NCBI GenBank assembly: GCA_049521375.1 | Contig: JBEKOW010000001.1 | Location: 2,850 to 66,849 of the forward strand | Direction of reading: 5' to 3' | From: Terriglobales bacterium | GTDB taxonomy: Bacteria > Acidobacteriota > Terriglobia > Terriglobales > Acidobacteriaceae | DNA: 64,000 bases | Shown: piece after piece, positions 1-64,000 of the stretch | Position numbering within the stretch: position 1 is the stretch's first letter | How the letters are laid out: each line of letters opens with the position of its first letter | Made by a program: the position numbers and the translations under genes | The notes under the pieces: model-generated | Told to the model about the DNA's origin: nothing | The model's database searches: none | The model's input: the letters and a program-made list of their open reading frames with translations, nothing else

Positions 1-1
1 C

Positions 2-763
2 GTCCGCAACCTGGAACGCACACTCGGCACCATCTGCCGCAAGCAGGCGCGCCGGATTGCGGAAGGAAAGAACGAGAAGCTCCTCGTCACCCCAGAAATC
101 GTGGTGGAATTTCTGGGCGGCATCAAGATTCGGAGCGAAGGCGAAATCGCCGAGCGTACCAAGCGCCCCGGCGTGGTGGTTGGCCTGGCCTGGACCCCGT
201 CCGGGGGCGACGTGCTTTTCGTCGAAGCCAATCAGATGAAGGGCAAGGGCGGACTCACCATCACAGGACAGATTCAGGACGTGATGCGCGAGTCCATGCA
301 GGCCGGCTTGAGCTGGGTGCGTTCGAACGCGGCGCAATTGGGTGTGGACGAGGAATTCTTCGCGAATCATGACATCCACATTCACGTTCCCGCGGGCGCG
401 ATTCCGAAAGATGGCCCTTCGGCCGGCGTCACGATCGTGACCGCGCTGGTTTCTCTGCTTACGGGCAAGCAGGTACGTCCGCTGCTGGCCATGACCGGAG
501 AGATCACACTCAGCGGCAATGTGCTTCCCGTGGGCGGCATCAAGGAAAAGGTGCTGGCGGCAAAACGCGCCGGAGTACACGACGTGATTCTCCCGGCGGA
601 CAACAAAACGAACGTGGAGGAAGACCTTACCCCTGAGCAACTGCAGGGCTTGACAACTCACTACGTGAAGACTGTCGATGAGGTTCTCGAGTTCGCCCTG
701 CCTTCTTCGCCGCGCGAAGAACGTCAGGATGCCGAGGAACGCGAAAAGGTATTAAGCAACTAA
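2..763 (+). CDS. lon: Lon protease, C-terminal proteolytic domain (5'-truncated by the window edge)
   Basis: The open frame enters from position 2 with no start codon. The translation carries Lon protease-domain blocks: '[30 protein letters not shown]' (catalytic Ser in PSAG) and '[14 protein letters not shown]' (catalytic Lys). A hairpin terminator follows. Confidence 0.9.
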
Positions 764-817
764 ATTGGGACCATTACAAGAAGTGACGACGAGCACTTTC
801 GCACTTTGGAAGAACAC

Positions 818-850
818 GGCCGGATGGTTAACCCCGTCCGGCCTTTTTGT
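818..850 (+). terminator. Rho-independent terminator after lon
   Basis: Stem GGCCGGA (818-824) pairs with TCCGGCC (837-843) and is followed by TTTTT. Confidence 0.6.
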
Positions 851-971
851 TTCCAAAGAGATTTGTCTCATCCAAGGGTAGAAGCGCCGGGCTGCGCATC
901 GTCAGGAGGCGGCGCTGCGAGGATAAAGCCGGAATGTTGCCGACTCCCGCAATTCAGGCGGATCCGTAGCG

Positions 972-1412
972 CTAGGGAGTGCGTTTGAGAGCAAGATCCA
1001 GACTCTTTCCTCCTTGGGTCCACGTCCCGCTGATCTGCGAATTTTCGTCGCTCATCGTCCCGTCAAAAACGACCAGGCTGGGAGTGCTCTCGAAATGCAG
1101 GACCGGCTTCTTGTATGTGATCGCGGTCATCATGACGCCGGAACTCTCATCGTCGGGATAGTCAATCGTGCCGCTCAGGGTCCCATCCTGCGCTGCCGCG
1201 ATGTGGACCACGATTCGCTTCTTGGGCTGCGCCCCAGGATTCAGAGTGCCTTCCCAATCACCGGTAACAGACTGCGCGGCTGCCCTTACGGGAAAGGATG
1301 CAAACTGTAATCCAATGAGCACAAGCAACCCCGAAATTGCGAAAGTCGATTTGCGGAATGCCGTCACGGTCTTCTCCTGACGAAAACAGGTTCTCGGAAC
1401 AGTTTCTACCAT
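972..1412 (-). CDS. Hypothetical secreted protein
   Basis: The ORF has a hydrophobic signal-like segment 'FAISGLLVLIGLQFASFPVRAAAQ'. The start was set at the internal ATG (1410-1412) just before it, and the longer 1484 start is possible. No family was recognised. Confidence 0.45.
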   Translation of the reverse strand: MVETVPRTCFRQEKTVTAFRKSTFAISGLLVLIGLQFASFPVRAAAQSVTGDWEGTLNPGAQPKKRIVVHIAAAQDGTLSGTIDYPDDESSGVMMTAITYKKPVLHFESTPSLVVFDGTMSDENSQISGTWTQGGKSLDLALKRTP

Positions 1413-1596
1413 CTGAAATGGCGCAAGTTTAAATGGCTTTGCTCGCGGGCGGCTATCGGGCGCATTCGGTAGGAAACCAAACAAATTCCCGGTCCCCGCC
1501 CAATCTTTGACAAATCCTTTCGAGCGTCTCCCCGATTAGCCTCTCAAATCGAGGTTTGCAACTCGAAATCTCCGCATTGCTCCTGATAGGCTCCGC

Positions 1597-3273
1597 ATGC
1601 CAGAACGTATGCAAACCACTTTATTCCATTCACCCTCGTTGTGTCCGGACCCACTCCACACCGCGGGTAGAAGAATCCGCGAAAAGAGGCGACAATGGTT
1701 TCCGTCTGGGAGAAAAACCGTGGCGGCAGCCAGTCCAGTTTCAACGCTCACTCCAAAGCCGGCCAAAGCCAAGCCAAAGCTCGGCCTGCGCGCCTGGATG
1801 GAACGCGTCCTGGACGAGTGCGATCGCGCAGCCGCCGGCTTCGAGGCTGATCCGGTCCACGATCTGCGTGTTGCCCTGCGCCGCTGCCGGTCCCTGGCCG
1901 ACGGATTCATGGTCCTCGACCCCGATTCTTCCTGGAAAGACATGAAGAAAGCAGGGAGGAAGCTCTTCCGCGCGCTGGGCGAACTGCGCGATATGCAAGT
2001 CATGCAGGAGTGGATCGAAAAATTGGGCGATCCCGCGGACTCGGTGCTCGTCAAACTGCTCGAACACGTCCGCGCTCGCGAATCCGAATGCAAAGAGCTG
2101 GCCTGGAAAGATCTCGACGAGTTTGACCGTAAGCGCTGGCGGCAGTGGAGCCGCACGCTTCCGGGCCGAGCATCGCGCGTGCGCCCAGGCAGCGTCGTGT
2201 ATCTTCACCTGGCGCTCGAGAAATGGACAGACGCTTATGAACTGCACAAACGCGCCCTGCGCTCCCGCTCTCAGGTCGCGCTGCACGAGTTGCGTATCAG
2301 CATCAAGCGTTTCCGCTATACCGTGGAGAATTTCCTTCCCGAGGAACATACGCACTGGGGTAAGGATTTGAAAGAGCTTCAGGATCTGCTGGGCGAGATT
2401 CACGACTTGGATGTGCTGTGGGCGACCGCACTGCAGATCCATGCCTTTCCCGACTTTGCCAGCCGCAACGGCTGGCGCGGGAAACTTAGCCAGGAACGCA
2501 GTCGCCGCCTCGAACGCTACCGGGAGATGATGGTCGGCAAAGCTTCGCGCTGGCAGGTCTGGCGGCACGAATTGCCCTCGGGACCGCAACTGCGCGCCGC
2601 CGCCATGAGCCGCTTGCGGGTTTGGGCGGGATTTCTCGATCCCGATTTTCCGCACGCCCAGCGCGTTACTCAACTCGCCCTCCACCTTTACGATGGACTA
2701 GCGCGAGCCGGAGTCGTTCAACCATCCCATCCCGATTCCCGTGACGTGCTTCAGGCGGCCGCTTTCATGCACGATGTCGGCCGCGCGAAAGGGCACGAAG
2801 ATCATCAGAAAAACTCTCTTCGCATGATTCGCAATCTGCCGAGGCCTCTGGGTTGGAGTGCGCGCGAACTGGAACTCGCCGCGGTGGTGGCGCGCTACCA
2901 TCGCGGGGCACTGCCTCGCCAGCGCGGCCGGACCATGCAGCGCCTCGATCTTCCCGATCGCCGGATCGCGCTCGAACTGGCGGGCGTGCTACGCCTTGCC
3001 AATGCGCTTGATATCCGCAAGGATGCGCGCAATGGGGACCCGCAAACCGTAACGATACGCAATGGGCGAAAGGTAAAAGCCGTTGCGCCCAAACTCCAGG
3101 TTACTTTGCAGGACCGCGTTTTGCTGGTGCAGTTCGCGGGCTACTCACCGTTCGACCGTTCCGCCGAAGACGTAGCGGGCGCCCGCCATCTCCTGGAGTT
3201 GGTTCTCCGGCGTCCCGTGATGGTCAAACCGCTCCGCCTGCCCGGCGCTCCGAACCGCGTTGCCGCCCGCTAG
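1597..3273 (+). CDS. CHAD domain protein fused to a C-terminal HD-type phosphohydrolase domain
   Basis: The N-terminal two thirds look CHAD-like ('VHDLRVALRRCRSL', 'LHELRISIKRFRYTVE', 'LGEIHDLDVL'). The C-terminal part has an HD signature ('AAFMHDVGRAKGHEDHQKNS', 'VARYHRG') resembling the C-terminal domain of Ppx/GppA enzymes. The start codon is uncertain. Confidence 0.7.
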   Translation: MPERMQTTLFHSPSLCPDPLHTAGRRIREKRRQWFPSGRKTVAAASPVSTLTPKPAKAKPKLGLRAWMERVLDECDRAAAGFEADPVHDLRVALRRCRSLADGFMVLDPDSSWKDMKKAGRKLFRALGELRDMQVMQEWIEKLGDPADSVLVKLLEHVRARESECKELAWKDLDEFDRKRWRQWSRTLPGRASRVRPGSVVYLHLALEKWTDAYELHKRALRSRSQVALHELRISIKRFRYTVENFLPEEHTHWGKDLKELQDLLGEIHDLDVLWATALQIHAFPDFASRNGWRGKLSQERSRRLERYREMMVGKASRWQVWRHELPSGPQLRAAAMSRLRVWAGFLDPDFPHAQRVTQLALHLYDGLARAGVVQPSHPDSRDVLQAAAFMHDVGRAKGHEDHQKNSLRMIRNLPRPLGWSARELELAAVVARYHRGALPRQRGRTMQRLDLPDRRIALELAGVLRLANALDIRKDARNGDPQTVTIRNGRKVKAVAPKLQVTLQDRVLLVQFAGYSPFDRSAEDVAGARHLLELVLRRPVMVKPLRLPGAPNRVAAR

Positions 3274-3276
3274 CCG

Positions 3277-3546
3277 TCAATAGTCGTCGTCTTCTTCCGG
3301 ATCGGAGAATCCAAGGCGGTTCTTTTTCAGAAACCGGAGATGAGCAAGCGCCTCGGCAAGTTTCTTCTCTTCTCCTTCTTCGTCCATCAGATAGATCACG
3401 GCATCGCGCCGGAGCAGGATCGCAGTCTGGGCCGCCTCGATGCGGTTGAACAGTTCGTGGTTTTCGGGTTCGTGCAAAACCAGTTCGTACAGGCGCTGCC
3501 ACTCCTGGCGGGGTTGAAACGACGATTTATAACGAGCTGGTTCCAT
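3277..3546 (-). CDS. Hypothetical small acidic protein (89 aa)
   Basis: ORF taken from the internal ATG (3544-3546). Its composition is coherent and it has an acidic tail 'SDPEEDDDY'. No family was recognised. Confidence 0.35.
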   Translation of the reverse strand: MEPARYKSSFQPRQEWQRLYELVLHEPENHELFNRIEAAQTAILLRRDAVIYLMDEEGEEKKLAEALAHLRFLKKNRLGFSDPEEDDDY

Positions 3547-3953
3547 GGGTCCGCTTCGCCGAACGAAGGTCATCCGTTCACAAGAAACCGACACCCGGCG
3601 AGGCGCGGCGGCGTGTTGTGGAGAGATCACAACATCATACGCTTGTATGTACGTCAAATAACATAACAATGATCGGTGCGGTCTTTCGCGCGAGTATGAG
3701 AAGCCCACTTTTTCGGCATACCCGGTTGCATCAGGCGCGTAGGCGTGAACGCGACTTTGAATGCAGGCTTCATTGAAAAGGGACGGTATGCAAAGTATTG
3801 CCACCCCGCGGCTGCAAAGCCTTTCAGGCTGTACCGTCGCTCGAATCCCGTCTATACTTCTGGCCTCGCGTGGGGCGAGAAAAAGAGGTCGAGCTATTCC
3901 GGCTCGCGCCCAGACCCAGTTAGAATCCGGCTCGATTTGAAAAGGAGACTCTT

Positions 3954-5615
3954 ATGCGGAACCGCTCCGCCTGCCCGCAACTTCCGGCCATTGTCGCTAC
4001 GACCAGCATTGTCAGAACGAGTTTGCGATCGAGGGGGCCCCTCCTGATTTTCTCCCTGGCTATTCTGCTCGTGATGCAAATGACGGCGGCGGCCCAAACC
4101 TGGCAGACGCTGGTGAATCCGCCGCCCGTACCCGAAATCATCGATCCGCAGTACGACTACGATCTCGGCCCTGGTGGCGCGTCCAACCCCATCCTGCTCA
4201 CCGACGGCAGCGTGATCATCCAGAATGCGAACCCGTACGCCGCCGACGGAGAAATCTTCAAGCTGACCCCCGACATCAACGGAAGTTATCTGAATGGCAC
4301 CTGGACGCAACTGGCGACCATGCCTTATGTCGAGGCCGCTCCCTCGCAAGCCGTGCTGCCCAACGGAGAAGTTCTCATTGAGGGCGGCGAATTCAGCGGC
4401 TATGAGGAATTTTTCACGCTTACCAATCAGGGTGCGATTTACGACCCCTTCACCGACGTCTGGACGTCCGTGCCGCCTCCGCCTTTCTTCGTCGACTTGT
4501 ACCCGCCCCGCGCCGCCTTTGCGCCCAATCCGATCGGAGACGCACCCAACGTGGTCCTGCCGGATGGAACATTCATGATCGGAGACAAAATGAGCCGTCA
4601 GGCAGCGACCCTGGATCTGGCGACTTTCACCTGGACCGAAACCGGCACGAATACCAAGTCGGACTTGAATGACGAGGAAGGATGGACACTGCTTCCCAGC
4701 GGCGCTGTGCTGACCGTCGATTGCTATACCGATTACGCCTTCGGCCTGATTCCAAGCTATCCGGCAAATCCCACCAACTCCGAAATCTACGATCCGGCGA
4801 CCAATAGTTGGTCGAGCGCGGGCAGCACGATCAACACGCTCACCGACCCCTATCTGTTCGAGATGGGCCCGGCAGTCCTGCGGCCTGATGGCACAGTCTT
4901 TGCGGTCGGCAGCGAGGGTTTCACATCGATCTACACGCCGCTCACGAAGAAATGGTCGGTCGGCCCTAAACTGCCCATCAGCCCGCAAGGCTACCAGTAC
5001 ACCGCGCAGGATGCACCCGGGGCCCTTCTGGTGGATGGCAACGTACTCTTCGCCGCCAGCGGAGGCTACGACCAGCCGGGGTACTACTCAAGTCCGCCAG
5101 TTGCCTTTTTCGAATTCAATGGTAAAAAGCTGGTTTCCGTGCCCACGATCCCCAATGCGGCGAATGACCTATCCGGATCGATCAGCTTATTGCCGCTCCC
5201 GAATGGGCAGGTCTTGGCGACCGACAACACAACTGATGTGGAAATCTATACTCCGTCCACCAGCAAGCACAGCGCCTCCTGGGCGCCCCTTGTTACGCAG
5301 GCTCCTACGTCGGTTCGGCCAGGGGGATCGTACACCTTGTCCGGAATTCGTTTGAACGGCATGTCGCAAGCTTCGATGTTTGGAGATGAAGAGCAAAACG
5401 CGACAAACTATCCGCTGGTTCGCATTACCAATCTGAAAACGAAGCATGTTTTTTATAGCCGAACGCACGACCATAGCTCGATGGCGGTTGCGTCAAACGC
5501 GGTTTCCTCCACCCACTTTGATGTGCCGTACAGCCAGGAACCCGGCCGCAGCCAACTGGAGGTCGTGGCCAATGGCATTGCCTCAACGCCGGTCATTGTC
5601 AATGTGGAACCTTAG
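3954..5615 (+). CDS. Secreted beta-propeller protein, kelch / galactose-oxidase-like with a C-terminal Ig-like domain
   Basis: AAGGAG lies upstream of the ATG and there is an N-terminal signal/TM segment. Repeated '..DG.V...GG..' blades occur ('LLTDGSVIIQN', 'VLPNGEVLIEGG', 'VLPDGTFMIGD', 'LRPDGTVFAVGS', 'LVDGNVLFAASGG', 'PLPNGQVLATD'). The tail resembles the C-terminal domain of galactose or glyoxal oxidases. Confidence 0.55.
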   Translation: MRNRSACPQLPAIVATTSIVRTSLRSRGPLLIFSLAILLVMQMTAAAQTWQTLVNPPPVPEIIDPQYDYDLGPGGASNPILLTDGSVIIQNANPYAADGEIFKLTPDINGSYLNGTWTQLATMPYVEAAPSQAVLPNGEVLIEGGEFSGYEEFFTLTNQGAIYDPFTDVWTSVPPPPFFVDLYPPRAAFAPNPIGDAPNVVLPDGTFMIGDKMSRQAATLDLATFTWTETGTNTKSDLNDEEGWTLLPSGAVLTVDCYTDYAFGLIPSYPANPTNSEIYDPATNSWSSAGSTINTLTDPYLFEMGPAVLRPDGTVFAVGSEGFTSIYTPLTKKWSVGPKLPISPQGYQYTAQDAPGALLVDGNVLFAASGGYDQPGYYSSPPVAFFEFNGKKLVSVPTIPNAANDLSGSISLLPLPNGQVLATDNTTDVEIYTPSTSKHSASWAPLVTQAPTSVRPGGSYTLSGIRLNGMSQASMFGDEEQNATNYPLVRITNLKTKHVFYSRTHDHSSMAVASNAVSSTHFDVPYSQEPGRSQLEVVANGIASTPVIVNVEP

Positions 5616-5809
5616 TGCCGATTTGACCGTCACCAATCGGCACCTGCCCTGTGCGTCGGCTGCTGGCCAGAACGACCGCGTCGCGATTGCGCGACTTTGC
5701 TAAGAGCTTGGAGCAGAGATCTGAGAGCTGAAGCCGCCGACAAACAATTTCCGGAAGAGTAGCAAGGCAGGCACTTTGCAAACAGGCTTTCTCCATCCAA
5801 GCTAGTTCT

Positions 5810-6361
5810 GTGACTCACGCAAATCTTGTTTCCCTGGCAGTAGCCTGGTTGCGGCGTTATCGGTGCGGCCTCGTGCTCTCTGAACAGGCTTGTGTCAGCG
5901 GCGAGATGCCGGACGCGATCGGTTGGAAGAAGGCCTGCCACTCCGTGCTGGTGGAGTGCAAGGTGACGCGCTCCGATTTCCTCGCCGACCGCGCCAAGCC
6001 ATTTCGGCAGCAACCGGAGACCGGGGTCGGCTCGGAGCGCTATTATCTGGCACCGCGCGGAATGGTTCGGTGCGACGAGGTTCCCGACGGATGGGGACTG
6101 CTGGAGGTCCACGGCCGCGAGATTGAAACGATCAAGCGGTCGGCGAAGAAGCTGCGCTCGGACGTGGGCTTTCAGTATGAGATGAACCTACTTCTGGCCA
6201 GCCTGCATCGCGTGGAAGTTCGCATTGAACCGCAGAGCATTACGGACTTCCTCAAATGGAAGAACAGGATGGCGGAATATAATCGCGGTTCGTTGCCGGA
6301 AGGATTGATTTCGGCGGAGCGGGAAGAGAATCCCTTTCTTCAGGCTCTGACTGGGGACTAA
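5810..6361 (+). CDS. PD-(D/E)XK nuclease-fold protein, MmcB-like
   Basis: A classic motif is seen directly: 'GEMPDAIGW...SVLVECKVTRSDFLAD' (PD ... ExK), followed by 'ERYYLAP', as I recall for MmcB-family DNA-repair proteins. GTG start. Confidence 0.45.
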   Translation: MTHANLVSLAVAWLRRYRCGLVLSEQACVSGEMPDAIGWKKACHSVLVECKVTRSDFLADRAKPFRQQPETGVGSERYYLAPRGMVRCDEVPDGWGLLEVHGREIETIKRSAKKLRSDVGFQYEMNLLLASLHRVEVRIEPQSITDFLKWKNRMAEYNRGSLPEGLISAEREENPFLQALTGD

Positions 6362-6369
6362 CCTTTGCC

Positions 6370-6400
6370 AAAAAAAAAGAAACCGGGCTGTTTAGCCCGG
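6370..6400 (-). terminator. Rho-independent terminator reading on the minus strand
   Basis: The hairpin CCGGGCTgtttAGCCCGG (6383-6400) is followed, on the minus strand only, by TTTCTTTTTTTTT (complement of 6370-6382). On the plus strand no T-run follows it. Confidence 0.6.
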
Positions 6401-6763
6401 CTTCGGAGGGCGTCCGTTGTGACGCGGTTACTATCACAACGCAACGCAGCTGGCCCTGGGTGTTGGCAGTCGCTTTACGCGTCCGCGCGTGCATCCCGCG
6501 CCAGCAAACGTCAAAGGAGCGACATGGACGGTGATTAGTAAGCAACTGACGGGCCAGCGCCTCAATTTATGTAATAGTTTTAAAGTATTACTTATATGAT
6601 TGATTATTAATGGCTTGCGTTGATGTTAATGCTCACGGCCCGGCGGGTTAGTCCCTCATTCGCAAGGAGGAGACTTCAAAAGATTGCACACCGATTGCAG
6701 CTGAGTTCGATTGTGTCTTGTTAAACCGACAACATGGATCGCGGGGTCGCAGCCCTCCGCTGC

Positions 6764-7363
6764 CTAAACCTCGCGACGGCCTTCCATGGCCTTGAGCATG
6801 GTGACTTCGTCGGTGTATTCGATATCGCTGCCCACGGGGACACCCATTGCGATCCGCGTGATGCGCATGCCCTGCCGCTTCAGTTGCTGGGCGAGGTAGG
6901 TGGCAGTGGCTTCTCCTTCGACGGTGGGATTCGTCGCGAGAATGACCTCTTCGACATCGCCCCTGGTGACGCGGCTGATCAGGTTGCCGATGCGGAGCTG
7001 CTCGGGGCCAATGCCATGCAGGGGTGAAAGCGACCCGTGCAGCACGTGGTAGACACCATTGAAATGCCGCGTCTTTTCGACCGCCGCGATGTTGGTCGGC
7101 TCCTCAACCACGCAGACCAGTTTCTGGTTGCGGGTTGGACTGGAGCAGTACACGCAGGGATCGACGTCGGTGATGTTATTGCAGAGCGAGCACAGGCGCA
7201 GGCTGGCCTTGACGTCGCGCACAGCCGCCGCCAGCGCTTCCGCGTCGTCTTCGCTCGAGCGCAGGATATGAAACGCCAGACGCTGCGCGCTCTTGCTGCC
7301 GACACCCGGCAGCTTCTTGAGTTGATCGATGAGCCGGGTCATCGGCTCGGCAAACTTGGACAT
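6764..7363 (-). CDS. recR: Recombination protein RecR
   Basis: The full-length translation carries the HhH block '[15 protein letters not shown]', the zinc finger '[16 protein letters not shown]' and the Toprim block '[14 protein letters not shown]...[14 protein letters not shown]'. Confidence 0.95.
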
Positions 7364-7370
7364 GTTGGGA

Positions 7371-7480
7371 TCTGTAATTGGTGATTTGTAATTGGGAATT
7401 GAAAATCCCGCGGGGGCCGAACTTCCGCGGGGGCGAAGTTCAAGGATCGGCTTTTCAATTGCAAATTACAAATTACAAAT
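7371..7480. repeat. Palindromic intergenic element with TTTGTAATT-type arms (copy A, recR-ybaB spacer)
   Basis: The left arm ATTTGTAATTGGGAATTGAAAA and the right arm TTTTCAATTGCAAATTACAAAT are near-perfect inverted repeats. They flank a GC-rich core containing CCGCGGGGG twice. Confidence 0.75.
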
Positions 7481-7783
7481 TTAGAGAAATCCTCCCAGGC
7501 CGCCGAGCATTCCTCCCAGGCTCGATTTCATGGTGTCATCGACTTTGCGCGCGGCCTCGTTGATCGCGGCCATGACCAGGTCCTGGAGCATTTCGACGTC
7601 GCCCGCCTTCACGGCCTCGGGATCGATAATGACGCCCAGCACGTGTTTTCGGCCATCCATCTTGACCGTGACCGTGCCGCCGCCGGACGAAGCCTCGACC
7701 ACGGTCTGCTCCATCTTCTTCTGCAGCATCTCAGCCTGTTGCTTGGCCTGCTGCATCATCTCTTGCAGATTGAATCCAGACAT
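7481..7783 (-). CDS. ybaB: Nucleoid-associated protein YbaB/EbfC
   Basis: 100 aa from the ATG at 7781-7783. 'MMQQAKQQAEMLQKKMEQ...GGGTVTVKMDGRKHVLGVIIDPE...DVEMLQDLVMAAINEA' is typical of the family, and the gene sits between dnaX and recR as in most bacteria. Confidence 0.9.
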   Translation of the reverse strand: MSGFNLQEMMQQAKQQAEMLQKKMEQTVVEASSGGGTVTVKMDGRKHVLGVIIDPEAVKAGDVEMLQDLVMAAINEAARKVDDTMKSSLGGMLGGLGGFL

Positions 7784-7787
7784 AGGG

Positions 7788-7905
7788 GAATTGGTAATTT
7801 GTAGTTTGTAATTTGGTAATTTCAAACCCGGCCGCTGGCGACCCATTGTGCCGCGTGCGAAATGGGTTTCAAATTACAAAATTACCCGATTACCAAATTA
7901 CAAAA
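7788..7905. repeat. Palindromic intergenic element with TTTGTAATT-type arms (copy B, ybaB-dnaX spacer)
   Basis: GGTAATTTGTAGTTTGTAATTTGGTAATTTCAAACCC and GGGTTTCAAATTACAAAATTACCCGATTACCAAATTACAAAAT form an inverted pair around a GC-rich core. Confidence 0.75.
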
Positions 7906-9852
7906 TCAGTTCCTTCCTTTCTCGCGGTAATCAATCACTGTACGGATCTCGGCCCCGAACTTTTCCTGCATTCGCTTCACTACCGGATCCTGCTCAGCGC
8001 GGCTGCGCGCGCTTCCATTGGGAGCACTCCCATTGGCCGACTTTCCGTTCGATGCCCCGTGCCGCGCGGAGGATCCCGACTGTGACGTTTCCAGGTCCAC
8101 TCCTCCGGTAATGACTTGCACTCTGATGGGCCTGCCAGCCTGCCCGCTCGCGGATGCCATCGCAATGCGGCGCGCCTCGGCAGTGAATGACATCTCTATC
8201 ATCGTGTTCGACGCCGCCACCTTCGCGGTCAGCGTGTTTCCGTCGAGCGACCACTGCGCCCGTTCCAGCAGGGAAGCGAGCATGGGCTGATTGGCCAACG
8301 CTGACAGCACCGTGTCGCGGAGAGAGTCCGCGCCGGCCGGAGATGCCGCCAGCACCGTTACCGCGCCGCCAGGTCGATGCGCCGTGGGTTCGGAGCTGGC
8401 GCGTTCCGGCTCGGATGGTTCTTCGGCAGCAGGTTCAGGACGTGGGTGCGGAACGATTTCTGCTACCGCCGGTGCCGCCGATCCCATAATGACCACGTTG
8501 GCGTTGGTCCCGCCGGACAAATGCGTGGCGCGGGCGCCCCCGCCCGCGAATGCCGCCGCATCGCCGGAAGAGTCCGCTCGGGGAGTGCCCTTGCGCGCCG
8601 AGTCCGCCGCAAATGGCGACACGGAAGCGGAGCGCACCTGGGTTGTTGGTTCGGTGCTGCGACGAGGTTCTGTGGGCGCGGAAATGTTCCGGACCACGGC
8701 CGGCCTCGACGATCCAGAACTCGCCGCCTCGCTGAGCAATTGCTCGATCGGCAAGAGGCGCTGCGCATGCGCCATCTTTAACAGTCCGAGTTCGAGATGG
8801 AAGCGCTGCTCCTGCCGGTATCCAAGCTCGCCATGCGTACGCAGCATGATCTGCAGATGGCGGGCCAACTCTTCTTCTGTGAACAATCCCGCGATGCGGC
8901 CCACACGCGCCCGCTCGTCGGACGAAACCTGCAGCAGAGGAGAATCCTGCCCCGCGATCTTGGCTACCGTCACATTACGCAGGAAGCGCACCAGTTGGCG
9001 CGCAAAGTGTGTGGGACTGTGGCCTTCGCCCAGCAGTTCGTCGATCAGCACCAGAATCTTGTCACTCGCGCTCTCGGCAACGGCTTGCATCACCGTTTCG
9101 AGCGCACCCGCGGACGCCGATCCGATCAGGCTTCTCACCGAGTCGAGCGTCAGATGCTGGGAGGTGGACGCAATCGCCTGATCGAGAATCGACAGCGCGT
9201 CCCGCATCGAGCCATCGCCCGCTTCGGCGAGCAGCGCCAGCGCATCATCGTCGGCCGCGATCTGCTCTTGCGCGGAGATGTCACGCAGTTGCTGCAGGAT
9301 ATCCTCAAACTTGACCGCCCGGAAGCTGAAGTGCTGGCAGCGCGAACGAATCGTCTGCGGAATATCCTCGGGCTGCGTCGTCGCCATCATGAAAATGATG
9401 TGGCTGGGAGGCTCCTCCAGAGTCTTGAGCAGGGCATTGAAGGCCGCATCGGTGATCTGGTGCGCTTCGTCGAGAATGTAGATCTTGAAGCGGTCGCGTG
9501 CTGGGCGGTAGCGGGCCGCGTCGCGCAGTTCGCGGATCTCGTCGATCCCGCGGTTGGTGGCGGCGTCGATTTCGATCACGTCGACCGCGTTGCCCGCGCG
9601 AATTTCGGTGCAGGACTCGCACACTCCGCAAGGTTCAGCCGCCGGCTTCGATCCCGACCGGCAGTTCAGAGCCATGGCCAGGATGCGGGCGACGGTCGTC
9701 TTTCCGATTCCCCGATGCCCGCTGAAGATGTAGCCGTGGGCGATGCGCTCCTGCGCAATCGCATTTTGCAGGGTGCGCGTGACGTGTTCCTGGCCGATAA
9801 CGTCGGAGAATTTCTGCGGACGATATTTGCGCGCCAGGACTTGATAGCTCAT
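7906..9852 (-). CDS. dnaX: DNA polymerase III subunit gamma/tau
   Basis: Walker A 'GHRGIGKTT', zinc module 'CRSGSKPAAEPCGVCESC', 'IYILDEAH' and sensor 'SRCQHF' are present, followed by a long low-complexity tau linker. Confidence 0.95.
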   Translation of the reverse strand: MSYQVLARKYRPQKFSDVIGQEHVTRTLQNAIAQERIAHGYIFSGHRGIGKTTVARILAMALNCRSGSKPAAEPCGVCESCTEIRAGNAVDVIEIDAATNRGIDEIRELRDAARYRPARDRFKIYILDEAHQITDAAFNALLKTLEEPPSHIIFMMATTQPEDIPQTIRSRCQHFSFRAVKFEDILQQLRDISAQEQIAADDDALALLAEAGDGSMRDALSILDQAIASTSQHLTLDSVRSLIGSASAGALETVMQAVAESASDKILVLIDELLGEGHSPTHFARQLVRFLRNVTVAKIAGQDSPLLQVSSDERARVGRIAGLFTEEELARHLQIMLRTHGELGYRQEQRFHLELGLLKMAHAQRLLPIEQLLSEAASSGSSRPAVVRNISAPTEPRRSTEPTTQVRSASVSPFAADSARKGTPRADSSGDAAAFAGGGARATHLSGGTNANVVIMGSAAPAVAEIVPHPRPEPAAEEPSEPERASSEPTAHRPGGAVTVLAASPAGADSLRDTVLSALANQPMLASLLERAQWSLDGNTLTAKVAASNTMIEMSFTAEARRIAMASASGQAGRPIRVQVITGGVDLETSQSGSSARHGASNGKSANGSAPNGSARSRAEQDPVVKRMQEKFGAEIRTVIDYREKGRN

Positions 9853-10066
9853 CGGAATTTCTGATTATACAAGCTGAGAGGAAAGGCAGCTTCGAGCCAC
9901 GAGCTTCGCGCTGCGCGCCGCGAACTTCCATCTCGCGCGGCCCAAGTTATTTTTCACGATGTGGATGATGCTTGCGCCCATGCGCTCGCCGGGGTAGGCT
10001 TCTGCTTTGATTTTCGCGGCCTTTTTCCGCGAGCATTCTGATCACAATCACGGAGGACGAGCGGTC

Positions 10067-10411
10067 ATGCAACTCAGAATGAGCACGCGCACCTTGGCGG
10101 GCGCGCTGGTAGTGGACTGCAGCGGACGGCTCGTCTTCGGCGAAGAGTCGGCAAGCCTGCGAGACATGGTGAAGAAGGCAGTCGTCCAGAACCCCAGCAT
10201 CGTGCTGAACCTGCACGAAGTCACCTACATCGATAGCGGCGGGCTGGGAACGCTGGTCTCGCTCTATACCACGGCGCGCAATGCCGGCGGCGCGGTCAAG
10301 TTGGCGCGCCTGAGCCAGCGCCTGAGCGATCTGCTGTCGGTGACCAAGCTGCTCACCGTGTTTGAAGTGTTCGATGATGAAGAGAAGGCCGCGAAGTCGT
10401 ACGGAAAATAA
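10067..10411 (+). CDS. STAS-domain anti-sigma-factor antagonist
   Basis: 114 aa from the ATG at 10067, preceded by GGAGGA. 'VTYIDSGGLGTLVSLY' holds the SpoIIAA-type phosphorylatable-Ser region, and 'LSDLLSVTKLLTVFEVFDDEE' is a typical C-terminus. Confidence 0.75.
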   Translation: MQLRMSTRTLAGALVVDCSGRLVFGEESASLRDMVKKAVVQNPSIVLNLHEVTYIDSGGLGTLVSLYTTARNAGGAVKLARLSQRLSDLLSVTKLLTVFEVFDDEEKAAKSYGK

Positions 10412-10477
10412 GCGCCGTAGACATCTTCGCCTGCTAAGCGTCCCCGGTAAGTCCGCGACCCGGTTTAGCGCACCGTA

Positions 10478-11245
10478 TCATTTCACATCCGTCAGCAGCC
10501 AGGGCTGGGTGTAGAACGTAAAGCCGTCCTGCACATCGGTCAGGACAAGCGTGTAGATCCCGCTCGACTCGTTGTAGCTCGATGGGAAAAAAAGCGGAGT
10601 GCCCGCGGAGGTTGTTACATACACAAAGTATTGTCCCCCAGGCAGGGTTGCGTACTCGGTCGGCGTCTGGCTCGGCTGGCCGTAAGCAACCCCGGTAAAG
10701 GTGGGCGTGGCGCCCGAAATGCTCATCGTGGGAACGATGTAGATGTTCACGGGTCCCGGCAGGCTGGGCGCGGCATTGATCACGCGAAATTCAATATCGC
10801 CCGATGACGGCAAGGTATTGGTGTCCGGGAAAGCCTGCGCAACCCAAGGTGTCAGGCCTGACTGCGAATTTCCCATCAAAACCACAGTGTATTGATTGCC
10901 GCCGCTCAGGTTGACCGTGCTCTTCACCAGGGGATCTGCACCCGACGTGGTGGCCGTCCCGACCTGGTAAACAGCGATCCCCTCGCCACCTGAGGATATG
11001 CCTGTGTATCCGGTGGATGGCTGGGCAGAGCCGAACCCCAAGCCGGAGGCCCCAGTCACCAGTCCTCCATTCACCGTTACGTCAAAGTTAAAGGTGGCGT
11101 TGGGATTCGACATGGCATTGAATAGCCGGTACTGGGTGTTGTTCGAACCACAACTGGCCAGGAAAATACTCAGAATAATGAAAGACCCGATCGCCAGGGC
11201 AAGGGACATCGTTTTCAACCAACGGGACATGCGCATTCTCTCCAC
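10478..11245 (-). CDS. Lipoprotein, DUF4397-like
   Basis: The signal peptide has the lipobox 'FLASC'. Beta-rich repeats including 'EFRVINAAPSLPGPVNIYIV' resemble DUF4397 as I remember it. Confidence 0.5.
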   Translation of the reverse strand: MERMRMSRWLKTMSLALAIGSFIILSIFLASCGSNNTQYRLFNAMSNPNATFNFDVTVNGGLVTGASGLGFGSAQPSTGYTGISSGGEGIAVYQVGTATTSGADPLVKSTVNLSGGNQYTVVLMGNSQSGLTPWVAQAFPDTNTLPSSGDIEFRVINAAPSLPGPVNIYIVPTMSISGATPTFTGVAYGQPSQTPTEYATLPGGQYFVYVTTSAGTPLFFPSSYNESSGIYTLVLTDVQDGFTFYTQPWLLTDVK

Positions 11246-11455
11246 GGAACCTGAGTTTCCACCAATATGTTTGCTGTCGAAGTTTTGCGATGCGAGTATG
11301 CTAAGGCCTCATGCCGCAGCCTTGTGTAAATTTTTGTATGGCTGATTAGGTTAACACGGCCAATTTATCATGCCTCTTGTTAAGATGCGGGAACCGGTTG
11401 ACACGCGATTCTCGCATAGTTAGCGCCTGGGCTTCCGATCCGTTCTCGAAAGAAA

Positions 11456-11809
11456 ATGCCGGCAACAACAACAACGGGGAAGACGCGCTCGCGAAACAAG
11501 ATCAGGGAAACCGCGTCGGCCAACCAGCGCGCTCGCGTCCTACGTGTGATCCGGGCCTTGCCCAAGGGAAAAGTTTCCAGCTACGGCGCGATTGCCAGTG
11601 CGGCAGGCTGGCCGGGAGCCGCGCGCCAGGTCGTCCGCCTGCTGCGACAGTCCGCGGGATTGCCATGGCACCGCGTGGTCGGCGCGGGCGGCGCCATCAA
11701 ACTGCCCGGAGAAAGCGGAGCCGAACAGAGATTCCGCTTGCGCATGGAAGGCGTGACATTTCGCGGAGCGCGCGTGGATATGAAGCTCCACGAACATAAA
11801 TTTCGGTGA
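11456..11809 (+). CDS. Alkyltransferase-like (ATL) protein: MGMT DNA-binding domain without the acceptor Cys
   Basis: 'VSSYGAIA...GWPGAARQV' followed by 'LPWHRVV'. The PCHRV active-site Cys is a Trp (codon TGG at 11666-11668). Confidence 0.7.
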   Translation: MPATTTTGKTRSRNKIRETASANQRARVLRVIRALPKGKVSSYGAIASAAGWPGAARQVVRLLRQSAGLPWHRVVGAGGAIKLPGESGAEQRFRLRMEGVTFRGARVDMKLHEHKFR

Positions 11810-11875
11810 AAGTTCCCAGCCATCAGTTTGAGAACCAATTCGTTTGACCGAGAACTGACAGCTGAGAGTTGAGAG

Positions 11876-12739
11876 CTACGCCGGCAGCTTTCCTTCCAGC
11901 AGTTGGTGCAACCGATCCGCCGGACAGCGCAGGCCGACGAAGAAAGTCCCGAACAAGGCGTACACGGCGCTGACCTGATCGAATCGCATCTCGTAGATCA
12001 GCTTCTTGAAGACCAGCGGGTCGTCGGCAAAAAGGTCGACGCCCCATTCCCAGTCGTCGAAGCCGATCGAGCCGCTGATGATCTGTTTCACTTCGCCGGC
12101 GTAGCGGCGTCCTACCATTCCATGTTCGTTCATCTGGCGCTGGCGCTCTTCCATGGGAAGCGTGTACCAGTTCTTGTCTTCTCCGCGCAGCCGGTTCATC
12201 GGATAAAAACAGATATAGCGGTTGGGAGGGATGGTCGGAAACAAGCGAGGCTTCATTGCTTCCTGCTGGCGCGCCATCGTCTCCTGAATCGCTTTTTTCC
12301 ATTCCTCGGAAAAAGGCTCCACGCCCGCCTCAGCCAGAGCCTTGTACGTTTTCAGGCTGGACTCGTAGAGTCCCAGCTCAATCACCGACAGGTACGAAGT
12401 GGTGGGCTCCAGAAAATCGCTGAGCTGAAGGCGCGCTATTTCCAGTTCCGCCTGGTTGAGCTGGTCGAAGCTTTCGCGGAAGTGGACGAACATCAGGTCG
12501 CCCTTGTGCCCGAGCATCGAGAACAACGCCGACTGGCCATTGGGACGGTTCTCCATTGGGGCGAGCAGCGCGGAAGCTTCGCCCGCAATCTCTCGGCGAT
12601 GGCCTTCAGCGAGCGCGCGCCACGCGCTCCAGCGGAACCGCATCATCTGGTGCAAGGTGGCGTAGCCTTCGAGCGTTAGCGGGACGGCAGGTAGTTGTCC
12701 GGCTTCCACCGGGGCGGTGACAGGATGCGCAGGATTCAT
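11876..12739 (-). CDS. hemQ: Chlorite-dismutase-family protein, probable coproheme decarboxylase (HemQ/ChdC)
   Basis: Family-typical blocks are present: 'ICFYPMNRLRGEDKNWYTLPMEERQRQMNEHG', 'GSIGFDDWEWGVDLFADDP' and 'KLIYEMRFDQVSA'. Confidence 0.7.
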   Translation of the reverse strand: MNPAHPVTAPVEAGQLPAVPLTLEGYATLHQMMRFRWSAWRALAEGHRREIAGEASALLAPMENRPNGQSALFSMLGHKGDLMFVHFRESFDQLNQAELEIARLQLSDFLEPTTSYLSVIELGLYESSLKTYKALAEAGVEPFSEEWKKAIQETMARQQEAMKPRLFPTIPPNRYICFYPMNRLRGEDKNWYTLPMEERQRQMNEHGMVGRRYAGEVKQIISGSIGFDDWEWGVDLFADDPLVFKKLIYEMRFDQVSAVYALFGTFFVGLRCPADRLHQLLEGKLPA

Positions 12740-12826
12740 GGATTCACCCTGAACGCTATTGTAATCATTTCATCTGGTGATCGGGTCATCGGGTGATCCG
12801 GTGATCTGAAGTCAAAGACTCTCGAC

Positions 12827-13930
12827 TTGATGTTGACTTCGATCGCCCGATCGCCGATGGTCCGATCCGCGCCAGTATCTCGCCCGCCATGGGACTCGGA
12901 TTGCCGCGACCCACGCCAGTATGCTACAAGCAGCTATATGCGCAAATGGATGAGCGACCGCTTGAAGCGTCGCAAGAAGGGTGGCGAGGCGGGTTCCACG
13001 GAAAAAGCTGCCGCGCCGGAACCTTTACAGCCCAAGTATTACGAAAACGATCCCGGCGAGGAGCCGCAACTCGCTGTGGTGGAATCGCCGCGCCCCGCCG
13101 AGCCCGAGACGCAGGCGGACTTTCAGCTTGACTCCGGGGGGCATTCGGACTCGGTGCCATTAAAGTTGTGGCCAAGGGGTTCCCATGGCGAATCGGAACC
13201 CGCTGCCGTGGCGCCGTCCGGTGATGCCAGAACGCGGCCCGCCCGGCGCCGTCGAAAGCGCGGAGGCCGCGGTGGAACTCGCCGTTCCCCCGGGGAAGTA
13301 GCGTCCGCAGGCCCGGAAGAGATTGCGGTCCCAGTGAGCCCGCTTACGCCGGAATCGGCTTCTGACGAGCCAATGCCAGTCGCGTCCGAGGTGGTCGCGG
13401 AAGCTGCGCCCGTGCCCGCAACGCCAATGCACGCCTCGCACGCCGCGGCAGCCCGGCCCAGCAAGGGCACGGTGGTCCTCGCTATCGGACTGCCCGGCTC
13501 CGGCAAGAGCTCATGGTTCAAGCGGCATAACATCCATCCGCTTTCGAGCGACTTGCTGCGCGAGCTTCTTTTCGACGACGCGCAGGAGCAGCGCTTTCAG
13601 GATCTGGTGTTTTCCAATCTGCGCTCGATGCTCAAGGCAAGGCTGATTGCGCGCCGTCCCATGAATTACGTGGACGCAACCAACCTGACTCCGCATGATC
13701 GCCATAGCTGGATCAAGCTGGCCAAGGATTACGGCTACGACGTGCAGGGACTGTTTTTCGACGTTCCGCTGGAAATCTGCCTCGAGCGCCATCAACGCCG
13801 GGGCCGCGTCGTCCCCGAAGACATCATGCGCAAGATGGCGGGCAAGTTGAAACCGCCCACCTTCGAAGAAGGCTTTTCGAAAATCACGGTAGTGCGCGTG
13901 AAGCACAAAGATGCCGCCGCAGGTTCGTGA
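12827..13930 (+). CDS. P-loop kinase (AAA_33 / polynucleotide-kinase-like) with a long disordered N-terminal region
   Basis: The C-terminal ~150 aa carry Walker A 'GLPGSGKSS', 'YVDATNL' and 'FFDVPLEICLERHQRRGR'. The N-terminal ~200 aa are rich in Pro, Ala, Glu and Arg. The start is uncertain, with an alternative ATG at 12938. Confidence 0.6.
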   Translation: MMLTSIARSPMVRSAPVSRPPWDSDCRDPRQYATSSYMRKWMSDRLKRRKKGGEAGSTEKAAAPEPLQPKYYENDPGEEPQLAVVESPRPAEPETQADFQLDSGGHSDSVPLKLWPRGSHGESEPAAVAPSGDARTRPARRRRKRGGRGGTRRSPGEVASAGPEEIAVPVSPLTPESASDEPMPVASEVVAEAAPVPATPMHASHAAAARPSKGTVVLAIGLPGSGKSSWFKRHNIHPLSSDLLRELLFDDAQEQRFQDLVFSNLRSMLKARLIARRPMNYVDATNLTPHDRHSWIKLAKDYGYDVQGLFFDVPLEICLERHQRRGRVVPEDIMRKMAGKLKPPTFEEGFSKITVVRVKHKDAAAGS

Positions 13931-14030
13931 GGCGAGCCGCGAGTTTCGAGTCTTGAGCCGCGAGCGATCATCCAGGCGTTGGGTGCTCGAGACTCGTAAC
14001 TCTAGACTCGTAACTGGTAAGACTCGCACC
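13931..14030. repeat. Word-repeat hairpin between convergent genes (probable bidirectional terminator)
   Basis: GAGTTTCGAGTCTTGAG (left) matches the reverse complement of CTCGAGACTCGTAACTC (right) at 15 of 17 positions. The right arm is a tandem of GACTCGTAACT units. Confidence 0.55.
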
Positions 14031-14639
14031 TCATCCCTTCAGATACGGCAGCAACTCCTTGAATGCTGGCGCACCCGACGAGCGCAGCAATTCGTAAATG
14101 ATCATTTCGGTCGAGGACAGGATAGCTCCGGCGGCCCGCATGCGCTCCAGTCCGATGCGCCAGTTCAATTCAGTCCGCGAGGCCACCGCGTCCGATGCCA
14201 CATGTACCAGGTAGCCTTCCCGCAACGCTCCGAGCGCGGTCTGCATCACGCAGATGTGCGTCTCCATCCCGCACAGAAGCACCGTGGTGCGCTGGCCCGG
14301 CAGCCGCTTCAGCAAGCTACAGAACACATCGCTGCCAAAGCAGGAGAACATCAGCTTGTCAACCGTCGGAGTGTCGGGCAGCAGCGACGCCACCTCCGGC
14401 ACCGTGTTGCCCAGACCTTTGTTGTACTGCGTCGTTACCAGCGCAGGAATTTTTAGAATGCCAGCCAGACGAATCAGGATCTGCGCATTGCGCACCAGGC
14501 GCTCTTTCTCCCAGATCGGCGGCAGCAGTTTTTCCTGGATATCGACTACGATCAACGCGCATTGTTCCGGTTCAAGGGCGCGGCGGGCCATTTCGGCGGA
14601 ATCCGCGGGTGCTGTCAAATTCTCAAAACTGGTGTCCAT
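14031..14639 (-). CDS. Isochorismatase-family cysteine hydrolase
   Basis: 'ALIVVDIQEKL' carries the catalytic Asp and 'TVLLCGMETHICVMQTA' the catalytic Cys. The start was set at the ATG at 14637-14639. Confidence 0.8.
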   Translation of the reverse strand: MDTSFENLTAPADSAEMARRALEPEQCALIVVDIQEKLLPPIWEKERLVRNAQILIRLAGILKIPALVTTQYNKGLGNTVPEVASLLPDTPTVDKLMFSCFGSDVFCSLLKRLPGQRTTVLLCGMETHICVMQTALGALREGYLVHVASDAVASRTELNWRIGLERMRAAGAILSSTEMIIYELLRSSGAPAFKELLPYLKG

Positions 14640-14837
14640 AAGTTTCCTTCGCGAGAGCGGTGGCTGCAGCCGGCTCCGGTGCAAAACTACTGCGGAGGAT
14701 TTTATCGTGAGAGAGGACGGAAATCGGGTTCCTGTTTACTTTTGTACTCGCGCGACACCCGCGTTTATGTTGACCGCGCTTTGCGTTAAACCATAGAATT
14801 AAATTGTGCCGGTGCAAGCCGGCTCGAAACTGCAAGT

Positions 14838-14912
14838 TGCCCCCTCGTTCAACGGCTAGGACACCTGCCTCTGGAGCAGGCTATCGGGGTTCGAATCCCT
14901 GGGGGGCAGCCA
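14838..14912 (+). tRNA. tRNA-Gln (anticodon CUG)
   Basis: Cloverleaf folded by hand. Acceptor TGCCCCC/GGGGGCA with the U1:A72 pair typical of bacterial tRNA-Gln, and D stem GTTC/GGAC. Anticodon stem CCTGC/GCAGG with loop CT-CTG-GA. T arm CGGGG-TTCGAAT-CCCTG, discriminator G, encoded CCA. Confidence 0.9.
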
Positions 14913-15036
14913 AAACTCCACGCCCGAACGCCCCTGCTTTGCGCTCCTCATCATTTGACACCTTTCGGTTTGACACCTATCCATGACCGGCCTATACTGC
15001 CCGTCCAGCGCCACCTTCCCTCGCGGAGAGACTCCC

Positions 15037-16125
15037 ATGATGAAACGCTGCCTCACTGTTTTTTCTGTTGTCGCATTCGTTCTCGTTCTCGCCAACTTGA
15101 GCCTTGCGCAAACCTATTCCCCGAAGTTAACCCTGCAAAACAGCGGAACCACAGAATTACTGATCACGGTCAGCCCGGTGAACGCTAACGTCGTCTGGGC
15201 GGCTGGAACCCATGGCACCTTTCTGGTCACCACCGACGGCGGCAAGACCTGGCGTTCCGGCCAGGTGAAGGGCGCGGAATGGCTCCAGTTTCGCGGCGTG
15301 CGCGCCGTAAGCGCTACCACGGCATATCTGCTCTCGATCGGAAATTTCCCCTCCGATTTTCGCATCTACAAGACCGAAGACGGTGGCGCGACCTGGAGCA
15401 AGCAATTCCAGAACGAGCTAACGGGCGCGTTCTATGACTGCTTTGCCTTCTGGACGCCCAAGCGCGGCCTTGCCCACAGCGACTCGGTCAACGGAGTGTT
15501 CCCGGAACTGCGCACCGAAGACGGCACAACGTGGCAGAGCATCGCGCAGAATATGCCGCCGGCGCTGCCCGGAGAATTTTCGTTTTCCTCGAGCGACACT
15601 TGCGTGGCGACGCAGGGCGAGGACAACGCCTGGATCGCGACTGGCGGCTCCTCGATTGCGCGAATTCTAGCCACTACGGATGGCGGCAACACCTGGAATG
15701 CCTATGGAACTCCGATTATCAGTTCGCCCAGCGCCGGCGCCTTTACAGTAGATTTTCGCGACGCGCTGAATGGAATCGTTGGCGGCGGCGACCTCGACCC
15801 AACCGACCCGGATAACGCGCGCACCGCAACTTCCAGCGATGGTGGCCACACCTGGACCCTCACCAACGCGCCTCCCGTAACCGGCGCCATCTTTGGCCTG
15901 AGCTACGTGCGCCAGATTGGAAACTGCACGGGAAAGGTATGCGAGGCAGTCAACCGCTACGTCGTCGTTACGGCCAATACTGGCGGAGCGGCGTGGACTC
16001 CCGATGAAGGTACCACCTGGTATGTGCTGCCGGGCGTGTCGGGCGAGTGGGCGGTAGCATTTGCGACTCCGACCGCAGGTTGGCTGGTAGGCGGGGGCGG
16101 GACCATCTGGAAGATTGGCTTTTAA
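15037..16125 (+). CDS. Secreted BNR/Asp-box repeat beta-propeller protein (Ycf48/sortilin-like)
   Basis: A signal peptide follows the ATG at 15037. There are five Asp-box repeats: 'TTDGGKTW', 'TEDGGATW', 'TTDGGNTW', 'SSDGGHTW' and 'TPDEGTTW'. Confidence 0.65.
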   Translation: MMKRCLTVFSVVAFVLVLANLSLAQTYSPKLTLQNSGTTELLITVSPVNANVVWAAGTHGTFLVTTDGGKTWRSGQVKGAEWLQFRGVRAVSATTAYLLSIGNFPSDFRIYKTEDGGATWSKQFQNELTGAFYDCFAFWTPKRGLAHSDSVNGVFPELRTEDGTTWQSIAQNMPPALPGEFSFSSSDTCVATQGEDNAWIATGGSSIARILATTDGGNTWNAYGTPIISSPSAGAFTVDFRDALNGIVGGGDLDPTDPDNARTATSSDGGHTWTLTNAPPVTGAIFGLSYVRQIGNCTGKVCEAVNRYVVVTANTGGAAWTPDEGTTWYVLPGVSGEWAVAFATPTAGWLVGGGGTIWKIGF

Positions 16126-16233
16126 TCTCTACCCCTACCAAAAAGTAAAACGGCGCCGTCGCAATTCGATCGGGAGTCTAATTGTCCTGAACGGCTGCGA
16201 GCGGCGCCCCTTCTTTTTCTTCGGCGTCGCCTC

Positions 16234-18585
16234 TTAATCTCCCGAGGGGATCAGTTCGTCCGACTCCGTCGGGCTGGTCGCTTTAGTTTTGGTTTGGGGC
16301 ACGGGAGACCCGTTCCGAATCAACTCCCCGAGCAGCGCACGGTCCGGCCGCAAAAGTTCAGCGACCCCTTCCTTGCTGACTTGCGCCACGATAATCTGGC
16401 CAATCTCGGTGTGCACGTCCGAGAAAATTCCCAGGCTCTTCATCTTCTCCGCCTGGAACTCATTGTCTACGGTCGGAGTTACGTAATGCACCGCACTCGC
16501 CGCGTACCGATGAATGAGGAACAGTTGCATCAGCGTCATCAGCCGCTTTTTCCGGTACTGCGTCTGGGTGTTCTGGTCGCGCACGGATAGCAGATTGCGT
16601 CCACGGCGATCCTGCAAGCTCGCGAAGATGATGTTGGAAATCTTCTCCTGGGTCGCATCGTTGAGCACCGTCATTTCCAGCAGCTCCGAGCCGGCAGTGT
16701 GCGGGCGCAACTGAACCCGAATCTTGGCCGGAAATCCCCAGCGCTCGCCCCACGTCCCGAGCCACTCCTCGAGCACCCGCGGCGGAACCTCGGTTTGTAC
16801 CAGGTGCTGGAATTGCGTAGACCCCTTGCCCATGGCCTTGGTGGCCGCGGTACGTCCCGATGAAGCCATCAACGCCCCGTCGAGTCGTGGGCCGCCGACC
16901 AGCGTCTGCGGCGTCCGGTACGGAGACTCCAGTAGCCGCAGCTTCCGTTGCAGCCGCGCCAGCGCCAGCATGCCATCCTGCTTCAGGGCAGTCGCGAATT
17001 CCTCCGCAGCCAGGCCGTCGATCTGGTGGCCGCCGTAGGTGATGAAGTTGAAGACGAATCCCAGCTTGCCCAGTTCCTCGGGGAAGCGCTTCATCTGTTC
17101 GTCCGTCATGCCGGTGGTATCCCAGTTGAACGATGGCGATAAATTGTAGGCCAGCATTTTGTCGGGATACTTCGCATGAATCGCGTGCGCGAATTTCTCT
17201 GCGTCTTCCAGGTCCGCGGTCTTGGTTTCCATCCACAGCAGATCTGCAAAAGGAGCTGAAGCAAGCGATTTCGCGATGGCGTAATCGATGCCGCCCTGAA
17301 TCTGGTAGAAGCCTTCCGGCGTTTTCGGAAGTTCGCAATCCCACACGATCTGGATGCCCATCGACCGAGCCCGCTCGCGAATCTCGTAGAACGATGCATT
17401 CTTCGAGAAGCTCAACCACTCGTCGACGGTCATGTCGAAGGTCTCGCCATCGGTCGTGCGCGTCTGCAGAACGTCGGCGACCGCCTGACCGTAGGTTTTC
17501 AGTTCGGCTTCGCCTTGCCATGCTTCCATGTAACGCGTTTCGATTTTGTCGAGCGCGGATTCGAATTCGGGTGTCGTGGAATGGGGGAGGGTCTGCGCGG
17601 TTGACCGTATCATGGGCAACAGTCCGGCTCGTTGCAGCCATGCAAACGCCGCCTGGTATTCGGCTTCCGATACGGCAAATAACATGTGTCCGCGAATTTC
17701 CGCGACTCCAAGTTCAGAGAGCTTTCTGAGAATAGCGAGGTAGCCCGTCCGGTAGCTGGGCAGGTCAGTCCGGGTTGCGCCGAGAATGAAAGGCTGGTCG
17801 CGCTCATCGCTGATGTTTTCTATGAACGTTGCCGACTCCGCATCGGTCCGGTTCACGATCAGCCCGGGAACCCGCATGATATCGAGCTGCAGACGCGCTG
17901 CGTTAAGTCTGCGGATCTGCTCGTCCGCGGCAACCAGCACTTTTCCGCCCTGGTGTCCGCACTTCTTGGCGCCGGGCTTCTGGTCTTCTATGTGGTAGCC
18001 GGGCACGCCTACTTCAACAAAGCGGCGGATCAGGTTGCGAACGTGCGCATCGCCTCCGTGCCCGGTGTCAGCGTCGGCAATGATGAATGGCCTGTAATCG
18101 ATTACGGGAGTCGACTTGCGCTGCTGCTCTGTCATCCGTGAGCGCGCGAAGTGCTGGTTCTTGTCGGCGGCGAGAAGAGCGCGCACCAGTCCGGAAGCTT
18201 CGTCGGGCACCTGGCTGAGCGGATAGCTGGCGAGATCCGGGCCCGGGTCTTCATGGAGCGAACCGCGGGCTGATGTTGCCCACCCGCCGAGGTAAATGCC
18301 TTCCATCCCCATGCGTTTCATCATGACGGCCTGGCCGGGCGAGTAAGGACCAAACGTCGTGACCTGTTTGCGTTGTTCGAAAAGCTCGCGCAGCCGCGGA
18401 TAGAAGTCCTCGGCGGCACGCCGCGCTACGGTGTAGTCGCCCCGAATCGTGCCCTGCTGTTCGGCGACCTGATGCGGAGAATAGAGACGAAGAATCCCGG
18501 CAAACCGGGGACTGGAGAACCATTCCTTGGCTGCTGAAACCTGTTGCTCGAACATCCTGTTGCCTTCCTGGTTCTCGTGAGTCAT
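16234..18585 (-). CDS. aceA: Isocitrate lyase, long ICL2-type form (783 aa)
   Basis: The catalytic signature '[12 protein letters not shown]' and '[11 protein letters not shown]' are present. The length and inserted or C-terminal domains resemble the ~760-aa mycobacterial/fungal-type ICL2. The start was set at the ATG at 18583-18585. Confidence 0.9.
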
Positions 18586-18720
18586 CGAAATCTCCCTAAG
18601 GTAAGTGACCGCCGCAAGCGTAGCGCCGGCGACTCGCCGGCAGTCACGAGGGCAGCCTGCCCCCGGCCCGGCGTCAAAAACAATTCGGAACTTTATATCT
18701 GTCAACAGCCCCGCGACGCC

Positions 18721-18876
18721 CTAGTCGCCCGAGGGCAGAAGTTCGTCGTCCCAGTGATTGCCAGCCAGTGACGGGTAGTACAGCGCCGACGACGCGGTCA
18801 TGCCGAGGTTGTGTCCTAATTCAAAGATTGGGTCGTCCGTGTTTCCGTTATGTCGGTTGGAAGTCGAAGTCGTCAT
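18721..18876 (-). CDS. Candidate 51-aa small protein sharing its C-terminal octapeptide with ICL
   Basis: The ATG at 18874-18876 has GGGGA 7 nt upstream. The ORF ends 'DDELLPSGD*' and the adjacent ICL ends 'SDELIPSGD*'. No family was recognised, so coding status is unproven. Confidence 0.3.
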   Translation of the reverse strand: MTTSTSNRHNGNTDDPIFELGHNLGMTASSALYYPSLAGNHWDDELLPSGD

Positions 18877-19065
18877 CGTTTTATCCCCACTTTTCCCCAC
18901 CCACAAATTTGCTTCCGGACCCTTGCCGTCCTCATGCAGTAGACCGCGGAATCCGCCCGGACACAAATCGCTCCGTCCGCCGTGTCCTACTAGGTCAATT
19001 TGACCTAGTCCGGCGAGAGTAGAGGCCAGCGGCGCTTATCGTATTGTCAGGGGTAAACTGATACC

Positions 19066-20640
19066 ATGAACACGCAGACTTTAGCGGAAACCTCAGCGCA
19101 AAATGCCATTCTCACTCCGGAAGCGCATGCCTTTCTGTCCAAACTCTCCGCGAAATTCGAGCCGCGCCGCCAGGAGTTGCTGGCCCGCCGCCGCACCATC
19201 CAGCAAAAGCTCGATGCCGGCTGGTTGCCAGACTTTTTGCCGGAGACCGAGCACATCCGCAGGAGCGTGTGGAAGGTAGCCCCTATTCCCAAAGATCTGC
19301 TCGATCGCCGCGTGGAAATTACCGGCCCGGTCGATCGCAAGATGATCATCAATGCGCTCAACTCAGGCGCCAATGTATTCATGGCCGATTTCGAGGACTC
19401 GAATTCCCCGACCTGGACGAACAACGTCGAGGGCCAGCACAATCTGCGCGACGCCATCCGCGGCACCATCGCCTACGAGAGTCCGGAAGGGAAGCGCTAT
19501 AAACTTGGCGAGAATCTGGCCACGCTGCTGGTGCGCCCGCGCGGCTGGCATCTTGACGAGAAACACTTTCCCATCGATGGACGGCCCATCTCCGGCTCGC
19601 TCTTCGATTTCGGATTATTCTTCTTCCACAACGCACACGCCTTGATCAAGAAGGGAACCGGTCCGTACTTTTATCTGCCGAAATTGGAGAACCACCTCGA
19701 AGCGCGCCTCTGGAACGATGTGTTCAATTTCGCGCAGGACGAACTGGGCATTCCCCGCGGCACCATCCGCGCCACCGTTCTGATCGAAACTATTCTCGCC
19801 GCCTTTGAGATGGATGAAATCCTCTATGAACTCCGCGACCACTCGTCCGGCCTCAACTGCGGCCGCTGGGATTACATCTTCAGCTACATCAAGAAATTCC
19901 AGGCGCACCCCGAGTTCATGTTGCCCGACCGCTCGCTGGTCACCATGGAATGCCATTTCCTGAGTTCCTACGTCGAGTTGCTCATCCAAACCTGCCACCG
20001 GCGCGGCATTCACGCGATGGGCGGGATGGCAGCCCAGATTCCTATTCGCAACGATACTGCCGCCAATGAACAAGCGCTCGACAAAGTGCGGGCCGATAAA
20101 CTGCGCGAAGTAAAAGCCGGACACGATGGCACCTGGGTCGCCCATCCTGGACTGGTTCCGGTGGCAAAGGAAATCTTCGATAAGTACATGCCCGAGCCCA
20201 ACCAGATCGCGAAACATCGCAAGGGTCATCCTGTCACGGCAAAGGACCTGCTCGAGGTTCCCAAGGGCGAGATCACGGAAAAGGGCTTGCGCTGGAATAT
20301 CGATGTTGGCTTGCAATATCTATGGTCGTGGCTGCGTTCGTCGGGGTGCGTGCCGATCTACAACCTGATGGAAGACGCCGCGACCGCCGAGATTAGCCGC
20401 GCCCAGGTATGGCAATGGGTGCGATTCGGTGCGCGCATGAGCGACGGCAAGGCCGTTACCGCCGATCTGGTCAAACAGATCGTCCGGGAGCGGGTCTCTG
20501 AGTTGCAGGCGGGCGACGCACAGAGCAAATCTGCGAATGACGGCCGGTTGCAGCAGGCCGGGCAACTTCTGGAAACTTTGATGACCGGCAAGGAATTTCC
20601 CGAGTTCCTGACCCTTGCCAGTTACGATTTATTAGACTAG
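19066..20640 (+). CDS. aceB: Malate synthase A
   Basis: 524 aa. Typical blocks are present: '[30 protein letters not shown]', '[11 protein letters not shown]' and '[13 protein letters not shown]'. Confidence 0.9.
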
Positions 20641-20650
20641 AACGTCAGGC

Positions 20651-22327
20651 ATGGGTGTACGCCGGGTCCCTGCCGCCACGCACATCGACGAGGCCATTCT
20701 CGCGGAACTACAGGAGCACGTGGCGGCTCGTGAAATCGAGCGCGGCCTCGCCTGTCTGGACTCGCACCAGACCGTGATAGCCGCCATCGACCCGGCGCAG
20801 CCTAATGCCGCGCGCATGCTCGTGCTTCTCGCCATCTGGAGCGATATCGGCTTTAGCGGCCCGCCCTCGGTCAAAGAACTATTGCCACGCTTTGCTGCGC
20901 GCTCCAGCCTGTCCATCTCCGATTACCTCTGTTTGCGCATGACGGAAGGCATGGTCGCCATGGCTGAAGAGGCAATGGAAACCGCCATCCCGCATTTTGA
21001 TTTCGTGCTCAGACTGCCCGCGGAACTCAATAACCCTTTTTTGCTTTCCATCGCGTATTACTGGAAGGGCCGCTGTCTGCGCCGCCGCGGCGAATACGAC
21101 GAAGCCCTCATCTTCACCGGGAAGGGAACTGCCCTCGCTCTTGAAATGGGCCATCCGCGCATGTCGGCCGTGATGCAGGTCCTCGAAGGCTGGCTCTTAT
21201 TTCAGCAGGGTAAATGGAAAGATGCTGTCCGTATCTCAGAGATAGCCGAAAGCGCACTGCGCAAGACCGACGACTACGTGACGCTCGGCAACATCCAGTC
21301 GTTCTACGGACGCATGGCCCGCCGCGAAGGCCGCTTCGACAAGGCCATCGAACTGTTTGCCGGCGCTATCGATCACTACCGTAAGCGCGATGCGCAGCAT
21401 CCCAACCTGGCGCGCTCGCTGGCCAATATGGCCCTGGCCAAGCGCGGCATCGCCCTGCAACTGCAAAAAAGGATCGACCAGGACGCGCAGCGCCGCCGCA
21501 AGTCGCCCACTGCGAAACAAAGTGGGATCAGGAAAACGCCCGTCCATCAAGGCAATTCGACGGGTGCGGATTATCGGCGGCGACTCGCCCAATTGCGCCG
21601 CGAGGCCCTCGAACACCTTGACGCCGCGCAGGCGATTTATCGGCAGCGTCCCAATCATCACGGTTCGGGCACCGTCTACCTCAATGCCGCCTACATTCAT
21701 CTGGATAGCGGTGATTTCCAGCGCGCCGAAGAAGAGTCGTCCTCGGCCTACCAGCTTGCCGAACAAAAGCACGACTACATTCTAATGGGGCGGGCCCGCA
21801 TCTTGCAGTGCATGATCGAAAACGCCAAGGTGGAAGAGGAAATCGGCGGCGGCGCCGATCCCGGTAACCACGCCCGCCGCGCCTTTGACTTCAGTCAGGA
21901 AGCGATCGAATTAGCCAAACACACGCAGCATCACATGCTGCTGGCGACGGCCTATCTCTGGCAGGGCCTCACGCAATGCAACTCGTTTTTTGACAATCTG
22001 GAGGCGGCGCGGGAGTCGTACGATCTCGCCCGCGCCGCCTGTGGCGATACGCAACCCGACAGCATATGGCAGGATATGCAGGCGCTGCGGGCGAAAATAC
22101 TTCGCAAGGGCAGTTTGGATCCGGCTCTGAAGGCTTGGTCCCAAGGCGCTGTCGGCGACAAATCGTTTCGCCAGATCAGCGAAGAGTTTGCGGAAATCGT
22201 CATTACGCGGGTCTGGGAGCGCGAGGGGCGTAAAGTGTCGCGGGTGGCGGCGCGCCTGTCGATCTCGCCCAAGAAGGTCAGGCGCATTTTGGCTCGTGTG
22301 GGGCGGCGCAAGCCCCGGGCCCGTTAG
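20651..22327 (+). CDS. TPR-like repeat protein with a C-terminal Fis-type helix-turn-helix
   Basis: The body is long, helical and TPR-like. The last ~45 aa, 'GRKVSRVAARLSISPKKVRRILARVG', form a Fis/NtrC-type HTH. No receiver or AAA+ domain is present. It starts 10 nt after the aceB stop. Confidence 0.6.
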   Translation: MGVRRVPAATHIDEAILAELQEHVAAREIERGLACLDSHQTVIAAIDPAQPNAARMLVLLAIWSDIGFSGPPSVKELLPRFAARSSLSISDYLCLRMTEGMVAMAEEAMETAIPHFDFVLRLPAELNNPFLLSIAYYWKGRCLRRRGEYDEALIFTGKGTALALEMGHPRMSAVMQVLEGWLLFQQGKWKDAVRISEIAESALRKTDDYVTLGNIQSFYGRMARREGRFDKAIELFAGAIDHYRKRDAQHPNLARSLANMALAKRGIALQLQKRIDQDAQRRRKSPTAKQSGIRKTPVHQGNSTGADYRRRLAQLRREALEHLDAAQAIYRQRPNHHGSGTVYLNAAYIHLDSGDFQRAEEESSSAYQLAEQKHDYILMGRARILQCMIENAKVEEEIGGGADPGNHARRAFDFSQEAIELAKHTQHHMLLATAYLWQGLTQCNSFFDNLEAARESYDLARAACGDTQPDSIWQDMQALRAKILRKGSLDPALKAWSQGAVGDKSFRQISEEFAEIVITRVWEREGRKVSRVAARLSISPKKVRRILARVGRRKPRAR

Positions 22328-22460
22328 ACCGGGGATGCCCGACGCGCTATTTGCGCACGGTAGTTTCCGGTTGATTCGCCGGGTATACTCTAGTAAACTA
22401 GTAGAGATAATTCTATCGGCCCTCCCCCAGGGACGCTGAACGCGAAAGGAACATCCGCTT

Positions 22461-23432
22461 ATGCACATCGCCAACAACGTGACCGAACTCATCGGCCACA
22501 CTCCGCTCGTCCGCCTCAACCACGTTACCGAAGGTTGCGTCGCCGAAGTGGTGGCCAAACTTGAGAGCCAGAATCCCCTTGCCAGCGTAAAAGACCGTAT
22601 CGGCGTGAGTATGATTGCAGCCGCTGAGCGTGACGGAAAGATCCAGCCCGGAAAGACCGTCCTCATCGAGCCGACCAGCGGCAACACCGGCATTGCACTG
22701 GCCTTCGTGGCCGCTGTTAAGGGCTACAAATTGATTCTCACGATGCCCGATACCATGAGCCTCGAACGCCGCGTCCTGCTCCTCGCTTTCGGCGCTGAAA
22801 TCGTCCTGACTCCCGGCCCGCGCGGCATGAAAGGAGCCATCCTCAAGGCCAACGAACTGCTGGCCTCGACGCCCAACGCCTACATGCTCCAGCAGTTCGA
22901 CAACCCCGCCAATCCTAAAATTCACCTTGAGACTACCGGTCCTGAAATCTGGGATGACACCGATGGCCGCGTCGACATCCTCATCTCCGGCGTCGGTACT
23001 GGCGGCACCATCACTGGCATCAGCAGCTATATCAAGCCGAAGAAACCCTCGTTCAAAGCCATCGCCGTCGAGCCCACCGATAGCCCGGTCCTCTCCGGTG
23101 GAGCGCCCGGCCCGCACAAGATTCAGGGCATCGGTGCCGGCTTCGTTCCCAGCATTTTGCGCCGCGACTACGTCGATGAAGTCATCCAGGTCACCAATGA
23201 CGAGTCGATCGCTATGGCTCGCCGCCTTCCACTGGAGGAAGGCTTGTTGGTCGGCATCTCCTCGGGAGCGGCAGTCGTCGCCGCCTTGAAGGTCGCCAAG
23301 CGTCCCGAGAACGCGGGCAAATTGATCGTGGTGATTCTGCCCTCATTCGGCGAGCGCTACCTGAGTAGTATTCTCTTCGAAGGGCTCCGGAACCAGGCGC
23401 AGCAGCTACCCACTGCCCAGCTCCCGGACTGA
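22461..23432 (+). CDS. cysK: Cysteine synthase A (O-acetylserine sulfhydrylase)
   Basis: '[11 protein letters not shown]' carries the PLP Lys, with '[10 protein letters not shown]' and '[10 protein letters not shown]' also present. Confidence 0.9.
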
Positions 23433-23435
23433 TCC

Positions 23436-24146
23436 ATGCCGCATCTGCTCTCCCATATTCGCGAGGATATCGCCACCGTAATGCAATCCGACCCGGCGGC
23501 CCGCTCGGGCGTGGAAGTTTTTATCCTCTACTCCGGATTGCATGCGGTTTGGTTTCAGCGCATCACGCATTGGCTCTGGAATCACAATTTCCTGTTCCTC
23601 GCGCGCTCGGTTTCGCAGTTAGCCCGCTGGCTTACCGGAATTGAAATTCATCCCGGCGCGCGCATCGGTCGCCGTTTGTTTATCGATCACGGCATGGGAG
23701 TGGTCATTGGCGAAACCTCCGTCATCGGCGACGATGTCACGCTCTACCAGGGCGTAACGCTCGGCGGCACCGGCAAGGAGCATGGCAAGCGCCATCCCAC
23801 TCTGCTCGACAATGTGGTCGTCGGCAGCGGCGCGAAAATTCTCGGCAACATCACCGTCGGAAGCAACTGCCGTATCGGCGCCGGTTCGGTCGTGCTCCGC
23901 AGCGTGCCCGACAATTCAACCGTCGTTGGAGTCCCCGGGCACATCATTCTGAGGGAAGGGAAGCGCGTCGTCATCACCGATCCCAAGCAGATCAACGACC
24001 CGCTCTCCGAAGCCCTCGCTGCGGTCGCGAACGAGGTAGCCAAACTGCGCGAGCGCGTGCAACAACTGGAGGGTGCCGACTCGCTGCACGAACCCCTTTC
24101 CGCCTCCATGCAGCGCATCATCGAGGACATCGACTACCAGATTTAG
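23436..24146 (+). CDS. cysE: Serine O-acetyltransferase
   Basis: '[42 protein letters not shown]' is a hexapeptide-repeat left-handed helix. It starts 3 nt after cysK. Confidence 0.9.
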
Positions 24147-24151
24147 GTCCG

Positions 24152-24604
24152 CTACTTCGCGTCCAGGTCCATCGTCTTGATGGGCAGGTCCCAGTGTCCG
24201 TCGAGAATCGCAAACCGCCGCTGTTCTTCCTTCGCATAGGTCGCCTGGTCCGGCCAGAGTTGTTTCTTGAGCGCGTCCTCATCGAAAGGCTCATTCGCGG
24301 CCGCCGAGTTCTTAAAGACAATCGTGACTCGATAATCCCATCGCCCGTCTTCGGTGGTGTGGTAGCGCGGCTGGTCCATCCAGACCTTCAGCATCCTGCC
24401 CATTTCGACTTGCTTCTTCAAGAGCGGGTAGTGGTTCTTCTTGAAGAGCTGCAGGAATTCGTCCGCATATCCCCACTTGGCTTTGTAGTAGTACTCGATA
24501 ACGAAAGGTTTGCCGCCGCTCTCCGCGTTGGTCTGCGCGGGTAAAAGCGCGGGCATCAGCGTCAGCAGGAAAAACGGCAGCAGAAATCTGAATTTCAATT
24601 TCAT
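24152..24604 (-). CDS. Hypothetical secreted protein (150 aa)
   Basis: The signal peptide 'MKLKFRFLLPFFLLTLMPALLPAQ' follows the ATG at 24602-24604. No family was recognised with confidence. Confidence 0.5.
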   Translation of the reverse strand: MKLKFRFLLPFFLLTLMPALLPAQTNAESGGKPFVIEYYYKAKWGYADEFLQLFKKNHYPLLKKQVEMGRMLKVWMDQPRYHTTEDGRWDYRVTIVFKNSAAANEPFDEDALKKQLWPDQATYAKEEQRRFAILDGHWDLPIKTMDLDAK

Positions 24605-24715
24605 GGTCGCCTCCGGGAGCAACGATTCTCACACAACTTCCGCGTGCTTTCAAAAGAGTAGCGCCGGCGCCCCGCCCTCGACACATGAACTCCCGCACCA
24701 ACCCGCCCCAGCCGA

Positions 24716-25597
24716 ATGTTAAAATTGCATGTGCCTGCCCATTCTCTCCGCCTGATTGCCATCGATATCGACGGCACACTGCTCAATCCCCAGTTCAAAA
24801 TTTCTGACGCCGACCTGTCCGCTCTCCGCCGTGCCCACGCCCAGGGCATCGAAGTCATCCTCGTCACCGGACGCCGCCACGCCTTCGCCCTCCCGATCGC
24901 CCAACAACTCGGCTTCGATCTCTGGCTCATCAGTTCCAATGGCGCGATCACCCGTTCGCTCGCCGGAGAGACCTTTCACCGCGATCTCCTGCCCCATCCC
25001 ACCTGCCGCGATCTGGTCAAAGCCATGCAAGAATTCCGCGGCCAGACCGTTCTCACTTTTGACAACAGCGATGCAGGCACAATTGTGCTCGAACGCCTGG
25101 AAGAACTCGAAAGCAGCATCCAGCACTGGCTCGAAAAAAACATGGAGTACATCCAGTTTGTAGTCCCGCTCGAAGACTCTCTGACCACCGACCCCGTGCA
25201 GGCCATGTTCTGCGGCCCGGTCGCTCGGATGCAGCAGGCGCAGGCAGTCCTCGCCAGTTGCGGTCTCCCCATCACCGTCCTGCGCACTGAATATCCTGGC
25301 CGCGATCTTTCCATCGTCGACGTGCTCAACACCGGCTGTTCCAAGGGACACGCGCTCGAACGTTGGGTGAACTACCGCCGCATCACCCGCGAGCAGGTCA
25401 TGGCCATTGGTGATAACTACAACGACATTGAAATGCTCGCTTTCGCCGGCCAACCCTTTATCATGGGAAATGCGTCCCCAGAGTTGCGCGACCGGGGCTG
25501 GCGTCTGACGCGCTCCAACGCCGACAGCGGAGTGGCCGCAGCGATAGAGTTCGTACTGGACGGCAAAGCGCTGGAACCGGCAGTAGCAAGTCGGTAG
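24716..25597 (+). CDS. Cof-type HAD-IIB phosphatase
   Basis: HAD motif I 'IAIDIDGTLL', 'LVTGR' and motif IV 'AIGDNYNDIEML' are present. Confidence 0.8.
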   Translation: MLKLHVPAHSLRLIAIDIDGTLLNPQFKISDADLSALRRAHAQGIEVILVTGRRHAFALPIAQQLGFDLWLISSNGAITRSLAGETFHRDLLPHPTCRDLVKAMQEFRGQTVLTFDNSDAGTIVLERLEELESSIQHWLEKNMEYIQFVVPLEDSLTTDPVQAMFCGPVARMQQAQAVLASCGLPITVLRTEYPGRDLSIVDVLNTGCSKGHALERWVNYRRITREQVMAIGDNYNDIEMLAFAGQPFIMGNASPELRDRGWRLTRSNADSGVAAAIEFVLDGKALEPAVASR

Positions 25598-25710
25598 CGC
25601 AGGCAACTTGCCGGCAGTTTTTGGAGAGTAGCGCAGGCTACCCGCCGGCAGTCGTAGGGGCGTCTCGCCCCCCCATTAGTCGCAACGGAACGGCGGCCTA
25701 AAATGAACGA

Positions 25711-26640
25711 ATGGGTAACGCGAGTCCAGTGAAATCATCGAAGCGAAACCCGGCCGCAATCCTGACCACAATTTGCTGCGTGCTCGCGTCGCTCATCATT
25801 CCCGCCCCGGCCGCCGAACTCGCTGTCCTCCGCAACGGTTTCAGCATCCGCCACGACCACCACAAAATTGTCGGCGACACCACGCGCCTCTTTCTCTCCC
25901 CGGACGAATCCAGCTTCACCGACGTCTCGACCGCCGACATTACCGGATTCGAGAAAGATCTCTCGTTGCCCGCGCCGGTGCTCGCTCCTGCGCCGGGAGG
26001 GAATTCATCGCCCGCTGCGAACTTGACGACGGCACCGCATCCTGCACCCGATCTGGACCAGGTTGTCAACTCCGCCAGCGCCGCTTATCATCTCGACCCT
26101 GATCTCGTGAACAGCGTCATTCACGCCGAAAGCGGATTCAACGCTCACGCAGTCTCGCCCAAAGGCGCGCGTGGATTGATGCAGCTCATGCCCTCGACCG
26201 CGAACGCCTTGGGAGTCCGCGACGCCTTCGACCCCGAGGCCAATGTGGGCGGTGGCAGCCGTTACCTGCGCGAACTGCTGGAGCGTTACAACTTCGATCT
26301 GGTCAAGGCGCTCGCCGCCTACAACGCAGGACCGGAGCGCGTCGAACAGTATCGCGGAGTGCCCCCTTTCCACGAGACTCGCGCCTACGTGGCGCGCATC
26401 GTCCGCGATTACAACCGCAAGAAAATCGCCCAGGAAAAAGCCGCTGCGCAGGCCCACAAGCCGGAAGCTGCGCCGAAGAAGAAATCTGAAACTGCGGTCG
26501 TCTCCAAACCAGCCACGCGTTCCGCTGGCCCGATCCGTAGAGCAGAGCCCGGCTCGCAACAAGCTATTTTGTCATCCTCGCAACTGCCTGCTAGTTCGGC
26601 CCGCACTGCTAGCGGCGCTCCTCCTGCTTCCGCGCATTGA
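25711..26640 (+). CDS. Lytic transglycosylase (SLT domain) with a Pro/Ala-rich tail
   Basis: 'VIHAESGFNAHAVSPKGARGLMQLMPSTA' carries the catalytic Glu and 'AYNAGPERV' is also present. Confidence 0.8.
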   Translation: MGNASPVKSSKRNPAAILTTICCVLASLIIPAPAAELAVLRNGFSIRHDHHKIVGDTTRLFLSPDESSFTDVSTADITGFEKDLSLPAPVLAPAPGGNSSPAANLTTAPHPAPDLDQVVNSASAAYHLDPDLVNSVIHAESGFNAHAVSPKGARGLMQLMPSTANALGVRDAFDPEANVGGGSRYLRELLERYNFDLVKALAAYNAGPERVEQYRGVPPFHETRAYVARIVRDYNRKKIAQEKAAAQAHKPEAAPKKKSETAVVSKPATRSAGPIRRAEPGSQQAILSSSQLPASSARTASGAPPASAH

Positions 26641-26713
26641 CCCTCCCGTCTCGCTCATTTACCTTCAAGTGGGGCCGTGCTCACCTTAAGTGTGCCTCTC
26701 CTTTTCGGACCGG

Positions 26714-27778
26714 ATGAAAAATAAGAAATACGTTGCCTACCTGGTAGTTGTCCTGTTGCTGGTCGCGCTGGTTTATTTGCAGTTCCGCACCTGGCGCAAT
26801 TTTGACTGGGCTCTCCTCTTCCAGTTCAACCTGATCTGGCGTCACATCGTTCATGCCGTTGCCCTCATTTATTTCGCCTACGTTCTACGCGCCGTCCGTT
26901 GGAAGATTTTTCTCCGCCCCGTTCGCAAGGATGCCTCTATCCTCGGTTTAATCCCGCCCACCGTAATCGGGTTCACCGGACTCGCCCTGCTCGGGCGCCC
27001 CGGAGAGCTGATACGTCCCTACCTCATAGCTCGCCATGAAAATCTGACATTCGCTTCGCAAGTGGCTGTCTGGGCTGTCGAGCGCATCTTCGACGTGGGA
27101 GGTTTCACAATCCTGCTGGTGGCGGGAATTTTCCTGCCCTCCAAATTGCATGCTTTCGCGCAAGCCGCCACGCCCGAGCTAAGAGACGGAATTTATCTGA
27201 CCGGGTACGCCCTGGTCGCTCTCGTCTTTGGCTTGCTGACCGCAGCCCTGCTCATGTCCTACCGTGGTGCCCGCATCGCGCACTGGGTCGAAAGCCGCTT
27301 CGCGCATTTGTCGGAAAATCTTGGCCATCGCATTGCCCAGAAAATTCGTGAATTCACCCTCGGCCTCAACACCATTCACGGCCCCTTCGCGTTTTTGCGA
27401 CTGTCGGCCGTCTCGGTAATCATGTGGTGGGTTATCGCCCTCTCGTACAAGGAAGTGACCATTGCGTACGGCGCGCCGATGCACGCCATGAGCACCACGA
27501 AGGTCCTTCTTCTTATGGGATCGAGCATGGTTGGCTCGATGGTGCAACTTCCCGGCGTAGGCGGCGGATCGCAACTCGCCACCATCAGCGCCATGGACCA
27601 TGTCTTTCACATTTACCCCAAAGAACTCGCCGTAAGTTGCGGCATCATGCTCTGGCTGGTCACGTTTGTAGCGGTTGTCCCGTTCGGCCTGTTGCTGGCC
27701 CACCGCGAGCGCCTGTCGCTGCGGAAACTCTCCGAAGAAAGCGCCGAAGCCGAAACGACTGAATCAGTGCGCCAATGA
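26714..27778 (+). CDS. Polytopic membrane protein, UPF0104 / lysyl-PG-synthase-TM (flippase-like) family
   Basis: About 8 predicted TM helices with 'RAVRWKIFLRP' after TM2, typical of the family as I recall it. The start was set at the ATG at 26714. Confidence 0.55.
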   Translation: MKNKKYVAYLVVVLLLVALVYLQFRTWRNFDWALLFQFNLIWRHIVHAVALIYFAYVLRAVRWKIFLRPVRKDASILGLIPPTVIGFTGLALLGRPGELIRPYLIARHENLTFASQVAVWAVERIFDVGGFTILLVAGIFLPSKLHAFAQAATPELRDGIYLTGYALVALVFGLLTAALLMSYRGARIAHWVESRFAHLSENLGHRIAQKIREFTLGLNTIHGPFAFLRLSAVSVIMWWVIALSYKEVTIAYGAPMHAMSTTKVLLLMGSSMVGSMVQLPGVGGGSQLATISAMDHVFHIYPKELAVSCGIMLWLVTFVAVVPFGLLLAHRERLSLRKLSEESAEAETTESVRQ

Positions 27779-27847
27779 CTAAATAATTCAATGATTCAAT
27801 GCCTCAATCCCCTAACTGCTACAATCATCAGTACTCCAGACCAAACC

Positions 27848-28336
27848 ATGAAGTGCCCGTTTTGCGGCTTTGAAAACGACAAAGTAGTCGACTCGCGCGA
27901 GAGCAAGGAAGCCGATTCCATTCGCCGCCGCCGCGAATGCCTCAAGTGCGAGAAGCGCTTCACAACTTACGAGCGCATCGACGAAATCCCCTACATGGTC
28001 GTTAAGAAAGACGGCCGTCGCGAGCGCTTCGACCGCCAGAAAGTCCTCAATGGCCTGATGCGCGCCTGCGAAAAGCGTCCCGTCCCGATCAGCAAGCTCG
28101 AACAAATTGTGAACGAAGCGGAGACCTTCGTCATCGAATCGGCCGAGCGTGAACGCAAGACCAGTGAGGTCGGCGAACTCATCATGAACCGTCTCCGCCG
28201 CTATGACAAAGTTGCCTACGTGCGCTTCGCCTCCGTCTATCTTGACTTCAAGGATGTTGGCGAATTCATGACTGAACTCAAGGATCTGCTGAAAACAAAG
28301 GACTCGGAGCCGAAAGGCAAAGCAGTAACCAAGTAA
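27848..28336 (+). CDS. nrdR: Transcriptional repressor NrdR
   Basis: 'MKCPFCGFENDKVVDSRESKEADSIRRRRECLKCEKRFTTYE' is the zinc ribbon, followed by the ATP-cone 'VVKKDGRRERFDRQKV'. Confidence 0.95.
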   Translation: MKCPFCGFENDKVVDSRESKEADSIRRRRECLKCEKRFTTYERIDEIPYMVVKKDGRRERFDRQKVLNGLMRACEKRPVPISKLEQIVNEAETFVIESAERERKTSEVGELIMNRLRRYDKVAYVRFASVYLDFKDVGEFMTELKDLLKTKDSEPKGKAVTK

Positions 28337-28386
28337 GGGAAGACCGTCGGCTTGGCGAATCGCCAACGACGAGCGGCTTTTTATCT

Positions 28387-29427
28387 ATGACGCATAAAGT
28401 AACCCTGATTCCCGGCGACGGCATCGGCCCCGAAGTGATCCAGGCCACCGTTCGCATTCTCGAAGCCACCGGCGTCAAGTTCGAATGGGAAAGCTTCGCC
28501 GCTGGCAGCGAGGCCTTCGCGAAATATCACGAATACATTCCCAAGGAACTGACCGAATCGATCGAGCGCACTCGCGTCGGCCTGAAGGGTCCAGTCACCA
28601 CGCCGATCGGCGGAGGATTTTCCAGCATCAACGTTGAACTCCGCAAACGCTTCGAGCTTTTCGCCAACTTCCGCCCGATCCGCAATCTTCCGCACATTCC
28701 AACTCGCTATCCCGACGTCGACCTCATCATCGTCCGCGAAAATACCGAAGGCCTTTACTCCGGCATCGAGCACGAAGTCGTCCCCGGAGTCGTCGAGAGC
28801 CTGAAAATCATCACCGAGAAAGCATCGACCCGCATCTCGCGCTTCGCCTTCGAGCACGCGCGCAAAAACAAGCGCAAGAAGATCCATTGCATCCACAAGG
28901 CCAACATCATGAAGCTGTCCGACGGCCTTTTCCTCAAGTGCTCGCGCGCTGTCTCCAAGGAATATCCCGAGATTACCTACGGCGAGCACATCGTCGACAA
29001 CACTTGCATGCAACTGGTCATGAACCCGTACCAGTACGATATTCTGCTGCTCGAGAACCTGTACGGCGACATCGTCTCCGACCTCTGTGCCGGCTTGGTC
29101 GGCGGTCTGGGCCTCGTGCCCGGAGCCAACTTCGGCCACGAATGCGCCATCTTCGAGGCCGTCCACGGCTCCGCGCCCGACATTGCCGGAAAAAACATCG
29201 CCAATCCCACCGCCGTCCTGCGTTCCGCTCTGCTTATGCTTCGCCACATCGGAGAATCCCAGGCCGCATGGAAGATTCGCAACGCCATCGACGATGTCTA
29301 CCGCCATCGCAGCAAGCTGACTCGCGACGTGGGCGGCAACGCGGGAACCTCCGAGTTCGCCGACGCCATCATCGAAGCAATCCATTCGCCGCGCCCGGAC
29401 GCCGCCCCGCAACCGGTCGCGACCTAG
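28387..29427 (+). CDS. Isocitrate/isopropylmalate dehydrogenase family, probably NAD-dependent isocitrate dehydrogenase
   Basis: 'LIPGDGIGPEV', 'LKGPVTTPIGGGFSSINVELRKRFELFANFRP', 'VRENTEGLYSG' and 'NLYGDIVSDL' are present. The 346-aa size and pattern resemble the IDH3-like NAD enzymes. Confidence 0.75.
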   Translation: MTHKVTLIPGDGIGPEVIQATVRILEATGVKFEWESFAAGSEAFAKYHEYIPKELTESIERTRVGLKGPVTTPIGGGFSSINVELRKRFELFANFRPIRNLPHIPTRYPDVDLIIVRENTEGLYSGIEHEVVPGVVESLKIITEKASTRISRFAFEHARKNKRKKIHCIHKANIMKLSDGLFLKCSRAVSKEYPEITYGEHIVDNTCMQLVMNPYQYDILLLENLYGDIVSDLCAGLVGGLGLVPGANFGHECAIFEAVHGSAPDIAGKNIANPTAVLRSALLMLRHIGESQAAWKIRNAIDDVYRHRSKLTRDVGGNAGTSEFADAIIEAIHSPRPDAAPQPVAT

Positions 29428-29550
29428 GATCGAGCCTGGAAGCAGCCGCCCCGGCTGTCCAGGCGAGCACGCCGCAGCTTCTCCAGTCTGCTAAACTGTT
29501 GCGTTCGGAAGCGCGCCAGCCACCAAGGCCGCGCCGTTTTCAGAGGGGCC

Positions 29551-30492
29551 ATGCTGAAGGGAATCGAACTTCCGTACAACCGGGGCTTGCACCGCTTCGC
29601 CATCTTCACCGCCAGTATCACGTTGCTCCTGATCGTCGCTGGCGCCCTCGTAACCAGCAATGACGCGGGCCTTTCGGTTCCGGATTGGCCCACCACCTTC
29701 GGCTCGTTCTACAAAATGCCGCACATGGTTGGCGGTGTGAAATATGAACACGGCCACCGCATGGTCGCCGAATTCGTCGGCCTGCTCACCATCATCCTCG
29801 CCGTCTGGACCTGGCGCGCAGAAAAGCGCCGCTGGCTCCGCATGCTCGCCCTCGGCGCCCTTGCCACCGTTATCACGCAAGGGATCCTCGGTGGCCTCAC
29901 GGTCCTTTTCCTCTTGCCGGCGCCTATCTCCAGCGCGCACGCGGCGGTCGCTCAAACGTTTTTCTGTATCGCCGTCTCCATCGCCGTCTTCACCGGCCCT
30001 CGCTGGATGCAGGAGCAGCCCCGCACCGAATTCGACACTCGCCGTCCAACTCTGTTCACCTTGACTTTGTTGTCGATCTTCGTGCTCTACGTGCAACTCG
30101 TGCTGGGAGCCATGTTCCGCCACCACGGTATGAGCTGGTGGCCGCACGTCGTTCACGCCGGCGTGGTAGCCATCGTTCTTTCCTGGACCGCCATCCGCGC
30201 CATCTCCGTCTATTCCGAAGTCGATGCGGTCAAGCGTCCCGCAGTACTAATGCTCGGACTGATGGTCGGGCAACTTTGCCTCGGCTTCCTCGCCTTCATC
30301 ACCCGCGTGATGTGGGGAAAGGATGCCGCCCAGCCCGAACTCCCCATGGTCCTAGCAACGGTCATCCACGTTGCTGTTGGAGCGGTTCTCCTGGCCACGA
30401 CCGTCGTCCTGGCGATTCAGGTCTGGCGTCATGTTCCCATAGCCTTTGCCGAGCCCGTAGGTGGACGAGAGCGCAAGCCAGTAGCCGCTTGA
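29551..30492 (+). CDS. ctaA: Heme A synthase (COX15/CtaA family)
   Basis: Eight TM helices with conserved His pairs ('YEHGHRMV', 'FRHHGM', 'ATVIHVAVG') and the 'DAGLSVPDWPTTFG' loop. Confidence 0.75.
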   Translation: MLKGIELPYNRGLHRFAIFTASITLLLIVAGALVTSNDAGLSVPDWPTTFGSFYKMPHMVGGVKYEHGHRMVAEFVGLLTIILAVWTWRAEKRRWLRMLALGALATVITQGILGGLTVLFLLPAPISSAHAAVAQTFFCIAVSIAVFTGPRWMQEQPRTEFDTRRPTLFTLTLLSIFVLYVQLVLGAMFRHHGMSWWPHVVHAGVVAIVLSWTAIRAISVYSEVDAVKRPAVLMLGLMVGQLCLGFLAFITRVMWGKDAAQPELPMVLATVIHVAVGAVLLATTVVLAIQVWRHVPIAFAEPVGGRERKPVAA

Positions 30493-30544
30493 GGGAGCCT
30501 CTGCTCCGAGGGCGAAGCTCGATCCGCGCGCCCGATCAACTCAA

Positions 30545-30625
30545 GAGGAAAGGTTCGATCCTGAGCGAAGCGGGATCAGCGAAGCGCGCCCCGCGTAGTC
30601 GAAGGATCCCTGCTTTCTCCACGAT
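30545..30625 (+). repeat. Dispersed intergenic repeat, GTCGAAGGATCCCT family (copy 1)
   Basis: TCGATCCTGAGCGAAGCGGGATCAGCGAAGCGCGCCCCGCGTAGTCGAAGGATCCCTGCTTTCTCCACGATCGCG aligns with the copies at 58411 and 41221. Confidence 0.8.
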
Positions 30626-30685
30626 CGCGAGCCCCATTGTCCACATCCGGATGTCATTCCACCCCTTCGCGTCGTAAAATACGCT

Positions 30686-31714
30686 GTGGACTCAACTGCG
30701 ATCGCCAGCACCCCTATCGACACCCTTACCGAACCTTCCGGACCAGCCATTATTCAGGTGCGCGACCTGATTCACCGCTATGGTAATCGCACCGCGCTCA
30801 ACGGGGTATCCTTCGACGTTCGCCCGGCCGAACTCTTTGGCTTGCTCGGTCCCAACGGCAGCGGCAAGACCACGCTCTTCCGTATCCTATCCACGCTCAT
30901 GGTTCCAACTTCCGGCACCGCCATCATCGCCGGCCTCGACGCCGTTTGCCAGCCGGAGGCTCTGCGCCGCCGCATTGGCGTCGTCTTTCAGGCCCAGAGT
31001 GTCGACGTAAAACTCACCGCCCGCGAGAACCTCTGGCATCAGGGACACCTTTACGGCTTGCACGGCGCCGAACTCACCCAGCGCATCAATGAGATCCTCA
31101 GCCGCGTGGGCTTGCTCGACCGCGCCAATGATCGCGTGGAAACTTTCTCCGGGGGCATGCAGCGACGCATCGAACTCGCCAAGGGACTACTTCATCACCC
31201 CGAAGTTCTGCTTCTGGATGAGCCCACCACCGGCCTCGATCCGGGCGCGCGCCGCGATCTCTGGCAGTATCTCCAGATCCTGCGCGATCAGGAGCGCGTC
31301 TCCGTAATCGTCACCACCCACCTTATGGAAGAAGCCGAACGCTGCGATCGCCTTGCCATTCTGAACGAAGGCAACCTCGTCGCTCTCGGCACGCCGCAGT
31401 CGCTCACCCACGAGATCGGAGGTGACGTTATCCTGCTCGAAGCGCGCGATCCCCGAACCTTGGCCGAAAACATCCGCGCCCGGTTCCACGTCGATGCCAC
31501 CGTCATGGACCAGCACGTCCGCATCGAAATCGAAAACGGGCACCGCTTCGTTCCAGATGTGGTCGAGGCGTTCCCTGGCGAGATTCAGTCCCTGAGCGTA
31601 AGTAAACCGACCCTCGAAGACGTCTTCATCCATCGCACCGGACACCGCTTCTGGAACGAAGAAGTGGATACCGCCGCTGTTTCGGGAAAGAAGAAGGCTT
31701 CCAAGAAGCGCTAG
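30686..31714 (+). CDS. ABC transporter ATP-binding protein (ABC-2/DrrA-like)
   Basis: Walker A 'GPNGSGKTT', signature 'FSGGMQRR' and Walker B 'LLLDEPTTGLD' are present. GTG start. No permease gene is adjacent. Confidence 0.85.
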   Translation: MDSTAIASTPIDTLTEPSGPAIIQVRDLIHRYGNRTALNGVSFDVRPAELFGLLGPNGSGKTTLFRILSTLMVPTSGTAIIAGLDAVCQPEALRRRIGVVFQAQSVDVKLTARENLWHQGHLYGLHGAELTQRINEILSRVGLLDRANDRVETFSGGMQRRIELAKGLLHHPEVLLLDEPTTGLDPGARRDLWQYLQILRDQERVSVIVTTHLMEEAERCDRLAILNEGNLVALGTPQSLTHEIGGDVILLEARDPRTLAENIRARFHVDATVMDQHVRIEIENGHRFVPDVVEAFPGEIQSLSVSKPTLEDVFIHRTGHRFWNEEVDTAAVSGKKKASKKR

Positions 31715-31767
31715 GAAACAAGCGCCGGATCGGCGCTGGTTATTGGTCGTGTTCTGAAAGAATTCCG

Positions 31768-31914
31768 CTAGGAAGCCCGGGGCAACTTCCGTTTTTCTTT
31801 TTCGATCCAGTTGTCGATCCGTTTTTGAATGCCGCTGTCGGCGCATTCCCGCCGGGCTTTTTCCAGTTTCTCAATTTCAGCCCTGATTTTTACGACCTCT
31901 TCCGGTGTCGTCAT
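31768..31914 (-). CDS. Candidate 48-aa coiled-coil protein
   Basis: Translated by hand: MTTPEEVVKIRAEIEKLEKARRECADSGIQKRIDNWIEKEKRKLPRAS. It is below the length cut-off of the ORF track and no family was recognised. Confidence 0.25.
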   Translation of the reverse strand: MTTPEEVVKIRAEIEKLEKARRECADSGIQKRIDNWIEKEKRKLPRAS

Positions 31915-32088
31915 AGCGCGGATTGTACCCTACAGTACGCTAGTGAAGCCGCATTTCGCGCCCTGTCCAGGTTCGGACCCCAAGGGCTGAAATATCGTTT
32001 CTTGGGAAAGTTCGCCGTCAGGCTTCTGAGATTCTCGCGTCCTGTTGAAGTTTGCCCTCAATCGAGACAATGCTGGCCGCGCTGCGCC

Positions 32089-33735
32089 TCAGATTTCCGT
32101 TTTTGCGGCGATAGGGAATCGTCTCCCGTATCCAAACGCTTTCGGCGTTATTTTGATCCCCGGCGCGGCCTGCTGGCGTTTGTATTCGCTGCGTGCCACC
32201 ATCCTAATCACCCGCTCCACCAGCGCCGGGTCAAAATTGTGATCCTGCGATATCTGCTCAACGGACTTGGACTCTTCGACATAGTCTTCAAGGATCGCGT
32301 CCAGCACATCATAGGGCGGAAGCGAGTCAGAATCTTTCTGGTCGGGACGCAGTTCCGCCGACGGCGGTTTTTCGATCGTGGGCTGCGGAATAATTGGAGC
32401 GTTGCTCCGCGAGTTTACGTAGCTGCTCAAACGGTACACCAGAGTTTTCGGTACATCGGAGATCACCGCCAGTCCTCCAACCATGTCTCCATACAGCGTG
32501 CAGTAGCCGACCGCCAACTCGCTTTTGTTGCCGGTCGAGAGCACCAGCGCCCCCAGTTTGTTCGACAGAGACATCAACAGCAAGCCGCGCGCCCGCGACT
32601 GAATGTTTTCTTCGGTGACGTCCGGCGGCATGCCCGCAAACACGGGCGCCAGCGTTCGGCAAGCTGCCTCATAGATTTCGCCGATCGAAAGCAGTTCGAA
32701 GCGGATGCCCAGGTTAGCAGCCAACTGACGCGCGTCGCTGATCGATCCGGGAGACGAATAGGGTCCGGGCATCCCGACGCCAATCACGTTTTGCGTGCCC
32801 AGCGCATCAACCGCAATGCAGGCAGTCAGCGCGGAATCGATGCCCCCGCTGAGCCCGATGATGGCCTGCCGGAAGCCGCATTTGAGGACGTAATCCCGCG
32901 TTCCCAGAACCAGCGCTTCGTAGGCGCTGGCGTCGTCGCCCGCAATTTGCGGATGCATGTCTCCGCTGAGACTTGCCGAATCAAAATAGACCAGGTCTTC
33001 TTCGAACGACTTGCCCTGGGCAATCACACTTCCGCTGGGAGCGATGACGATGCTCGATCCGTCAAACACCAGGCTGTCATCACCTCCAACCTGGTTGACC
33101 ATGGCGACCGGCACGTTTCGATTTTTTGCGATGGCCGCCAGCATGTCCCGCCGAAGCTCGCGCTTGCCCATCCAGAAAGGCGAGGCCGAAATATTGAGCA
33201 CAAAGTTTCCGCCCGCGCGCACCAGTTCCTCGACGGGATCGACGGTATAGAGCTGACGGTTCCAGAAATGCTTGTCGTTCCACGCGTCCTCGCAGATGGT
33301 CAGCGCCATTCGCTTTCCGCAGAAGTCGAAAAGTTGCTGGCTGCGCGCCGGAGCGAAGTTGCGCATCTCATCGAAAACGTCGTAAGTGGGTAACAGCATC
33401 TTCGACTGGATGAACTCGACGCGCCCCTCGCGCAGCAGGGCAGCGGAGTTCATCACGGTTTTGCCCGACCCCGCTTCCGCCGGAGTGACCAGCCCGCAAA
33501 CCACCGCGATCCCCTGGGTCTCAACCGCAATTCGCTCGACGATGGTGCGATTGCGTTCGACAAACGACGACCGTTCGACCAGGTCGCGCGGCGGGTATCC
33601 GCAAACCGAGAGCTCGGGAAACAGGATGAGGCCAGCGCCGGCACCGCGCGCCTGCTGCGCAAACCGGATGATCTTGGCGGCGTTGCCAGAAAAATCTCCC
33701 ACCGTGGGGTTGATCTGGCCGAGGGCAATCTTCAC
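32089..33735 (-). CDS. nadE: Glutamine-dependent NAD+ synthetase
   Basis: The N-terminal nitrilase-type domain ('LILFPELSVCGYPPRDL', 'ALTICEDAW') is joined to a synthetase domain with the 'GLSGGIDS' PP-loop. Confidence 0.9.
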   Translation of the reverse strand: MKIALGQINPTVGDFSGNAAKIIRFAQQARGAGAGLILFPELSVCGYPPRDLVERSSFVERNRTIVERIAVETQGIAVVCGLVTPAEAGSGKTVMNSAALLREGRVEFIQSKMLLPTYDVFDEMRNFAPARSQQLFDFCGKRMALTICEDAWNDKHFWNRQLYTVDPVEELVRAGGNFVLNISASPFWMGKRELRRDMLAAIAKNRNVPVAMVNQVGGDDSLVFDGSSIVIAPSGSVIAQGKSFEEDLVYFDSASLSGDMHPQIAGDDASAYEALVLGTRDYVLKCGFRQAIIGLSGGIDSALTACIAVDALGTQNVIGVGMPGPYSSPGSISDARQLAANLGIRFELLSIGEIYEAACRTLAPVFAGMPPDVTEENIQSRARGLLLMSLSNKLGALVLSTGNKSELAVGYCTLYGDMVGGLAVISDVPKTLVYRLSSYVNSRSNAPIIPQPTIEKPPSAELRPDQKDSDSLPPYDVLDAILEDYVEESKSVEQISQDHNFDPALVERVIRMVARSEYKRQQAAPGIKITPKAFGYGRRFPIAAKTEI

Positions 33736-33828
33736 GTTTCCAGTGTAGAAGGTAAGGCTGCAAATGGTCGAGACCGAAGCGGCTCAGCGGAAAGAGACGC
33801 GGATTGGCTGGGAAGTATCAGGCTTTTG

Positions 33829-34863
33829 TTATTCCGCCGTCGGTAGCCACTGCGGCCCCGGATCTCCCCCCGGCGGCCCGGGAGCCGACGGAGGCGCCAT
33901 GACCGGTACTGCGGTGGGGTTGCTGGGATCGGTCTCAGGCATCTCTTCCCCCGGCCGCCGCAGCGTGGGCGCATTCACAGGTCGCTCCGCCGGTTGTTTC
34001 TTCGCCACCGTCGACTCGCCCAGATCGATCTCTTTCTCCAGGCGGACCGTCTTTTGCCCATCGACTTTCATGGTCTCGACCCGCACCACTTCCTCGCCCA
34101 CGAAGCGCACAAAGTCGACATCCTGCGGCGGCGTGCCATAGATCCATTCCTCATACTCGACGTCGCCGTCATGCTCGCGCAGCCGCTTCGGTGGACGCCC
34201 CTTGGCATAGATCACCATTTCGTGGTTCATGCCCACCAGTACATGATGATGAATGATGGCATCCTTGACCTTCGGAGAAACCGTTTCCAGATAGGCCTCG
34301 ACCGGCGATTTAGCATCGAAATCGAAAACCGGGCGCAGATACTTTTTCAACTCCGGCCCCGTCATCTCAGGCACATACTTGTCAAAATAAACGTCAACGA
34401 ACGAGCCATGCGCGTTCGCGCTCGAGTCGGATGTCGGGTTCCCCGGAGTGATCGTGGCCGTACCTTCGATCTGAATGTGCTGGTACCACTTCTGTCTCTT
34501 GACGGGACCGCCGTTGATCTCAAACCGGATGTGGTCGTCCTTGATGACGATATCGCTGATACGAGCCCGATCCCCCGGTTTGACGGCCGGTCCCCACAGC
34601 GCGATCAACTGCTGGAGTTCGGCGCCATTGGGGGCGAGCGATCCATTCCTGAGCTTCAACCCGGTCTTGCCTTGCGGGAAAGTTGTGCGGATGTAGACCA
34701 GTTCGGCGTTGAAGGCGTGGAGGATCTCCTCGCGTGTCTGCTTGCACATTTTGGGAGGCGCGCTCGGCTCGGAAAACGAAAGAGAAGAGAAAATCAATAC
34801 CGCAAGGACAAGAGACAACGACAAGGAAAAGAGGGATCGACCGCGCAAACGGAAAAACTGCAT
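33829..34863 (-). CDS. Hypothetical secreted protein with a Pro-rich C-terminal tail
   Basis: A signal peptide follows the ATG at 34861-34863. The coding composition is coherent, but no family was recognised. Confidence 0.5.
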   Translation of the reverse strand: MQFFRLRGRSLFSLSLSLVLAVLIFSSLSFSEPSAPPKMCKQTREEILHAFNAELVYIRTTFPQGKTGLKLRNGSLAPNGAELQQLIALWGPAVKPGDRARISDIVIKDDHIRFEINGGPVKRQKWYQHIQIEGTATITPGNPTSDSSANAHGSFVDVYFDKYVPEMTGPELKKYLRPVFDFDAKSPVEAYLETVSPKVKDAIIHHHVLVGMNHEMVIYAKGRPPKRLREHDGDVEYEEWIYGTPPQDVDFVRFVGEEVVRVETMKVDGQKTVRLEKEIDLGESTVAKKQPAERPVNAPTLRRPGEEMPETDPSNPTAVPVMAPPSAPGPPGGDPGPQWLPTAE

Positions 34864-34939
34864 GCAGCACCCCAGGCTCGCGCCCACCATTATAGATCGG
34901 ATTCGCCCGAACGGGGTTGCAAACAGCCGATCCGACCGA

Positions 34940-35971
34940 TCAGGAAATCCGTAGGCCTTCGCGGGCGACTTTCAGTGGCAGCATGCGCCCCCCCGCCCGA
35001 GTGACGGCCTCCGCAACCGCCTGCTTCGCGCCCTCTTTCACCATCAGCAGGACGCACCCCCCGCCTCCCGCCCCGCACACTTTGGCCGCTCGGCCGCCGT
35101 GGCTGTTGGCAACAGCAATCAATTTCTCGATGCGCGGCGTGGTGATTCCGGGAGCATTGGTCCTGCGCAATTTCCACTCTTCGCGCAGCAGGCGGGCCAC
35201 ATCCTCCCAGTTGTTCCGCAGGAAAGCCTGGTGCATATCGCGAGCCAGGGCCACGATCTTGTCGAAGTTGCGCGCCACGTGTGGGTCGCCGTTGATGTGC
35301 GCTTTGAAAACCTCCCAGTTATTGATGCCGGACTGCCGGGGCGCGCCCGTGTAGGCCAGGAGGAAACGCATTTCGATTTCTTCCGGCGCCACTGGTACGG
35401 GAGCGCGACGGATTCCGTCCAGGTCCAGATGAATGGCGCTCACCCCGCCGTAGAGCGCGGGATAATAATCCTGGCAACCGGTCGGCACGCGGATGATTTG
35501 AGCCTCGATGTTCTGGGCGATTACGCGCAATCTTTCAAGCTCGATCTCGCGTCGGGTAAAGCGAGCCAGTGCTGCGCAGGTGGCGATCATAAGCGCCGAC
35601 GACCCCGAAATTCCGGCCCCGGCGGGCGACTCCGAATCGGTTTCCACGCAGAAACCCCGTTCAGGCGCGAAAAAACGCGCGGCGTAAGCGGCGATCGGAT
35701 GCCGGGGCTTGCGGCAGTTGTTCAGTTCGGACAGATCGGCGAAAGCTTCCCTCCGCCCGGTATCGACCGAACACAATTCAATGCGCGTGCCGGCGAGCGG
35801 AGTGATCCGGCACGTGGTCTGAATCTGCAACGCGAAGTTCAGCGTCAACGCACCGGGATGAAATAGGTACAAGGGCCAGAGATCGACAGTCCCGCCCGCC
35901 AGATCGGCGCGGCAAGGCGCCTGCGCTGTGATGGTGACGGTTAGTCCCGCCCGTCGGGCGATTGGTGGCAT
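34940..35971 (-). CDS. GHMP-family sugar kinase (HddA/fucokinase-like)
   Basis: GHMP motif II 'SPAGAGISGSSA', the 'GCQDYY' block and the C-terminal 'KVCGAGGGGCVLL' are present. Confidence 0.75.
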   Translation of the reverse strand: MPPIARRAGLTVTITAQAPCRADLAGGTVDLWPLYLFHPGALTLNFALQIQTTCRITPLAGTRIELCSVDTGRREAFADLSELNNCRKPRHPIAAYAARFFAPERGFCVETDSESPAGAGISGSSALMIATCAALARFTRREIELERLRVIAQNIEAQIIRVPTGCQDYYPALYGGVSAIHLDLDGIRRAPVPVAPEEIEMRFLLAYTGAPRQSGINNWEVFKAHINGDPHVARNFDKIVALARDMHQAFLRNNWEDVARLLREEWKLRRTNAPGITTPRIEKLIAVANSHGGRAAKVCGAGGGGCVLLMVKEGAKQAVAEAVTRAGGRMLPLKVAREGLRIS

Positions 35972-36233
35972 GCAGAGTTTTTATCACGAGCGTGGCATCC
36001 GATGGCGACCGGATCGCACCCCGCCCGCGCAGGGAATCACCAAAGTGAACGGCCCTATTGTCCGAGAATTTGTGTCGGATTCAGCCACTTCGAGCCGATG
36101 GTGACCCTTCGCGGAGGTACTTCGGTAACGGTGAGCTGTACCTTAAGCACCTTAGAGCGCCCGGCCAGTCCAACTTAAAATAGGAATTGTACGGACCAGC
36201 TCTTCCCCGCGCTCGGGCCGCCAGGACTGCCTT

Positions 36234-38051
36234 TTGTCGTTCACACTGCCCATTCCCGCGCGCATTCCGCTGCTCTATGTAATCCTCGGCGTGCTGCTGA
36301 CCATCAGCGTCCTGCCTATGTATTTTTACTCGGCGCAGATCGAGACCATGAACCGGGAGCGGCTCAAGACCAACGAAATGCTGTTGCAGAATACCGTCAC
36401 GCGTTCGCTCGCGGACGATATCGCCCAGCATCAGGAAGCCTTGCGGATGATGCTCTCCAACCTGTCGTCATCGGTACAGGTAGAGAGCGGCAATGACCTC
36501 GGAAGCCAGCACATCCAGACACCCGAGCTCCGGGCCTTGCTGGAAAATTTTGTCTCCTCGTCGAACGATATCGCCTATGCCATCTTGCTGAATACGGACG
36601 CTAAGGGAGTTTCCGCCGGACGCATCGAGCCCGACGCATTTCTGCAGCGCGAGCTGGAGCGCGCCTACCAGGCCGCGCGCGGTGGCAAGGCCTACAGTGG
36701 TCAACCCCTGGTCGTGGGCGGCGGAAAGTCGGCCCGGACCGTGATGCTGGTCGGTTCGCCGATTATGTTTAGCGGCCGCTTCCTGGGAATGATTGCCTCG
36801 GTGGTTGACTTGGATTTTCTCATCCGCCGATTGCAGCAAGTCAGCCTGACCGGTCTGATGCCCTATGTGGTCGACCACCAGGGCCGGCTGGTAGCGGCCG
36901 CGACCCCGCAGTACGCAACTGGGCAGGACATGATGCACTTCGACATCGTGCGCAGCTTTGTGGATGCCGGTTCCAAGGCCCAACTGGCGGCGACCCGCGA
37001 ATTCAGCCTGCATGGCGAGCACGCGGTTCAAATGCTGGGAACCTACAGCCCCGTCACTTCGCTGGATTGGGCCGTCGTAGTGCAGAAGCCCCGCGACGAG
37101 GCCTATCGCGGAATATATGAAATGCAGAAGACGGGCCGCCTGCTCGCTCTTCTCGCCGTGTTCGTGAGTGTCGGGCTGAGCATTTTTTCGGCGCGCCGAA
37201 TCACCAGCCCTCTACAAGTGCTGGCCCATTCGAGCCGGGCGATTGCGCGCGGCGATTTCTCGCAACGCGTCCACGTGAACACCCGCACCGAGATTGGCGA
37301 GCTCGCCACGACCTTCAACACCATGTCTGATGACCTCGAGCAGTTCGTCGAGGATCTGAAGCGCGCCGCCGATGAAAACAAGGCCCTGTTCATGGGCTCC
37401 ATTCAGATGCTGGCTGGCGCGGTAGACGAAAAGGATCCGTACACACGCGGCCACTCCGATCGCGTCACGCGGTACTCCCTCCTAATCGCGAAAGAGATGG
37501 GCCTGGACGACGACTTTCTCGAAACCCTGCGCGTCTCGGCGCAACTGCACGACGTGGGCAAGATCGGCATCGAGGATCGCATCCTGAAAAAACCGGGCGC
37601 GCTGACTCCAGAAGAATTCGAGATCATGAAAACGCACACCACCAAGGGTGCAAATATTCTGCGTCCGGTGCCGCAACTGCGTGAGATGCTGCCCGGCATC
37701 GAACTGCATCACGAAGCGCTCAACGGCCGCGGATATCCCTATGGCTTGAAGGGCGACGAAATTCCATTGCTCGCCCGCGTGATTGCCGTGGCTGACACGT
37801 TTGACGCTCTGACCACGAACCGGCCCTACCAGAAGGCATTCGATAACACAGAGACGATTCGTATCATCCAGAATCTCTCCGGGCAGCGACTTGATCCCAA
37901 GGGCGTCGCTGCGCTGCTGGCGCTCTTTCAGCGCGGTGATATTCGTCTCCCAAAACCCGTCGCCGAGACGGCGCCGGCTGATCCTCCCGTAGAAGTTGTG
38001 ACCACGACGCTTCCCGTCGATTCGTTTACCATCCAAACCACCCGCACCTGA
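36234..38051 (+). CDS. Membrane sensor: periplasmic Cache-like domain, HAMP and HD-GYP (c-di-GMP phosphodiesterase family)
   Basis: Two TM segments flank a ~270-aa extracytoplasmic domain, followed by HAMP ('ITSPLQVLAHSSRAIARGDF'). The HD-GYP domain has 'HSDRV', 'LHDVGKI' and 'HHEALNGRGYPYGL'. TTG start. Confidence 0.85.
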   Translation: MSFTLPIPARIPLLYVILGVLLTISVLPMYFYSAQIETMNRERLKTNEMLLQNTVTRSLADDIAQHQEALRMMLSNLSSSVQVESGNDLGSQHIQTPELRALLENFVSSSNDIAYAILLNTDAKGVSAGRIEPDAFLQRELERAYQAARGGKAYSGQPLVVGGGKSARTVMLVGSPIMFSGRFLGMIASVVDLDFLIRRLQQVSLTGLMPYVVDHQGRLVAAATPQYATGQDMMHFDIVRSFVDAGSKAQLAATREFSLHGEHAVQMLGTYSPVTSLDWAVVVQKPRDEAYRGIYEMQKTGRLLALLAVFVSVGLSIFSARRITSPLQVLAHSSRAIARGDFSQRVHVNTRTEIGELATTFNTMSDDLEQFVEDLKRAADENKALFMGSIQMLAGAVDEKDPYTRGHSDRVTRYSLLIAKEMGLDDDFLETLRVSAQLHDVGKIGIEDRILKKPGALTPEEFEIMKTHTTKGANILRPVPQLREMLPGIELHHEALNGRGYPYGLKGDEIPLLARVIAVADTFDALTTNRPYQKAFDNTETIRIIQNLSGQRLDPKGVAALLALFQRGDIRLPKPVAETAPADPPVEVVTTTLPVDSFTIQTTRT

Positions 38052-38135
38052 ATTTGTAATTGGGTAATTTGTAATCTTGTAATTTTGAAAACCCGAGCAA
38101 TCTTGCAACGCGGTTTTCCAAATTACAAATTACCG
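38052..38135. repeat. Palindromic intergenic element with TTTGTAATT-type arms (copy C)
   Basis: ATTTGTAATTGGGTAATTTGTAATCTTGTAATTTTGAAAACCC pairs with GCGGTTTTCCAAATTACAAATTACC. The architecture and words match the copies at 7371 and 7788. Confidence 0.75.
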
Positions 38136-38171
38136 ATTCCTCCCGCTCGATCTCCTATAATCGTTGTCGCG

Positions 38172-39128
38172 ATGATTCAAACCCTTTTCGGTAGCCTGGA
38201 CGAAGAAAAGAAGCCGAGTTTTATTGAGCGCATGAAGGAGGCGGTTTCGCGCACGCGCGAGAATCTGGCCGAGCGCATCGACGAAGTAGTTTCCATTGGC
38301 AAGGAGATCAATCGCTCCACCCTCGACGATCTGGAAGGAACCTTGATCGGCGCTGACCTGGGCACCACCACCACTCACGAAGTGCTCGAAAAGCTGCGTG
38401 ACAAGGCCGACCGCAAGCAGATCAAGGATGTAAACGAACTGAAGCGCCTCCTGAAAGAGGAACTGCTGGCGATGCTGACCGCGACTCCCGCGCGCCCCGT
38501 CGCTCGCGTCGACGGTACCCCTGAAGTGATCCTGGTGGTCGGCGTGAACGGCACCGGCAAAACCACGACCATCGGTAAACTGTCGCAGGTATTTCGCGGA
38601 CAAGGTAAGAGCGTACTGCTGTGCGCGGCTGATACTTTTCGCGCCGCCGCCATCGAGCAGCTTGAAATCTGGGGACAGCGCACGGGCACCGAGGTGATCA
38701 AAACGAAAGCGGGGGGCGATCCATCCGCCGTCCTTTTCGATGCACTCCAGAAGGCGACCGAACGCAAGACCGATTACGTGATCGTCGACACCGCCGGCCG
38801 CCTGCACACCAAGCAGAACCTGATGCAAGAACTCGAAAAGATGAAGCGCACCGCGCAACGCATCGTGCCCGGCGCACCACATGAAGTTCTCCTCGTCATG
38901 GATGCGACCACCGGCCAGAACGGATTGCAGCAGGCGCGCCAGTTCACGCAGTCCGCAGGCGTGACCGGCATAGTGCTGACCAAACTCGACGGCACTGCGA
39001 AAGGCGGCGTGGTGGTGGCGATCTCACGCGAACTCGGTCTGCCAGTCCGCTTCGTAGGCGTGGGCGAGAAGGCGGGAGATTTGTTGCCGTTTGATGCAAA
39101 AGATTTTGTGGACTCGCTATTCGCGTGA
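38172..39128 (+). CDS. ftsY: Signal recognition particle receptor FtsY
   Basis: '[19 protein letters not shown]', '[13 protein letters not shown]', 'DTAGRLH' and '[11 protein letters not shown]' are present. Confidence 0.95.
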
Positions 39129-39274
39129 ACGAAAAGTCAGAAGTACGAAATCAAATCGCGGAAGTGAAATGCAAAAATAGAAAAGCAAAGTAGAGAACAA
39201 GAATTGCAGAGCCAGGGTGGAAGTACCGGAAGCAAGGTTTTACTTCTGCAATCTGACTCCTAACTTGCTTCCCC

Positions 39275-40441
39275 ATGTTATCTGACGAACAATTCGTGCA
39301 ACGTGCGCTCGATCTGGCACGTGCTGGCATCGGCCTGGCTTCGCCAAATCCCGCGGTCGGGGCCGTTGTGGTCGATGCATCCGGAAACGAAGCCGGAGCC
39401 GGAACTCACACCTACGACGGCCTAAGACACGCCGAAGTACTCGCCCTCGAGCAAGCCGGGCCACGCGCTCGCGGCGCCACTCTCTACCTCAATCTGGAAC
39501 CGTGTTCGCACCAGGGCCGCACGGGCCCCTGCGCGGATGCCGTGATTGCCTCCGGAATTCAGCGCGTGGTTTGCTCCATGCAGGACCCGAATCCGCAGGT
39601 TGCGGGACGCGGCTTTGCCAAACTGCGGGCCGCCGGAATCCGGGTAGATGTCGGTATGTCCGCGCTCGAAGCGAAGAAATTGAATGAAGGCTTCGCGAAA
39701 TACATCCGGCAACATGTTCCCTTCGTCACGCTCAAAGCGGCGATGACGCTCGATGGAAAAATCGCTCCGCCACCTGCCGCTCTCCAATCCGCCAGCCCGC
39801 AAGTTTCTGCCGAAGTCGCCGCCGGAGGCTCAACCGGTGGCTGGATCACTGGCGAGATCGCCCGCCGCCACGTGCATGTGCTGCGCCACGAACACGACGC
39901 CATCATGGCTGGCGTCGGCACCGTCATTGCGGATGATCCTCTGCTGACCGATCGCAGCGGGCGCGCTCGCCGCCGCCCTCTCCTTCGCGTGATTCTCGAT
40001 TCCTGGTTGCGCCTGCCCGACACATCGCGCCTCGTGAAATCGGCAGGCGGCGACGTGCTCATCTTCTATTCGGAGGCCGATGATAAACGCAAGCAGGAAC
40101 TCGAGCGGCTTGGCCTGCGCGTCGAAAAAGTAACTTCCGCCCAACCCGATGGCCGCCCCGATCTCCACGAAGTCATGCGCCGCCTCGCAAAATACGACGT
40201 CACCAGCGTGCTGATAGAAGGCGGCGCAACCGTCAACTGGAACGCGCTCTCCTCAGGAGTGGTCGACAAATTATTTTTGTTCTACGCCCCGAAGATTCTG
40301 GGTGAAGGCTCGGTGCCGTTCGTGGCCAGCGCCGAGAAAGGCCACACCCATATTTCACTCGCACCCCGCCGGATAAAGCTCCACCAGTTCGGCGAGGATT
40401 TCGCAGTCGAAGGATATTTAAAGGATCCATACCAGGATTAA
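39275..40441 (+). CDS. ribD: Bifunctional riboflavin biosynthesis protein RibD (deaminase/reductase)
   Basis: The deaminase zinc motifs 'HAEVLAL' and 'LEPCSHQGRTGPC' are present, along with the reductase domain 'VTLKAAMTLDGKIA'. Confidence 0.9.
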   Translation: MLSDEQFVQRALDLARAGIGLASPNPAVGAVVVDASGNEAGAGTHTYDGLRHAEVLALEQAGPRARGATLYLNLEPCSHQGRTGPCADAVIASGIQRVVCSMQDPNPQVAGRGFAKLRAAGIRVDVGMSALEAKKLNEGFAKYIRQHVPFVTLKAAMTLDGKIAPPPAALQSASPQVSAEVAAGGSTGGWITGEIARRHVHVLRHEHDAIMAGVGTVIADDPLLTDRSGRARRRPLLRVILDSWLRLPDTSRLVKSAGGDVLIFYSEADDKRKQELERLGLRVEKVTSAQPDGRPDLHEVMRRLAKYDVTSVLIEGGATVNWNALSSGVVDKLFLFYAPKILGEGSVPFVASAEKGHTHISLAPRRIKLHQFGEDFAVEGYLKDPYQD

Positions 40442-40477
40442 TCACGCGCCGTTCCGTAATTCATAACTGGAGGCATC

Positions 40478-41122
40478 ATGTTTACCGGAATTGTCGAAGA
40501 AGTAGGCAAGATCACAACAATCGCGCAGCGCGGTCAAAATCGCCGCATCACCGTGGCGGCGAAGAACACTCCCACGGAGTTGGGCAGCGGCCACAGCGTT
40601 TCCGTCAGCGGCGTTTGCCTGACCGCGCTCGACATTCAGGCAGCTTCCTTTTGCGCCGACCTCGCTCCCGAAACGTGGGAGCGCACCTCGTTCTCGCGCA
40701 TTCACGAGGGCGCGCTCGTCAACCTCGAACTTCCCATGAAGGCTGACGGTCGCTTCGGCGGTCACATCGTCCAGGGACACGTCGATGGCGTCGGCAGGCT
40801 GATCGAACTGGAGCGCATCGCCGATTCGGAGAACTGGTGGCTTCATGTGGAGATCCCATCCGAGATCGAGAAATACACGGTGTTCAAGGGTTCGATCTCG
40901 ATCGAAGGCATCAGTCTCACAGTCGCGAAGCTGGAGAACAACCGCTGCACGATCGCAATCATTCCGCACACGGTCGAGATGACGAACCTCGGTTCGCTCA
41001 AGCCCGGCGATCCCGTCAACCTCGAAGCCGACCTCCTTGCGAAATACGTCGAGAAGATGATGAAAGGTGAGCCCGCCCGATCTTCCCTGACCGTGGAAGA
41101 TCTGGTGCGTCAGGGCTTCTAG
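40478..41122 (+). CDS. ribE: Riboflavin synthase (alpha chain)
   Basis: 'MFTGIVEEVGKI' starts the protein, and the duplicated lumazine-binding repeats 'SVSVSGVCLT' and 'SISIEGISLTV' are present. Confidence 0.9.
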   Translation: MFTGIVEEVGKITTIAQRGQNRRITVAAKNTPTELGSGHSVSVSGVCLTALDIQAASFCADLAPETWERTSFSRIHEGALVNLELPMKADGRFGGHIVQGHVDGVGRLIELERIADSENWWLHVEIPSEIEKYTVFKGSISIEGISLTVAKLENNRCTIAIIPHTVEMTNLGSLKPGDPVNLEADLLAKYVEKMMKGEPARSSLTVEDLVRQGF

Positions 41123-41220
41123 CAGGCCGTAAACCTCGGTCCTGCGTGCGGCCCAAGGGCGGCGCGGATTTTAGCCGGCCCGTCTCGCTCTTTGAAACCC
41201 GCTCCGAACTCATCCTTGGC

Positions 41221-41254
41221 GGAGTCGAAGGATCCCTACTCGTCCACGATCGCC
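41221..41254 (+). repeat. Dispersed intergenic repeat, GTCGAAGGATCCCT family (copy 2, 3' half only)
   Basis: GGAGTCGAAGGATCCCTACTCGTCCACGATCGCC matches the 3' part of the copy at 30545, including the CCACGATCGC tail. Confidence 0.7.
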
Positions 41255-41312
41255 TTAACTTAGCGGTCGTCCTTCCAACAAGACCAAGTTTCCCGGCTCC
41301 GTTCTTGACCGC

Positions 41313-42626
41313 TCACTTCGTCGGCAACAAATACCGCAGCACCCCCACCTCCGCCGCAATCCCGGTTCGTAGCGATGGTTCCACGTCGGGCATGAAGAAC
41401 GGCGAGTGATTCGACGGCAGCGTCGTTCCCGACTTGTGAGCCTCGGCGAATTTTTCAGGATCGGCGCCTCCCAGGCTGAAGTAGAGCGAGGGAATACCCA
41501 GCTCGACAAAATATGAATAATCCTCGGATGGCGTAATGGGCTCCTCGTTGATCACGTTCTCTTTGCCCACAGCGGCCTCCAGCGGCACGCGCAACCGCTT
41601 GGCCAGCGTCGGATCGTTGTAGACGGCGTCCGTAAATTCGTATCGCTCGATCAGTGGCTCGCGCGTTGCGCCGCCCGCCATCGCTTCTCCTTTAACAATG
41701 CGTTCGATAGCGGCCAGAACCTGCTTGCGCACATCGGCCTTGAAAGTGCGCACCGTCAGCCCCATCTCAGCCTGGTCGGGAATGATGTTGTTTTTCGTTC
41801 CCGCCCGAATATATCCGACCGTGATCACCGCCAGCTCTCCCGGCTTCACTTCGCGTGAGTCGATGGTCTGCAACGCGACGATCGTCCTGGCGGCAATCAC
41901 AATCGGATCGATCGTCGTATTGGGCGCCGCTCCATGTCCGCCTTTGCCGTAGATCGTCACCCGCAGGGAATCGGCATTGGTGTTGTAAATCCCCGGAGCG
42001 ATCCCAACTTGTCCCGCGGGAAGCTCGTTGCCAACGTGCAGCGCAATGCCTACGTCTGGCTTGGGGAAGCGCGTCGAGAAGCCGTCGGCGATCATGGCTT
42101 TCGCACCCGAGATCGTCTCTTCCGCCGGTTGTCCAATCAGCATTAGCGTCCCGCGCCACGTGTCCTTGCTGCGCGCCATGATGCCAGCCGTGGCCACCAG
42201 TGCTGACATATGGATGTCGTGTCCGCAGGCATGCATGACCGGCACATCACGCCCCGCATCATCCTTGGTGTGGACCTTGCTCGCATACGGCAGCCCGGTT
42301 TTTTCCTCGACCGGAAGCGCGTCCAACTCGGTCCTCAGCATCACGGTCGGCCCGCTCCCATTTCTAAGGATGGCTACAATCCCCGTGCCCCCCACATGTT
42401 CCGTAACTTCGTAGCCCAGGCTGCGCAGCCGCTCCCCGATCTTGGCCGCGGTTTGCGTTTCGTGCGAAGAGAGTTCCGGATGCTCATGCAGATCGAGATA
42501 AAGCTCGTGTGCTGCGGGATAAGCACCATCGACTTCCTTGGAGTGCGAAGCGCCCTGAGCGAACGCGCAGCCCGATGTGGCCCAGAACCAGAAGAGGAGC
42601 GGCAGAAGTAATTTCAATTTTGTCAT
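41313..42626 (-). CDS. M20-family amidohydrolase (hippurate-hydrolase/aminoacylase-like), secreted
   Basis: A signal peptide follows the ATG at 42624-42626. 'MHACGHDIH', 'GQPAEE' and 'GKGGHGAAP' are typical M20D blocks. Confidence 0.8.
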   Translation of the reverse strand: MTKLKLLLPLLFWFWATSGCAFAQGASHSKEVDGAYPAAHELYLDLHEHPELSSHETQTAAKIGERLRSLGYEVTEHVGGTGIVAILRNGSGPTVMLRTELDALPVEEKTGLPYASKVHTKDDAGRDVPVMHACGHDIHMSALVATAGIMARSKDTWRGTLMLIGQPAEETISGAKAMIADGFSTRFPKPDVGIALHVGNELPAGQVGIAPGIYNTNADSLRVTIYGKGGHGAAPNTTIDPIVIAARTIVALQTIDSREVKPGELAVITVGYIRAGTKNNIIPDQAEMGLTVRTFKADVRKQVLAAIERIVKGEAMAGGATREPLIERYEFTDAVYNDPTLAKRLRVPLEAAVGKENVINEEPITPSEDYSYFVELGIPSLYFSLGGADPEKFAEAHKSGTTLPSNHSPFFMPDVEPSLRTGIAAEVGVLRYLLPTK

Positions 42627-42986
42627 GTGCCGGGATAATATCTGGGTCCGGCTCGGTTCGGCAAACCACACTGGGGAATACCGCCAATCGGAGTAGCCCA
42701 TCCGCAGGAAATGCCAGGATTTTGAGCCTTTTCACTTCAAATCTCTTCATCCGCCGCAATCGCCGATTGACAGACGCCGCTCAACGGCGTAGTTATGAAT
42801 GCACTCTGTACTGGCGGTGTTCGGTTGTTACTTCGCCGCGGCGTGGGCTGTCCTTCGGGCCGTCCCGCGCGGCTTTTGACCCGTACCAACCGCGCACCCG
42901 CGACGCCACGGCTAATTTGACAACAATTCGGTTGGACTCGCAGCGTTGGCCAGTCACATTGACCTTTCTTCCAGGAGATGTAACTT

Positions 42987-45080
42987 ATGTCCCCAGACAC
43001 ACGTAAGAACTTCCTCGCTGCGCTGCTTTTCGGCCTGGTAATCTCGCTGATCGCGATTCCGGCCTTTTCACAGGCGGCGAATCATGGCCGCGCCGTTTCC
43101 AACGCCCAGGTGCTGGGCGCGGAAGAGCCCTCCAAACTGATCAACGTCACCTTCTGGCTCAACCAGCACAACAAATCAACATTGGATGAAATGGTTCGCC
43201 AGATGTACGACAAGAATTCACCCAGCTACCATCACTGGCTCACGCCTCAGGAATACCAGAATCGGTTTGCTCCCAGCGCGGCCGATATGGCCGTCGTCAA
43301 GCAGCACTTGGCGGCGAATAATTTGAGCGTCGTGTACGTTGACAAGCTCAACCATGCCGTCACCGCCCGCGGCACCGTAGCGGACGTCGAACGCGCCACC
43401 GGCGTGCAGATCAACCGCGTCCTGATCAACGGCGAAACGCATCGCATGCCCAGCAGGGAAGCGGTCATCCCCGGCCCAGCCGGCAAACTTGTGTATGCCG
43501 TACAAGGCCTCGCCGATACCACTTTCAAGAGCCATGCGAAGCGCGCTCTCGATCCCGAGACAGGCAAACCCGTCGCCTCCTTCCCGCTGTCCCAGGTAAG
43601 TAAGCAAGTCGGACCGGCTCAGCAGTACTTCAATGCCAACTGCCTCGGCCAGACCGTGTCGCGGACCTTCGAAACCGGTGGCGGTGGCCCTTATGCCGTC
43701 TACAAAGGCACTCGCTACGGCGGTCCCATCTCCGCAGGTCCTCCCAACCTTCCGCCTTGCGGCTATGACGCACCGCAGTTGGAGAAGGCTTACGGACTTC
43801 CCGCACTCTATTCGCAGAAGCTCGATGGCACCGGCCAGACCGTTGTTATCGTCGACGCCTACGGCTCCGACTCGATCCTAAGCGACGCCAACATCTTTTC
43901 TGAGATCAATGGCTTGCCGGCGCTTACCTCCAGCAACTTCGCCATCTACTATCCGGGTGGCCCTACGAATTGCGGAGGCAATACCTGCGGCTGGGACGTG
44001 GAAACCAGTCTCGATGTAGAGTGGTCCCACTCCGTTGCCCCTGGCGCCAACATTGCCCTCGTTCTGGGGCTCACTAACAACAGCGGTGACCTTGACATTG
44101 CGGTGCTCTATGCCCTCGAGGACGGCCCCGACGGCTATCCCTTGGGTCCGGTGATTTCCAACAGCTACGGCATTGAAGAGGCTTATCTCGCGACCTACGA
44201 TCCGGGCGAACTCCTTATTGAGAATGCTATCAATGAGACGGGTGCTGCGTTCGGCGTCTCGGTCAATTTCTCCAGTGGCGACGATGGCGACTTCTCCTAC
44301 GCCTACGGTGCAACCACCGTCTCTATGCCGGGATCTTCCCCTTATGCGACCAGCGTCGGAGGAACCAGCGTGTTTCTCAATGCTGACCGTTCCATCAAGT
44401 TGCAGACTGGTTGGGGCAACAACCTGACCCGCATCGCCGGCTATGCTACTTCCGGCGATTCTGGCCAGCCGCCCGTAATCCCGCCGGCTTCTATCGGCTT
44501 CTATGCCGGCGCCGGCGGCGGCACCAGCGCCTCATTCGCCAAGCCATCTTTTCAGAGCAGCTTGCCCGGCAACTGGCGTCTCGTCCCTGACATTGCATTC
44601 GTCGCTGATCCCTACACCGGCGTCGAGTTCATTGACACAGAAGGCGGAGAGACCTTCATTGGAGTCGTTGGCGGCACCAGCCTCGCTTGCCCCATGTTCT
44701 CTGGAATGTGGGCGATTACAGCTCAGGCTGCCGGCACCTGGCCCGGACAGGCTTCCGCGCTTCTTTACGGGCTGCCTGCCGGGGCCATCACCGACGTCAC
44801 AAACGTCGATGGACCCAGCAATGTCACCGGCGTCATCTACGACCGGCCAAATCCGCCCACCGTGGAAACAGCAGACGATTTGTCGGCCCCTTTGGAAAAC
44901 ACAACTGATTTTGTCAGTATGCTGTACAACGGAACCTCGACCCGCTGGTACGTCCTCTCCTTCGGCACCGACACGTCTTTGACGACCGGCCCCGGCTGGG
45001 ATAATGTCACGGGACTCGGCACGCCCAACGGCGCAAGCTTCGTTTCCGCTGTTGTCAGCGCGGGTACCACAGCCAAGTAA
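42987..45080 (+). CDS. S53 (sedolisin/kumamolisin-type) serine-carboxyl peptidase with pro-domain
   Basis: A signal peptide is followed by a pro-kumamolisin-like activation domain. Blocks 'ETSLDVEWSH', 'FSSGDDGD' and 'VGGTSLACPMFSG' carry the catalytic residues (Ser in GTS). Confidence 0.8.
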   Translation: MSPDTRKNFLAALLFGLVISLIAIPAFSQAANHGRAVSNAQVLGAEEPSKLINVTFWLNQHNKSTLDEMVRQMYDKNSPSYHHWLTPQEYQNRFAPSAADMAVVKQHLAANNLSVVYVDKLNHAVTARGTVADVERATGVQINRVLINGETHRMPSREAVIPGPAGKLVYAVQGLADTTFKSHAKRALDPETGKPVASFPLSQVSKQVGPAQQYFNANCLGQTVSRTFETGGGGPYAVYKGTRYGGPISAGPPNLPPCGYDAPQLEKAYGLPALYSQKLDGTGQTVVIVDAYGSDSILSDANIFSEINGLPALTSSNFAIYYPGGPTNCGGNTCGWDVETSLDVEWSHSVAPGANIALVLGLTNNSGDLDIAVLYALEDGPDGYPLGPVISNSYGIEEAYLATYDPGELLIENAINETGAAFGVSVNFSSGDDGDFSYAYGATTVSMPGSSPYATSVGGTSVFLNADRSIKLQTGWGNNLTRIAGYATSGDSGQPPVIPPASIGFYAGAGGGTSASFAKPSFQSSLPGNWRLVPDIAFVADPYTGVEFIDTEGGETFIGVVGGTSLACPMFSGMWAITAQAAGTWPGQASALLYGLPAGAITDVTNVDGPSNVTGVIYDRPNPPTVETADDLSAPLENTTDFVSMLYNGTSTRWYVLSFGTDTSLTTGPGWDNVTGLGTPNGASFVSAVVSAGTTAK

Positions 45081-45106
45081 CGTAAGCATAACGAAACAGT
45101 AAACAG

Positions 45107-45137
45107 GGCAGGCTGGAGAATTCCAGCCTGCCTTTTC
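45107..45137 (+). terminator. Rho-independent terminator after the S53 peptidase gene
   Basis: GGCAGGCTGGagaattCCAGCCTGCC is followed by TTTT. Confidence 0.7.
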
Positions 45138-45399
45138 CACATACGGGTAAACATGACCCTGGTAACGCCACCCCGCCCCATCTTCTGCTATACTCGTATT
45201 AACGCTTTTGCTACGGTTTGCTCGTTAAGCGGGGATCCTGTTGGATCCGCATCACCTCCGCATTTCCTGCCCGCCTGGTTCCAGCGCCAATTTGAATGCG
45301 AGCGGCATTGAACTCTCGACATCTCTGTCTGAACGAACTCTGCGTGAGAAAAGTGTGTCTGAGACCTGATATTGGCCCCTCCAGAAAGAAATACAAAGA

Positions 45400-46596
45400 A
45401 TGAATACCTTTAGTGAACTGCCCCTGTCTGCTGTTTTGCAGCAGAAGCTGGCGGCAGCCGATTTTGTTACACCCACCCCCGTCCAGGCTCTGGCAATTCC
45501 TCCAGCCCTCGCCGGCAAAGACGTTTTAGGCACTGCCCAGACGGGAACCGGCAAGACGCTGGCTTTCCTGATTCCGATTATCGAAATGCTCCGCCGCGAG
45601 CAGTCGCCCCACATCAGCGCGCTGATACTGTTGCCGACCCGCGAACTCGCCATGCAGGTGCATGAGCAGTACAAGCAACTCGCCGGCAAGAACATGCCCA
45701 AGGCCGCGCTTGTCATCGGCGGCGTCTCCGAAAAAGCCCAGATCGACAGTCTGCGCGCCGGCTCGGAATTCGTAATCGCGACCCCCGGTCGCCTTCAGGA
45801 TTTCATCACCCGCAAATTTGCCAACCTTCGCCACGTCAAGATTCTTGTCCTCGACGAAGCCGACCGCATGCTCGACATGGGGTTTCTGCCTTCGATCCGC
45901 CGCATTTTGCAGGTCGTGCCCGAGCAGCGCCAGACGCTCTGTTTCTCAGCCACCCTTGAACAGTCGGTAGCCGCGCTAGTGCACGACTACATGCGCGATC
46001 CGGTCCGAGTTGCGCTGGGTTCCATCCTCAAGCCCGCCGAAAGCGTTCGCCTGGAAGCCTACGAAGTTCGACCCACCGAAAAACTGGAAGTCCTCCGCCA
46101 GTTGCTCTATGCCGAGAAGGGACAGACTCTGGTTTTTGCCCGCACCAAGCGCGGCACTCAGAGGCTGGCCCGCGATCTCGAACGCGACGGCTTCTCGGTG
46201 GCCATGATTCACGGCGACCGTACCCAATCGCAGCGCAACAGCGCGCTCAGCGGATTTCAGGAAGGCCGCTACCAGGTTCTGGTCGCAACCGACGTCGCTT
46301 CCCGCGGACTGCACGTTGACGACGTGGCCCACGTCATCAACTACGACCTGCCCAAGATGGCCGAAGACTTCATTCACCGCGTTGGCAGAACCGGACGCGC
46401 CGGACTGCAGGGAAGGGCTTCAACGCTCGTTACCGGCGTGGAGGTTCTGGACCTCCGAAACATCGAGCGCACCCTGAAGCTGCGCATCGAACGCAAGCAG
46501 TTGAATGGATCGACTGAAGACCGGCCTCGACGGGCCATTCAGAACACCCTCGCATCACGGACTCTGACCCGCTTGCCCGGCGAAGTCTTCGTATAG
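45400..46596 (+). CDS. DEAD-box ATP-dependent RNA helicase (RhlE-like)
   Basis: The Q motif, 'AQTGTGKT', 'PTRELA', 'DEAD' (VLDEADRM), 'SAT' and 'HRVGRTGRAG' are all present. Confidence 0.9.
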   Translation: MNTFSELPLSAVLQQKLAAADFVTPTPVQALAIPPALAGKDVLGTAQTGTGKTLAFLIPIIEMLRREQSPHISALILLPTRELAMQVHEQYKQLAGKNMPKAALVIGGVSEKAQIDSLRAGSEFVIATPGRLQDFITRKFANLRHVKILVLDEADRMLDMGFLPSIRRILQVVPEQRQTLCFSATLEQSVAALVHDYMRDPVRVALGSILKPAESVRLEAYEVRPTEKLEVLRQLLYAEKGQTLVFARTKRGTQRLARDLERDGFSVAMIHGDRTQSQRNSALSGFQEGRYQVLVATDVASRGLHVDDVAHVINYDLPKMAEDFIHRVGRTGRAGLQGRASTLVTGVEVLDLRNIERTLKLRIERKQLNGSTEDRPRRAIQNTLASRTLTRLPGEVFV

Positions 46597-46622
46597 CGGA
46601 ACTTTTGTTGGCGGGAAATTAC

Positions 46623-46657
46623 GATGGCCGGGATCATTGATCCCGGCCATCGCTTTT
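46623..46657. terminator. Hairpin terminator between the helicase and a convergent small ORF
   Basis: GATGGCCGGGATCattGATCCCGGCCATC is followed by GCTTTT. Confidence 0.6.
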
Positions 46658-46684
46658 CAGGAATACCCGACCTTCGAAAATCGC

Positions 46685-46921
46685 TTACTTGCCGTGCGGA
46701 GCTACCTCTGGCAAATCCGGTTCGTCCTCCGCTCCGATACGGAACAACGCTGCCTGGGCCTCCGCGAGTTCCCGCATTTCGCGTTCCTCATCCAGTTCGG
46801 TCGTACTTCCTTCCGGACGATCCTGCTTACGCTGTGTCTTACGCTCGTTCTTGTCGCGCTGTTTTTGTTGCCGGGCTTGTTCCTTCTGGCGCTTGGTAAA
46901 TGTTGATCGGCCTCTAGGCAT
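46685..46921 (-). CDS. Hypothetical small, highly charged protein (78 aa)
   Basis: The N-terminal half is rich in Lys, Arg and Gln ('RQKEQARQQKQRDKNERKTQRKQ') and the C-terminal half is acidic. The composition is coherent, but no family was recognised. Confidence 0.4.
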   Translation of the reverse strand: MPRGRSTFTKRQKEQARQQKQRDKNERKTQRKQDRPEGSTTELDEEREMRELAEAQAALFRIGAEDEPDLPEVAPHGK

Positions 46922-47151
46922 GGCAGTCTCCCAAATATTATGGCGTTACTTCGTTGAGTGGCCGGGCGCACAAAAGAACGAGTTGTCCCAGTTCCTGCCG
47001 GATGGATTCAACCGGGCGTGGCCGCTTCCTTAACGATTGTTTACTGATTCAGTATAAACCCGAAACGCGCGTCACTCTGAATCATGAATGTTGATAAGTG
47101 AGGCTTAGGAAAACTCTGATTACCCGTACTGCGGACCCATCCTGGAACGCG

Positions 47152-47337
47152 TCAGATGTCGAGTCGCAGGAGTCTTGCATTCATCTTAGCGTCCGCCAGA
47201 CGGCGCGCCCGCGCCGTGTCCTCCGCTGCCCTCCATCGCTCTCCCGACAGAAATAGCGGGAGACAACTTAGGAAATAAGCGACGTAAATGCTTACAAAAA
47301 CGGCTACAAAAATTCCTCCAGATCTAGCCGCTTCCAT
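47152..47337 (-). CDS. Possible small single-pass membrane protein (61 aa)
   Basis: There is one hydrophobic helix, 'IFVAVFVSIYVAYFLSCLPLFL'. Support is weak and no homology was recognised. Confidence 0.2.
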   Translation of the reverse strand: MEAARSGGIFVAVFVSIYVAYFLSCLPLFLSGERWRAAEDTARARRLADAKMNARLLRLDI

Positions 47338-47687
47338 GTCAGTCTCCTACAAAAAGTTTACACCTTACTAGGCTCAGGCGGGACATTCCGGCGCTGTCCA
47401 ACCCCAAAAATATAATCGCAGATATTGAGGACACTCCCCAAATCCGGGTAGCATCCTAACCTGGTTTCTCACCACAGCGACATAGAAAACCCCAACTGCT
47501 TGGTGAAAACCTTCCGCTTCTTTGGTTTCCTTAAGGTTTGGGTGTTCTCCGTGACTCTGTGACTCGGTGGTGAATGAATTGGAATTAGGACACTACCCAA
47601 AAGTGGGCCGAGTAGCGAGTTCCCCCTCCATTGTGCTATCCTCAAACTCGTTACGAAAATGAGAAGAGACAGGAGTGCAATAGGTTA

Positions 47688-47954
47688 GTGCTAGCCAGAG
47701 AGCAAAAGCAATCCGTCGTTGACACGTATCGCACGCACCCTACCGATACCGGAAGCCCGGAAGTTCAAATCGCGCTATTGAGCGAGCGCATCGGTCAGTT
47801 GACGGAACACTTCAAAACGCACCTGAAAGATCACGGCTCACGCCGCGGACTTCTCATGATGGTGAGCCGGCGTCGCCGCCTCCTCGACTATCTTAAGAAG
47901 TACGACTCGGAACGGTACAAGACCGTTATTTCCAAGCTCGGCATCCGCAAATAA
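47688..47954 (+). CDS. rpsO: 30S ribosomal protein S15
   Basis: The GTG start at 47688 lies 12 nt after AGGAG. '[50 protein letters not shown]' is canonical S15. Confidence 0.95.
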
Positions 47955-47960
47955 ACGTGA

Positions 47961-47984
47961 CCGGCCCAGTGGGGGCCGGATTTC
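47961..47984 (+). terminator. rpsO-pnp intergenic hairpin (attenuator/processing site)
   Basis: CCGGCCCagtgGGGGCCGG is followed by ATTT, in the position where rpsO terminators and RNase III sites lie in other bacteria. Confidence 0.5.
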
Positions 47985-48108
47985 AACTCCGAGAGCCTTA
48001 ACAACGTGCGTTTTCCCGACCGCGAGCCGCACTGGCATTCGCCTTTTGCCTATCCAGGCGAACTCCGCATTGGCGCGCCCGCGCTCCTGCCAAAATAAAG
48101 GATGACTT

Positions 48109-50559
48109 ATGAAGCCTGAACCTACCGTAGTTACCGTCGAAATCGCTGGCGGCAAAACCCTCTCCTTCGAAACCGGAAAGCTCGCCAAGCAGGCCCATGG
48201 TTCCGCCCTCGTGCGCCTCGGCGAGAACGTTGTGCTTGCGACCGCTGTCGCCAATCCCGAGCCGCGCACCGGCATCGACTTTTTCCCGCTCACCGTCGAC
48301 TACCGCGAATACACCTATGCCGGCGGACGTATTCCCGGTGGATTCATCAAGCGCGAAGGCCGCATGAGCGAGCGCGAAGTGCTCACGAGCCGCCAGATTG
48401 ACCGTCCCATCCGCCCCATGTTCGCCGAAGGTTTCAAATGCGAGACGCAGGTCATCGCCTTCGTGCTCTCCGCCGACACCGAAAACGATCCCGATGTAGT
48501 CGGCATCAACGCCGCTTCCGCCGCGCTGACAGTTTCTGACATTCCATTCCTCGGCCCCATCGGCGCCGTGCGCGTCGGCCTGGTGGAGGGCCGCTTCATC
48601 GCCAATCCCACCTATAGCGAGATGCGCGAAGGCCTGCTGAACATCATGGTTGTCGGCACCTCCGAAGCCATCCTGATGATCGAATCCGGCGCCAAGGAAG
48701 TAAAAGAAGAAACAGTAGTCGATGCGATTGAATTCGCGCACACCGAAATTAAAAAGATTTGCGCCGCCATCGAAGAGCTGCGCCGCAAGGTCGGCAAGCC
48801 CAAGCGTAAGGTAACGCCTCCCGAATTCGACAACGCCTACTATAAAGAGTTGGAGTCGAAAATCGGCGCGCGCCTGTCCGACGCTCTCGACACCCAGAAG
48901 CATCCGAAATCCGAAAGCTACGAACTCGTCCGAACTCTGGAAAAAGAACAACTGGCCGCCATCCCGGAAGAAGACGCTGCGGCCAAAGCGAAATTCAAGG
49001 AATATTACGAGACCCTGCGCGAACGTATCTTCCGCGACCAGGTCATCCACAAAAAGCATCGTCCCGACGGTCGAGCCTTCGATCAGATCAGGGAAATCTG
49101 GATCGAGGTCGGAGTTCTCCCGCGCGCCCACGGCAGCGCCGTATTCACCCGCGGCGAAACCCAGGCGCTGGTCACCACCACCCTCGGCACCAGTGACGAT
49201 ATGCAGCGCCTCGAAGGCTTCGAAGGCGAAGCCAAAAAGCGCTTCATGCTGCACTACAATTTCCCGCCCTTTTCCGTCGGAGAAGTCGCTTTCCTCCGTG
49301 GCGCAGGTCGCCGCGAAATCGGCCATGGCGCTCTCGCCGAGCGCGCCGTTTCATCCGTCCTTCCGACAGAAGACAACTGGCCCTACGCGATGCGCGTAGT
49401 CTCCGACATTCTGGAATCGAACGGCTCCTCGTCGATGGCCACCATCTGCGGTGCGTCGCTCTCGCTGATGGACGCAGGCGTCCCGCTCAAGGCCCCGGTA
49501 GCCGGAGTCGCGATGGGTCTGGTCAAAGAAGGCGACCAGTACGCCATCCTCACCGACATCGCGGGCGCAGAAGATCACTACGGCGACATGGATTTCAAAG
49601 TCGCCGGAACCAAGGAAGGCATCACCGCCCTCCAGATGGATATCAAGGTTGGCGGCATCACCGCCCAGATCATGCGCGAAGCTCTCGCCCAGGCCCAGCG
49701 CGGACGCCTCTTCATCCTCGGCAAGATGGATGAAGTCCTCACCGAACAGCGCGTCAAAGTTTCGGCCTACGCTCCCAGAATCTATACCCTTCAGATCCCG
49801 GTCGATAAGATTCGCGACGTGATTGGGCCAGGCGGCAAGATGATTCGCAGCATCATCGAGCAGACCGGAGTAAAAATCGACGTCGAAGATTCCGGCAAGG
49901 TCAACGTAGCTTCGAACGACGAAGTCTCCGCCAACAAAGCGCTCCAGATTATCCGCGATCTCACTGCCTCCGCCGAAGTAGGGAAGACCTACCTCGGAAA
50001 AGTAAGCCGCCTCGCCGACTTCGGCGCGTTCGTCGAAATTCTTCCCGGCCTCGATGGACTGCTCCACATCAGCGAAGTTGCCGAACACAGAATCAAAGAT
50101 GTCCGTGACGAACTCAAAGAGGGCGACCAGGTCCTGGTAAAAGTCCTGGCCGTCGAAGGCAACCGCATCAAGCTCTCGCGCAAGGCCATCCTGAAAGAGC
50201 AGCGCGCCAAAATGGGTGGCGGCGCTCCTCCCCCTCCGGAAGGTGACATGGCTCCGGAAGGCGACGTCGCTCCCGCAGTCGCGCAGGGCACGCCCACCGC
50301 GGTGATCGAAGGCGGAGCTGATTTTGACGCCGACGACGAGCCGAACTTCAACCGCGTCGATGCCATGGCCGGTTCCGTCGAGCCAGTAGCGGCAGCGCGC
50401 CCCGATGGTGGCCGCGATTCTCGTGGAGGCGGCGGAGGCGATCGCGATCGCAATCGTCGTCGAGGTCGTGGACGCGGCCCAGGAGGCGGCGGTGGTGGTG
50501 GTGGCCGCGGAGGCCATGGTGGTCACAGCGGCGGTGGTGGTGGCAGAGGAAGACGCTAG
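48109..50559 (+). CDS. pnp: Polyribonucleotide nucleotidyltransferase (PNPase) with a ~118-aa Gly/Arg-rich C-terminal extension
   Basis: Two RNase PH domains, a KH domain ('IRDVIGPGGKMIRSI') and an S1 domain ('GKVSRLADFGAFVEI') are present. The tail ends 'RRRGRGRGPGGGGGGGGRGGHGGHSGGGGGRGRR'. Confidence 0.95.
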   Translation: MKPEPTVVTVEIAGGKTLSFETGKLAKQAHGSALVRLGENVVLATAVANPEPRTGIDFFPLTVDYREYTYAGGRIPGGFIKREGRMSEREVLTSRQIDRPIRPMFAEGFKCETQVIAFVLSADTENDPDVVGINAASAALTVSDIPFLGPIGAVRVGLVEGRFIANPTYSEMREGLLNIMVVGTSEAILMIESGAKEVKEETVVDAIEFAHTEIKKICAAIEELRRKVGKPKRKVTPPEFDNAYYKELESKIGARLSDALDTQKHPKSESYELVRTLEKEQLAAIPEEDAAAKAKFKEYYETLRERIFRDQVIHKKHRPDGRAFDQIREIWIEVGVLPRAHGSAVFTRGETQALVTTTLGTSDDMQRLEGFEGEAKKRFMLHYNFPPFSVGEVAFLRGAGRREIGHGALAERAVSSVLPTEDNWPYAMRVVSDILESNGSSSMATICGASLSLMDAGVPLKAPVAGVAMGLVKEGDQYAILTDIAGAEDHYGDMDFKVAGTKEGITALQMDIKVGGITAQIMREALAQAQRGRLFILGKMDEVLTEQRVKVSAYAPRIYTLQIPVDKIRDVIGPGGKMIRSIIEQTGVKIDVEDSGKVNVASNDEVSANKALQIIRDLTASAEVGKTYLGKVSRLADFGAFVEILPGLDGLLHISEVAEHRIKDVRDELKEGDQVLVKVLAVEGNRIKLSRKAILKEQRAKMGGGAPPPPEGDMAPEGDVAPAVAQGTPTAVIEGGADFDADDEPNFNRVDAMAGSVEPVAAARPDGGRDSRGGGGGDRDRNRRRGRGRGPGGGGGGGGRGGHGGHSGGGGGRGRR

Positions 50560-50592
50560 AAAACAGTCCTTAGCTCTCGTTCTCAGAACATG

Positions 50593-50623
50593 AAAAAGGG
50601 CCGCAGCGATGCGGCCCTTTTTG
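50593..50623. terminator. Bidirectional rho-independent terminator (pnp and the convergent SDR gene)
   Basis: AAAAA-GGGCCGCagcgatGCGGCCC-TTTTT. Confidence 0.7.
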
Positions 50624-50645
50624 CTTCCACCCAGCAATCCGGTCG

Positions 50646-51428
50646 TCAGAACGACAGCCGTTTGAAAATCCCTTCCGGAATGTGTTCCACCGCGCTCATC
50701 ACATATCTCCAGATCTTCGGAGCGTAGACCACGTCCGGCGCCCGCCGCTCCAAAGCGCGCACAATGTCGCGTCCCACCACCTCAGGATCGGCAAAGCGCC
50801 CCGCGCCAGCAAGATGGTCGGTCATTGGAGTCTGCACCGGTCCCGGCTTAATAGTAATCACCGCAACGCCGGCGGCATGTAACCGGCTCCGCAGCCCTTG
50901 CAGAAAAAGCGCGAGCGCTCCCTTTGCGGACCCGTAAACGTAGTTCGACCGCCGTCCCCGATCCCCGGCGACCGAAGTAATCGCGGCAATACAGCCCATG
51001 CGACGCCGCTCAAGCTCAGCCGCGAATAGCGTAAGAATCGCCGATGCGCTAACGAAATTAATATTGAGTTCATCTAGCAGAGTCTCGACCGACGCTTCCG
51101 ACTGCTTCTGCTCATGCAACGACCCATAGGCCAGCAGCACCGTGTCGTAATCCGAAAACGATCGTCGGACAAAATCCACAATTGCAGCATGTTGTGGAGT
51201 GGAAGCCAGGTCGGCCTCCCATATCAGCACCTGCTTTGCCCCGCGCGCCAGCAGGTCGGACTGCACCGCCTCCAGTCGCTCAGATGACCGTGCCACCAGC
51301 AGCAACTCGCATCCCCGCCGCGCCAGTTGCCGCTGTACCTCCATCGCAATGCCGGATGTAGCTCCAAGCACAACGACCTTCCTCAAAGCTGCGACCCGAG
51401 AACCCGCCGAGCCCATCGTCATGGTCAT
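50646..51428 (-). CDS. Short-chain dehydrogenase, DprE2-like (polyprenyl-phospho-2-keto-pentofuranose reductase candidate)
   Basis: The SDR motifs 'LGATSGIA' and 'YGSAK' are present in a ~260-aa protein. Its ATG (51426-51428) overlaps the upstream stop as ATGA, and it is third in the operon after the UbiA-like and DprE1-like genes. Confidence 0.65.
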   Translation of the reverse strand: MTMTMGSAGSRVAALRKVVVLGATSGIAMEVQRQLARRGCELLLVARSSERLEAVQSDLLARGAKQVLIWEADLASTPQHAAIVDFVRRSFSDYDTVLLAYGSLHEQKQSEASVETLLDELNINFVSASAILTLFAAELERRRMGCIAAITSVAGDRGRRSNYVYGSAKGALALFLQGLRSRLHAAGVAVITIKPGPVQTPMTDHLAGAGRFADPEVVGRDIVRALERRAPDVVYAPKIWRYVMSAVEHIPEGIFKRLSF

Positions 51429-52795
51429 TGTGGCCCCGTGACGCGCCGCCAGAACGACGACGACATTTTTGGATCGATATAAGGAACGAAACTCCGCCAC
51501 CGCGGGAATGAAGACTCGAACATTGCGCTGCTCATGCGAGCGTCCTTGGCGGGGTAAAGCGCGCCGCCGCTCTGCCACACGACATCATCCAGCGAACGCA
51601 GCAGTTCCAAGGTTCGTTCCCCGCGCATCGCAAAATCAAGCGCCAGAGTCAGCCCGGGACGCGGGAATGACAGCATTCCGGCCGCCGGAGCGGTGCCGAA
51701 TTGCTTGAGCACGCCGAGAAAAGAACCCATCCCCGAGTGCGCGATGCGATCCAGCAGCTCTTCGAGCGCCGCGAGGTTCGCCGACGGCAGCACGCACTGG
51801 TATTGCAGAAACCCCTGCTTGCCGTAAAGCAGGTTCCACTGCCGCAGCGAGTCGAGTGGATAGAAAAACGAATCATAGCCCACCCGCGTCGTGCCTCGCT
51901 TGGCTGCATGCGCGTAATAATAGGCGGTGTTGAATGCCTTCACCGTGCCGCGGTTCAGCACCCACGCGGGCAAAGCAAAGGGAAGTTTCGGACCCAGTTT
52001 CGGACGCAGCTTTCCGCCCGCTTCGGCCGCATGATTTCCGCGGAAAAAAATCCCCCGCGCCTTCTTTCCCGCAAAACAGTCTAACCACGCCACCGTGTAC
52101 TCGAACCGCCCATCGCTCTCGCCGCTGAGATCCAGAAATCCAGCTAGAGATTCAAAGGGGACAAGTTCGCAATCGATCCACGGTCCAGCCACCGGTCGAA
52201 GTTGAATATCGGCCCACGCAATAACGCCCGTCAGCCCAAGCCCGCCAATCGTGGCGCGAAACATCTCTGCATTCTCGCTCGGACTGCAGAACACCGGCCC
52301 TTCGCCCGACCGGTGCAGCCCCAGTTGGCGTACATGAGCCCCGAACGTCCCCGCGCAATGATGATTCTTGCCATGCACATCGTTCGCAATCGCTCCCCCC
52401 ACCGTCACAAACTTCGTGCCCGGAGTCACCGGAACGAACCAGCCCTTGGGAAGAAACACTTCGATGATCTCGGCGAAACTGGCTCCGCTTTCGCACCGCA
52501 GCACGCCCGTCGCTTCGTCAAAGCCAAGTATGCGGTTAAGCCGCCGGCAGTCCACCAGCGCCCGCTGCGCGTTCAGGCACGAGTCGCCATAGCTGCGGCC
52601 CATCCCGTAAGGCAGTAATTCTCCAGCCGACGCGCCTTTGACAATCGCCGGAATCTGATCATCCCACGCCGGTTTGTACACGTGGCTGTGTATGGTCTTC
52701 GGATAGCGTCCCCATGAGAGGTAGCTGCCCGTGCGCATTTCGGCGCGCTCGCCCGCTGCCGGCTCTTTCCGCAACGCTGTGGATTGCGCAGGCAT
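51425..52795 (-). CDS. FAD-dependent oxidase, DprE1-like (polyprenyl-phospho-ribose 2'-oxidase candidate)
   Basis: 456 aa. Blocks align by hand with my recollection of M. tuberculosis DprE1: 'GMGRSYGD', 'VTVGGAIANDVHGKNHH', 'GGLGLTGVI', 'GKQGFLQYQCVLP', 'LSFPRPG..L.LDF' and 'GGALYPAKDAR'. Confidence 0.75.
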   Translation of the reverse strand: MPAQSTALRKEPAAGERAEMRTGSYLSWGRYPKTIHSHVYKPAWDDQIPAIVKGASAGELLPYGMGRSYGDSCLNAQRALVDCRRLNRILGFDEATGVLRCESGASFAEIIEVFLPKGWFVPVTPGTKFVTVGGAIANDVHGKNHHCAGTFGAHVRQLGLHRSGEGPVFCSPSENAEMFRATIGGLGLTGVIAWADIQLRPVAGPWIDCELVPFESLAGFLDLSGESDGRFEYTVAWLDCFAGKKARGIFFRGNHAAEAGGKLRPKLGPKLPFALPAWVLNRGTVKAFNTAYYYAHAAKRGTTRVGYDSFFYPLDSLRQWNLLYGKQGFLQYQCVLPSANLAALEELLDRIAHSGMGSFLGVLKQFGTAPAAGMLSFPRPGLTLALDFAMRGERTLELLRSLDDVVWQSGGALYPAKDARMSSAMFESSFPRWRSFVPYIDPKMSSSFWRRVTGPQ

Positions 52796-52796
52796 A

Positions 52797-54257
52797 TTAA
52801 AAGTTCACGCTTATCATGCTTCCGGCGATCACCGCCGCCGAGGCCAGTGCCGCCCCATAGCTGACCCGGTCGCGAATCGCGAGCGTTACCGGATCCTCAT
52901 TCAACTCGCCGCGATGCGCCTGTAGCCAGGTCCGGCTCAGCCAGTAGAGAACAATCGGGCAAAGCAAAAGCAGCCATTCGGGCGACGGGTAAAGCACCCG
53001 CACTTCCTGGCTATGCACGTACAGACTGAGAATGACCACCGCCGAAAAGCTGCTCCCAACTCCAAGGGCGAGCAGAAGTTCGCGATCTGCCACTCGATAC
53101 CCGCGCCCCGACTTTCCGGACGCGATCAGGTCATTTGCATGGAGCAATTCCGAATAGCGCTTCGCCATTGCGAGGCTGAGAAAGAAAAACATCGCGAACG
53201 CCAGAAACCACTGTGACAGCGGCGTCGCCGAAATCATTGCGCCCGCGAGAATTCGGAAACTGTAAAAGCTGGAGAGCACAAAAACATCAAGCAGCGCAAT
53301 CTTCTTCAAATGGAGCGAGTACCAGGTCGTGAGCGCCGCATATCCCAGCAGCACCAGCCCAAATTGCGCGTCGAGCAGCAGGCCCAACCCGATCGCCGAG
53401 CATAGCAGCCCGAACGCTGCGAACAGGCCCTCGGGAATCGAAATATTCCCCGCCGCAAATGGCCGCTCTTTTTTCCACGGATGCTCGCGATCCGAATGCA
53501 GGTCAAACAGGTCGTTGAGAATATAAAGCCCCGAAGCGCACAGCCCGTAGAGCCCAAACCCCGCCAGCGTGCGGACCACAGGCTCGATCGCCAGATTGTG
53601 CGAAAGCGCCAGCGGCAGAAATAGCAGAAGGTTTTTTGCCCAGTGGTGGCCGCGCAGGGCATCGATCCACGTTCGCAAAGAAGTCCGCGGCTCGGCGATC
53701 CTGGCCTTGAGCGTCGTAACTTCCGCCGCCTGCAATGCGCGCGCCGCGCTTCCAACCACGTACGCTGCCCGGGACTGCCGCCACACCTCCAGGTCGGCGG
53801 TCGAATCTCCAATGTAATCAAAGCCCGTTGAGGCGAAATGCTGCACCAAAAACGCCGCCTTCTCCGCTCCCTTCAGATTCGTTTCGCCGTCGCTGGCGTG
53901 CACTTCGTCGAATAGTCCCAAATGGTCGGAGATCGACCTGGCCAGCTTGTGATCCGCCGCCGTAACCAGCGCAACCCGGCGTCCGGCGAGCCTTTCCTGA
54001 CGCAGAAGATCGACCACTTCCTGACGATACGGAAGGTGCGTGGCATCAAGCTGGATGCGGCCCGCAAGCTGCTTCTTGAGAAACGCGCGTCCCCGAAGCA
54101 GCCAGAACGGCAGCAGAAATAGAACAGCAGGATGCGTTTTGAGCAGGACGAGGATGCACTCCCACAGCAGATTTCCCCGGATCAGTGTGCCGTCGAGGTC
54201 GACGCACAACACCGGCGATGTTTCCTTCGCGGCTTGGGTTCCGGCCACAGACCCCAT
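52797..54257 (-). CDS. Fusion protein: N-terminal HAD-superfamily phosphatase plus C-terminal UbiA-family polyprenyl-phosphate phosphoribosyltransferase-like domain
   Basis: HAD motif I 'CVDLDGTL', 'LVTAA' and 'GDSTADL' lie in the first ~190 aa. A polytopic UbiA domain follows, with 'YILNDLFDLHSDREHPWKKERPFAAG' (NDxxDxxxD, similar to Rv3806c-type enzymes). Its stop lies 1 nt from the next start. Confidence 0.7.
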   Translation of the reverse strand: MGSVAGTQAAKETSPVLCVDLDGTLIRGNLLWECILVLLKTHPAVLFLLPFWLLRGRAFLKKQLAGRIQLDATHLPYRQEVVDLLRQERLAGRRVALVTAADHKLARSISDHLGLFDEVHASDGETNLKGAEKAAFLVQHFASTGFDYIGDSTADLEVWRQSRAAYVVGSAARALQAAEVTTLKARIAEPRTSLRTWIDALRGHHWAKNLLLFLPLALSHNLAIEPVVRTLAGFGLYGLCASGLYILNDLFDLHSDREHPWKKERPFAAGNISIPEGLFAAFGLLCSAIGLGLLLDAQFGLVLLGYAALTTWYSLHLKKIALLDVFVLSSFYSFRILAGAMISATPLSQWFLAFAMFFFLSLAMAKRYSELLHANDLIASGKSGRGYRVADRELLLALGVGSSFSAVVILSLYVHSQEVRVLYPSPEWLLLLCPIVLYWLSRTWLQAHRGELNEDPVTLAIRDRVSYGAALASAAVIAGSMISVNF

Positions 54258-54352
54258 GGGAATATCGTCGCAAACGGCACGGCGAAACGGGCAGACAAGT
54301 CACACACGTAGGTAACCTGGGTAACATGCGCGCAGAGCGGCGGAACGTTAGT

Positions 54353-56386
54353 ATGAGCCAGTCCGCACAGTTGAATCTGCGACCCGCGAGGGAAGCGAAA
54401 GGCGTCTGCCAGGTGGAATCGTTAGCCACAAAAATGGATCGAGAACCCAGCGCCGCCGAGGTGCTCGCCAAGTATCTGCGCCGCCCCAATGTTTTCGTGT
54501 CCCTCCTGGCGTTGACCACATTGGTCGTCTATAGCGGCTCCTTGTCTTTCGATTTTGTCTGGGACGACTGGCCTCAGATCGTCAATAATCCGATCATTCG
54601 CAGCTGGAGCAACCTTCCCCGCGCTTTTGGAAGCGACCTCTGGTACCACATGGCGCGGCATCAGGTGTATTACCGCCCGCTCTTTGTCGTCTGGTCCATG
54701 CTGAACTACGCGCTCTTCGGATTGCGGCCCTGGGGTTGGCATCTGGGCGCGCTGCTGGCGCATGTTGGCGCCGCGCTCTCCGTATTCTGGCTGGCCCGAA
54801 AACTGGGAATCGAATACTGGACATCCGCTCTTGCCGCGCTGATCTTTGCCTTGCACCCCATCCACATCGAGGCCGTCTCCTGGATTTCCGCCGCTTCTGA
54901 CTCGATGGTCACCATGTCGTTCGCGCTCGCCTTTGTCGCCTTCCTCACTGCCCGGAACCCCCGCGGTCACAACAAAGTAGCCTGTTGGATCGCATCGTTA
55001 TTCTTGCTGGCCTGCGCGCTTCTAACGAAAGAGATGGCGGTAAGCTTCGCAGCGCTCGTAGCAATTTATGCCTGGCTGAATCCCGCGGAAGGGAAGATGA
55101 CTCCCACACGCAGAGTTCTATGGGCCATTGCCGAGTCAACGCCCTTTGTCTTGGTTACCCTTGCGTACGTCCTGCTACGTAAACACGCTCTGCCCCACGC
55201 TGCCGGGCAGTTTGATCCCAACCACGGATTGGTTGATCTGGCCCGTACTTTGCCGCTCGTGATCAGCTTCTATCTCTGGAAGCTCCTGGTTCCCGTGGGA
55301 CTAACCGGCCTCTATTACACGCCCTATGTCACCCACGCAATCCTGACTCAACTTATAGCACCCGTCTTATTGCTGCTCGCAGCCCTCGCCGGATTGTGGT
55401 ATTGGAATCGCCGGGAAGGGAACTCGACGGTTGCTTTTGCCGGGCTCTGGCTGCTGGTTGGGCTCGCCCCGGCGCTCTACCTCCGCAATTTCGGCAATGG
55501 CGATTTCGTCAGGGATCGCTATATCTGCCTGCCTTCGGTCGGCTTCGCAATCCTGTTGGCGATGGCGTGCCAGCGCTTGCCATCCATTAAGCAATGGAGT
55601 TCGCAGACGGTCAGAGTCGCCGCCGTTCTTGCGCTGGGTCTTGTCTATGTGGGCGCCTCGCTCTCGCAGCAAGTTTACTGGGCGAACGATCTGCTCCTCT
55701 GGAGCCGGGGTCACGCCCTCTATCCCGACAACCCCTACGCCTCGGTCGGTCTTGCCGCCGAATACAGCAAGCGCGGCGCGCACGACCGCGCGATTGAACT
55801 GGCAGAGTCGGCGGTCCGCCTGCATCCCGATCTGAGCTACGCTCCGCTGGCGCTGGCGGAAACCTACATTCGAGCCGGAAGGTTCGACCAGGGCCGCTTC
55901 TGGCTGCAAAGGGTGCCGCCCGAGTACGTGAAATCGGAGATGGGGACTGCAGCCTTCGCCGGACTCTACGGCCGCATGGGCGACTATGATAAGGCTCTGG
56001 CCTACTGCTCCGAGATTCTGCAGAAGGAGCCCGATCTCTATTCAGCCCTTTATAACTGCGGGAACATTCACCTGATGGATGGCCAATATCGGGAAGCGGA
56101 ACGATTGTTATCGCGTGCGGTCGCACTCGCTCCCGAAGAGGCGGGACCGAAACATTTTCTGGGGCGCACCCTGCTCAAAGAAGGCCGCAATCAGGAAGCC
56201 CAAACTTATCTTCAGCAAGCCGTCGCCCTCGATCCCAAGGTCTGGGATTACCACTATTGGCTGGGCGAGTCGCTCGAAAAAAGTGGAGATCGGGCCACCG
56301 CGCGCGCCGAGTACGAGACCGCTCTGCGCTTGAATCAGGACAGCACCGAAACCAAACTCCGACTGACCGCTCTGGAGGCAAAATGA
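54353..56386 (+). CDS. GT-C-fold membrane glycosyltransferase, TMTC/PMT_2 (DUF1736)-like, with a C-terminal TPR domain
   Basis: The first-loop motif 'SLSFDFVWDDWPQIVNNPIIR' is present, with about 10 TM helices and then TPR repeats ('AIELAESAVRLHPD', 'ALAYCSEILQKEPD', 'AERLLSRAVALAPE', 'AQTYLQQAVALDPK', 'ARAEYETALRLNQD'). The start is uncertain, with alternatives at 54326 and 54434. Confidence 0.7.
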   Translation: MSQSAQLNLRPAREAKGVCQVESLATKMDREPSAAEVLAKYLRRPNVFVSLLALTTLVVYSGSLSFDFVWDDWPQIVNNPIIRSWSNLPRAFGSDLWYHMARHQVYYRPLFVVWSMLNYALFGLRPWGWHLGALLAHVGAALSVFWLARKLGIEYWTSALAALIFALHPIHIEAVSWISAASDSMVTMSFALAFVAFLTARNPRGHNKVACWIASLFLLACALLTKEMAVSFAALVAIYAWLNPAEGKMTPTRRVLWAIAESTPFVLVTLAYVLLRKHALPHAAGQFDPNHGLVDLARTLPLVISFYLWKLLVPVGLTGLYYTPYVTHAILTQLIAPVLLLLAALAGLWYWNRREGNSTVAFAGLWLLVGLAPALYLRNFGNGDFVRDRYICLPSVGFAILLAMACQRLPSIKQWSSQTVRVAAVLALGLVYVGASLSQQVYWANDLLLWSRGHALYPDNPYASVGLAAEYSKRGAHDRAIELAESAVRLHPDLSYAPLALAETYIRAGRFDQGRFWLQRVPPEYVKSEMGTAAFAGLYGRMGDYDKALAYCSEILQKEPDLYSALYNCGNIHLMDGQYREAERLLSRAVALAPEEAGPKHFLGRTLLKEGRNQEAQTYLQQAVALDPKVWDYHYWLGESLEKSGDRATARAEYETALRLNQDSTETKLRLTALEAK

Positions 56387-58338
56387 GCCGCGACATCGAG
56401 AAGCCAGCCGCGACAAGCGAGCCCACGACGACTTCCGGCCGCGAAGTGCTGAAGGTTGAAATAAAAGTTCGCGAGTTGGAATCAACAGAATCGGACGCCG
56501 TCCAGAGTGAAGCTGGCGTCTCTTCGACGAGTCATGACCAAGTTCTTCGTTGGGTAGTCCTCGCCGCGGTTCTGTTGATCGCTGGCACTTACGTCGGCCT
56601 TCGCATCGGCAACGGCTGGGTTCCGGCCGATGATGGAACCCTCGCCCAGAGTGCCCTGCGCGTCCTGCAAGGCCAGCTTCCCCATCGCGACTACGCTGAG
56701 ATCTACACTGGCGGTCTCAGCATGATCCATGCCCTAGCCTTCCGCACCCTGGGCGTGAACCTGATGTCGCTACGAATTTGCGTGTTCCTGTTTTTTCTGG
56801 CCTGGATTCCCGCCGTCTACTACATCGCGCTGCGCTTCACCTCCGCCCTCGGCGCTGGCCTCGTCACGCTCCTCGCGGTCTCCTGGAGCTTCCCGAATTA
56901 TCCCGCCGCCATGCCTTCCTGGTACAACCTGTTCTTCGCCACCTTCGGCGCGGCGGCTCTCCTGCGCTACCTCGAAGTAAGAACCAGAAAGTGGCTGTTA
57001 GTAGCAGGACTGTGCGGCGGACTCTCCCTGGCAATCAAAGTTATCGGAGCCTATTTCATTGCCGGCGCGCTCCTGTTTCTGGCTTTTCTGGAACAAAGCG
57101 ACCACGCGTCGAGCGAGCCCGCGAAAACGAGCTGGGGATATCGCGCCTTCAGCCTGGGCGCCTTGTCCGCCTTCCTCGGGACGCTGCTCTACGTGCTCCA
57201 TGCTCGTCTGACCATGGCAGAGTTCTACCATTTTGTCCTCCCTTCTACGGCCATGGTCTCCCTCATCTTATTCGGCGACCATAAGGTGTCGGCGCCAACC
57301 ACACAACGTTTCGCAGCGCTCCTGCGATTCGTCACTCCATTTGGCCTCGGCGTTCTAACTCCCCTCGCGATGTTGCTGGCGCCCTATGCGCTATCCGGGT
57401 CTCTCCGCAGCTTCGCCTCCGGCATGGCCTCGAGCGTCGCCGGGCACGTCGCGGATCTTGCCGTCATCCGTCCCGCCCCGCTTCAATACGTCGCTTTCGT
57501 GCTGCCGCTCCTGGCCATTCTTGCCGCCGCCATGTATTGGGATAAGTTTCAAGGCAAGGCCGTGGGCGCGGCTTTCGGCGTGGGAGCGATCGTGATCGCC
57601 GTGCGCGCCACGCAGTCGATGCGCATTCTGTCGGGAGTGTGGTTTTCGGCAGTAATGCTGACCCCGGTCGTGGTTTGTCTGGGCGTCGTCGTAGTAGCCG
57701 TGGCCGCCAGAAGCCGTGACCGCAGCCTTCTTCAGCGGCAACAGGTCATGCTGCTAACTTCTCTCGCGGCGACCTGCACCCTCGTCCAGTATCCCTTCGC
57801 CGCTCCCGTATATCTCTGCTATGCGTTGCCGCTGACCCTGCTCGCTCTTGTGTCCATCGTCTCCACCAGCAAGAAGCAGCCCGGAACTTATGTCCTGGTT
57901 TCGGTGGCCGTCCTTTACACGGCGTTCGGAGTCGTCTCGCTCATTCCCATGCAGGTCGCGGAGTTGACGCACGAAGTCGGCCACATGGACAAGTTGCGAC
58001 TACCCCGCGGCGGCGTGCGCATCGAAAACGCTCGCGTCTTCGAGGAACTGAGCCGCTTCCTGCAGCAGCATTCGCCGAACGGTCTGCTTTACGCCGGAAA
58101 CGATTGCCCCGAGGTTTACTTTCTCTCCGGCCTGAAAAACATCACCCGCGACGATGCAGGCGCCAAGCCAGATGAAGTATTGCGCGCCCTCCAATCCACG
58201 GATGTAAAAGTGGTAGTGATCAACGAAGCTCCTTTTTTCCCCGTCGGCCGCATGAACTCGGAAGTAAGAGCCGAGGTGGAGAAAAAGTTCCCCAACCATG
58301 GTCAAGCCGGAATCTTCCAGGTATTTTGGAGAGAGTAA
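56383..58338 (+). CDS. Polytopic membrane protein, possible second GT-C (ArnT/PMT-like) glycosyltransferase
   Basis: The ATG at 56383 overlaps the upstream stop (ATGA) and is preceded by GGAGG. The protein has 12 or more TM helices, an early extracytoplasmic loop 'GWVPADDGTLAQSAL...HRDY', and a soluble ~110-aa C-terminal domain. The family assignment is tentative. Confidence 0.45.
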   Translation: MSRDIEKPAATSEPTTTSGREVLKVEIKVRELESTESDAVQSEAGVSSTSHDQVLRWVVLAAVLLIAGTYVGLRIGNGWVPADDGTLAQSALRVLQGQLPHRDYAEIYTGGLSMIHALAFRTLGVNLMSLRICVFLFFLAWIPAVYYIALRFTSALGAGLVTLLAVSWSFPNYPAAMPSWYNLFFATFGAAALLRYLEVRTRKWLLVAGLCGGLSLAIKVIGAYFIAGALLFLAFLEQSDHASSEPAKTSWGYRAFSLGALSAFLGTLLYVLHARLTMAEFYHFVLPSTAMVSLILFGDHKVSAPTTQRFAALLRFVTPFGLGVLTPLAMLLAPYALSGSLRSFASGMASSVAGHVADLAVIRPAPLQYVAFVLPLLAILAAAMYWDKFQGKAVGAAFGVGAIVIAVRATQSMRILSGVWFSAVMLTPVVVCLGVVVVAVAARSRDRSLLQRQQVMLLTSLAATCTLVQYPFAAPVYLCYALPLTLLALVSIVSTSKKQPGTYVLVSVAVLYTAFGVVSLIPMQVAELTHEVGHMDKLRLPRGGVRIENARVFEELSRFLQQHSPNGLLYAGNDCPEVYFLSGLKNITRDDAGAKPDEVLRALQSTDVKVVVINEAPFFPVGRMNSEVRAEVEKKFPNHGQAGIFQVFWRE

Positions 58339-58410
58339 GCCGTCAAACAACTCGCTGAAAATCGGTTGGTATCAGGTTATCGCTTTAGCGATATCTTCAT
58401 CTACGGCCGT

Positions 58411-58487
58411 GTCATCCTGAGCGCAGCGGAACGAGAAGCGAAGCGAGTCGTCCCGCGCGGTCGAAGGATCCCTACTCTTCCCTCACA
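58411..58487 (+). repeat. Dispersed intergenic repeat, GTCGAAGGATCCCT family (copy 3)
   Basis: GTCATCCTGAGCGCAGCGGAACGAGAAGCGAAGCGAGTCGTCCCGCGCGGTCGAAGGATCCCTACTCTTCCCTCACA aligns with the copy at 30545. Confidence 0.8.
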
Positions 58488-58578
58488 CCAACCGCGCCCA
58501 CTTGTGGAGTTCCCCGAAACGCACGCTGCCCTCGCAACCCGATGGCAAACAGTGGGATAATCTACGCGGTCACGGGGA

Positions 58579-59502
58579 CTAGCTCTTGCGCGCCCACAAG
58601 CGCAGGCACGTGGGCTGCCCGGTGAGGAGCCGAGCGCCAAACTGCAAGGGATGCAATAGCACTCCCGCCGCAAACAACACTGAGTTATACCCGCACCCGA
58701 TCAGGTTTCGCAGCGACCTCCCTATCTTCGGCATTTCGCACCCACCTGAGTGCTCCGGAACCAATCCCGCGTCCAACGCCGCCTGCTTCAATGCGGCTTT
58801 GGAAAAATGAATGGGATGATAAGGAACGTAGTAGCCGTCCCAATATTTGCCGAAAACGTTCCGTAGCGGGGCCTCCAGGTTGGGCACTTCAACCAGCAAA
58901 ACGCCGCCCGGAGACATCAGGTCGCTTATGCCTTTCAGGAAATCCACAGGATGATACGTGTGCTCGAGAACGTGGCGGCAGAGAACAAGGTCAAAGGGAG
59001 TGTGCGCCGTCAGTCCGGCATAGTCCGAGTAATGAATGTCTTCCCCTTCGATCATGGGCGGAGCTGCCTCGTGGTAGTCCGTTGCCCATACCGCGCTTTC
59101 CGGAAACGTCCTCCGCAGGGAAAGCGCGAAAGCCCCGTTGCCGCAGGCGTAATCGAGTATCTTTTTTACCGGCGAGCCAAGCCGCGCGTTGCCCACCATC
59201 GTTCGCACGTCGCGATCCGCAACCGCATCCTTGAGCCTCGCGGCCATCGAAGAGTTATCCCCCTGAAAATCCGAGGATGTCCGGTCTTCATACAATAAGT
59301 GACTGTCTGACTCGGACGGCACCGGATCCGTGATTCCGATCCCGCACCCGCCGCAGCGGTAGACCGAAAACAGTTCTCTCTCGAACGGGCCAGCGCCATA
59401 CGTGACAGCGTCGAGTTCCCATGAGCCGCGGCTGGTCTTGCAGAAAGGACAGTTCTGCAAATGAATCAATTCCGGAAGCGGTCGCCCCGCCGCGGACTCC
59501 AT
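58579..59502 (-). CDS. Class I SAM-dependent methyltransferase with an N-terminal Cys4 zinc ribbon
   Basis: 'CPFC...CGGC' is followed by SAM motif I 'ILDYACGNGAF' and 'DLVLCRHVLEH'. The start was chosen downstream of the GT2 stop and is uncertain. Confidence 0.75.
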   Translation of the reverse strand: MESAAGRPLPELIHLQNCPFCKTSRGSWELDAVTYGAGPFERELFSVYRCGGCGIGITDPVPSESDSHLLYEDRTSSDFQGDNSSMAARLKDAVADRDVRTMVGNARLGSPVKKILDYACGNGAFALSLRRTFPESAVWATDYHEAAPPMIEGEDIHYSDYAGLTAHTPFDLVLCRHVLEHTYHPVDFLKGISDLMSPGGVLLVEVPNLEAPLRNVFGKYWDGYYVPYHPIHFSKAALKQAALDAGLVPEHSGGCEMPKIGRSLRNLIGCGYNSVLFAAGVLLHPLQFGARLLTGQPTCLRLWARKS

Positions 59503-59572
59503 CCTGCGGCGATCAGCGAGTCCGGGTTGTTCAAGTATCTCCACCTGTTCTCTGTCCCCGACGGCCGTTCTC

Positions 59573-60586
59573 TTAGTTGCCGGAAGTCGCGCCCGACGCC
59601 AGTTCGGCCCGTGGCATCGGCGCTCCCATCTCGTGCTCAAAGTTCAGTTTCTCGCGCTCCACCACCAGCGGACGGTTATGCACCTGCGTGTGGATGTTCC
59701 CGATGTATTCGCCCAGTATGCCCATAAACAAAAGTTGCAGCGAGCCTAGAAAAAACATGCCGATGGCAATGGGCGCGATGCCCACCGTAAACTGCCGCCA
59801 GAAAAGCAGCTTGTATCCGAAGTAAACAGTTCCGCCCAGCAGCGATAAGAGTGACCCGGCAAAGCCCGCAAAAGTCACCAGCCGCAGCGGCACCTTCGAG
59901 AGCTTCGTGATCCCCAGCATCGCGAGATCGTACAGCGTGTAAAAGTTGTTCTTGGATTTCCCGCTCTTGCGCCGCTGCTGCTCGTAAACAACCTCGGCGT
60001 GCGGCAGTCCGATCTCCGCGATCATGCCCCGAAAATATGGATAAGGGTCGCCAAACTGGCGGACCAGGTCGATTACCTTGCGATCGTAAAGCCCGAACCC
60101 AGTGAAGTTCTCGTAAGTCTCAATATCGTCGGCCAGGTGGTTCACCAGGCGGTAAAACAGCTTCCGCAGCAGGAACATGGGCGCGGCCTCGCGGCTCGTA
60201 TGCTTGGCCGCAATCACGATCGGAAAGCCTTGTTCCCATTGCTCAATCAACTGCTCCAGCACTTCCGGAGGATCCTGCAAGTCCGACATCAGAACGATAA
60301 TGGCGTCGCCCCTCGCCTGAAACATGGCGTGCATGGGAGACCGGATGTGCCCGAAGTTTCGCGCGTTGCGGATCACCTTCACGTTCGCGTCGTCGGCCGC
60401 AATCTCGCGCAGCACCGCAAAGGTGGAGTCGTGCGACGCGTTATCGATAAAAATATGCTCGTAGCGATAGCGCCCGAGCTTCAGCATCAGGCTGCGCACC
60501 CGCTCATAAACTTCGCGCACGTTGCCTTCTTCGTTGAAGCACGGCGTCACTACGCTGATGGTCTTCACTTCTACAAGACCTTTCAC
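59573..60586 (-). CDS. Family-2 glycosyltransferase, polyprenyl-phosphate sugar transferase type (GtrB/ArnC/DPM1-like)
   Basis: 'ISVVTPCFNEEGN', 'IFIDNASHDST' and 'IIVLMSDLQDPPE' are present, plus two C-terminal TM helices. The GTG start overlaps the upstream stop (GTGA). Confidence 0.85.
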   Translation of the reverse strand: MKGLVEVKTISVVTPCFNEEGNVREVYERVRSLMLKLGRYRYEHIFIDNASHDSTFAVLREIAADDANVKVIRNARNFGHIRSPMHAMFQARGDAIIVLMSDLQDPPEVLEQLIEQWEQGFPIVIAAKHTSREAAPMFLLRKLFYRLVNHLADDIETYENFTGFGLYDRKVIDLVRQFGDPYPYFRGMIAEIGLPHAEVVYEQQRRKSGKSKNNFYTLYDLAMLGITKLSKVPLRLVTFAGFAGSLLSLLGGTVYFGYKLLFWRQFTVGIAPIAIGMFFLGSLQLLFMGILGEYIGNIHTQVHNRPLVVEREKLNFEHEMGAPMPRAELASGATSGN

Positions 60587-61710
60587 TTGCCGCTGCCGGC
60601 CTTCGCCGACAGAACTGCGGGTTGCGGCGGCAGCCCGCGATGGTAGATAAGTTCCGTGAGCGACGGTATGTTGGCGTACGGGCTATCGATGGCGTCAATC
60701 ATGATTGCCTGGTGCGCCGGAACCGCCTTCCGGATCACTTCTCCCCGCATCAACTCCCGGCAGGAAATCTGTCCCTGCTGCAGCGGAATGGCGAGATAGA
60801 CGTCCGCGTCCTGCAGGACGTGCCCCACTGGCAGATCGCGCTTGGCATACACGCCGCGCACCAGCGAGTCCAGGTAGGAAATTTCTTTTTGCGGCGGAAG
60901 CCGCTTCTGCGTCCCCGGAGCCCCGCACATGCGCTTGGCGCGATGGAACGCCTTGAACCACGTGTCGATCTGTTCCGGCACCGAGCAGTAGGGCGAGACC
61001 GTCATCCCTTCCGTCTGAATGTCGACGTGCCGTTCGAACGTTCGCGCTCCCTTGGCATACGCCAACAGCATGGAAGAAGTCCAGTCTTTGTACTCGTGCG
61101 TCGAGAACCCGATTGTGTGTGTCGGGTAGCGGTTACGCAGAAAGTCGATCTGGTTCAGCTCGATGTCGCAATCCTCCGACGGGTAGAGCGACACGCAATG
61201 ATTGATGGCCAGCGGTATATGTCGGTTATCGAAGAATGTTACTAAGTCGTCGATATCTTTGAGGGAAGAGCCTCCCGTCGAAACGATCGCCGGTTTCTTG
61301 GTCTTCGCAATAGTCTCGATCAGGATCCAGTCATTGCAGTCGGAGCTTGCAATTTTCAGAATTGGGATGCCCAGCTTGCAGCAGAAATCGACCGAGCTCT
61401 CGTCAAAAGGCGTGGCCAGCGGGATGCAGCCGGCGTCCCGAATGGCCTGCACCATGGTCACGAAATCCTCAGGCTTCAGGCGCGTGTCGATCGTTTTCTT
61501 GATGTAGCGGATGTCGTCTCGCTGCCGGAAATCCTTGTGAACGAACGTGTCCACGTCGCGGAACTGCAACTTGATGGCCGCGCGAACATTGTTGAAGCGC
61601 ACAACCTGCGCGTAGTTGCTGATGATCTTCAGGCCGCGTTGCAGGTCGCCCAGGTGATTGTTGGCCAGTTCCAGTACAAACAGCTCATCAAATATGTCGT
61701 TGCCAGTCAT
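60583..61710 (-). CDS. NeuB-family PEP-condensing sugar-acid synthase (N-acetylneuraminate-synthase family) with a C-terminal SAF domain
   Basis: 'VLELANNHLGD', 'ATPFDESSVDF', 'LKIASSD', 'AIVSTGG', 'HCVSLYPS', 'IGFSTHE' and 'FERH' line up with NeuB blocks. A SAF-like tail, 'RGVYAKRDLPVGHVL', follows. Confidence 0.75.
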   Translation of the reverse strand: MTGNDIFDELFVLELANNHLGDLQRGLKIISNYAQVVRFNNVRAAIKLQFRDVDTFVHKDFRQRDDIRYIKKTIDTRLKPEDFVTMVQAIRDAGCIPLATPFDESSVDFCCKLGIPILKIASSDCNDWILIETIAKTKKPAIVSTGGSSLKDIDDLVTFFDNRHIPLAINHCVSLYPSEDCDIELNQIDFLRNRYPTHTIGFSTHEYKDWTSSMLLAYAKGARTFERHVDIQTEGMTVSPYCSVPEQIDTWFKAFHRAKRMCGAPGTQKRLPPQKEISYLDSLVRGVYAKRDLPVGHVLQDADVYLAIPLQQGQISCRELMRGEVIRKAVPAHQAIMIDAIDSPYANIPSLTELIYHRGLPPQPAVLSAKAGSGK

Positions 61711-61763
61711 AGTATTAGTCGCCTTGGTACTGTCATCGTCTTGCTGACCTGTCTTTCGCTCGC

Positions 61764-62858
61764 TTACGCGTGCTGTCCAAGAGCGGGAGCTTCTTTTCGT
61801 ATCCCGCGCCTGGCATACCCTTCCGCCGCGGACCATTGGTAGGTGCGGAGAATCGCGTCTCGTAACGGCACCTCAGCATGCAGACCCAGTTCGGTCCGCG
61901 CCCGCACCGTGGATGGCACGTAGCGCTGCGGTTGCGCATCCGGTGCCTGCTTGCCTGCGATCTGCACTCTGACCGCGGGTGGCACTGCCGCCGCCACCTC
62001 GTGCGCCAGCGCCGCAATATTCAGCGCGTCTTCAGAGCCCACGTTATAAGCGCATCCTGCTCGCCCCCTGAAGAGCATCGTCCAGAGCCACACCACCAAG
62101 TCGGACGCGTACAGATACGACCGGAATGGCACCCCGTCGCCCTTCACCTGGATGGTTTCGCCTCGCAGCGCATTCGAGATGAAGTTCCCAATGGCAAAAT
62201 GCGCATCCAGTTGCATGTAGGGACCCACGAATGCAAAGCAGCGCGCCACCGTCGTCTCAAAAGTCGGCGTCGCCGAAACCGCGCATAGCAACTCGGCAGC
62301 GCGTTTTCCTTCCGCATAAGCCGACGCGCGATTCAGGGGATCGGGCCCGCCCGAAAACGATTCGCCGACGTGCGTAAGACCCGACGGCTGCTCTCCATAG
62401 ATTGCCCCCGAACTGACCAGAAGAAATCGCTTAACGGAATGGGCTAGCGAGAACTCAAGCGTTCGCCGTGTACCTCTCATGATCGTGTCAAACATGACGA
62501 GCGGTTCCTCGCGATTCAGTTGTGCGCTGGCCGAGGTCGCCGCATGCATGACATGGGAAAACTGTCCCTCCGGGAACTGTCCATCCCGAATGTCCGCCGC
62601 ATGCAAAGTGATTGCCGGGTCCTCCGCCAGATGCCGCGCCTTTTGCGCCAGCGTTTGCGGATTCCGCGACAGCGCCACCGCATGAGCGTCCAGGTTCAGC
62701 CTCCGGTTCGCCCAGGCAAAGCTCTCCAGCAGCCAGCATCCAAAAAAGCCGGTCGCGCCCGTGATCAGGATGCGTTCCCCCCGCAACTCGCTCCATAGCG
62801 GCTCCGTCCGAGCCAGAATGTTGTCGAGATCTTCAGTGAGTCGGTTCGTCATCGTCAC
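61764..62858 (-). CDS. Extended-SDR NAD-dependent sugar epimerase/dehydratase/reductase
   Basis: The Rossmann motif 'ILITGATGFFG' and the catalytic 'YAEGK' (YxxxK) are present. The specificity cannot be called. Confidence 0.8.
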   Translation of the reverse strand: MTMTNRLTEDLDNILARTEPLWSELRGERILITGATGFFGCWLLESFAWANRRLNLDAHAVALSRNPQTLAQKARHLAEDPAITLHAADIRDGQFPEGQFSHVMHAATSASAQLNREEPLVMFDTIMRGTRRTLEFSLAHSVKRFLLVSSGAIYGEQPSGLTHVGESFSGGPDPLNRASAYAEGKRAAELLCAVSATPTFETTVARCFAFVGPYMQLDAHFAIGNFISNALRGETIQVKGDGVPFRSYLYASDLVVWLWTMLFRGRAGCAYNVGSEDALNIAALAHEVAAAVPPAVRVQIAGKQAPDAQPQRYVPSTVRARTELGLHAEVPLRDAILRTYQWSAAEGYARRGIRKEAPALGQHA

Positions 62859-62870
62859 CCATTTGCAAAC

Positions 62871-64000
62871 TTAGGCTCCCCGCGCTACGCTCTTGCGCAT
62901 CTCGTGGAACGTCTGCGCCACGTAATCGATCATCGGCTCGCTGATGCCGGGGTAGAGCCCGATCCAGAACACCTGATTCATCACAAAGTCGGTCTTCGAC
63001 AAGTTGCCGATCACGCGCCGTTGAATTTCTCGGTACGCGGGCTGGCGCAGCAGGTTTCCGCCAAACAAAAGCCGCGTAGCGATCTTGCGCGATTCCAGAA
63101 ACTGTACAACCCGGTTGCGAGTGAGGGGCGCATCGGGACGCACGGCGAGAGGAAAACCAAACCAGCTGGGATTGGAAAACGGCGTGGCTTCAGGTAACAC
63201 GAAGATGTCGTCGAGATCCTTGAGCGCCGCATGAAGCCTGCTGAAATTGTCGCGCCGCGCCGCCATGAACGAGGGCAGCTTTTTCAGTTGTGCGACCCCG
63301 ACGGCGGCCTGCATGTCGGTCGCTTTAAGGTTGTAGCCGATGTGGCTGTAAGTGTATTTATGGTCGTATCCCGCCGGTAAGTCGCCGAGCTTCCATTCGA
63401 ACCTGCAGCCACAAGTGTTCGACTTCCCCGGATCGCACCAACAATCCCGTCCCCAGTCGCGAAACGACTCCACCAGCTTCTTGAGCGCCGGAGACTGCGT
63501 CAGCACGCATCCGCCCTCGCCCATCGTGATATGGTGCGCCGGATAAAAACTGGTAGTGGCCAGATGCCCGAACGTCCCTACCGGTCGCCCTCTGTAAGTC
63601 GACCCCACCGCGTCACAGCAATCTTCAATTACCCAGAGATTATGTTGATTGGCAAATGCCATCACCGCATCAATGTCAAACGGATTGCCCAGCGTGTGCG
63701 CCAGCACGACCGCTCGCGTGCGCTCCGAAAAGGCAGACTCGAGCTGCGCGACATCGACGTCATACGTAGGCACCTGAACGTCGACAAATACCGGCACCAG
63801 CCCGTTCTGAATGATCGGGTTCACGGTAGTCGGAAATCCCGCCGCCACCGTGATCACCTCGTCGCCCGCGCGCAATCGCCGCTCTCCGAGCGACGGAGAG
63901 GTCAGACACGAAAGCGCAACCAGGTTGGCGGACGATCCCGAATTGACCAGCGACGCGCAGCGCACACCCATAAACGCGGCAAAGTCGCGCTCGAACTCCG
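62871..64000 (-). CDS. E1-type PMP-dependent sugar 3-dehydrase (RfbH/DdhC-like, DegT family), 5'-truncated by the window edge
   Basis: '[16 protein letters not shown]' has His (codon at 63534-63536) where DegT aminotransferases carry the Schiff-base Lys. '[14 protein letters not shown]' gives the C-x-C-x7-C pattern that I recall for the E1 [2Fe-2S] site, and '[22 protein letters not shown]' is also present. The frame stays open to position 64000. Confidence 0.8.

Follow-up and report, generated by a model that had tools for sequence, protein, structure and literature searches.

Pentofuranose glycosylation systems and the acidobacterial locus

Described relatives of the locus considered here are the widespread "three-component" pentofuranose glycosylation systems of Kelly et al. 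(PNAS 2024; PMC11127046), which use the same HAD-UbiA fusion, biochemically shown to produce polyprenyl-P-Ribf, together with DprE1/E2 homologues for Araf. Wherever the glycan has been solved and DprE1/E2 homologues are found beside a HAD-UbiA or UbiA enzyme, the sugar is always Araf; different auxiliary epimerases lead to different pentoses, and some clusters carry several candidate epimerases (PMC11127046). P. aeruginosa homologues, which are similarly diverged, make D-Araf. A further point of reference is TfpW, a pilin arabinosyltransferase of 646 aa. It has 11 TM segments and a TPR domain in the periplasm, and the DDx motif in its loop 1 is essential.

The window, meaning the whole stretch of 64,000 nucleotides of Terriglobales DNA that was analysed, contains three tightly coupled minus-strand genes (the trio), the divergent pair GTC1-GTC2 and a neighbouring GT2 gene:

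50646..51428, minus strand: DprE2-like short-chain dehydrogenase/reductase (SDR; PDB, NCBIfam, catalytic triad)
51425..52795, minus strand: DprE1-like FAD-dependent oxidase (PDB, NCBIfam, residues)
52797..54257, minus strand: predicted polyprenyl-phosphate phosphoribosyltransferase, a HAD-UbiA fusion (NCBIfam, Pfam, PDB, residues)
54258..54412, no strand: divergent intergenic region (conserved block and motif)
54413..56386, plus strand: GTC1, putative GT-C-type glycosyltransferase with a C-terminal TPR domain (segments, WDDW, Pfam, synteny)
56383..58338, plus strand: GTC2, second polytopic protein, with a predicted GT-C fold (Foldseek, D83-D84, synteny)
59573..60586, minus strand: GT2, PgfS/ArnC/GtrB-like (Pfam, NCBIfam), an uncertain member of the system

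On the basis of sequence comparison, the locus is probably an acidobacterial extracytoplasmic pentofuranose-glycosylation system, in which the trio would make lipid-linked D-Araf and GTC1 would transfer it. As a probable locus for lipid-carried D-Araf, a sugar donor familiar chiefly from tuberculosis bacteria, in a soil acidobacterium, it joins a known and widespread type of system and is not a new kind. The initial annotation regarded the pathway as only sporadic outside Corynebacteriales, which is outdated in view of the systems of Kelly et al. (PMC11127046) and of 98 plasmid records that carry the same module as the trio. Plasmids of Burkholderia and Cereibacter encode HAD-UbiA, FAD oxidase and SDR proteins that are 40-44% identical, together with polytopic proteins labelled 'hypothetical' and a GtrA flippase, and a Sinorhizobium plasmid carries the fusion beside other oxidoreductases and an SMR transporter. 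In contrast to these proteobacterial clusters with their GtrA or SMR proteins, the acidobacterial locus has no linked flippase; it also differs from the systems of Kelly et al. by a TfpW-like TPR GT-C in place of GT136, by a further GT-C and by an adjoining GT2 of the PgfS/ArnC-like type, a possible source of a rival donor. The library of literature that was searched contained no report of D-arabinose in Acidobacteria.

The gene layout is compact. A single base (52796) separates the UbiA stop codon (TAA, 52799-52797) from the oxidase ATG (52795-52793), and ATGA overlaps join the oxidase stop to the SDR start (51428-51425) and the GTC1 stop to the GTC2 start (56383-56386). These junctions agree with the initial annotation, as do all of its open reading frames, its peptide blocks (NDLFDLHSD...KKERPFAAG, GRSYGD, VTVGGAIANDVHGKNHH, GFLQYQ, LYPAKDAR and FVWDD) and its description of a divergent, ATGA-coupled polytopic pair whose first member combines FVWDD with a TPR domain. 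The mechanical GTC1 frame starts at 54185 and would overlap the divergent UbiA gene; since the orthologues have 655-665 aa and the locus of a 93%-identical relative has a 657-aa call, the true start is probably GTG 54413 or ATG 54434. GTC2 starts at ATG 56383 and has 651 aa. The SDR frame can be extended to GTG 51578, and the 260 aa counted from ATG 51428 fit the 258-aa call of relatives.

Conservation across Acidobacteriaceae

The best 80 genome matches all belong to Acidobacteriaceae/Terriglobales, in keeping with the earlier impression of a non-actinobacterial genome. Among 80 species-level genomes the five-gene neighbourhood proved conserved: the oxidase and SDR genes are adjacent in 76/76 and 72/72 cases, GTC1 lies divergently beside the trio in 72/75 genomes, and GTC2 is present and adjacent in 60/70. 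The locus sits beside rpsO-pnp, with a PNPase neighbour in 54 of 59 genomes, and its proteins are 53-86% identical across the family. By these comparisons the locus is core and vertically inherited in Acidobacteriaceae, and its location and protein identities suggest that the glycan product is probably a conserved envelope component and not a variable serotype decoration.

Enzymes of the probable lipid-linked donor pathway

The first protein of the trio contains Pfam HAD and UbiA domains, with the HAD phosphoribose phosphatase at the N-terminus (approximately residues 17-160) followed by the UbiA domain (approximately residues 195-480), and it reaches 585 bits on NCBIfam NF006088 (PRK08238; cut-off 351). 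The HAD DLDGT motif (D20, D22) and the UbiA motifs N248-D249-x2-D252-x3-D256 and K-R367-Y-S-E370 vary little or not at all across 79-80 species, and the residues equivalent to these catalytic ones have been shown to be necessary in C. youngae ORF15 (PMC11127046). The oxidase (Pfam FAD_binding_4), which had been aligned with DprE1 by hand, indeed finds M. tuberculosis DprE1 as its best PDB match (E 4e-67, residues 25-442), whereas cytokinin dehydrogenase, xylitol oxidase and galactonolactone dehydrogenase, the families that follow, reach about E 1e-7 (best 8e-8) or worse, and the NCBIfam DprE1 model gives it 330 bits, versus 34 bits for lactone oxidases. The SDR (Pfam adh_short) is likewise recognized as a DprE2 relative, with M. 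tuberculosis DprE2 (21gq_C) as its best PDB match at E 1e-31 and the next at 4e-13; on NCBIfam models it obtains 262 bits for PRK07102 (cut-off 267) and 170 bits for DprE2 (cut-off 250).

It is scarcely credible that the UbiA protein is a prenyltransferase for aromatic or other substrates (quinone, heme o, chlorophyll or ebo-type) and that the FAD enzyme and SDR are unrelated redox proteins, with no lipid-linked sugar being made, even though some sources call the orthologues '4-hydroxybenzoate polyprenyltransferase'. The UbiA domain scores 108-131 bits on phosphoribosyltransferase models, with the maximum on the NCBIfam decaprenyl-phosphate phosphoribosyltransferase, whereas the UbiA (4-hydroxybenzoate), heme o, chlorophyll and EboC models give it 17-31 bits and an unnamed, generic prenyltransferase model reaches 49 bits. 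The sole PDB match of the domain is M. tuberculosis Rv3806c (8j8j, E 2e-25), and only the phosphoribosyl route explains why it is fused to a HAD phosphatase and tightly coupled to DprE1/DprE2 homologues. The profile scores and the PDB matches of all three enzymes effectively refute the prenyltransferase reading, and the UbiA domain sides with Rv3806c as had been proposed. Quite improbable, too, is that the oxidase and reductase yield a ribofuranose-derived sugar other than D-Araf, such as a 2-keto or otherwise modified pentose, or act elsewhere. Both enzymes lie below the NCBIfam DprE1/DprE2 equivalog cut-offs (500 bits for the oxidase) and are 32-35% identical to the mycobacterial proteins (35% between the oxidase and Mtb DprE1), which counts against the D-Araf reading and would therefore allow a different stereochemical outcome. 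The equivalents of Mtb Asn385 and Cys387, located near the substrate, are Thr and Ala in 77/77 species; catalysis does not require Cys387, however, and some mycobacteria naturally have Ala or Ser at this position, and the equivalents of H132, K134, Q334, Q336 and K418 (75-79 species) as well as the SDR triad S152, Y165 and K169 (74 species) are invariant. Auxiliary epimerases do vary the pentose, with several candidates in some clusters, and further SDR and FAD enzymes are encoded in the Burkholderia cluster, but DprE1/E2 homologues go with Araf in every solved-glycan system (PMC11127046), and the diverged P. aeruginosa homologues point the same way.

Candidate glycosyltransferases

GTC1 has 11 hydrophobic segments, an invariant W-D44-D45-W right after TM1, a weak Pfam PMT match (27.3 bits; gathering score 22.7) and many TPR families, and its architecture is identical to that of TfpW (11 segments, loop-1 DD motif, TPR domain). 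In the AF2 model (pLDDT 69) the TPR part is confident and the membrane part of low confidence, and the fold search with GTC1 returned TPR proteins only. From architecture and synteny, we infer that GTC1 is the best candidate for the transferase using the lipid-linked pentofuranose, and because of the TPR domain and the identity in architecture to TfpW, a protein acceptor is the leading guess by analogy. GTC2 has a conserved D83-D84 right after TM1, a small C-terminal alpha/beta domain and a sub-threshold Pfam PMT_2 match (18.5 bits versus 26.1), which is precomputed for many orthologues. A Foldseek search of the PDB with its model (pLDDT 63, pTM 0.64) returned GT-C enzymes as all top 17 matches, including STT3, PglB and AglB (probability 0.97-1.0, TM ~0.35) and AftA at rank 8 (probability 0.95, TM 0.22), and Pmt4 at rank 22, which suggests a GT-C fold and makes GTC2 a candidate second transferase that would elongate the glycan or use a different donor. 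No profile similarity was found between GTC1 and GTC2, and neither resembles any solved arabinosyltransferase in sequence, nor the polytopic proteins encoded in the proteobacterial clusters. The GT2 protein (Pfam Glycos_transf_2), encoded 1.2 kb beyond GTC2, carries a C-terminal membrane anchor, and its best NCBIfam matches, PgfS at 175 bits and ArnC at 113 bits, both fall short of their cut-offs. One or both GT-Cs may receive a second lipid-linked donor sugar from it; with such an enzyme nearby, the choice of the GT-C that would use the pentofuranose donor is tentative.

GT2s of this type are paired with polytopic GT-C-type proteins in the Pgf and Arn systems. It is conceivable, if rather unlikely, that the donor pathway is real while GT2 provides both GT-Cs, or at the least GTC2, with a polyprenyl-P-hexose or amino sugar, the nucleotide sugar coming from the downstream NeuB-like, dehydratase and RfbH-like genes, and that Araf is used by a GT-C elsewhere. 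A 41%-identical GTC1 paralogue fits such an arrangement: its locus has neither UbiA nor DprE genes, but a related GT2 and two large proteins lacking annotation are encoded close by. So does one locus (L062) in which no GT-C is encoded within 10 kb of the trio. GT2 is found at most 10 kb away in only 39/64 genomes (61-88% identity), however, with variable genes inserted between it and the GT-Cs, whereas GTC1 keeps its nearly constant place beside the trio also where GTC2 is absent and where GT2 is absent. Moreover, a lipid-linked pentofuranose donor requires a GT-C, and GTC1 and GTC2 are the only candidates in the window.

Proposed mechanism

The lipid-linked D-Araf donor pathway is supported by the homology margins, the invariant catalytic residues, the translational coupling and the conserved neighbourhood. 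Of the checks suggested with the initial annotation, every one that was carried out pointed in its favour. On the cytoplasmic face, the UbiA domain would take ribofuranose-5-phosphate from PRPP and attach it to a polyprenyl phosphate, which is probably undecaprenyl-P, and the fused HAD domain would then strip the 5-phosphate, giving polyprenyl-P-beta-D-ribofuranose as the predicted product. The DprE1-like flavoenzyme is predicted to oxidise the 2'-hydroxyl to a 2'-keto intermediate, and the DprE2-like SDR to reduce the ketone from the other face, yielding polyprenyl-P-beta-D-arabinofuranose. A protein encoded outside the window would have to flip the donor to the periplasmic face; the initial annotation called the pathway complete, which holds for cytoplasmic donor synthesis but not for the flippase, as none is encoded within the window. 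GTC1, with its catalytic DD motif placed in the first periplasmic loop and its TPR domain in the periplasm, would transfer D-Araf to the acceptor, and GTC2 might extend the glycan or serve another donor or acceptor.

Divergent intergenic region

In an alignment of 69 loci, a block at 54300-54333 is at least 90% conserved and contains GGTAACctgGGTAAC (54311-54325), which occurs once in the window (expected 0.05). The block is likely the promoter or operator of the UbiA-oxidase-SDR operon and perhaps common to GTC1 control as well, and such an element is compatible with coordinated control. The motif is matched exactly in 32 loci, at a distance of 54-70 nt upstream of the UbiA start in every case; one of these loci (L054) has no GTC1.

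Organization of the locus

All five open reading frames on which the initial annotation had based a donor pathway for D-arabinofuranose (Araf) beside two membrane glycosyltransferases are present in the window.

Genes of the locus
52797-54257, minus strand: HAD-UbiA fusion, 486 aa
51425-52795, minus strand: DprE1-like FAD oxidase, 456 aa
50646-51428, minus strand: DprE2-like SDR, 260 aa
54413-56386, plus strand (probable start): GTC1, a polytopic GT-C-type protein
56383-58338, plus strand: GTC2, a second polytopic GT-C-type protein

The tight packing that had been described was recovered by reading the sequence directly: the TAA stop of the UbiA gene is followed by one base and then by the ATG of the oxidase gene, and the oxidase TGA and SDR ATG share an ATGA at 51428-51425. 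The stop of GTC1 and the start of GTC2 share an ATGA as well (56383-56386, plus strand). GTC1, which is flanked by the HAD-UbiA gene and GTC2, probably starts at GTG 54413 or ATG 54434, because the mechanical reading frame from 54185 runs into the divergent UbiA gene, and because GTC1 orthologues are 655-665 aa long, with a 657-aa call at the locus of a 93%-identical relative. Within the window, the genes upstream of the locus are of the housekeeping kind, and include riboflavin genes, peptidases, a DEAD-box helicase and rpsO-pnp.

A block of the divergent UbiA/GTC1 intergenic region (54300-54333) is at least 90% conserved across 69 Acidobacteriaceae loci, and contains the motif GGTAACctgGGTAAC (54311-54325), a tandem GGTAAC-N3-GGTAAC that occurs once in the window. 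In every case, including that of a genome without GTC1, it stands 54-70 nt ahead of the HAD-UbiA start, and it is probably part of a promoter or operator that serves the three-gene operon. When the locus was scanned for consensus promoters and terminators, no signal exceeded the expectation from shuffled sequence.

Identity of the donor-pathway enzymes

Pfam assigns a HAD (residues 20-157) and a UbiA domain to the fusion, FAD_binding_4 to the oxidase and adh_short to the SDR. Among the NCBIfam models, the fusion scores 585 bits on NF006088 (PRK08238), which spans both domains and has a cut-off of 351, and 108-131 bits on the decaprenyl-phosphate phosphoribosyltransferase models, while its score is 49 bits with a generic prenyltransferase model that carries no name and at most 31 bits with the models named for quinone (4-hydroxybenzoate), heme o, chlorophyll and EboC enzymes. 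Its sole solved relative in the PDB is Rv3806c of M. tuberculosis (8j8j, E 2e-25). A quinone, heme or chlorophyll prenyltransferase, as given in some source annotations and as the initial annotation had weighed against its own reading, is ruled out by these scores and by the Rv3806c match. The oxidase matches the DprE1 structures with an E value of 4e-67 over residues 25-442, nearly its full length, and the next families in the PDB (cytokinin dehydrogenases, xylitol oxidase and galactonolactone dehydrogenase) follow at 8e-8 or worse; the best solved relative of the SDR is DprE2 (1e-31, next 4e-13). DprE1 and DprE2 are thus the nearest families by a wide margin, which speaks against an affiliation with alditol or lactone oxidases, the other outcome that had been set against the pathway.

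Residue conservation, scored over 74-80 species-level orthologues, points in the same direction, and on both of these questions the family scores, together with the conserved catalytic residues, favour the pathway. D20 and D22 of the HAD motif DLDGT do not vary among 79 species, in line with a phosphatase whose nucleophilic Asp is in motif I, and the UbiA motifs NDLFDLHSD (248-256, N-D-x2-D-x3-D) and KRYSE (366-370, with R367/E370) are invariant or nearly so in 79-80 species. In the oxidase, H141, K143, Q331, Q333 and K417 correspond to His132, Lys134, Gln334, Gln336 and Lys418 of M. tuberculosis DprE1 and are invariant in 75-79 species, and the Ser-Tyr-Lys triad of the SDR (S152, Y165, K169) is invariant too. 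The equivalent of DprE1 Asn385 is Thr in 77/77 orthologues, and that of Cys387 is Ala385 in the window and Ala in all 77 orthologues. Cys387 is the covalent target of benzothiazinones and is dispensable for catalysis; the acidobacterial oxidase is therefore predicted to be insensitive to these compounds.

The oxidase stays below the cut-off of the NCBIfam DprE1 equivalog model (NF053785, 330.5 bits versus 500), which is presumably tuned to Actinobacteria, and the oxidases of proteobacterial clusters are equally far from M. tuberculosis DprE1 (36-40% identity). The SDR is likewise under the DprE2 cut-off (170 bits versus 250) and slightly under that of PRK07102 (262 versus 267). Identity to the mycobacterial proteins is 33% for the fusion, 35% for the oxidase and 32% for the SDR, the same range as for the biochemically proven ORF15 of C. 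youngae (31% identical; PMC11127046).

The two GT-C-type proteins

GTC1 is a protein of 650-657 aa with 11 hydrophobic segments, a basic N-terminus ahead of TM1, an invariant W-D-D-W right after TM1 and C-terminal TPR repeats at about residues 440-650 (Pfam). It matches Pfam PMT weakly yet above threshold (27.3 bits, gathering score 22.7). Eleven segments that start from a cytoplasmic N-terminus would place the TPR domain in the periplasm. In the AF2 model (pLDDT 69) the TPR part is confident and parts of the membrane domain are poor; a full-length profile against PDB sequences and a Foldseek search with the model returned TPR proteins alone. Of the representatives of 50%-identity clusters, 54,973 are related to the membrane domain at E <= 0.001, and the ten that were looked up are named, where a name is given, just 'TPR repeat protein' or 'protein O-mannosyl-transferase'.

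In GTC2, about 13 hydrophobic segments are combined with a small alpha/beta domain at the C-terminus, and a D83-D84 pair just after TM1, in the first extracytoplasmic loop, is conserved. In a Foldseek search of the PDB its top 17 matches are all GT-C enzymes (STT3, PglB, AglB and AftA), with probabilities of 0.97-1.0 for STT3, PglB and AglB and 0.95 for AftA (rank 8), and Pmt4 follows at rank 22; the TM scores are low, at about 0.35, the model has a pLDDT of 63, and EmbA/EmbB and AftA are weak fold matches (TM 0.22-0.29). As a polytopic protein with an acidic first-loop motif and a modelled fold similar to these enzymes, GTC2 can be placed in the GT-C fold superfamily.

When the membrane-domain profile of GTC1 and the profile of GTC2 were compared with all PDB sequences, nothing was returned at E <= 10, so that neither protein could be tied by sequence to Emb, Aft, ArnT, PMT or PglB. 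The two proteins are unrelated at profile level and are not paralogues of each other (hhalign probability 0.6%), and by BLASTP neither resembles the 'hypothetical' polytopic proteins encoded in the clusters of Sinorhizobium, Burkholderia and Cereibacter described below.

A hydrophobic-segment scan of every ORF of at least 90 aa found no SMR, GtrA or MATE flippase in the 64-kb window. Five ORFs have at least three hydrophobic segments, namely the UbiA fusion, GTC1, GTC2, an LPG_synthase_TM protein and a CtaA-like protein. The LPG_synthase_TM protein (26690-27778) has seven segments, its domain is of the MprF flippase type and it lies 25 kb from the locus; no link to the missing flippase step was seen.

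Conservation of the locus in Acidobacteriaceae

The view that this genome is not actinobacterial is borne out by the fact that the best 80 loci in a one-genome-per-species collection all belong to Acidobacteriaceae/Terriglobales. The 120 matches listed for the fusion have identities of 75-99%, and all of those with a named organism are from Terriglobales/Acidobacteriia. The five-gene neighbourhood, whose conservation in related genomes had been proposed as a check, is retained when the window proteins are compared with the 80 loci by tblastn.

Neighbours of the HAD-UbiA gene (positive loci/loci with enough flank to be counted)
FAD oxidase, adjacent: 76/76
SDR, adjacent: 72/72
GTC1, adjacent and divergent: 72/75
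GTC2, adjacent: 60/70
Polynucleotide phosphorylase (PNPase), adjacent: 54/59
PgfS/ArnC-like GT2, within 10 kb: 39/64
NeuB-like gene, within 10 kb: 29/64

Across these loci, tblastn identity is 71-84% for the fusion, 56-86% for GTC1, 53-80% for GTC2 and mostly 85-95% for PNPase. In one genome (L062), murA and unrelated genes are found where the GT-C genes would stand. The conserved neighbourhood, together with the housekeeping context upstream, indicates a vertically inherited core locus and no mobile or serotype-variable island.

Which donor serves the GT-C proteins?

A second sugar-modification block lies beyond GTC2, on the minus strand.

58579-63971, minus strand: SAM methyltransferase, GT2, NeuB-like PEP-condensing synthase, NDP-sugar enzyme of the 4,6-dehydratase/epimerase type and RfbH-like enzyme of aminotransferase fold
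59573-60586, minus strand: the GT2 of this block, of polyprenyl-phosphate type, with PgfS and ArnC as best matches, 1.2 kb beyond GTC2

The RfbH-like enzyme scores 643 bits against a cut-off of 423; its ORF is interrupted by the window end, and the equivalent gene call at the locus of the 93%-identical relative is 442 aa long. A further observation comes from a comparison genome (L087, 8001-9998), in which a 41%-identical GTC1 paralogue (P0366) is flanked by two unannotated large proteins, a methyltransferase and a related, 30%-identical GT2, with UbiA and DprE genes absent. The GTC1-type family of GT-C proteins with TPR domains is therefore not generally tied to pentofuranose donors.

With a second donor route so close by and a GTC1 paralogue next to a related GT2, the block could supply another lipid-linked donor, made by the PgfS/ArnC-like GT2, to one or both GT-C proteins. 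However, GTC1 is linked to the three donor genes far more constantly (72/75) than the GT2 is (39/64), and it keeps its place beside them where GTC2 or the GT2 is missing. We lean towards the use of a lipid-linked pentofuranose donor by GTC1.

A proposed pathway

In the proposed pathway, the UbiA domain would move Ribf-5-P (Ribf, ribofuranose) from PRPP onto polyprenyl phosphate and the fused HAD domain would dephosphorylate the product, after which the DprE1-like oxidase and the DprE2-like reductase would invert C2' to give polyprenyl-P-beta-D-Araf. A putative flippase encoded outside the window would bring the donor to the periplasmic face, where GTC1, by means of its periplasmic DD motif, would pass Araf to an acceptor recruited by the TPR domain, and GTC2 may lengthen the glycan or have another role. 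The synthesis and inversion steps are supported by strong homology and conserved catalytic residues, and for transfer by GTC1 and GTC2 the evidence is synteny and architecture, which suggest it. The formation of a lipid-linked ribofuranose is very probable, and its conversion to Araf is likely. That the acceptor is a protein is a tentative proposal, and one that we would sooner doubt than accept. The initial reading, that the organism makes a lipid-linked D-Araf or related pentofuranose donor for periplasmic or surface glycosylation, is supported as far as sequence analysis allows.

A broader reading, which we consider unlikely, is that of a family-wide conserved and possibly essential D-Araf envelope structure, in which GTC1 would prime Ser/Thr of periplasmic or outer-membrane proteins, GTC2 would extend the primer to an oligo-arabinan and flipping would be non-canonical. 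If true, bacteria other than Actinobacteria would have an arabinan, or a system for the general O-arabinosylation of proteins.

Comparison with known systems

In the three-component system of C. youngae O1/O2 (ORF15-ORF14-ORF12, with ORF13 or DprE1/E2-type epimerases), Kelly et al. found that the HAD-UbiA fusion ORF15 turns PRPP into polyprenyl-P-ribofuranose, that a MATE protein is the predicted flippase, that the GT-C enzyme ORF12, which founded GT136, puts the pentofuranose on the O antigen in the periplasm, and that auxiliary epimerases determine which sugar is added, DprE1/E2 homologues being present in every case in which the glycan has Araf (PNAS 2024, PMC11127046). The acidobacterial locus shares the HAD fused to a UbiA-type phosphoribosyltransferase, with the same N-D-x2-D-x3-D and R/E motifs, the DprE1/E2 homologues as predicted auxiliary epimerase and a GT-C protein as the candidate final transferase. 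It differs in that it has no MATE, SMR or GtrA flippase, in its two unrelated GT-Cs and in its place as a core locus beside rpsO-pnp instead of a variable O-antigen cluster; moreover, GTC1 is PMT-like with a TPR domain, whereas GT136, compared here by its description, has a carbohydrate-binding module. The phylum Acidobacteriota is absent from the published examples, and the supplement of Kelly et al. holds no acidobacterial case (PMC11127046).

HAD-UbiA relatives that are 40-46% identical were also found on 98 plasmid records from dozens of genera. In view of these and of the systems of Kelly et al. (PMC11127046), the earlier view that the pathway is sporadic outside Corynebacteriales is outdated. 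In Burkholderia stagnalis and Cereibacter sphaeroides, the genes after HAD-UbiA encode a FAD oxidase and an SDR with 40-43% identity to their counterparts in the window, and these clusters also hold GtrA genes and polytopic hypothetical proteins; proteobacterial HAD-UbiA clusters carry GtrA or SMR genes. Two further plasmid loci have different surroundings.

Sinorhizobium fredii NGR234 pNGR234a, 299625-307690: HAD-UbiA gene on the symbiotic plasmid with an NAD(P) oxidoreductase, a 12-segment hypothetical protein, a GMC oxidoreductase, an SMR transporter and an epimerase/dehydratase
Granulicella tundricola plasmid pACIX904, 18782-20272: second, divergent HAD-UbiA gene, 39-41% identical to that of the window, adjoining a GT8, with a FAD-binding oxidoreductase about 8 kb off

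The former appears to be a pentofuranose variant that uses a different set of epimerising enzymes, and the latter implies that some Acidobacteriaceae hold an extra, mobile copy of the first enzyme. A search of a phage collection with the HAD-UbiA protein gave one weak partial match, which is uninformative.

The closest architectural match of GTC1, compared by description, is TfpW, the pilin D-Araf transferase of P. aeruginosa, a protein of 646 aa that has 11 TM segments, a DDx motif in periplasmic loop 1 that is essential and, at its C-terminus, a TPR domain in the periplasm (bioRxiv 10.1101/2020.04.19.049825), an architecture that GTC1 shares as a whole. The group IV pilin system (TfpW and PsPA7_6246-6249) resembles the present locus in its UbiA/DprE1/DprE2-type route to lipid-linked D-Araf in a Gram-negative bacterium, and neither has a firmly identified flippase. 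However, its phosphoribosyltransferase lacks a fused HAD domain, and tfpW comes immediately after pilA, with no linkage to the donor genes, whereas GTC1 is linked to them; no pilin-family Pfam match was found within 10 kb either side in the gene table of a close relative's locus. The TfpW-like architecture supports, but does not prove, a protein acceptor.

The mycobacterial DPA route proceeds from PRPP through lipid-P-ribose-5-P, lipid-P-ribose and a 2'-keto intermediate to lipid-P-Araf, which is consumed by GT-C enzymes. The predicted chemistry of the acidobacterial locus is the same, and its enzymes are homologous to those of the mycobacterial and corynebacterial pathway (Rv3806c, Rv3807c, DprE1, DprE2 and Rv3789, with Emb and Aft as transferases). 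In contrast to that pathway, the phosphatase is a fused HAD domain in place of the PAP2-type Rv3807c, a C55 lipid is presumably used where that pathway has C50, Cys387 of DprE1 is replaced by Ala, the GT-Cs have no sequence-detectable relation to EmbA/B/C, AftA, AftB or AftD, and a homologue of the GtrA-family Rv3789 is absent nearby.

The eukaryotic TMTC/PMT enzymes and the bacterial PMT-like GT-C proteins with TPR domains share with GTC1 the acidic first-loop motif and the Pfam PMT match, which in GTC1 is weak but above threshold, and in TMTC the TPR domain is on the extracytoplasmic side as well. TMTC/PMT enzymes take dolichyl- or polyprenyl-P-mannose as donor, whereas the genomic partner of GTC1 is a pentofuranose donor pathway. 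To our knowledge, almost none of the bacterial relatives has been characterised.

Significance

Since such pathways are already known to be widespread, the general picture is unchanged; the features that stand out are a core locus in Acidobacteriota, a TfpW-like TPR GT-C linked to the donor genes, a second, unrelated GT-C and no linked flippase. A search of one literature library for D-arabinose, arabinose-containing polymers or DprE1-type genes in Acidobacteria found nothing relevant, and the prediction of a conserved D-Araf glycoconjugate in Acidobacteriaceae is therefore new; it is also easy to test. Acidobacteriaceae rank with the most abundant bacteria of soil and very little is known of their envelope chemistry, and D-Araf is elsewhere characteristic of the cell walls of mycobacteria and of a small number of decorations in Gram-negative bacteria. 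If the prediction is true, Acidobacteriaceae carry a conserved D-arabinofuranose glycoconjugate, which would mark the group chemically and offer lectins, phages and glycoside hydrolases in soil a target, and their diverged DprE1, DprE2 and UbiA set, with a natural Ala at the benzothiazinone site, would be of use for comparative enzymology. The link between a TPR GT-C and donor genes would also open a tractable route to the function of the very large and uncharacterised bacterial family of PMT/TMTC-like GT-C proteins with TPR domains.

Other features of the window

An Rfam scan of the window gave one tRNA and nothing else. The region of about 1 kb between the DEAD-box helicase gene and rpsO (46600-47630) is lower in G+C (0.554 for 46001-48000) and contains short overlapping ORFs alone, with no Rfam match. 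Tblastn to relatives covers only about 94% of the polynucleotide phosphorylase (48109-50559, 816 aa), which leaves unaligned its C-terminal tail of about 100 residues, a stretch that is very rich in Gly and Arg (RGG-like).

Follow-up and report, generated by a model that had tools for sequence, protein, structure and literature searches.

In ORF15 (AWU66546.1) of Citrobacter youngae O1, an N-terminal HAD domain, termed phosphoribose phosphatase (PRP), is joined to a UbiA polyprenyl-phosphoribose synthase domain at the C terminus (Kelly et al., 2024, PNAS, PMC11127046). Membranes containing ORF15 convert PRPP and farnesyl-P into farnesyl-P-ribofuranose, as demonstrated by MS and NMR. Upon replacement of the HAD nucleophile (D18A), farnesyl-P-ribose-5-P builds up, although incompletely, as some dephosphorylated product remains, and the replacements N247A, D248A, D251A, and D255A abolish or cripple the transfer (PMC11127046). 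These findings are restated in a commentary (PMC11194591). A homolog from P. syringae carries its PRP domain at the C terminus and not at the N terminus (PMC11127046). Together with a flippase and a GT-C glycosyltransferase such a synthase forms a widespread “three-component system,” and the Citrobacter systems transfer Ribf or Xylf, not Araf. Loci for Araf-containing glycans carry homologs of DprE1 and DprE2, whereas a different epimerase, ORF13, is found for Xylf (PMC11127046). The mycobacterial phosphatase Rv3807c is unrelated to the HAD phosphatases and, like the phosphatase of Pseudomonas, is assigned to a different structural family (PMC11127046). In the rhizobial noeCNHOP arabinosylation operon of Rhizobium sp. 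IRBG74, noeN has been proposed as a separate phosphatase gene (PMC5080398).

Here we describe a fusion gene with the domain architecture of ORF15 in a 64-kb stretch of DNA from a Terriglobales bacterium, referred to as the window. The gene very probably encodes a bifunctional polyprenyl-phosphoribose synthase, as part of a proposed pathway to an Araf donor that would be used by GT-C glycosyltransferases. That a HAD domain can stand in for the PAP2 enzyme is not a novel idea, as NCBIfam already has a curated family for the fusion and enzymes of this type have been assayed and published.

Organization of the locus

The fusion gene (Table 1) is a single uninterrupted ORF of 486 codons. As stated in the preliminary description, a HAD domain is followed by a UbiA domain within this one ORF, and both exceed the Pfam gathering scores, with PF12710 at residues 20–157 (E 7.9e-10) and PF01040 at residues 216–453 (E 8e-21). 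Furthermore, the protein matches the NCBIfam model NF006088 (PRK08238, “UbiA family prenyltransferase”) with 584.8 bits at a cut-off of 351, residues 8–478 aligning to profile positions 5–477 of 482, and the genome search gave the same outcome. NF006088 covers the HAD as well as the UbiA half and is matched end to end; the fused architecture is therefore the curated family itself. However, NF006088 is an annotation family that was not assayed, and its name gives neither the phosphatase domain nor the phosphoribosyltransferase function. Three decaprenyl-phosphate phosphoribosyltransferase models of NCBIfam match the fusion as well, all under their stand-alone cut-offs.

Table 1. Features of the fusion locus, in coordinates of the window.
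Feature	Coordinates	Strand	Details
DprE2-like short-chain dehydrogenase/reductase	50646..51428	-	260 aa from ATG at 51428; Pfam adh_short; NCBIfam NF053786
DprE1-like FAD oxidase	51425..52795	-	456 aa; Pfam FAD_binding_4; NCBIfam NF053785
HAD + UbiA fusion gene	52797..54257	-	very probably bifunctional HAD phosphatase + UbiA-type polyprenyl-phosphate phosphoribosyltransferase; 486 aa; stop TAA 52797-52799
UbiA-fold phosphoribosyltransferase domain (predicted)	52800..53675	-	residues ~195-486; Pfam PF01040, phmmer, Foldseek
HAD domain, phosphoribose-phosphatase-type (predicted)	53688..54257	-	residues 1 to ~190; Pfam PF12710, motif conservation, domain model
GT-C type membrane glycosyltransferase, PMT-like, C-terminal TPR repeats (predicted)	54185..56386	+	divergent from fusion; Pfam PMT PF02366
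Second polytopic GT-C-like protein	56383..58338	+	ATGA 56383-56386, GGAGG upstream; weak PMT_2 match

Downstream of the fusion, the ATG of the DprE1-like gene lies 1 nt past the stop codon (TAA-t-ATG, 52799–52793), and the DprE1-like and DprE2-like genes share an ATGA stop/start overlap at 51428–51425, by which the start of the short-chain dehydrogenase/reductase (SDR) gene was set. From these two junctions it follows that the fusion, the DprE1-like, and the DprE2-like gene form one tightly coupled unit. On the other side, the PMT-like GT-C, the true start of which is probably downstream of 54185, has its PMT domain at residues 178–330 (E 3.2e-6) and matches to many TPR families at residues ~520–727. 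The second GT-C-like gene is translationally coupled to the first; its product matches PMT_2 with an E of 0.0025, which is under the cut-off, and gave no match against PDB sequences. Past the GT-C genes there is a separate sugar-modification cluster with a methyltransferase, a GT2, a NeuB-like protein, an epimerase, and a DegT protein.

The preliminary description had also noted that the locus lacks a PAP2 gene. This holds for the entire 64-kb window, and the whole 4.97-Mb assembly, which is 88% complete, contains only two PAP2 matches, both on other contigs (C155 and C398), where the open frames are 681 and 725 aa long. With regard to the three-component system, the GT-C part is represented by the PMT-like GT-C and the second GT-C-like protein, which are divergently adjacent to the fusion and co-conserved in Terriglobales loci; GT136 membership is outside this result. 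A dedicated small flippase was not found in the locus with the GtrA (PF04138) and MatE (PF01554) models, the matches of which are all on other contigs of the 88%-complete assembly.

Conserved features of the two domains

Both motifs named in the preliminary description are found in the HAD domain, DLDGTL as part of VDLDGTL (D20, D22, T24) and GDSTAD at residues 150–155 (G150, D151, D155). The complete set comprises motif I (D20-x-D22-x-T24), motif II (T99), motif III (K133), and motif IV (G150-D151-x3-D155). In an alignment of 61 representatives, each at most 51% identical to the query, D20, D22, T/S24, T/S99, and D155 are kept in all 61, K133 and G150 in 60, and D/N151 in 59; the protein of the window has all the catalytic residues. 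When folded alone, the domain gives an AlphaFold model with a pLDDT of 93.7, showing a HAD Rossmann core and a helical cap. With motifs I–IV and a Rossmann-like core it has the features of a HAD superfamily phosphatase. Against PDB sequences, the HAD half as a single sequence gave chance-level matches only, and a profile of 45 sequences gave only motif-level matches (E 0.05–0.09). Neither Foldseek nor VIA-align lists the solved PRP domain of Thermobacillus composti among the 50 best structural matches to the HAD domain, and ORF15 was compared by description; assignment to the PRP subgroup is therefore putative and draws on architecture and context.

The UbiA domain has nine predicted membrane helices, an Asp-rich motif (N248-D249-x2-D252-x3-D256-R257), and a second motif (K366-R367-x2-E370). 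Among the 61 representatives N248, D249, D252, D256, R257, K366, and R367 are invariant, and E370 is present in at least 90%. The only matches of the UbiA half among PDB sequences are 8j8j and 8j8k, both Rv3806c of Mycobacterium tuberculosis, with a phmmer E of 2.9e-25 to 8j8j over residues 18–297 of 302. Foldseek likewise ranks 8j8j and 8j8k ahead of the archaeal UbiA homologs, 8j8j_A being the best with a TM of 0.83 on the target. The nine-helix fold, NDxxDxxxD, the second cytoplasmic-loop motif, and Rv3806c as the nearest relative are the features of a Rv3806c/DPPRS-type UbiA protein. According to the full-length AF2 model (pLDDT 94.5, pTM 0.91), the N-terminal HAD domain, the end of TM2 (N248–D256), and the end of TM6 (K366–E370) would share one membrane face. 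The order of the helices in the model and the known UbiA topology thus suggest, on topological grounds, that the phosphatase and the transferase sites are on one side.

Distribution of the fused architecture

Of the 8000 candidates scored in a search of 5.8 billion proteins, 4683 clusters reached E ≤1e-10, and all 120 listed homologs, which are 473–523 aa long, contain both Pfam domains. An exhaustive HMMER search of representatives at 50% identity found 3452 proteins at E ≤1e-30; among the best 150 of these 3452, nearly all align over residues ~10 to ~475, the proteins being ~480 aa long. In a census across phyla, for which species-representative genomes were scanned with an alignment of eight sequences, at least 592 genomes encode a relative of the fusion. 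Terriglobales relatives that carry the operon were found there at 72–78% identity. The best 80 loci belong to at least eight phyla and include Acidobacteriota, Alpha-, Beta-, and Gammaproteobacteria, Myxococcota, Planctomycetota, Nitrospirota, Binatia, Oligoflexales, and two lineages of the candidate phyla radiation. In 78 of these 80 loci one tblastn segment covers both domains, and together with the two domains of all listed homologs this shows that the fusion is not an artefact. It is also found at ≥80% coverage on 81 plasmids, annotated there as “UbiA family prenyltransferase.” The fullest version, on a plasmid of Cereibacter sphaeroides, comprises the fusion, GtrA, a hypothetical protein, an FAD oxidoreductase, an SDR, and another hypothetical protein. 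The phage collection contained only one match, which is partial and comprises UbiA alone; the phage-borne system mentioned in PMC11127046 was not recovered in this search.

The neighborhood is conserved to different extents. In 70 of the best 80 loci the gene next to the fusion on its downstream side is a DprE1 homolog, and in 45 of the 80 a DprE2 homolog comes after. The PMT-like GT-C is kept beside the fusion in 23 of the 80, all within the first 33, which are Terriglobales-type relatives, and the second GT-C-like protein in 17, again only within the first 33. Taken together, the fusion of HAD and phosphoribosyltransferase is a common bacterial answer to the dephosphorylation step that has been experimentally validated elsewhere, and it is not a new discovery.

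Within the Acidobacteriota, a full-length fused gene is present in 24 of 301 sampled genomes, among them 14 of the 22 sampled genomes of the family to which the window organism belongs. About 128 of the 301 have a stand-alone UbiA homolog only, matching profile positions ~185–478, among them the two unpublished genomes of the sample (G152, G049). Fused and stand-alone synthases both occur in Acidobacteriota, and the phylum therefore has at least one other arrangement besides the fusion. DprE1 and DprE2 homologs come after two of the closest stand-alone genes (L093, L094); no HAD match lies within ~5 kb of either synthase, and Pfam annotation of the upstream, synthase, and oxidase genes of L093 revealed no PAP2 or HAD domain. 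The coexistence of both arrangements could help to find out what takes the place of the phosphatase in loci with neither HAD nor PAP2 nearby.

Proposed pathway and alternative readings

The two-step activity proposed for the fusion protein is carried over from the experiments published for ORF15, to which the protein is linked by its architecture, its residue numbering, and a family in common. In the first step, the UbiA-fold domain would move ribose-5-phosphate from PRPP to a polyprenyl phosphate, probably undecaprenyl-P, at the cytoplasmic membrane face. On the same face, the HAD domain would then hydrolyze the 5-phosphate via an aspartyl-phosphate on D20, giving polyprenyl-P-β-D-ribofuranose. 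The co-translated DprE1-like FAD oxidase and DprE2-like reductase may epimerize C2, leading to polyprenyl-P-D-arabinofuranose, and after flipping, this donor might be used by the neighboring GT-C glycosyltransferases, which would attach Araf to an envelope glycan or glycoprotein. Those parts of the pathway that we infer are the identities of the lipid carrier and the acceptor, the formation of Araf as the final sugar, and any direct hand-over between the active sites. On this basis, the Terriglobales bacterium is predicted to produce D-arabinofuranose as a lipid-linked donor and to have an undescribed envelope glycan or glycoprotein with Araf.

The PMT-like GT-C is the likely user of the lipid-linked pentofuranose donor. 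A more far-reaching reading, which we regard as speculative and rather unlikely, is that the conserved Terriglobales cassette of fusion, DprE1/E2-like proteins, TMTC-like GT-C with OGT-type TPR repeats, and second GT-C is a protein O-arabinofuranosylation system, in which the TPR domain would select the protein substrates and the rigidly docked HAD domain (pTM 0.91) would hand over the intermediate from the UbiA cavity to the phosphatase site. If this were true, the Acidobacteriota would have their own, new equivalent of the TfpW-dependent arabinosylation of pilin, and the cassette would not serve polysaccharide side chains.

The assignment of Araf depends on the two genes downstream of the fusion. 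The DprE1-like protein matches NF053785 with 330 bits (E 2e-98), aligning to positions 7–427 of 449, but stays under the equivalog cut-off of 500; the DprE2-like protein matches NF053786 with 170 bits (E 7.3e-50), likewise under the cut-off of 250. Both are clear homologs with full-length coverage, yet they miss the equivalog thresholds of the mycobacterial enzymes, and therefore the C2 epimerization to Araf is something that we infer. These low scores would also fit an enzyme that acts as proposed while the end product is another pentofuranose, a 2-keto intermediate, or a ribofuranose donor that is used directly. Ten of the best 80 fusion loci have no DprE1 homolog in their flanks (up to 8 kb), and the sugars transferred by the Citrobacter systems point in the same direction (PMC11127046). 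However, the order of FAD oxidase and SDR is that of DprE1/E2, nearly the entire DprE1 model is matched, and the published survey ties DprE1/E2 homologs specifically to Araf-glycan loci and ORF13 to Xylf (PMC11127046), so that an end product other than Araf appears improbable.

Concerning the phosphatase step, the preliminary description had proposed that the HAD domain removes the 5-phosphate of the UbiA product, in place of the PAP2 enzyme Rv3807c. By analogy, this is supported by the farnesyl-P-ribose-5-P that accumulates with ORF15 D18A, and the corresponding catalytic residues are intact in the fusion. Alternatively, the HAD domain might act on another phosphate ester, either in recycling polyprenyl diphosphate to polyprenyl phosphate or as a SerB-like phosphoserine phosphatase, while the 5-phosphate is removed by another enzyme, e.g., a PAP2 protein. 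The nearest solved folds of the domain are indeed of the HAD-IB/SerB type, i.e., SerB-type phosphoserine phosphatases and HAD-IB proteins of unknown function. Capped HAD phosphatase folds match with Z 13–16, the nearest being 3fvv_A with Z 16.4 and an rmsd of 3.4 Å over 176 residues, and 7qpl is matched by Foldseek with E 1.1e-7. This likeness reflects the HAD-IB cap type and not the substrate, however, and the identity is 11–20%. The weak NCBIfam match of the HAD half is the generic HAD-SF-IB, and the automatic JGI name reads [quoted passage not shown] Two PAP2 genes do exist elsewhere in the genome, but on other contigs and in the frames of 681 and 725 aa mentioned above. Since ORF15 D18A still yields some dephosphorylated product (PMC11127046), the HAD domain may not be the sole route. 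On the other hand, the HAD domain is fused to the same UbiA subfamily in thousands of clusters and nearly always beside DprE1, and the accumulation of the 5-phosphorylated lipid with ORF15 D18A in vitro directly assigns the substrate (PMC11127046). Action on another ester therefore appears improbable, and removal of the 5-phosphate by the HAD domain remains preferred. A frameshift or assembly artefact is ruled out by the continuous fusion across thousands of clusters and hundreds of genomes, and a degenerate HAD domain by catalytic motifs that are all present and conserved in 59–61 of 61 representatives.

Comparison with known systems

Like ORF15, the fusion protein has a HAD domain followed by a nine-helix UbiA domain, a similar size, and a GT-C partner. 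Compared by the published numbering, D18 of ORF15 corresponds to D20 of the fusion, N247, D248, D251, and D255 to N248, D249, D252, and D256, and R366 and E369 to R367 and E370, respectively; the numbering is within one or two positions throughout, which fits a collinear architecture. The loci differ in what surrounds the synthase. The Citrobacter O1 locus is without DprE1/E2 and adds Ribf, or Xylf with ORF13 in O2, and it contains a small flippase, called MATE-type (ArnEF/EmrE-like) in the paper, as well as a GT136 GT-C with a carbohydrate-binding module. In contrast, the window locus has a PMT-like GT-C with TPR and a second GT-C-like protein, no flippase gene nearby, and an acidobacterial host.

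The pathway logic is the same as in M. tuberculosis, leading from PRPP via polyprenyl-P-ribose-5-P and polyprenyl-P-ribose to polyprenyl-P-Araf. Rv3806c (UbiA/DPPR synthase, 8j8j/8j8k) is the nearest solved UbiA relative and has the same Asp-rich motifs, and DprE1/E2 are adjacent there, as are their homologs in the window. However, Rv3806c is a stand-alone protein of 302 aa that uses decaprenyl phosphate as the lipid, the dephosphorylation is assigned to the separate and unrelated PAP2 enzyme Rv3807c, and the GT-C users are the Emb/Aft arabinosyltransferases. In the Gram-negative bacteria, the rhizobial noeC(N)HOP Nod-factor operons and the pilin pathway of Pseudomonas aeruginosa PA7 also combine a UbiA phosphoribosyltransferase with DprE1/E2 homologs for a lipid-linked D-Araf donor, whereas a gene of its own is described for the phosphatase in these systems, and the D-Araf is attached to Nod factors or pilin. 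What is specific to the window locus is the missing flippase gene nearby, the TPR-bearing PMT-like GT-C partners, and the Terriglobales (Acidobacteriota) host.

GT-C and Sugar-Modification Genes Beside the Fusion

On one side of the gene for the HAD-UbiA fusion lie two genes on the opposite strand, whose products are likely to be the users of the lipid-linked donor. The first one encodes a PMT-like GT-C protein that additionally carries OGT-type TPR repeats and thereby has a TMTC-like architecture, and the second one encodes a polytopic protein with a weak match to PMT_2 only. The first gene overlaps the second in an ATGA at 56383-56386, which couples the two; among the best 80 loci, they are co-conserved with the fusion only in loci of the Terriglobales type. 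A separate gene set for sugar modification follows, comprising a SAM methyltransferase, a GT2, a NeuB-like synthase with a SAF domain, a NAD-dependent epimerase/dehydratase and an aminotransferase of the DegT family.

Features of the window and of related loci
Feature	Position or loci	Strand	Remark
PMT-like GT-C with OGT-type TPR repeats and second polytopic protein	window 54185-58338	+	
Separate sugar-modification gene set	window 58579-63971	-	adjoins the GT-C genes
Acidobacterial stand-alone UbiA locus L093	G073:C1:881500-893500		
Acidobacterial stand-alone UbiA locus L094	G110:C1:5902800-5914800		
Fused homolog on plasmid pACIX904 (L092)	18782-20272		41% identity
Relative in a longer open frame	G184:C101:19847-21265		955 aa
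Fused-gene loci without DprE1 homolog	L035-L037, L055, L059, L062, L075, L084, L088, L090		L075: contig of just 5.4 kb
Loci of the Mesorhizobium type, examples	L038, L056, L057, L067, L069-L072, L076, L077, L081		

Variation Among the Related Loci

In 10 of the best 80 fused-gene loci, among them loci of Saccharibacteria, Peribacteria, Pirellulaceae and Nitrospira, the retrieved flanking sequence of at most 8 kb contains no DprE1 homolog, and these loci may supply ribofuranose or another pentose instead of Araf. In the loci of Mesorhizobium and related rhizobia the fusion is followed by a DprE1 homolog, and no DprE2 homolog was found at E ≤ 1e-8 within fetched flanks of up to 8 kb; the respective reductase may have diverged in sequence, or its gene may lie elsewhere.

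UbiA-only phosphoribosyltransferase genes occur in approximately 128 of the 301 sampled Acidobacteriota genomes. In both L093 and L094 such a stand-alone gene is directly followed by DprE1 and DprE2 homologs, and a tblastn search over roughly 5 kb around it gave no HAD match. According to the Pfam annotation, the upstream genes, the synthase and the oxidase of L093 contain neither a PAP2 nor a HAD domain.

Some relatives are longer than the fusion itself. In P0193 (781 aa, match 304-770) and P0222 (884 aa, match 410-880) the complete HAD-UbiA unit forms the C-terminal part of the protein, and so it does in a further relative, which lies within a far longer open frame. These match positions imply an additional N-terminal domain of 300-400 aa, which would make the long relatives three-part fusions. 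A fused homolog is also located on pACIX904, a mobilizable plasmid of the cultured acidobacterium Granulicella tundricola, where it adjoins a GT8 gene; the gene table of this plasmid, which may be incomplete, lists neither a FAD oxidase nor an SDR.

Comparison With the Cereibacter Cassette

Neither the window nor the whole contig C1 contains a GtrA or MATE flippase gene, and GtrA and MATE matches of the assembly are found on other contigs (C52, C249 and others). In the related plasmid cassette of Cereibacter, a GtrA gene is located right after the fusion gene.
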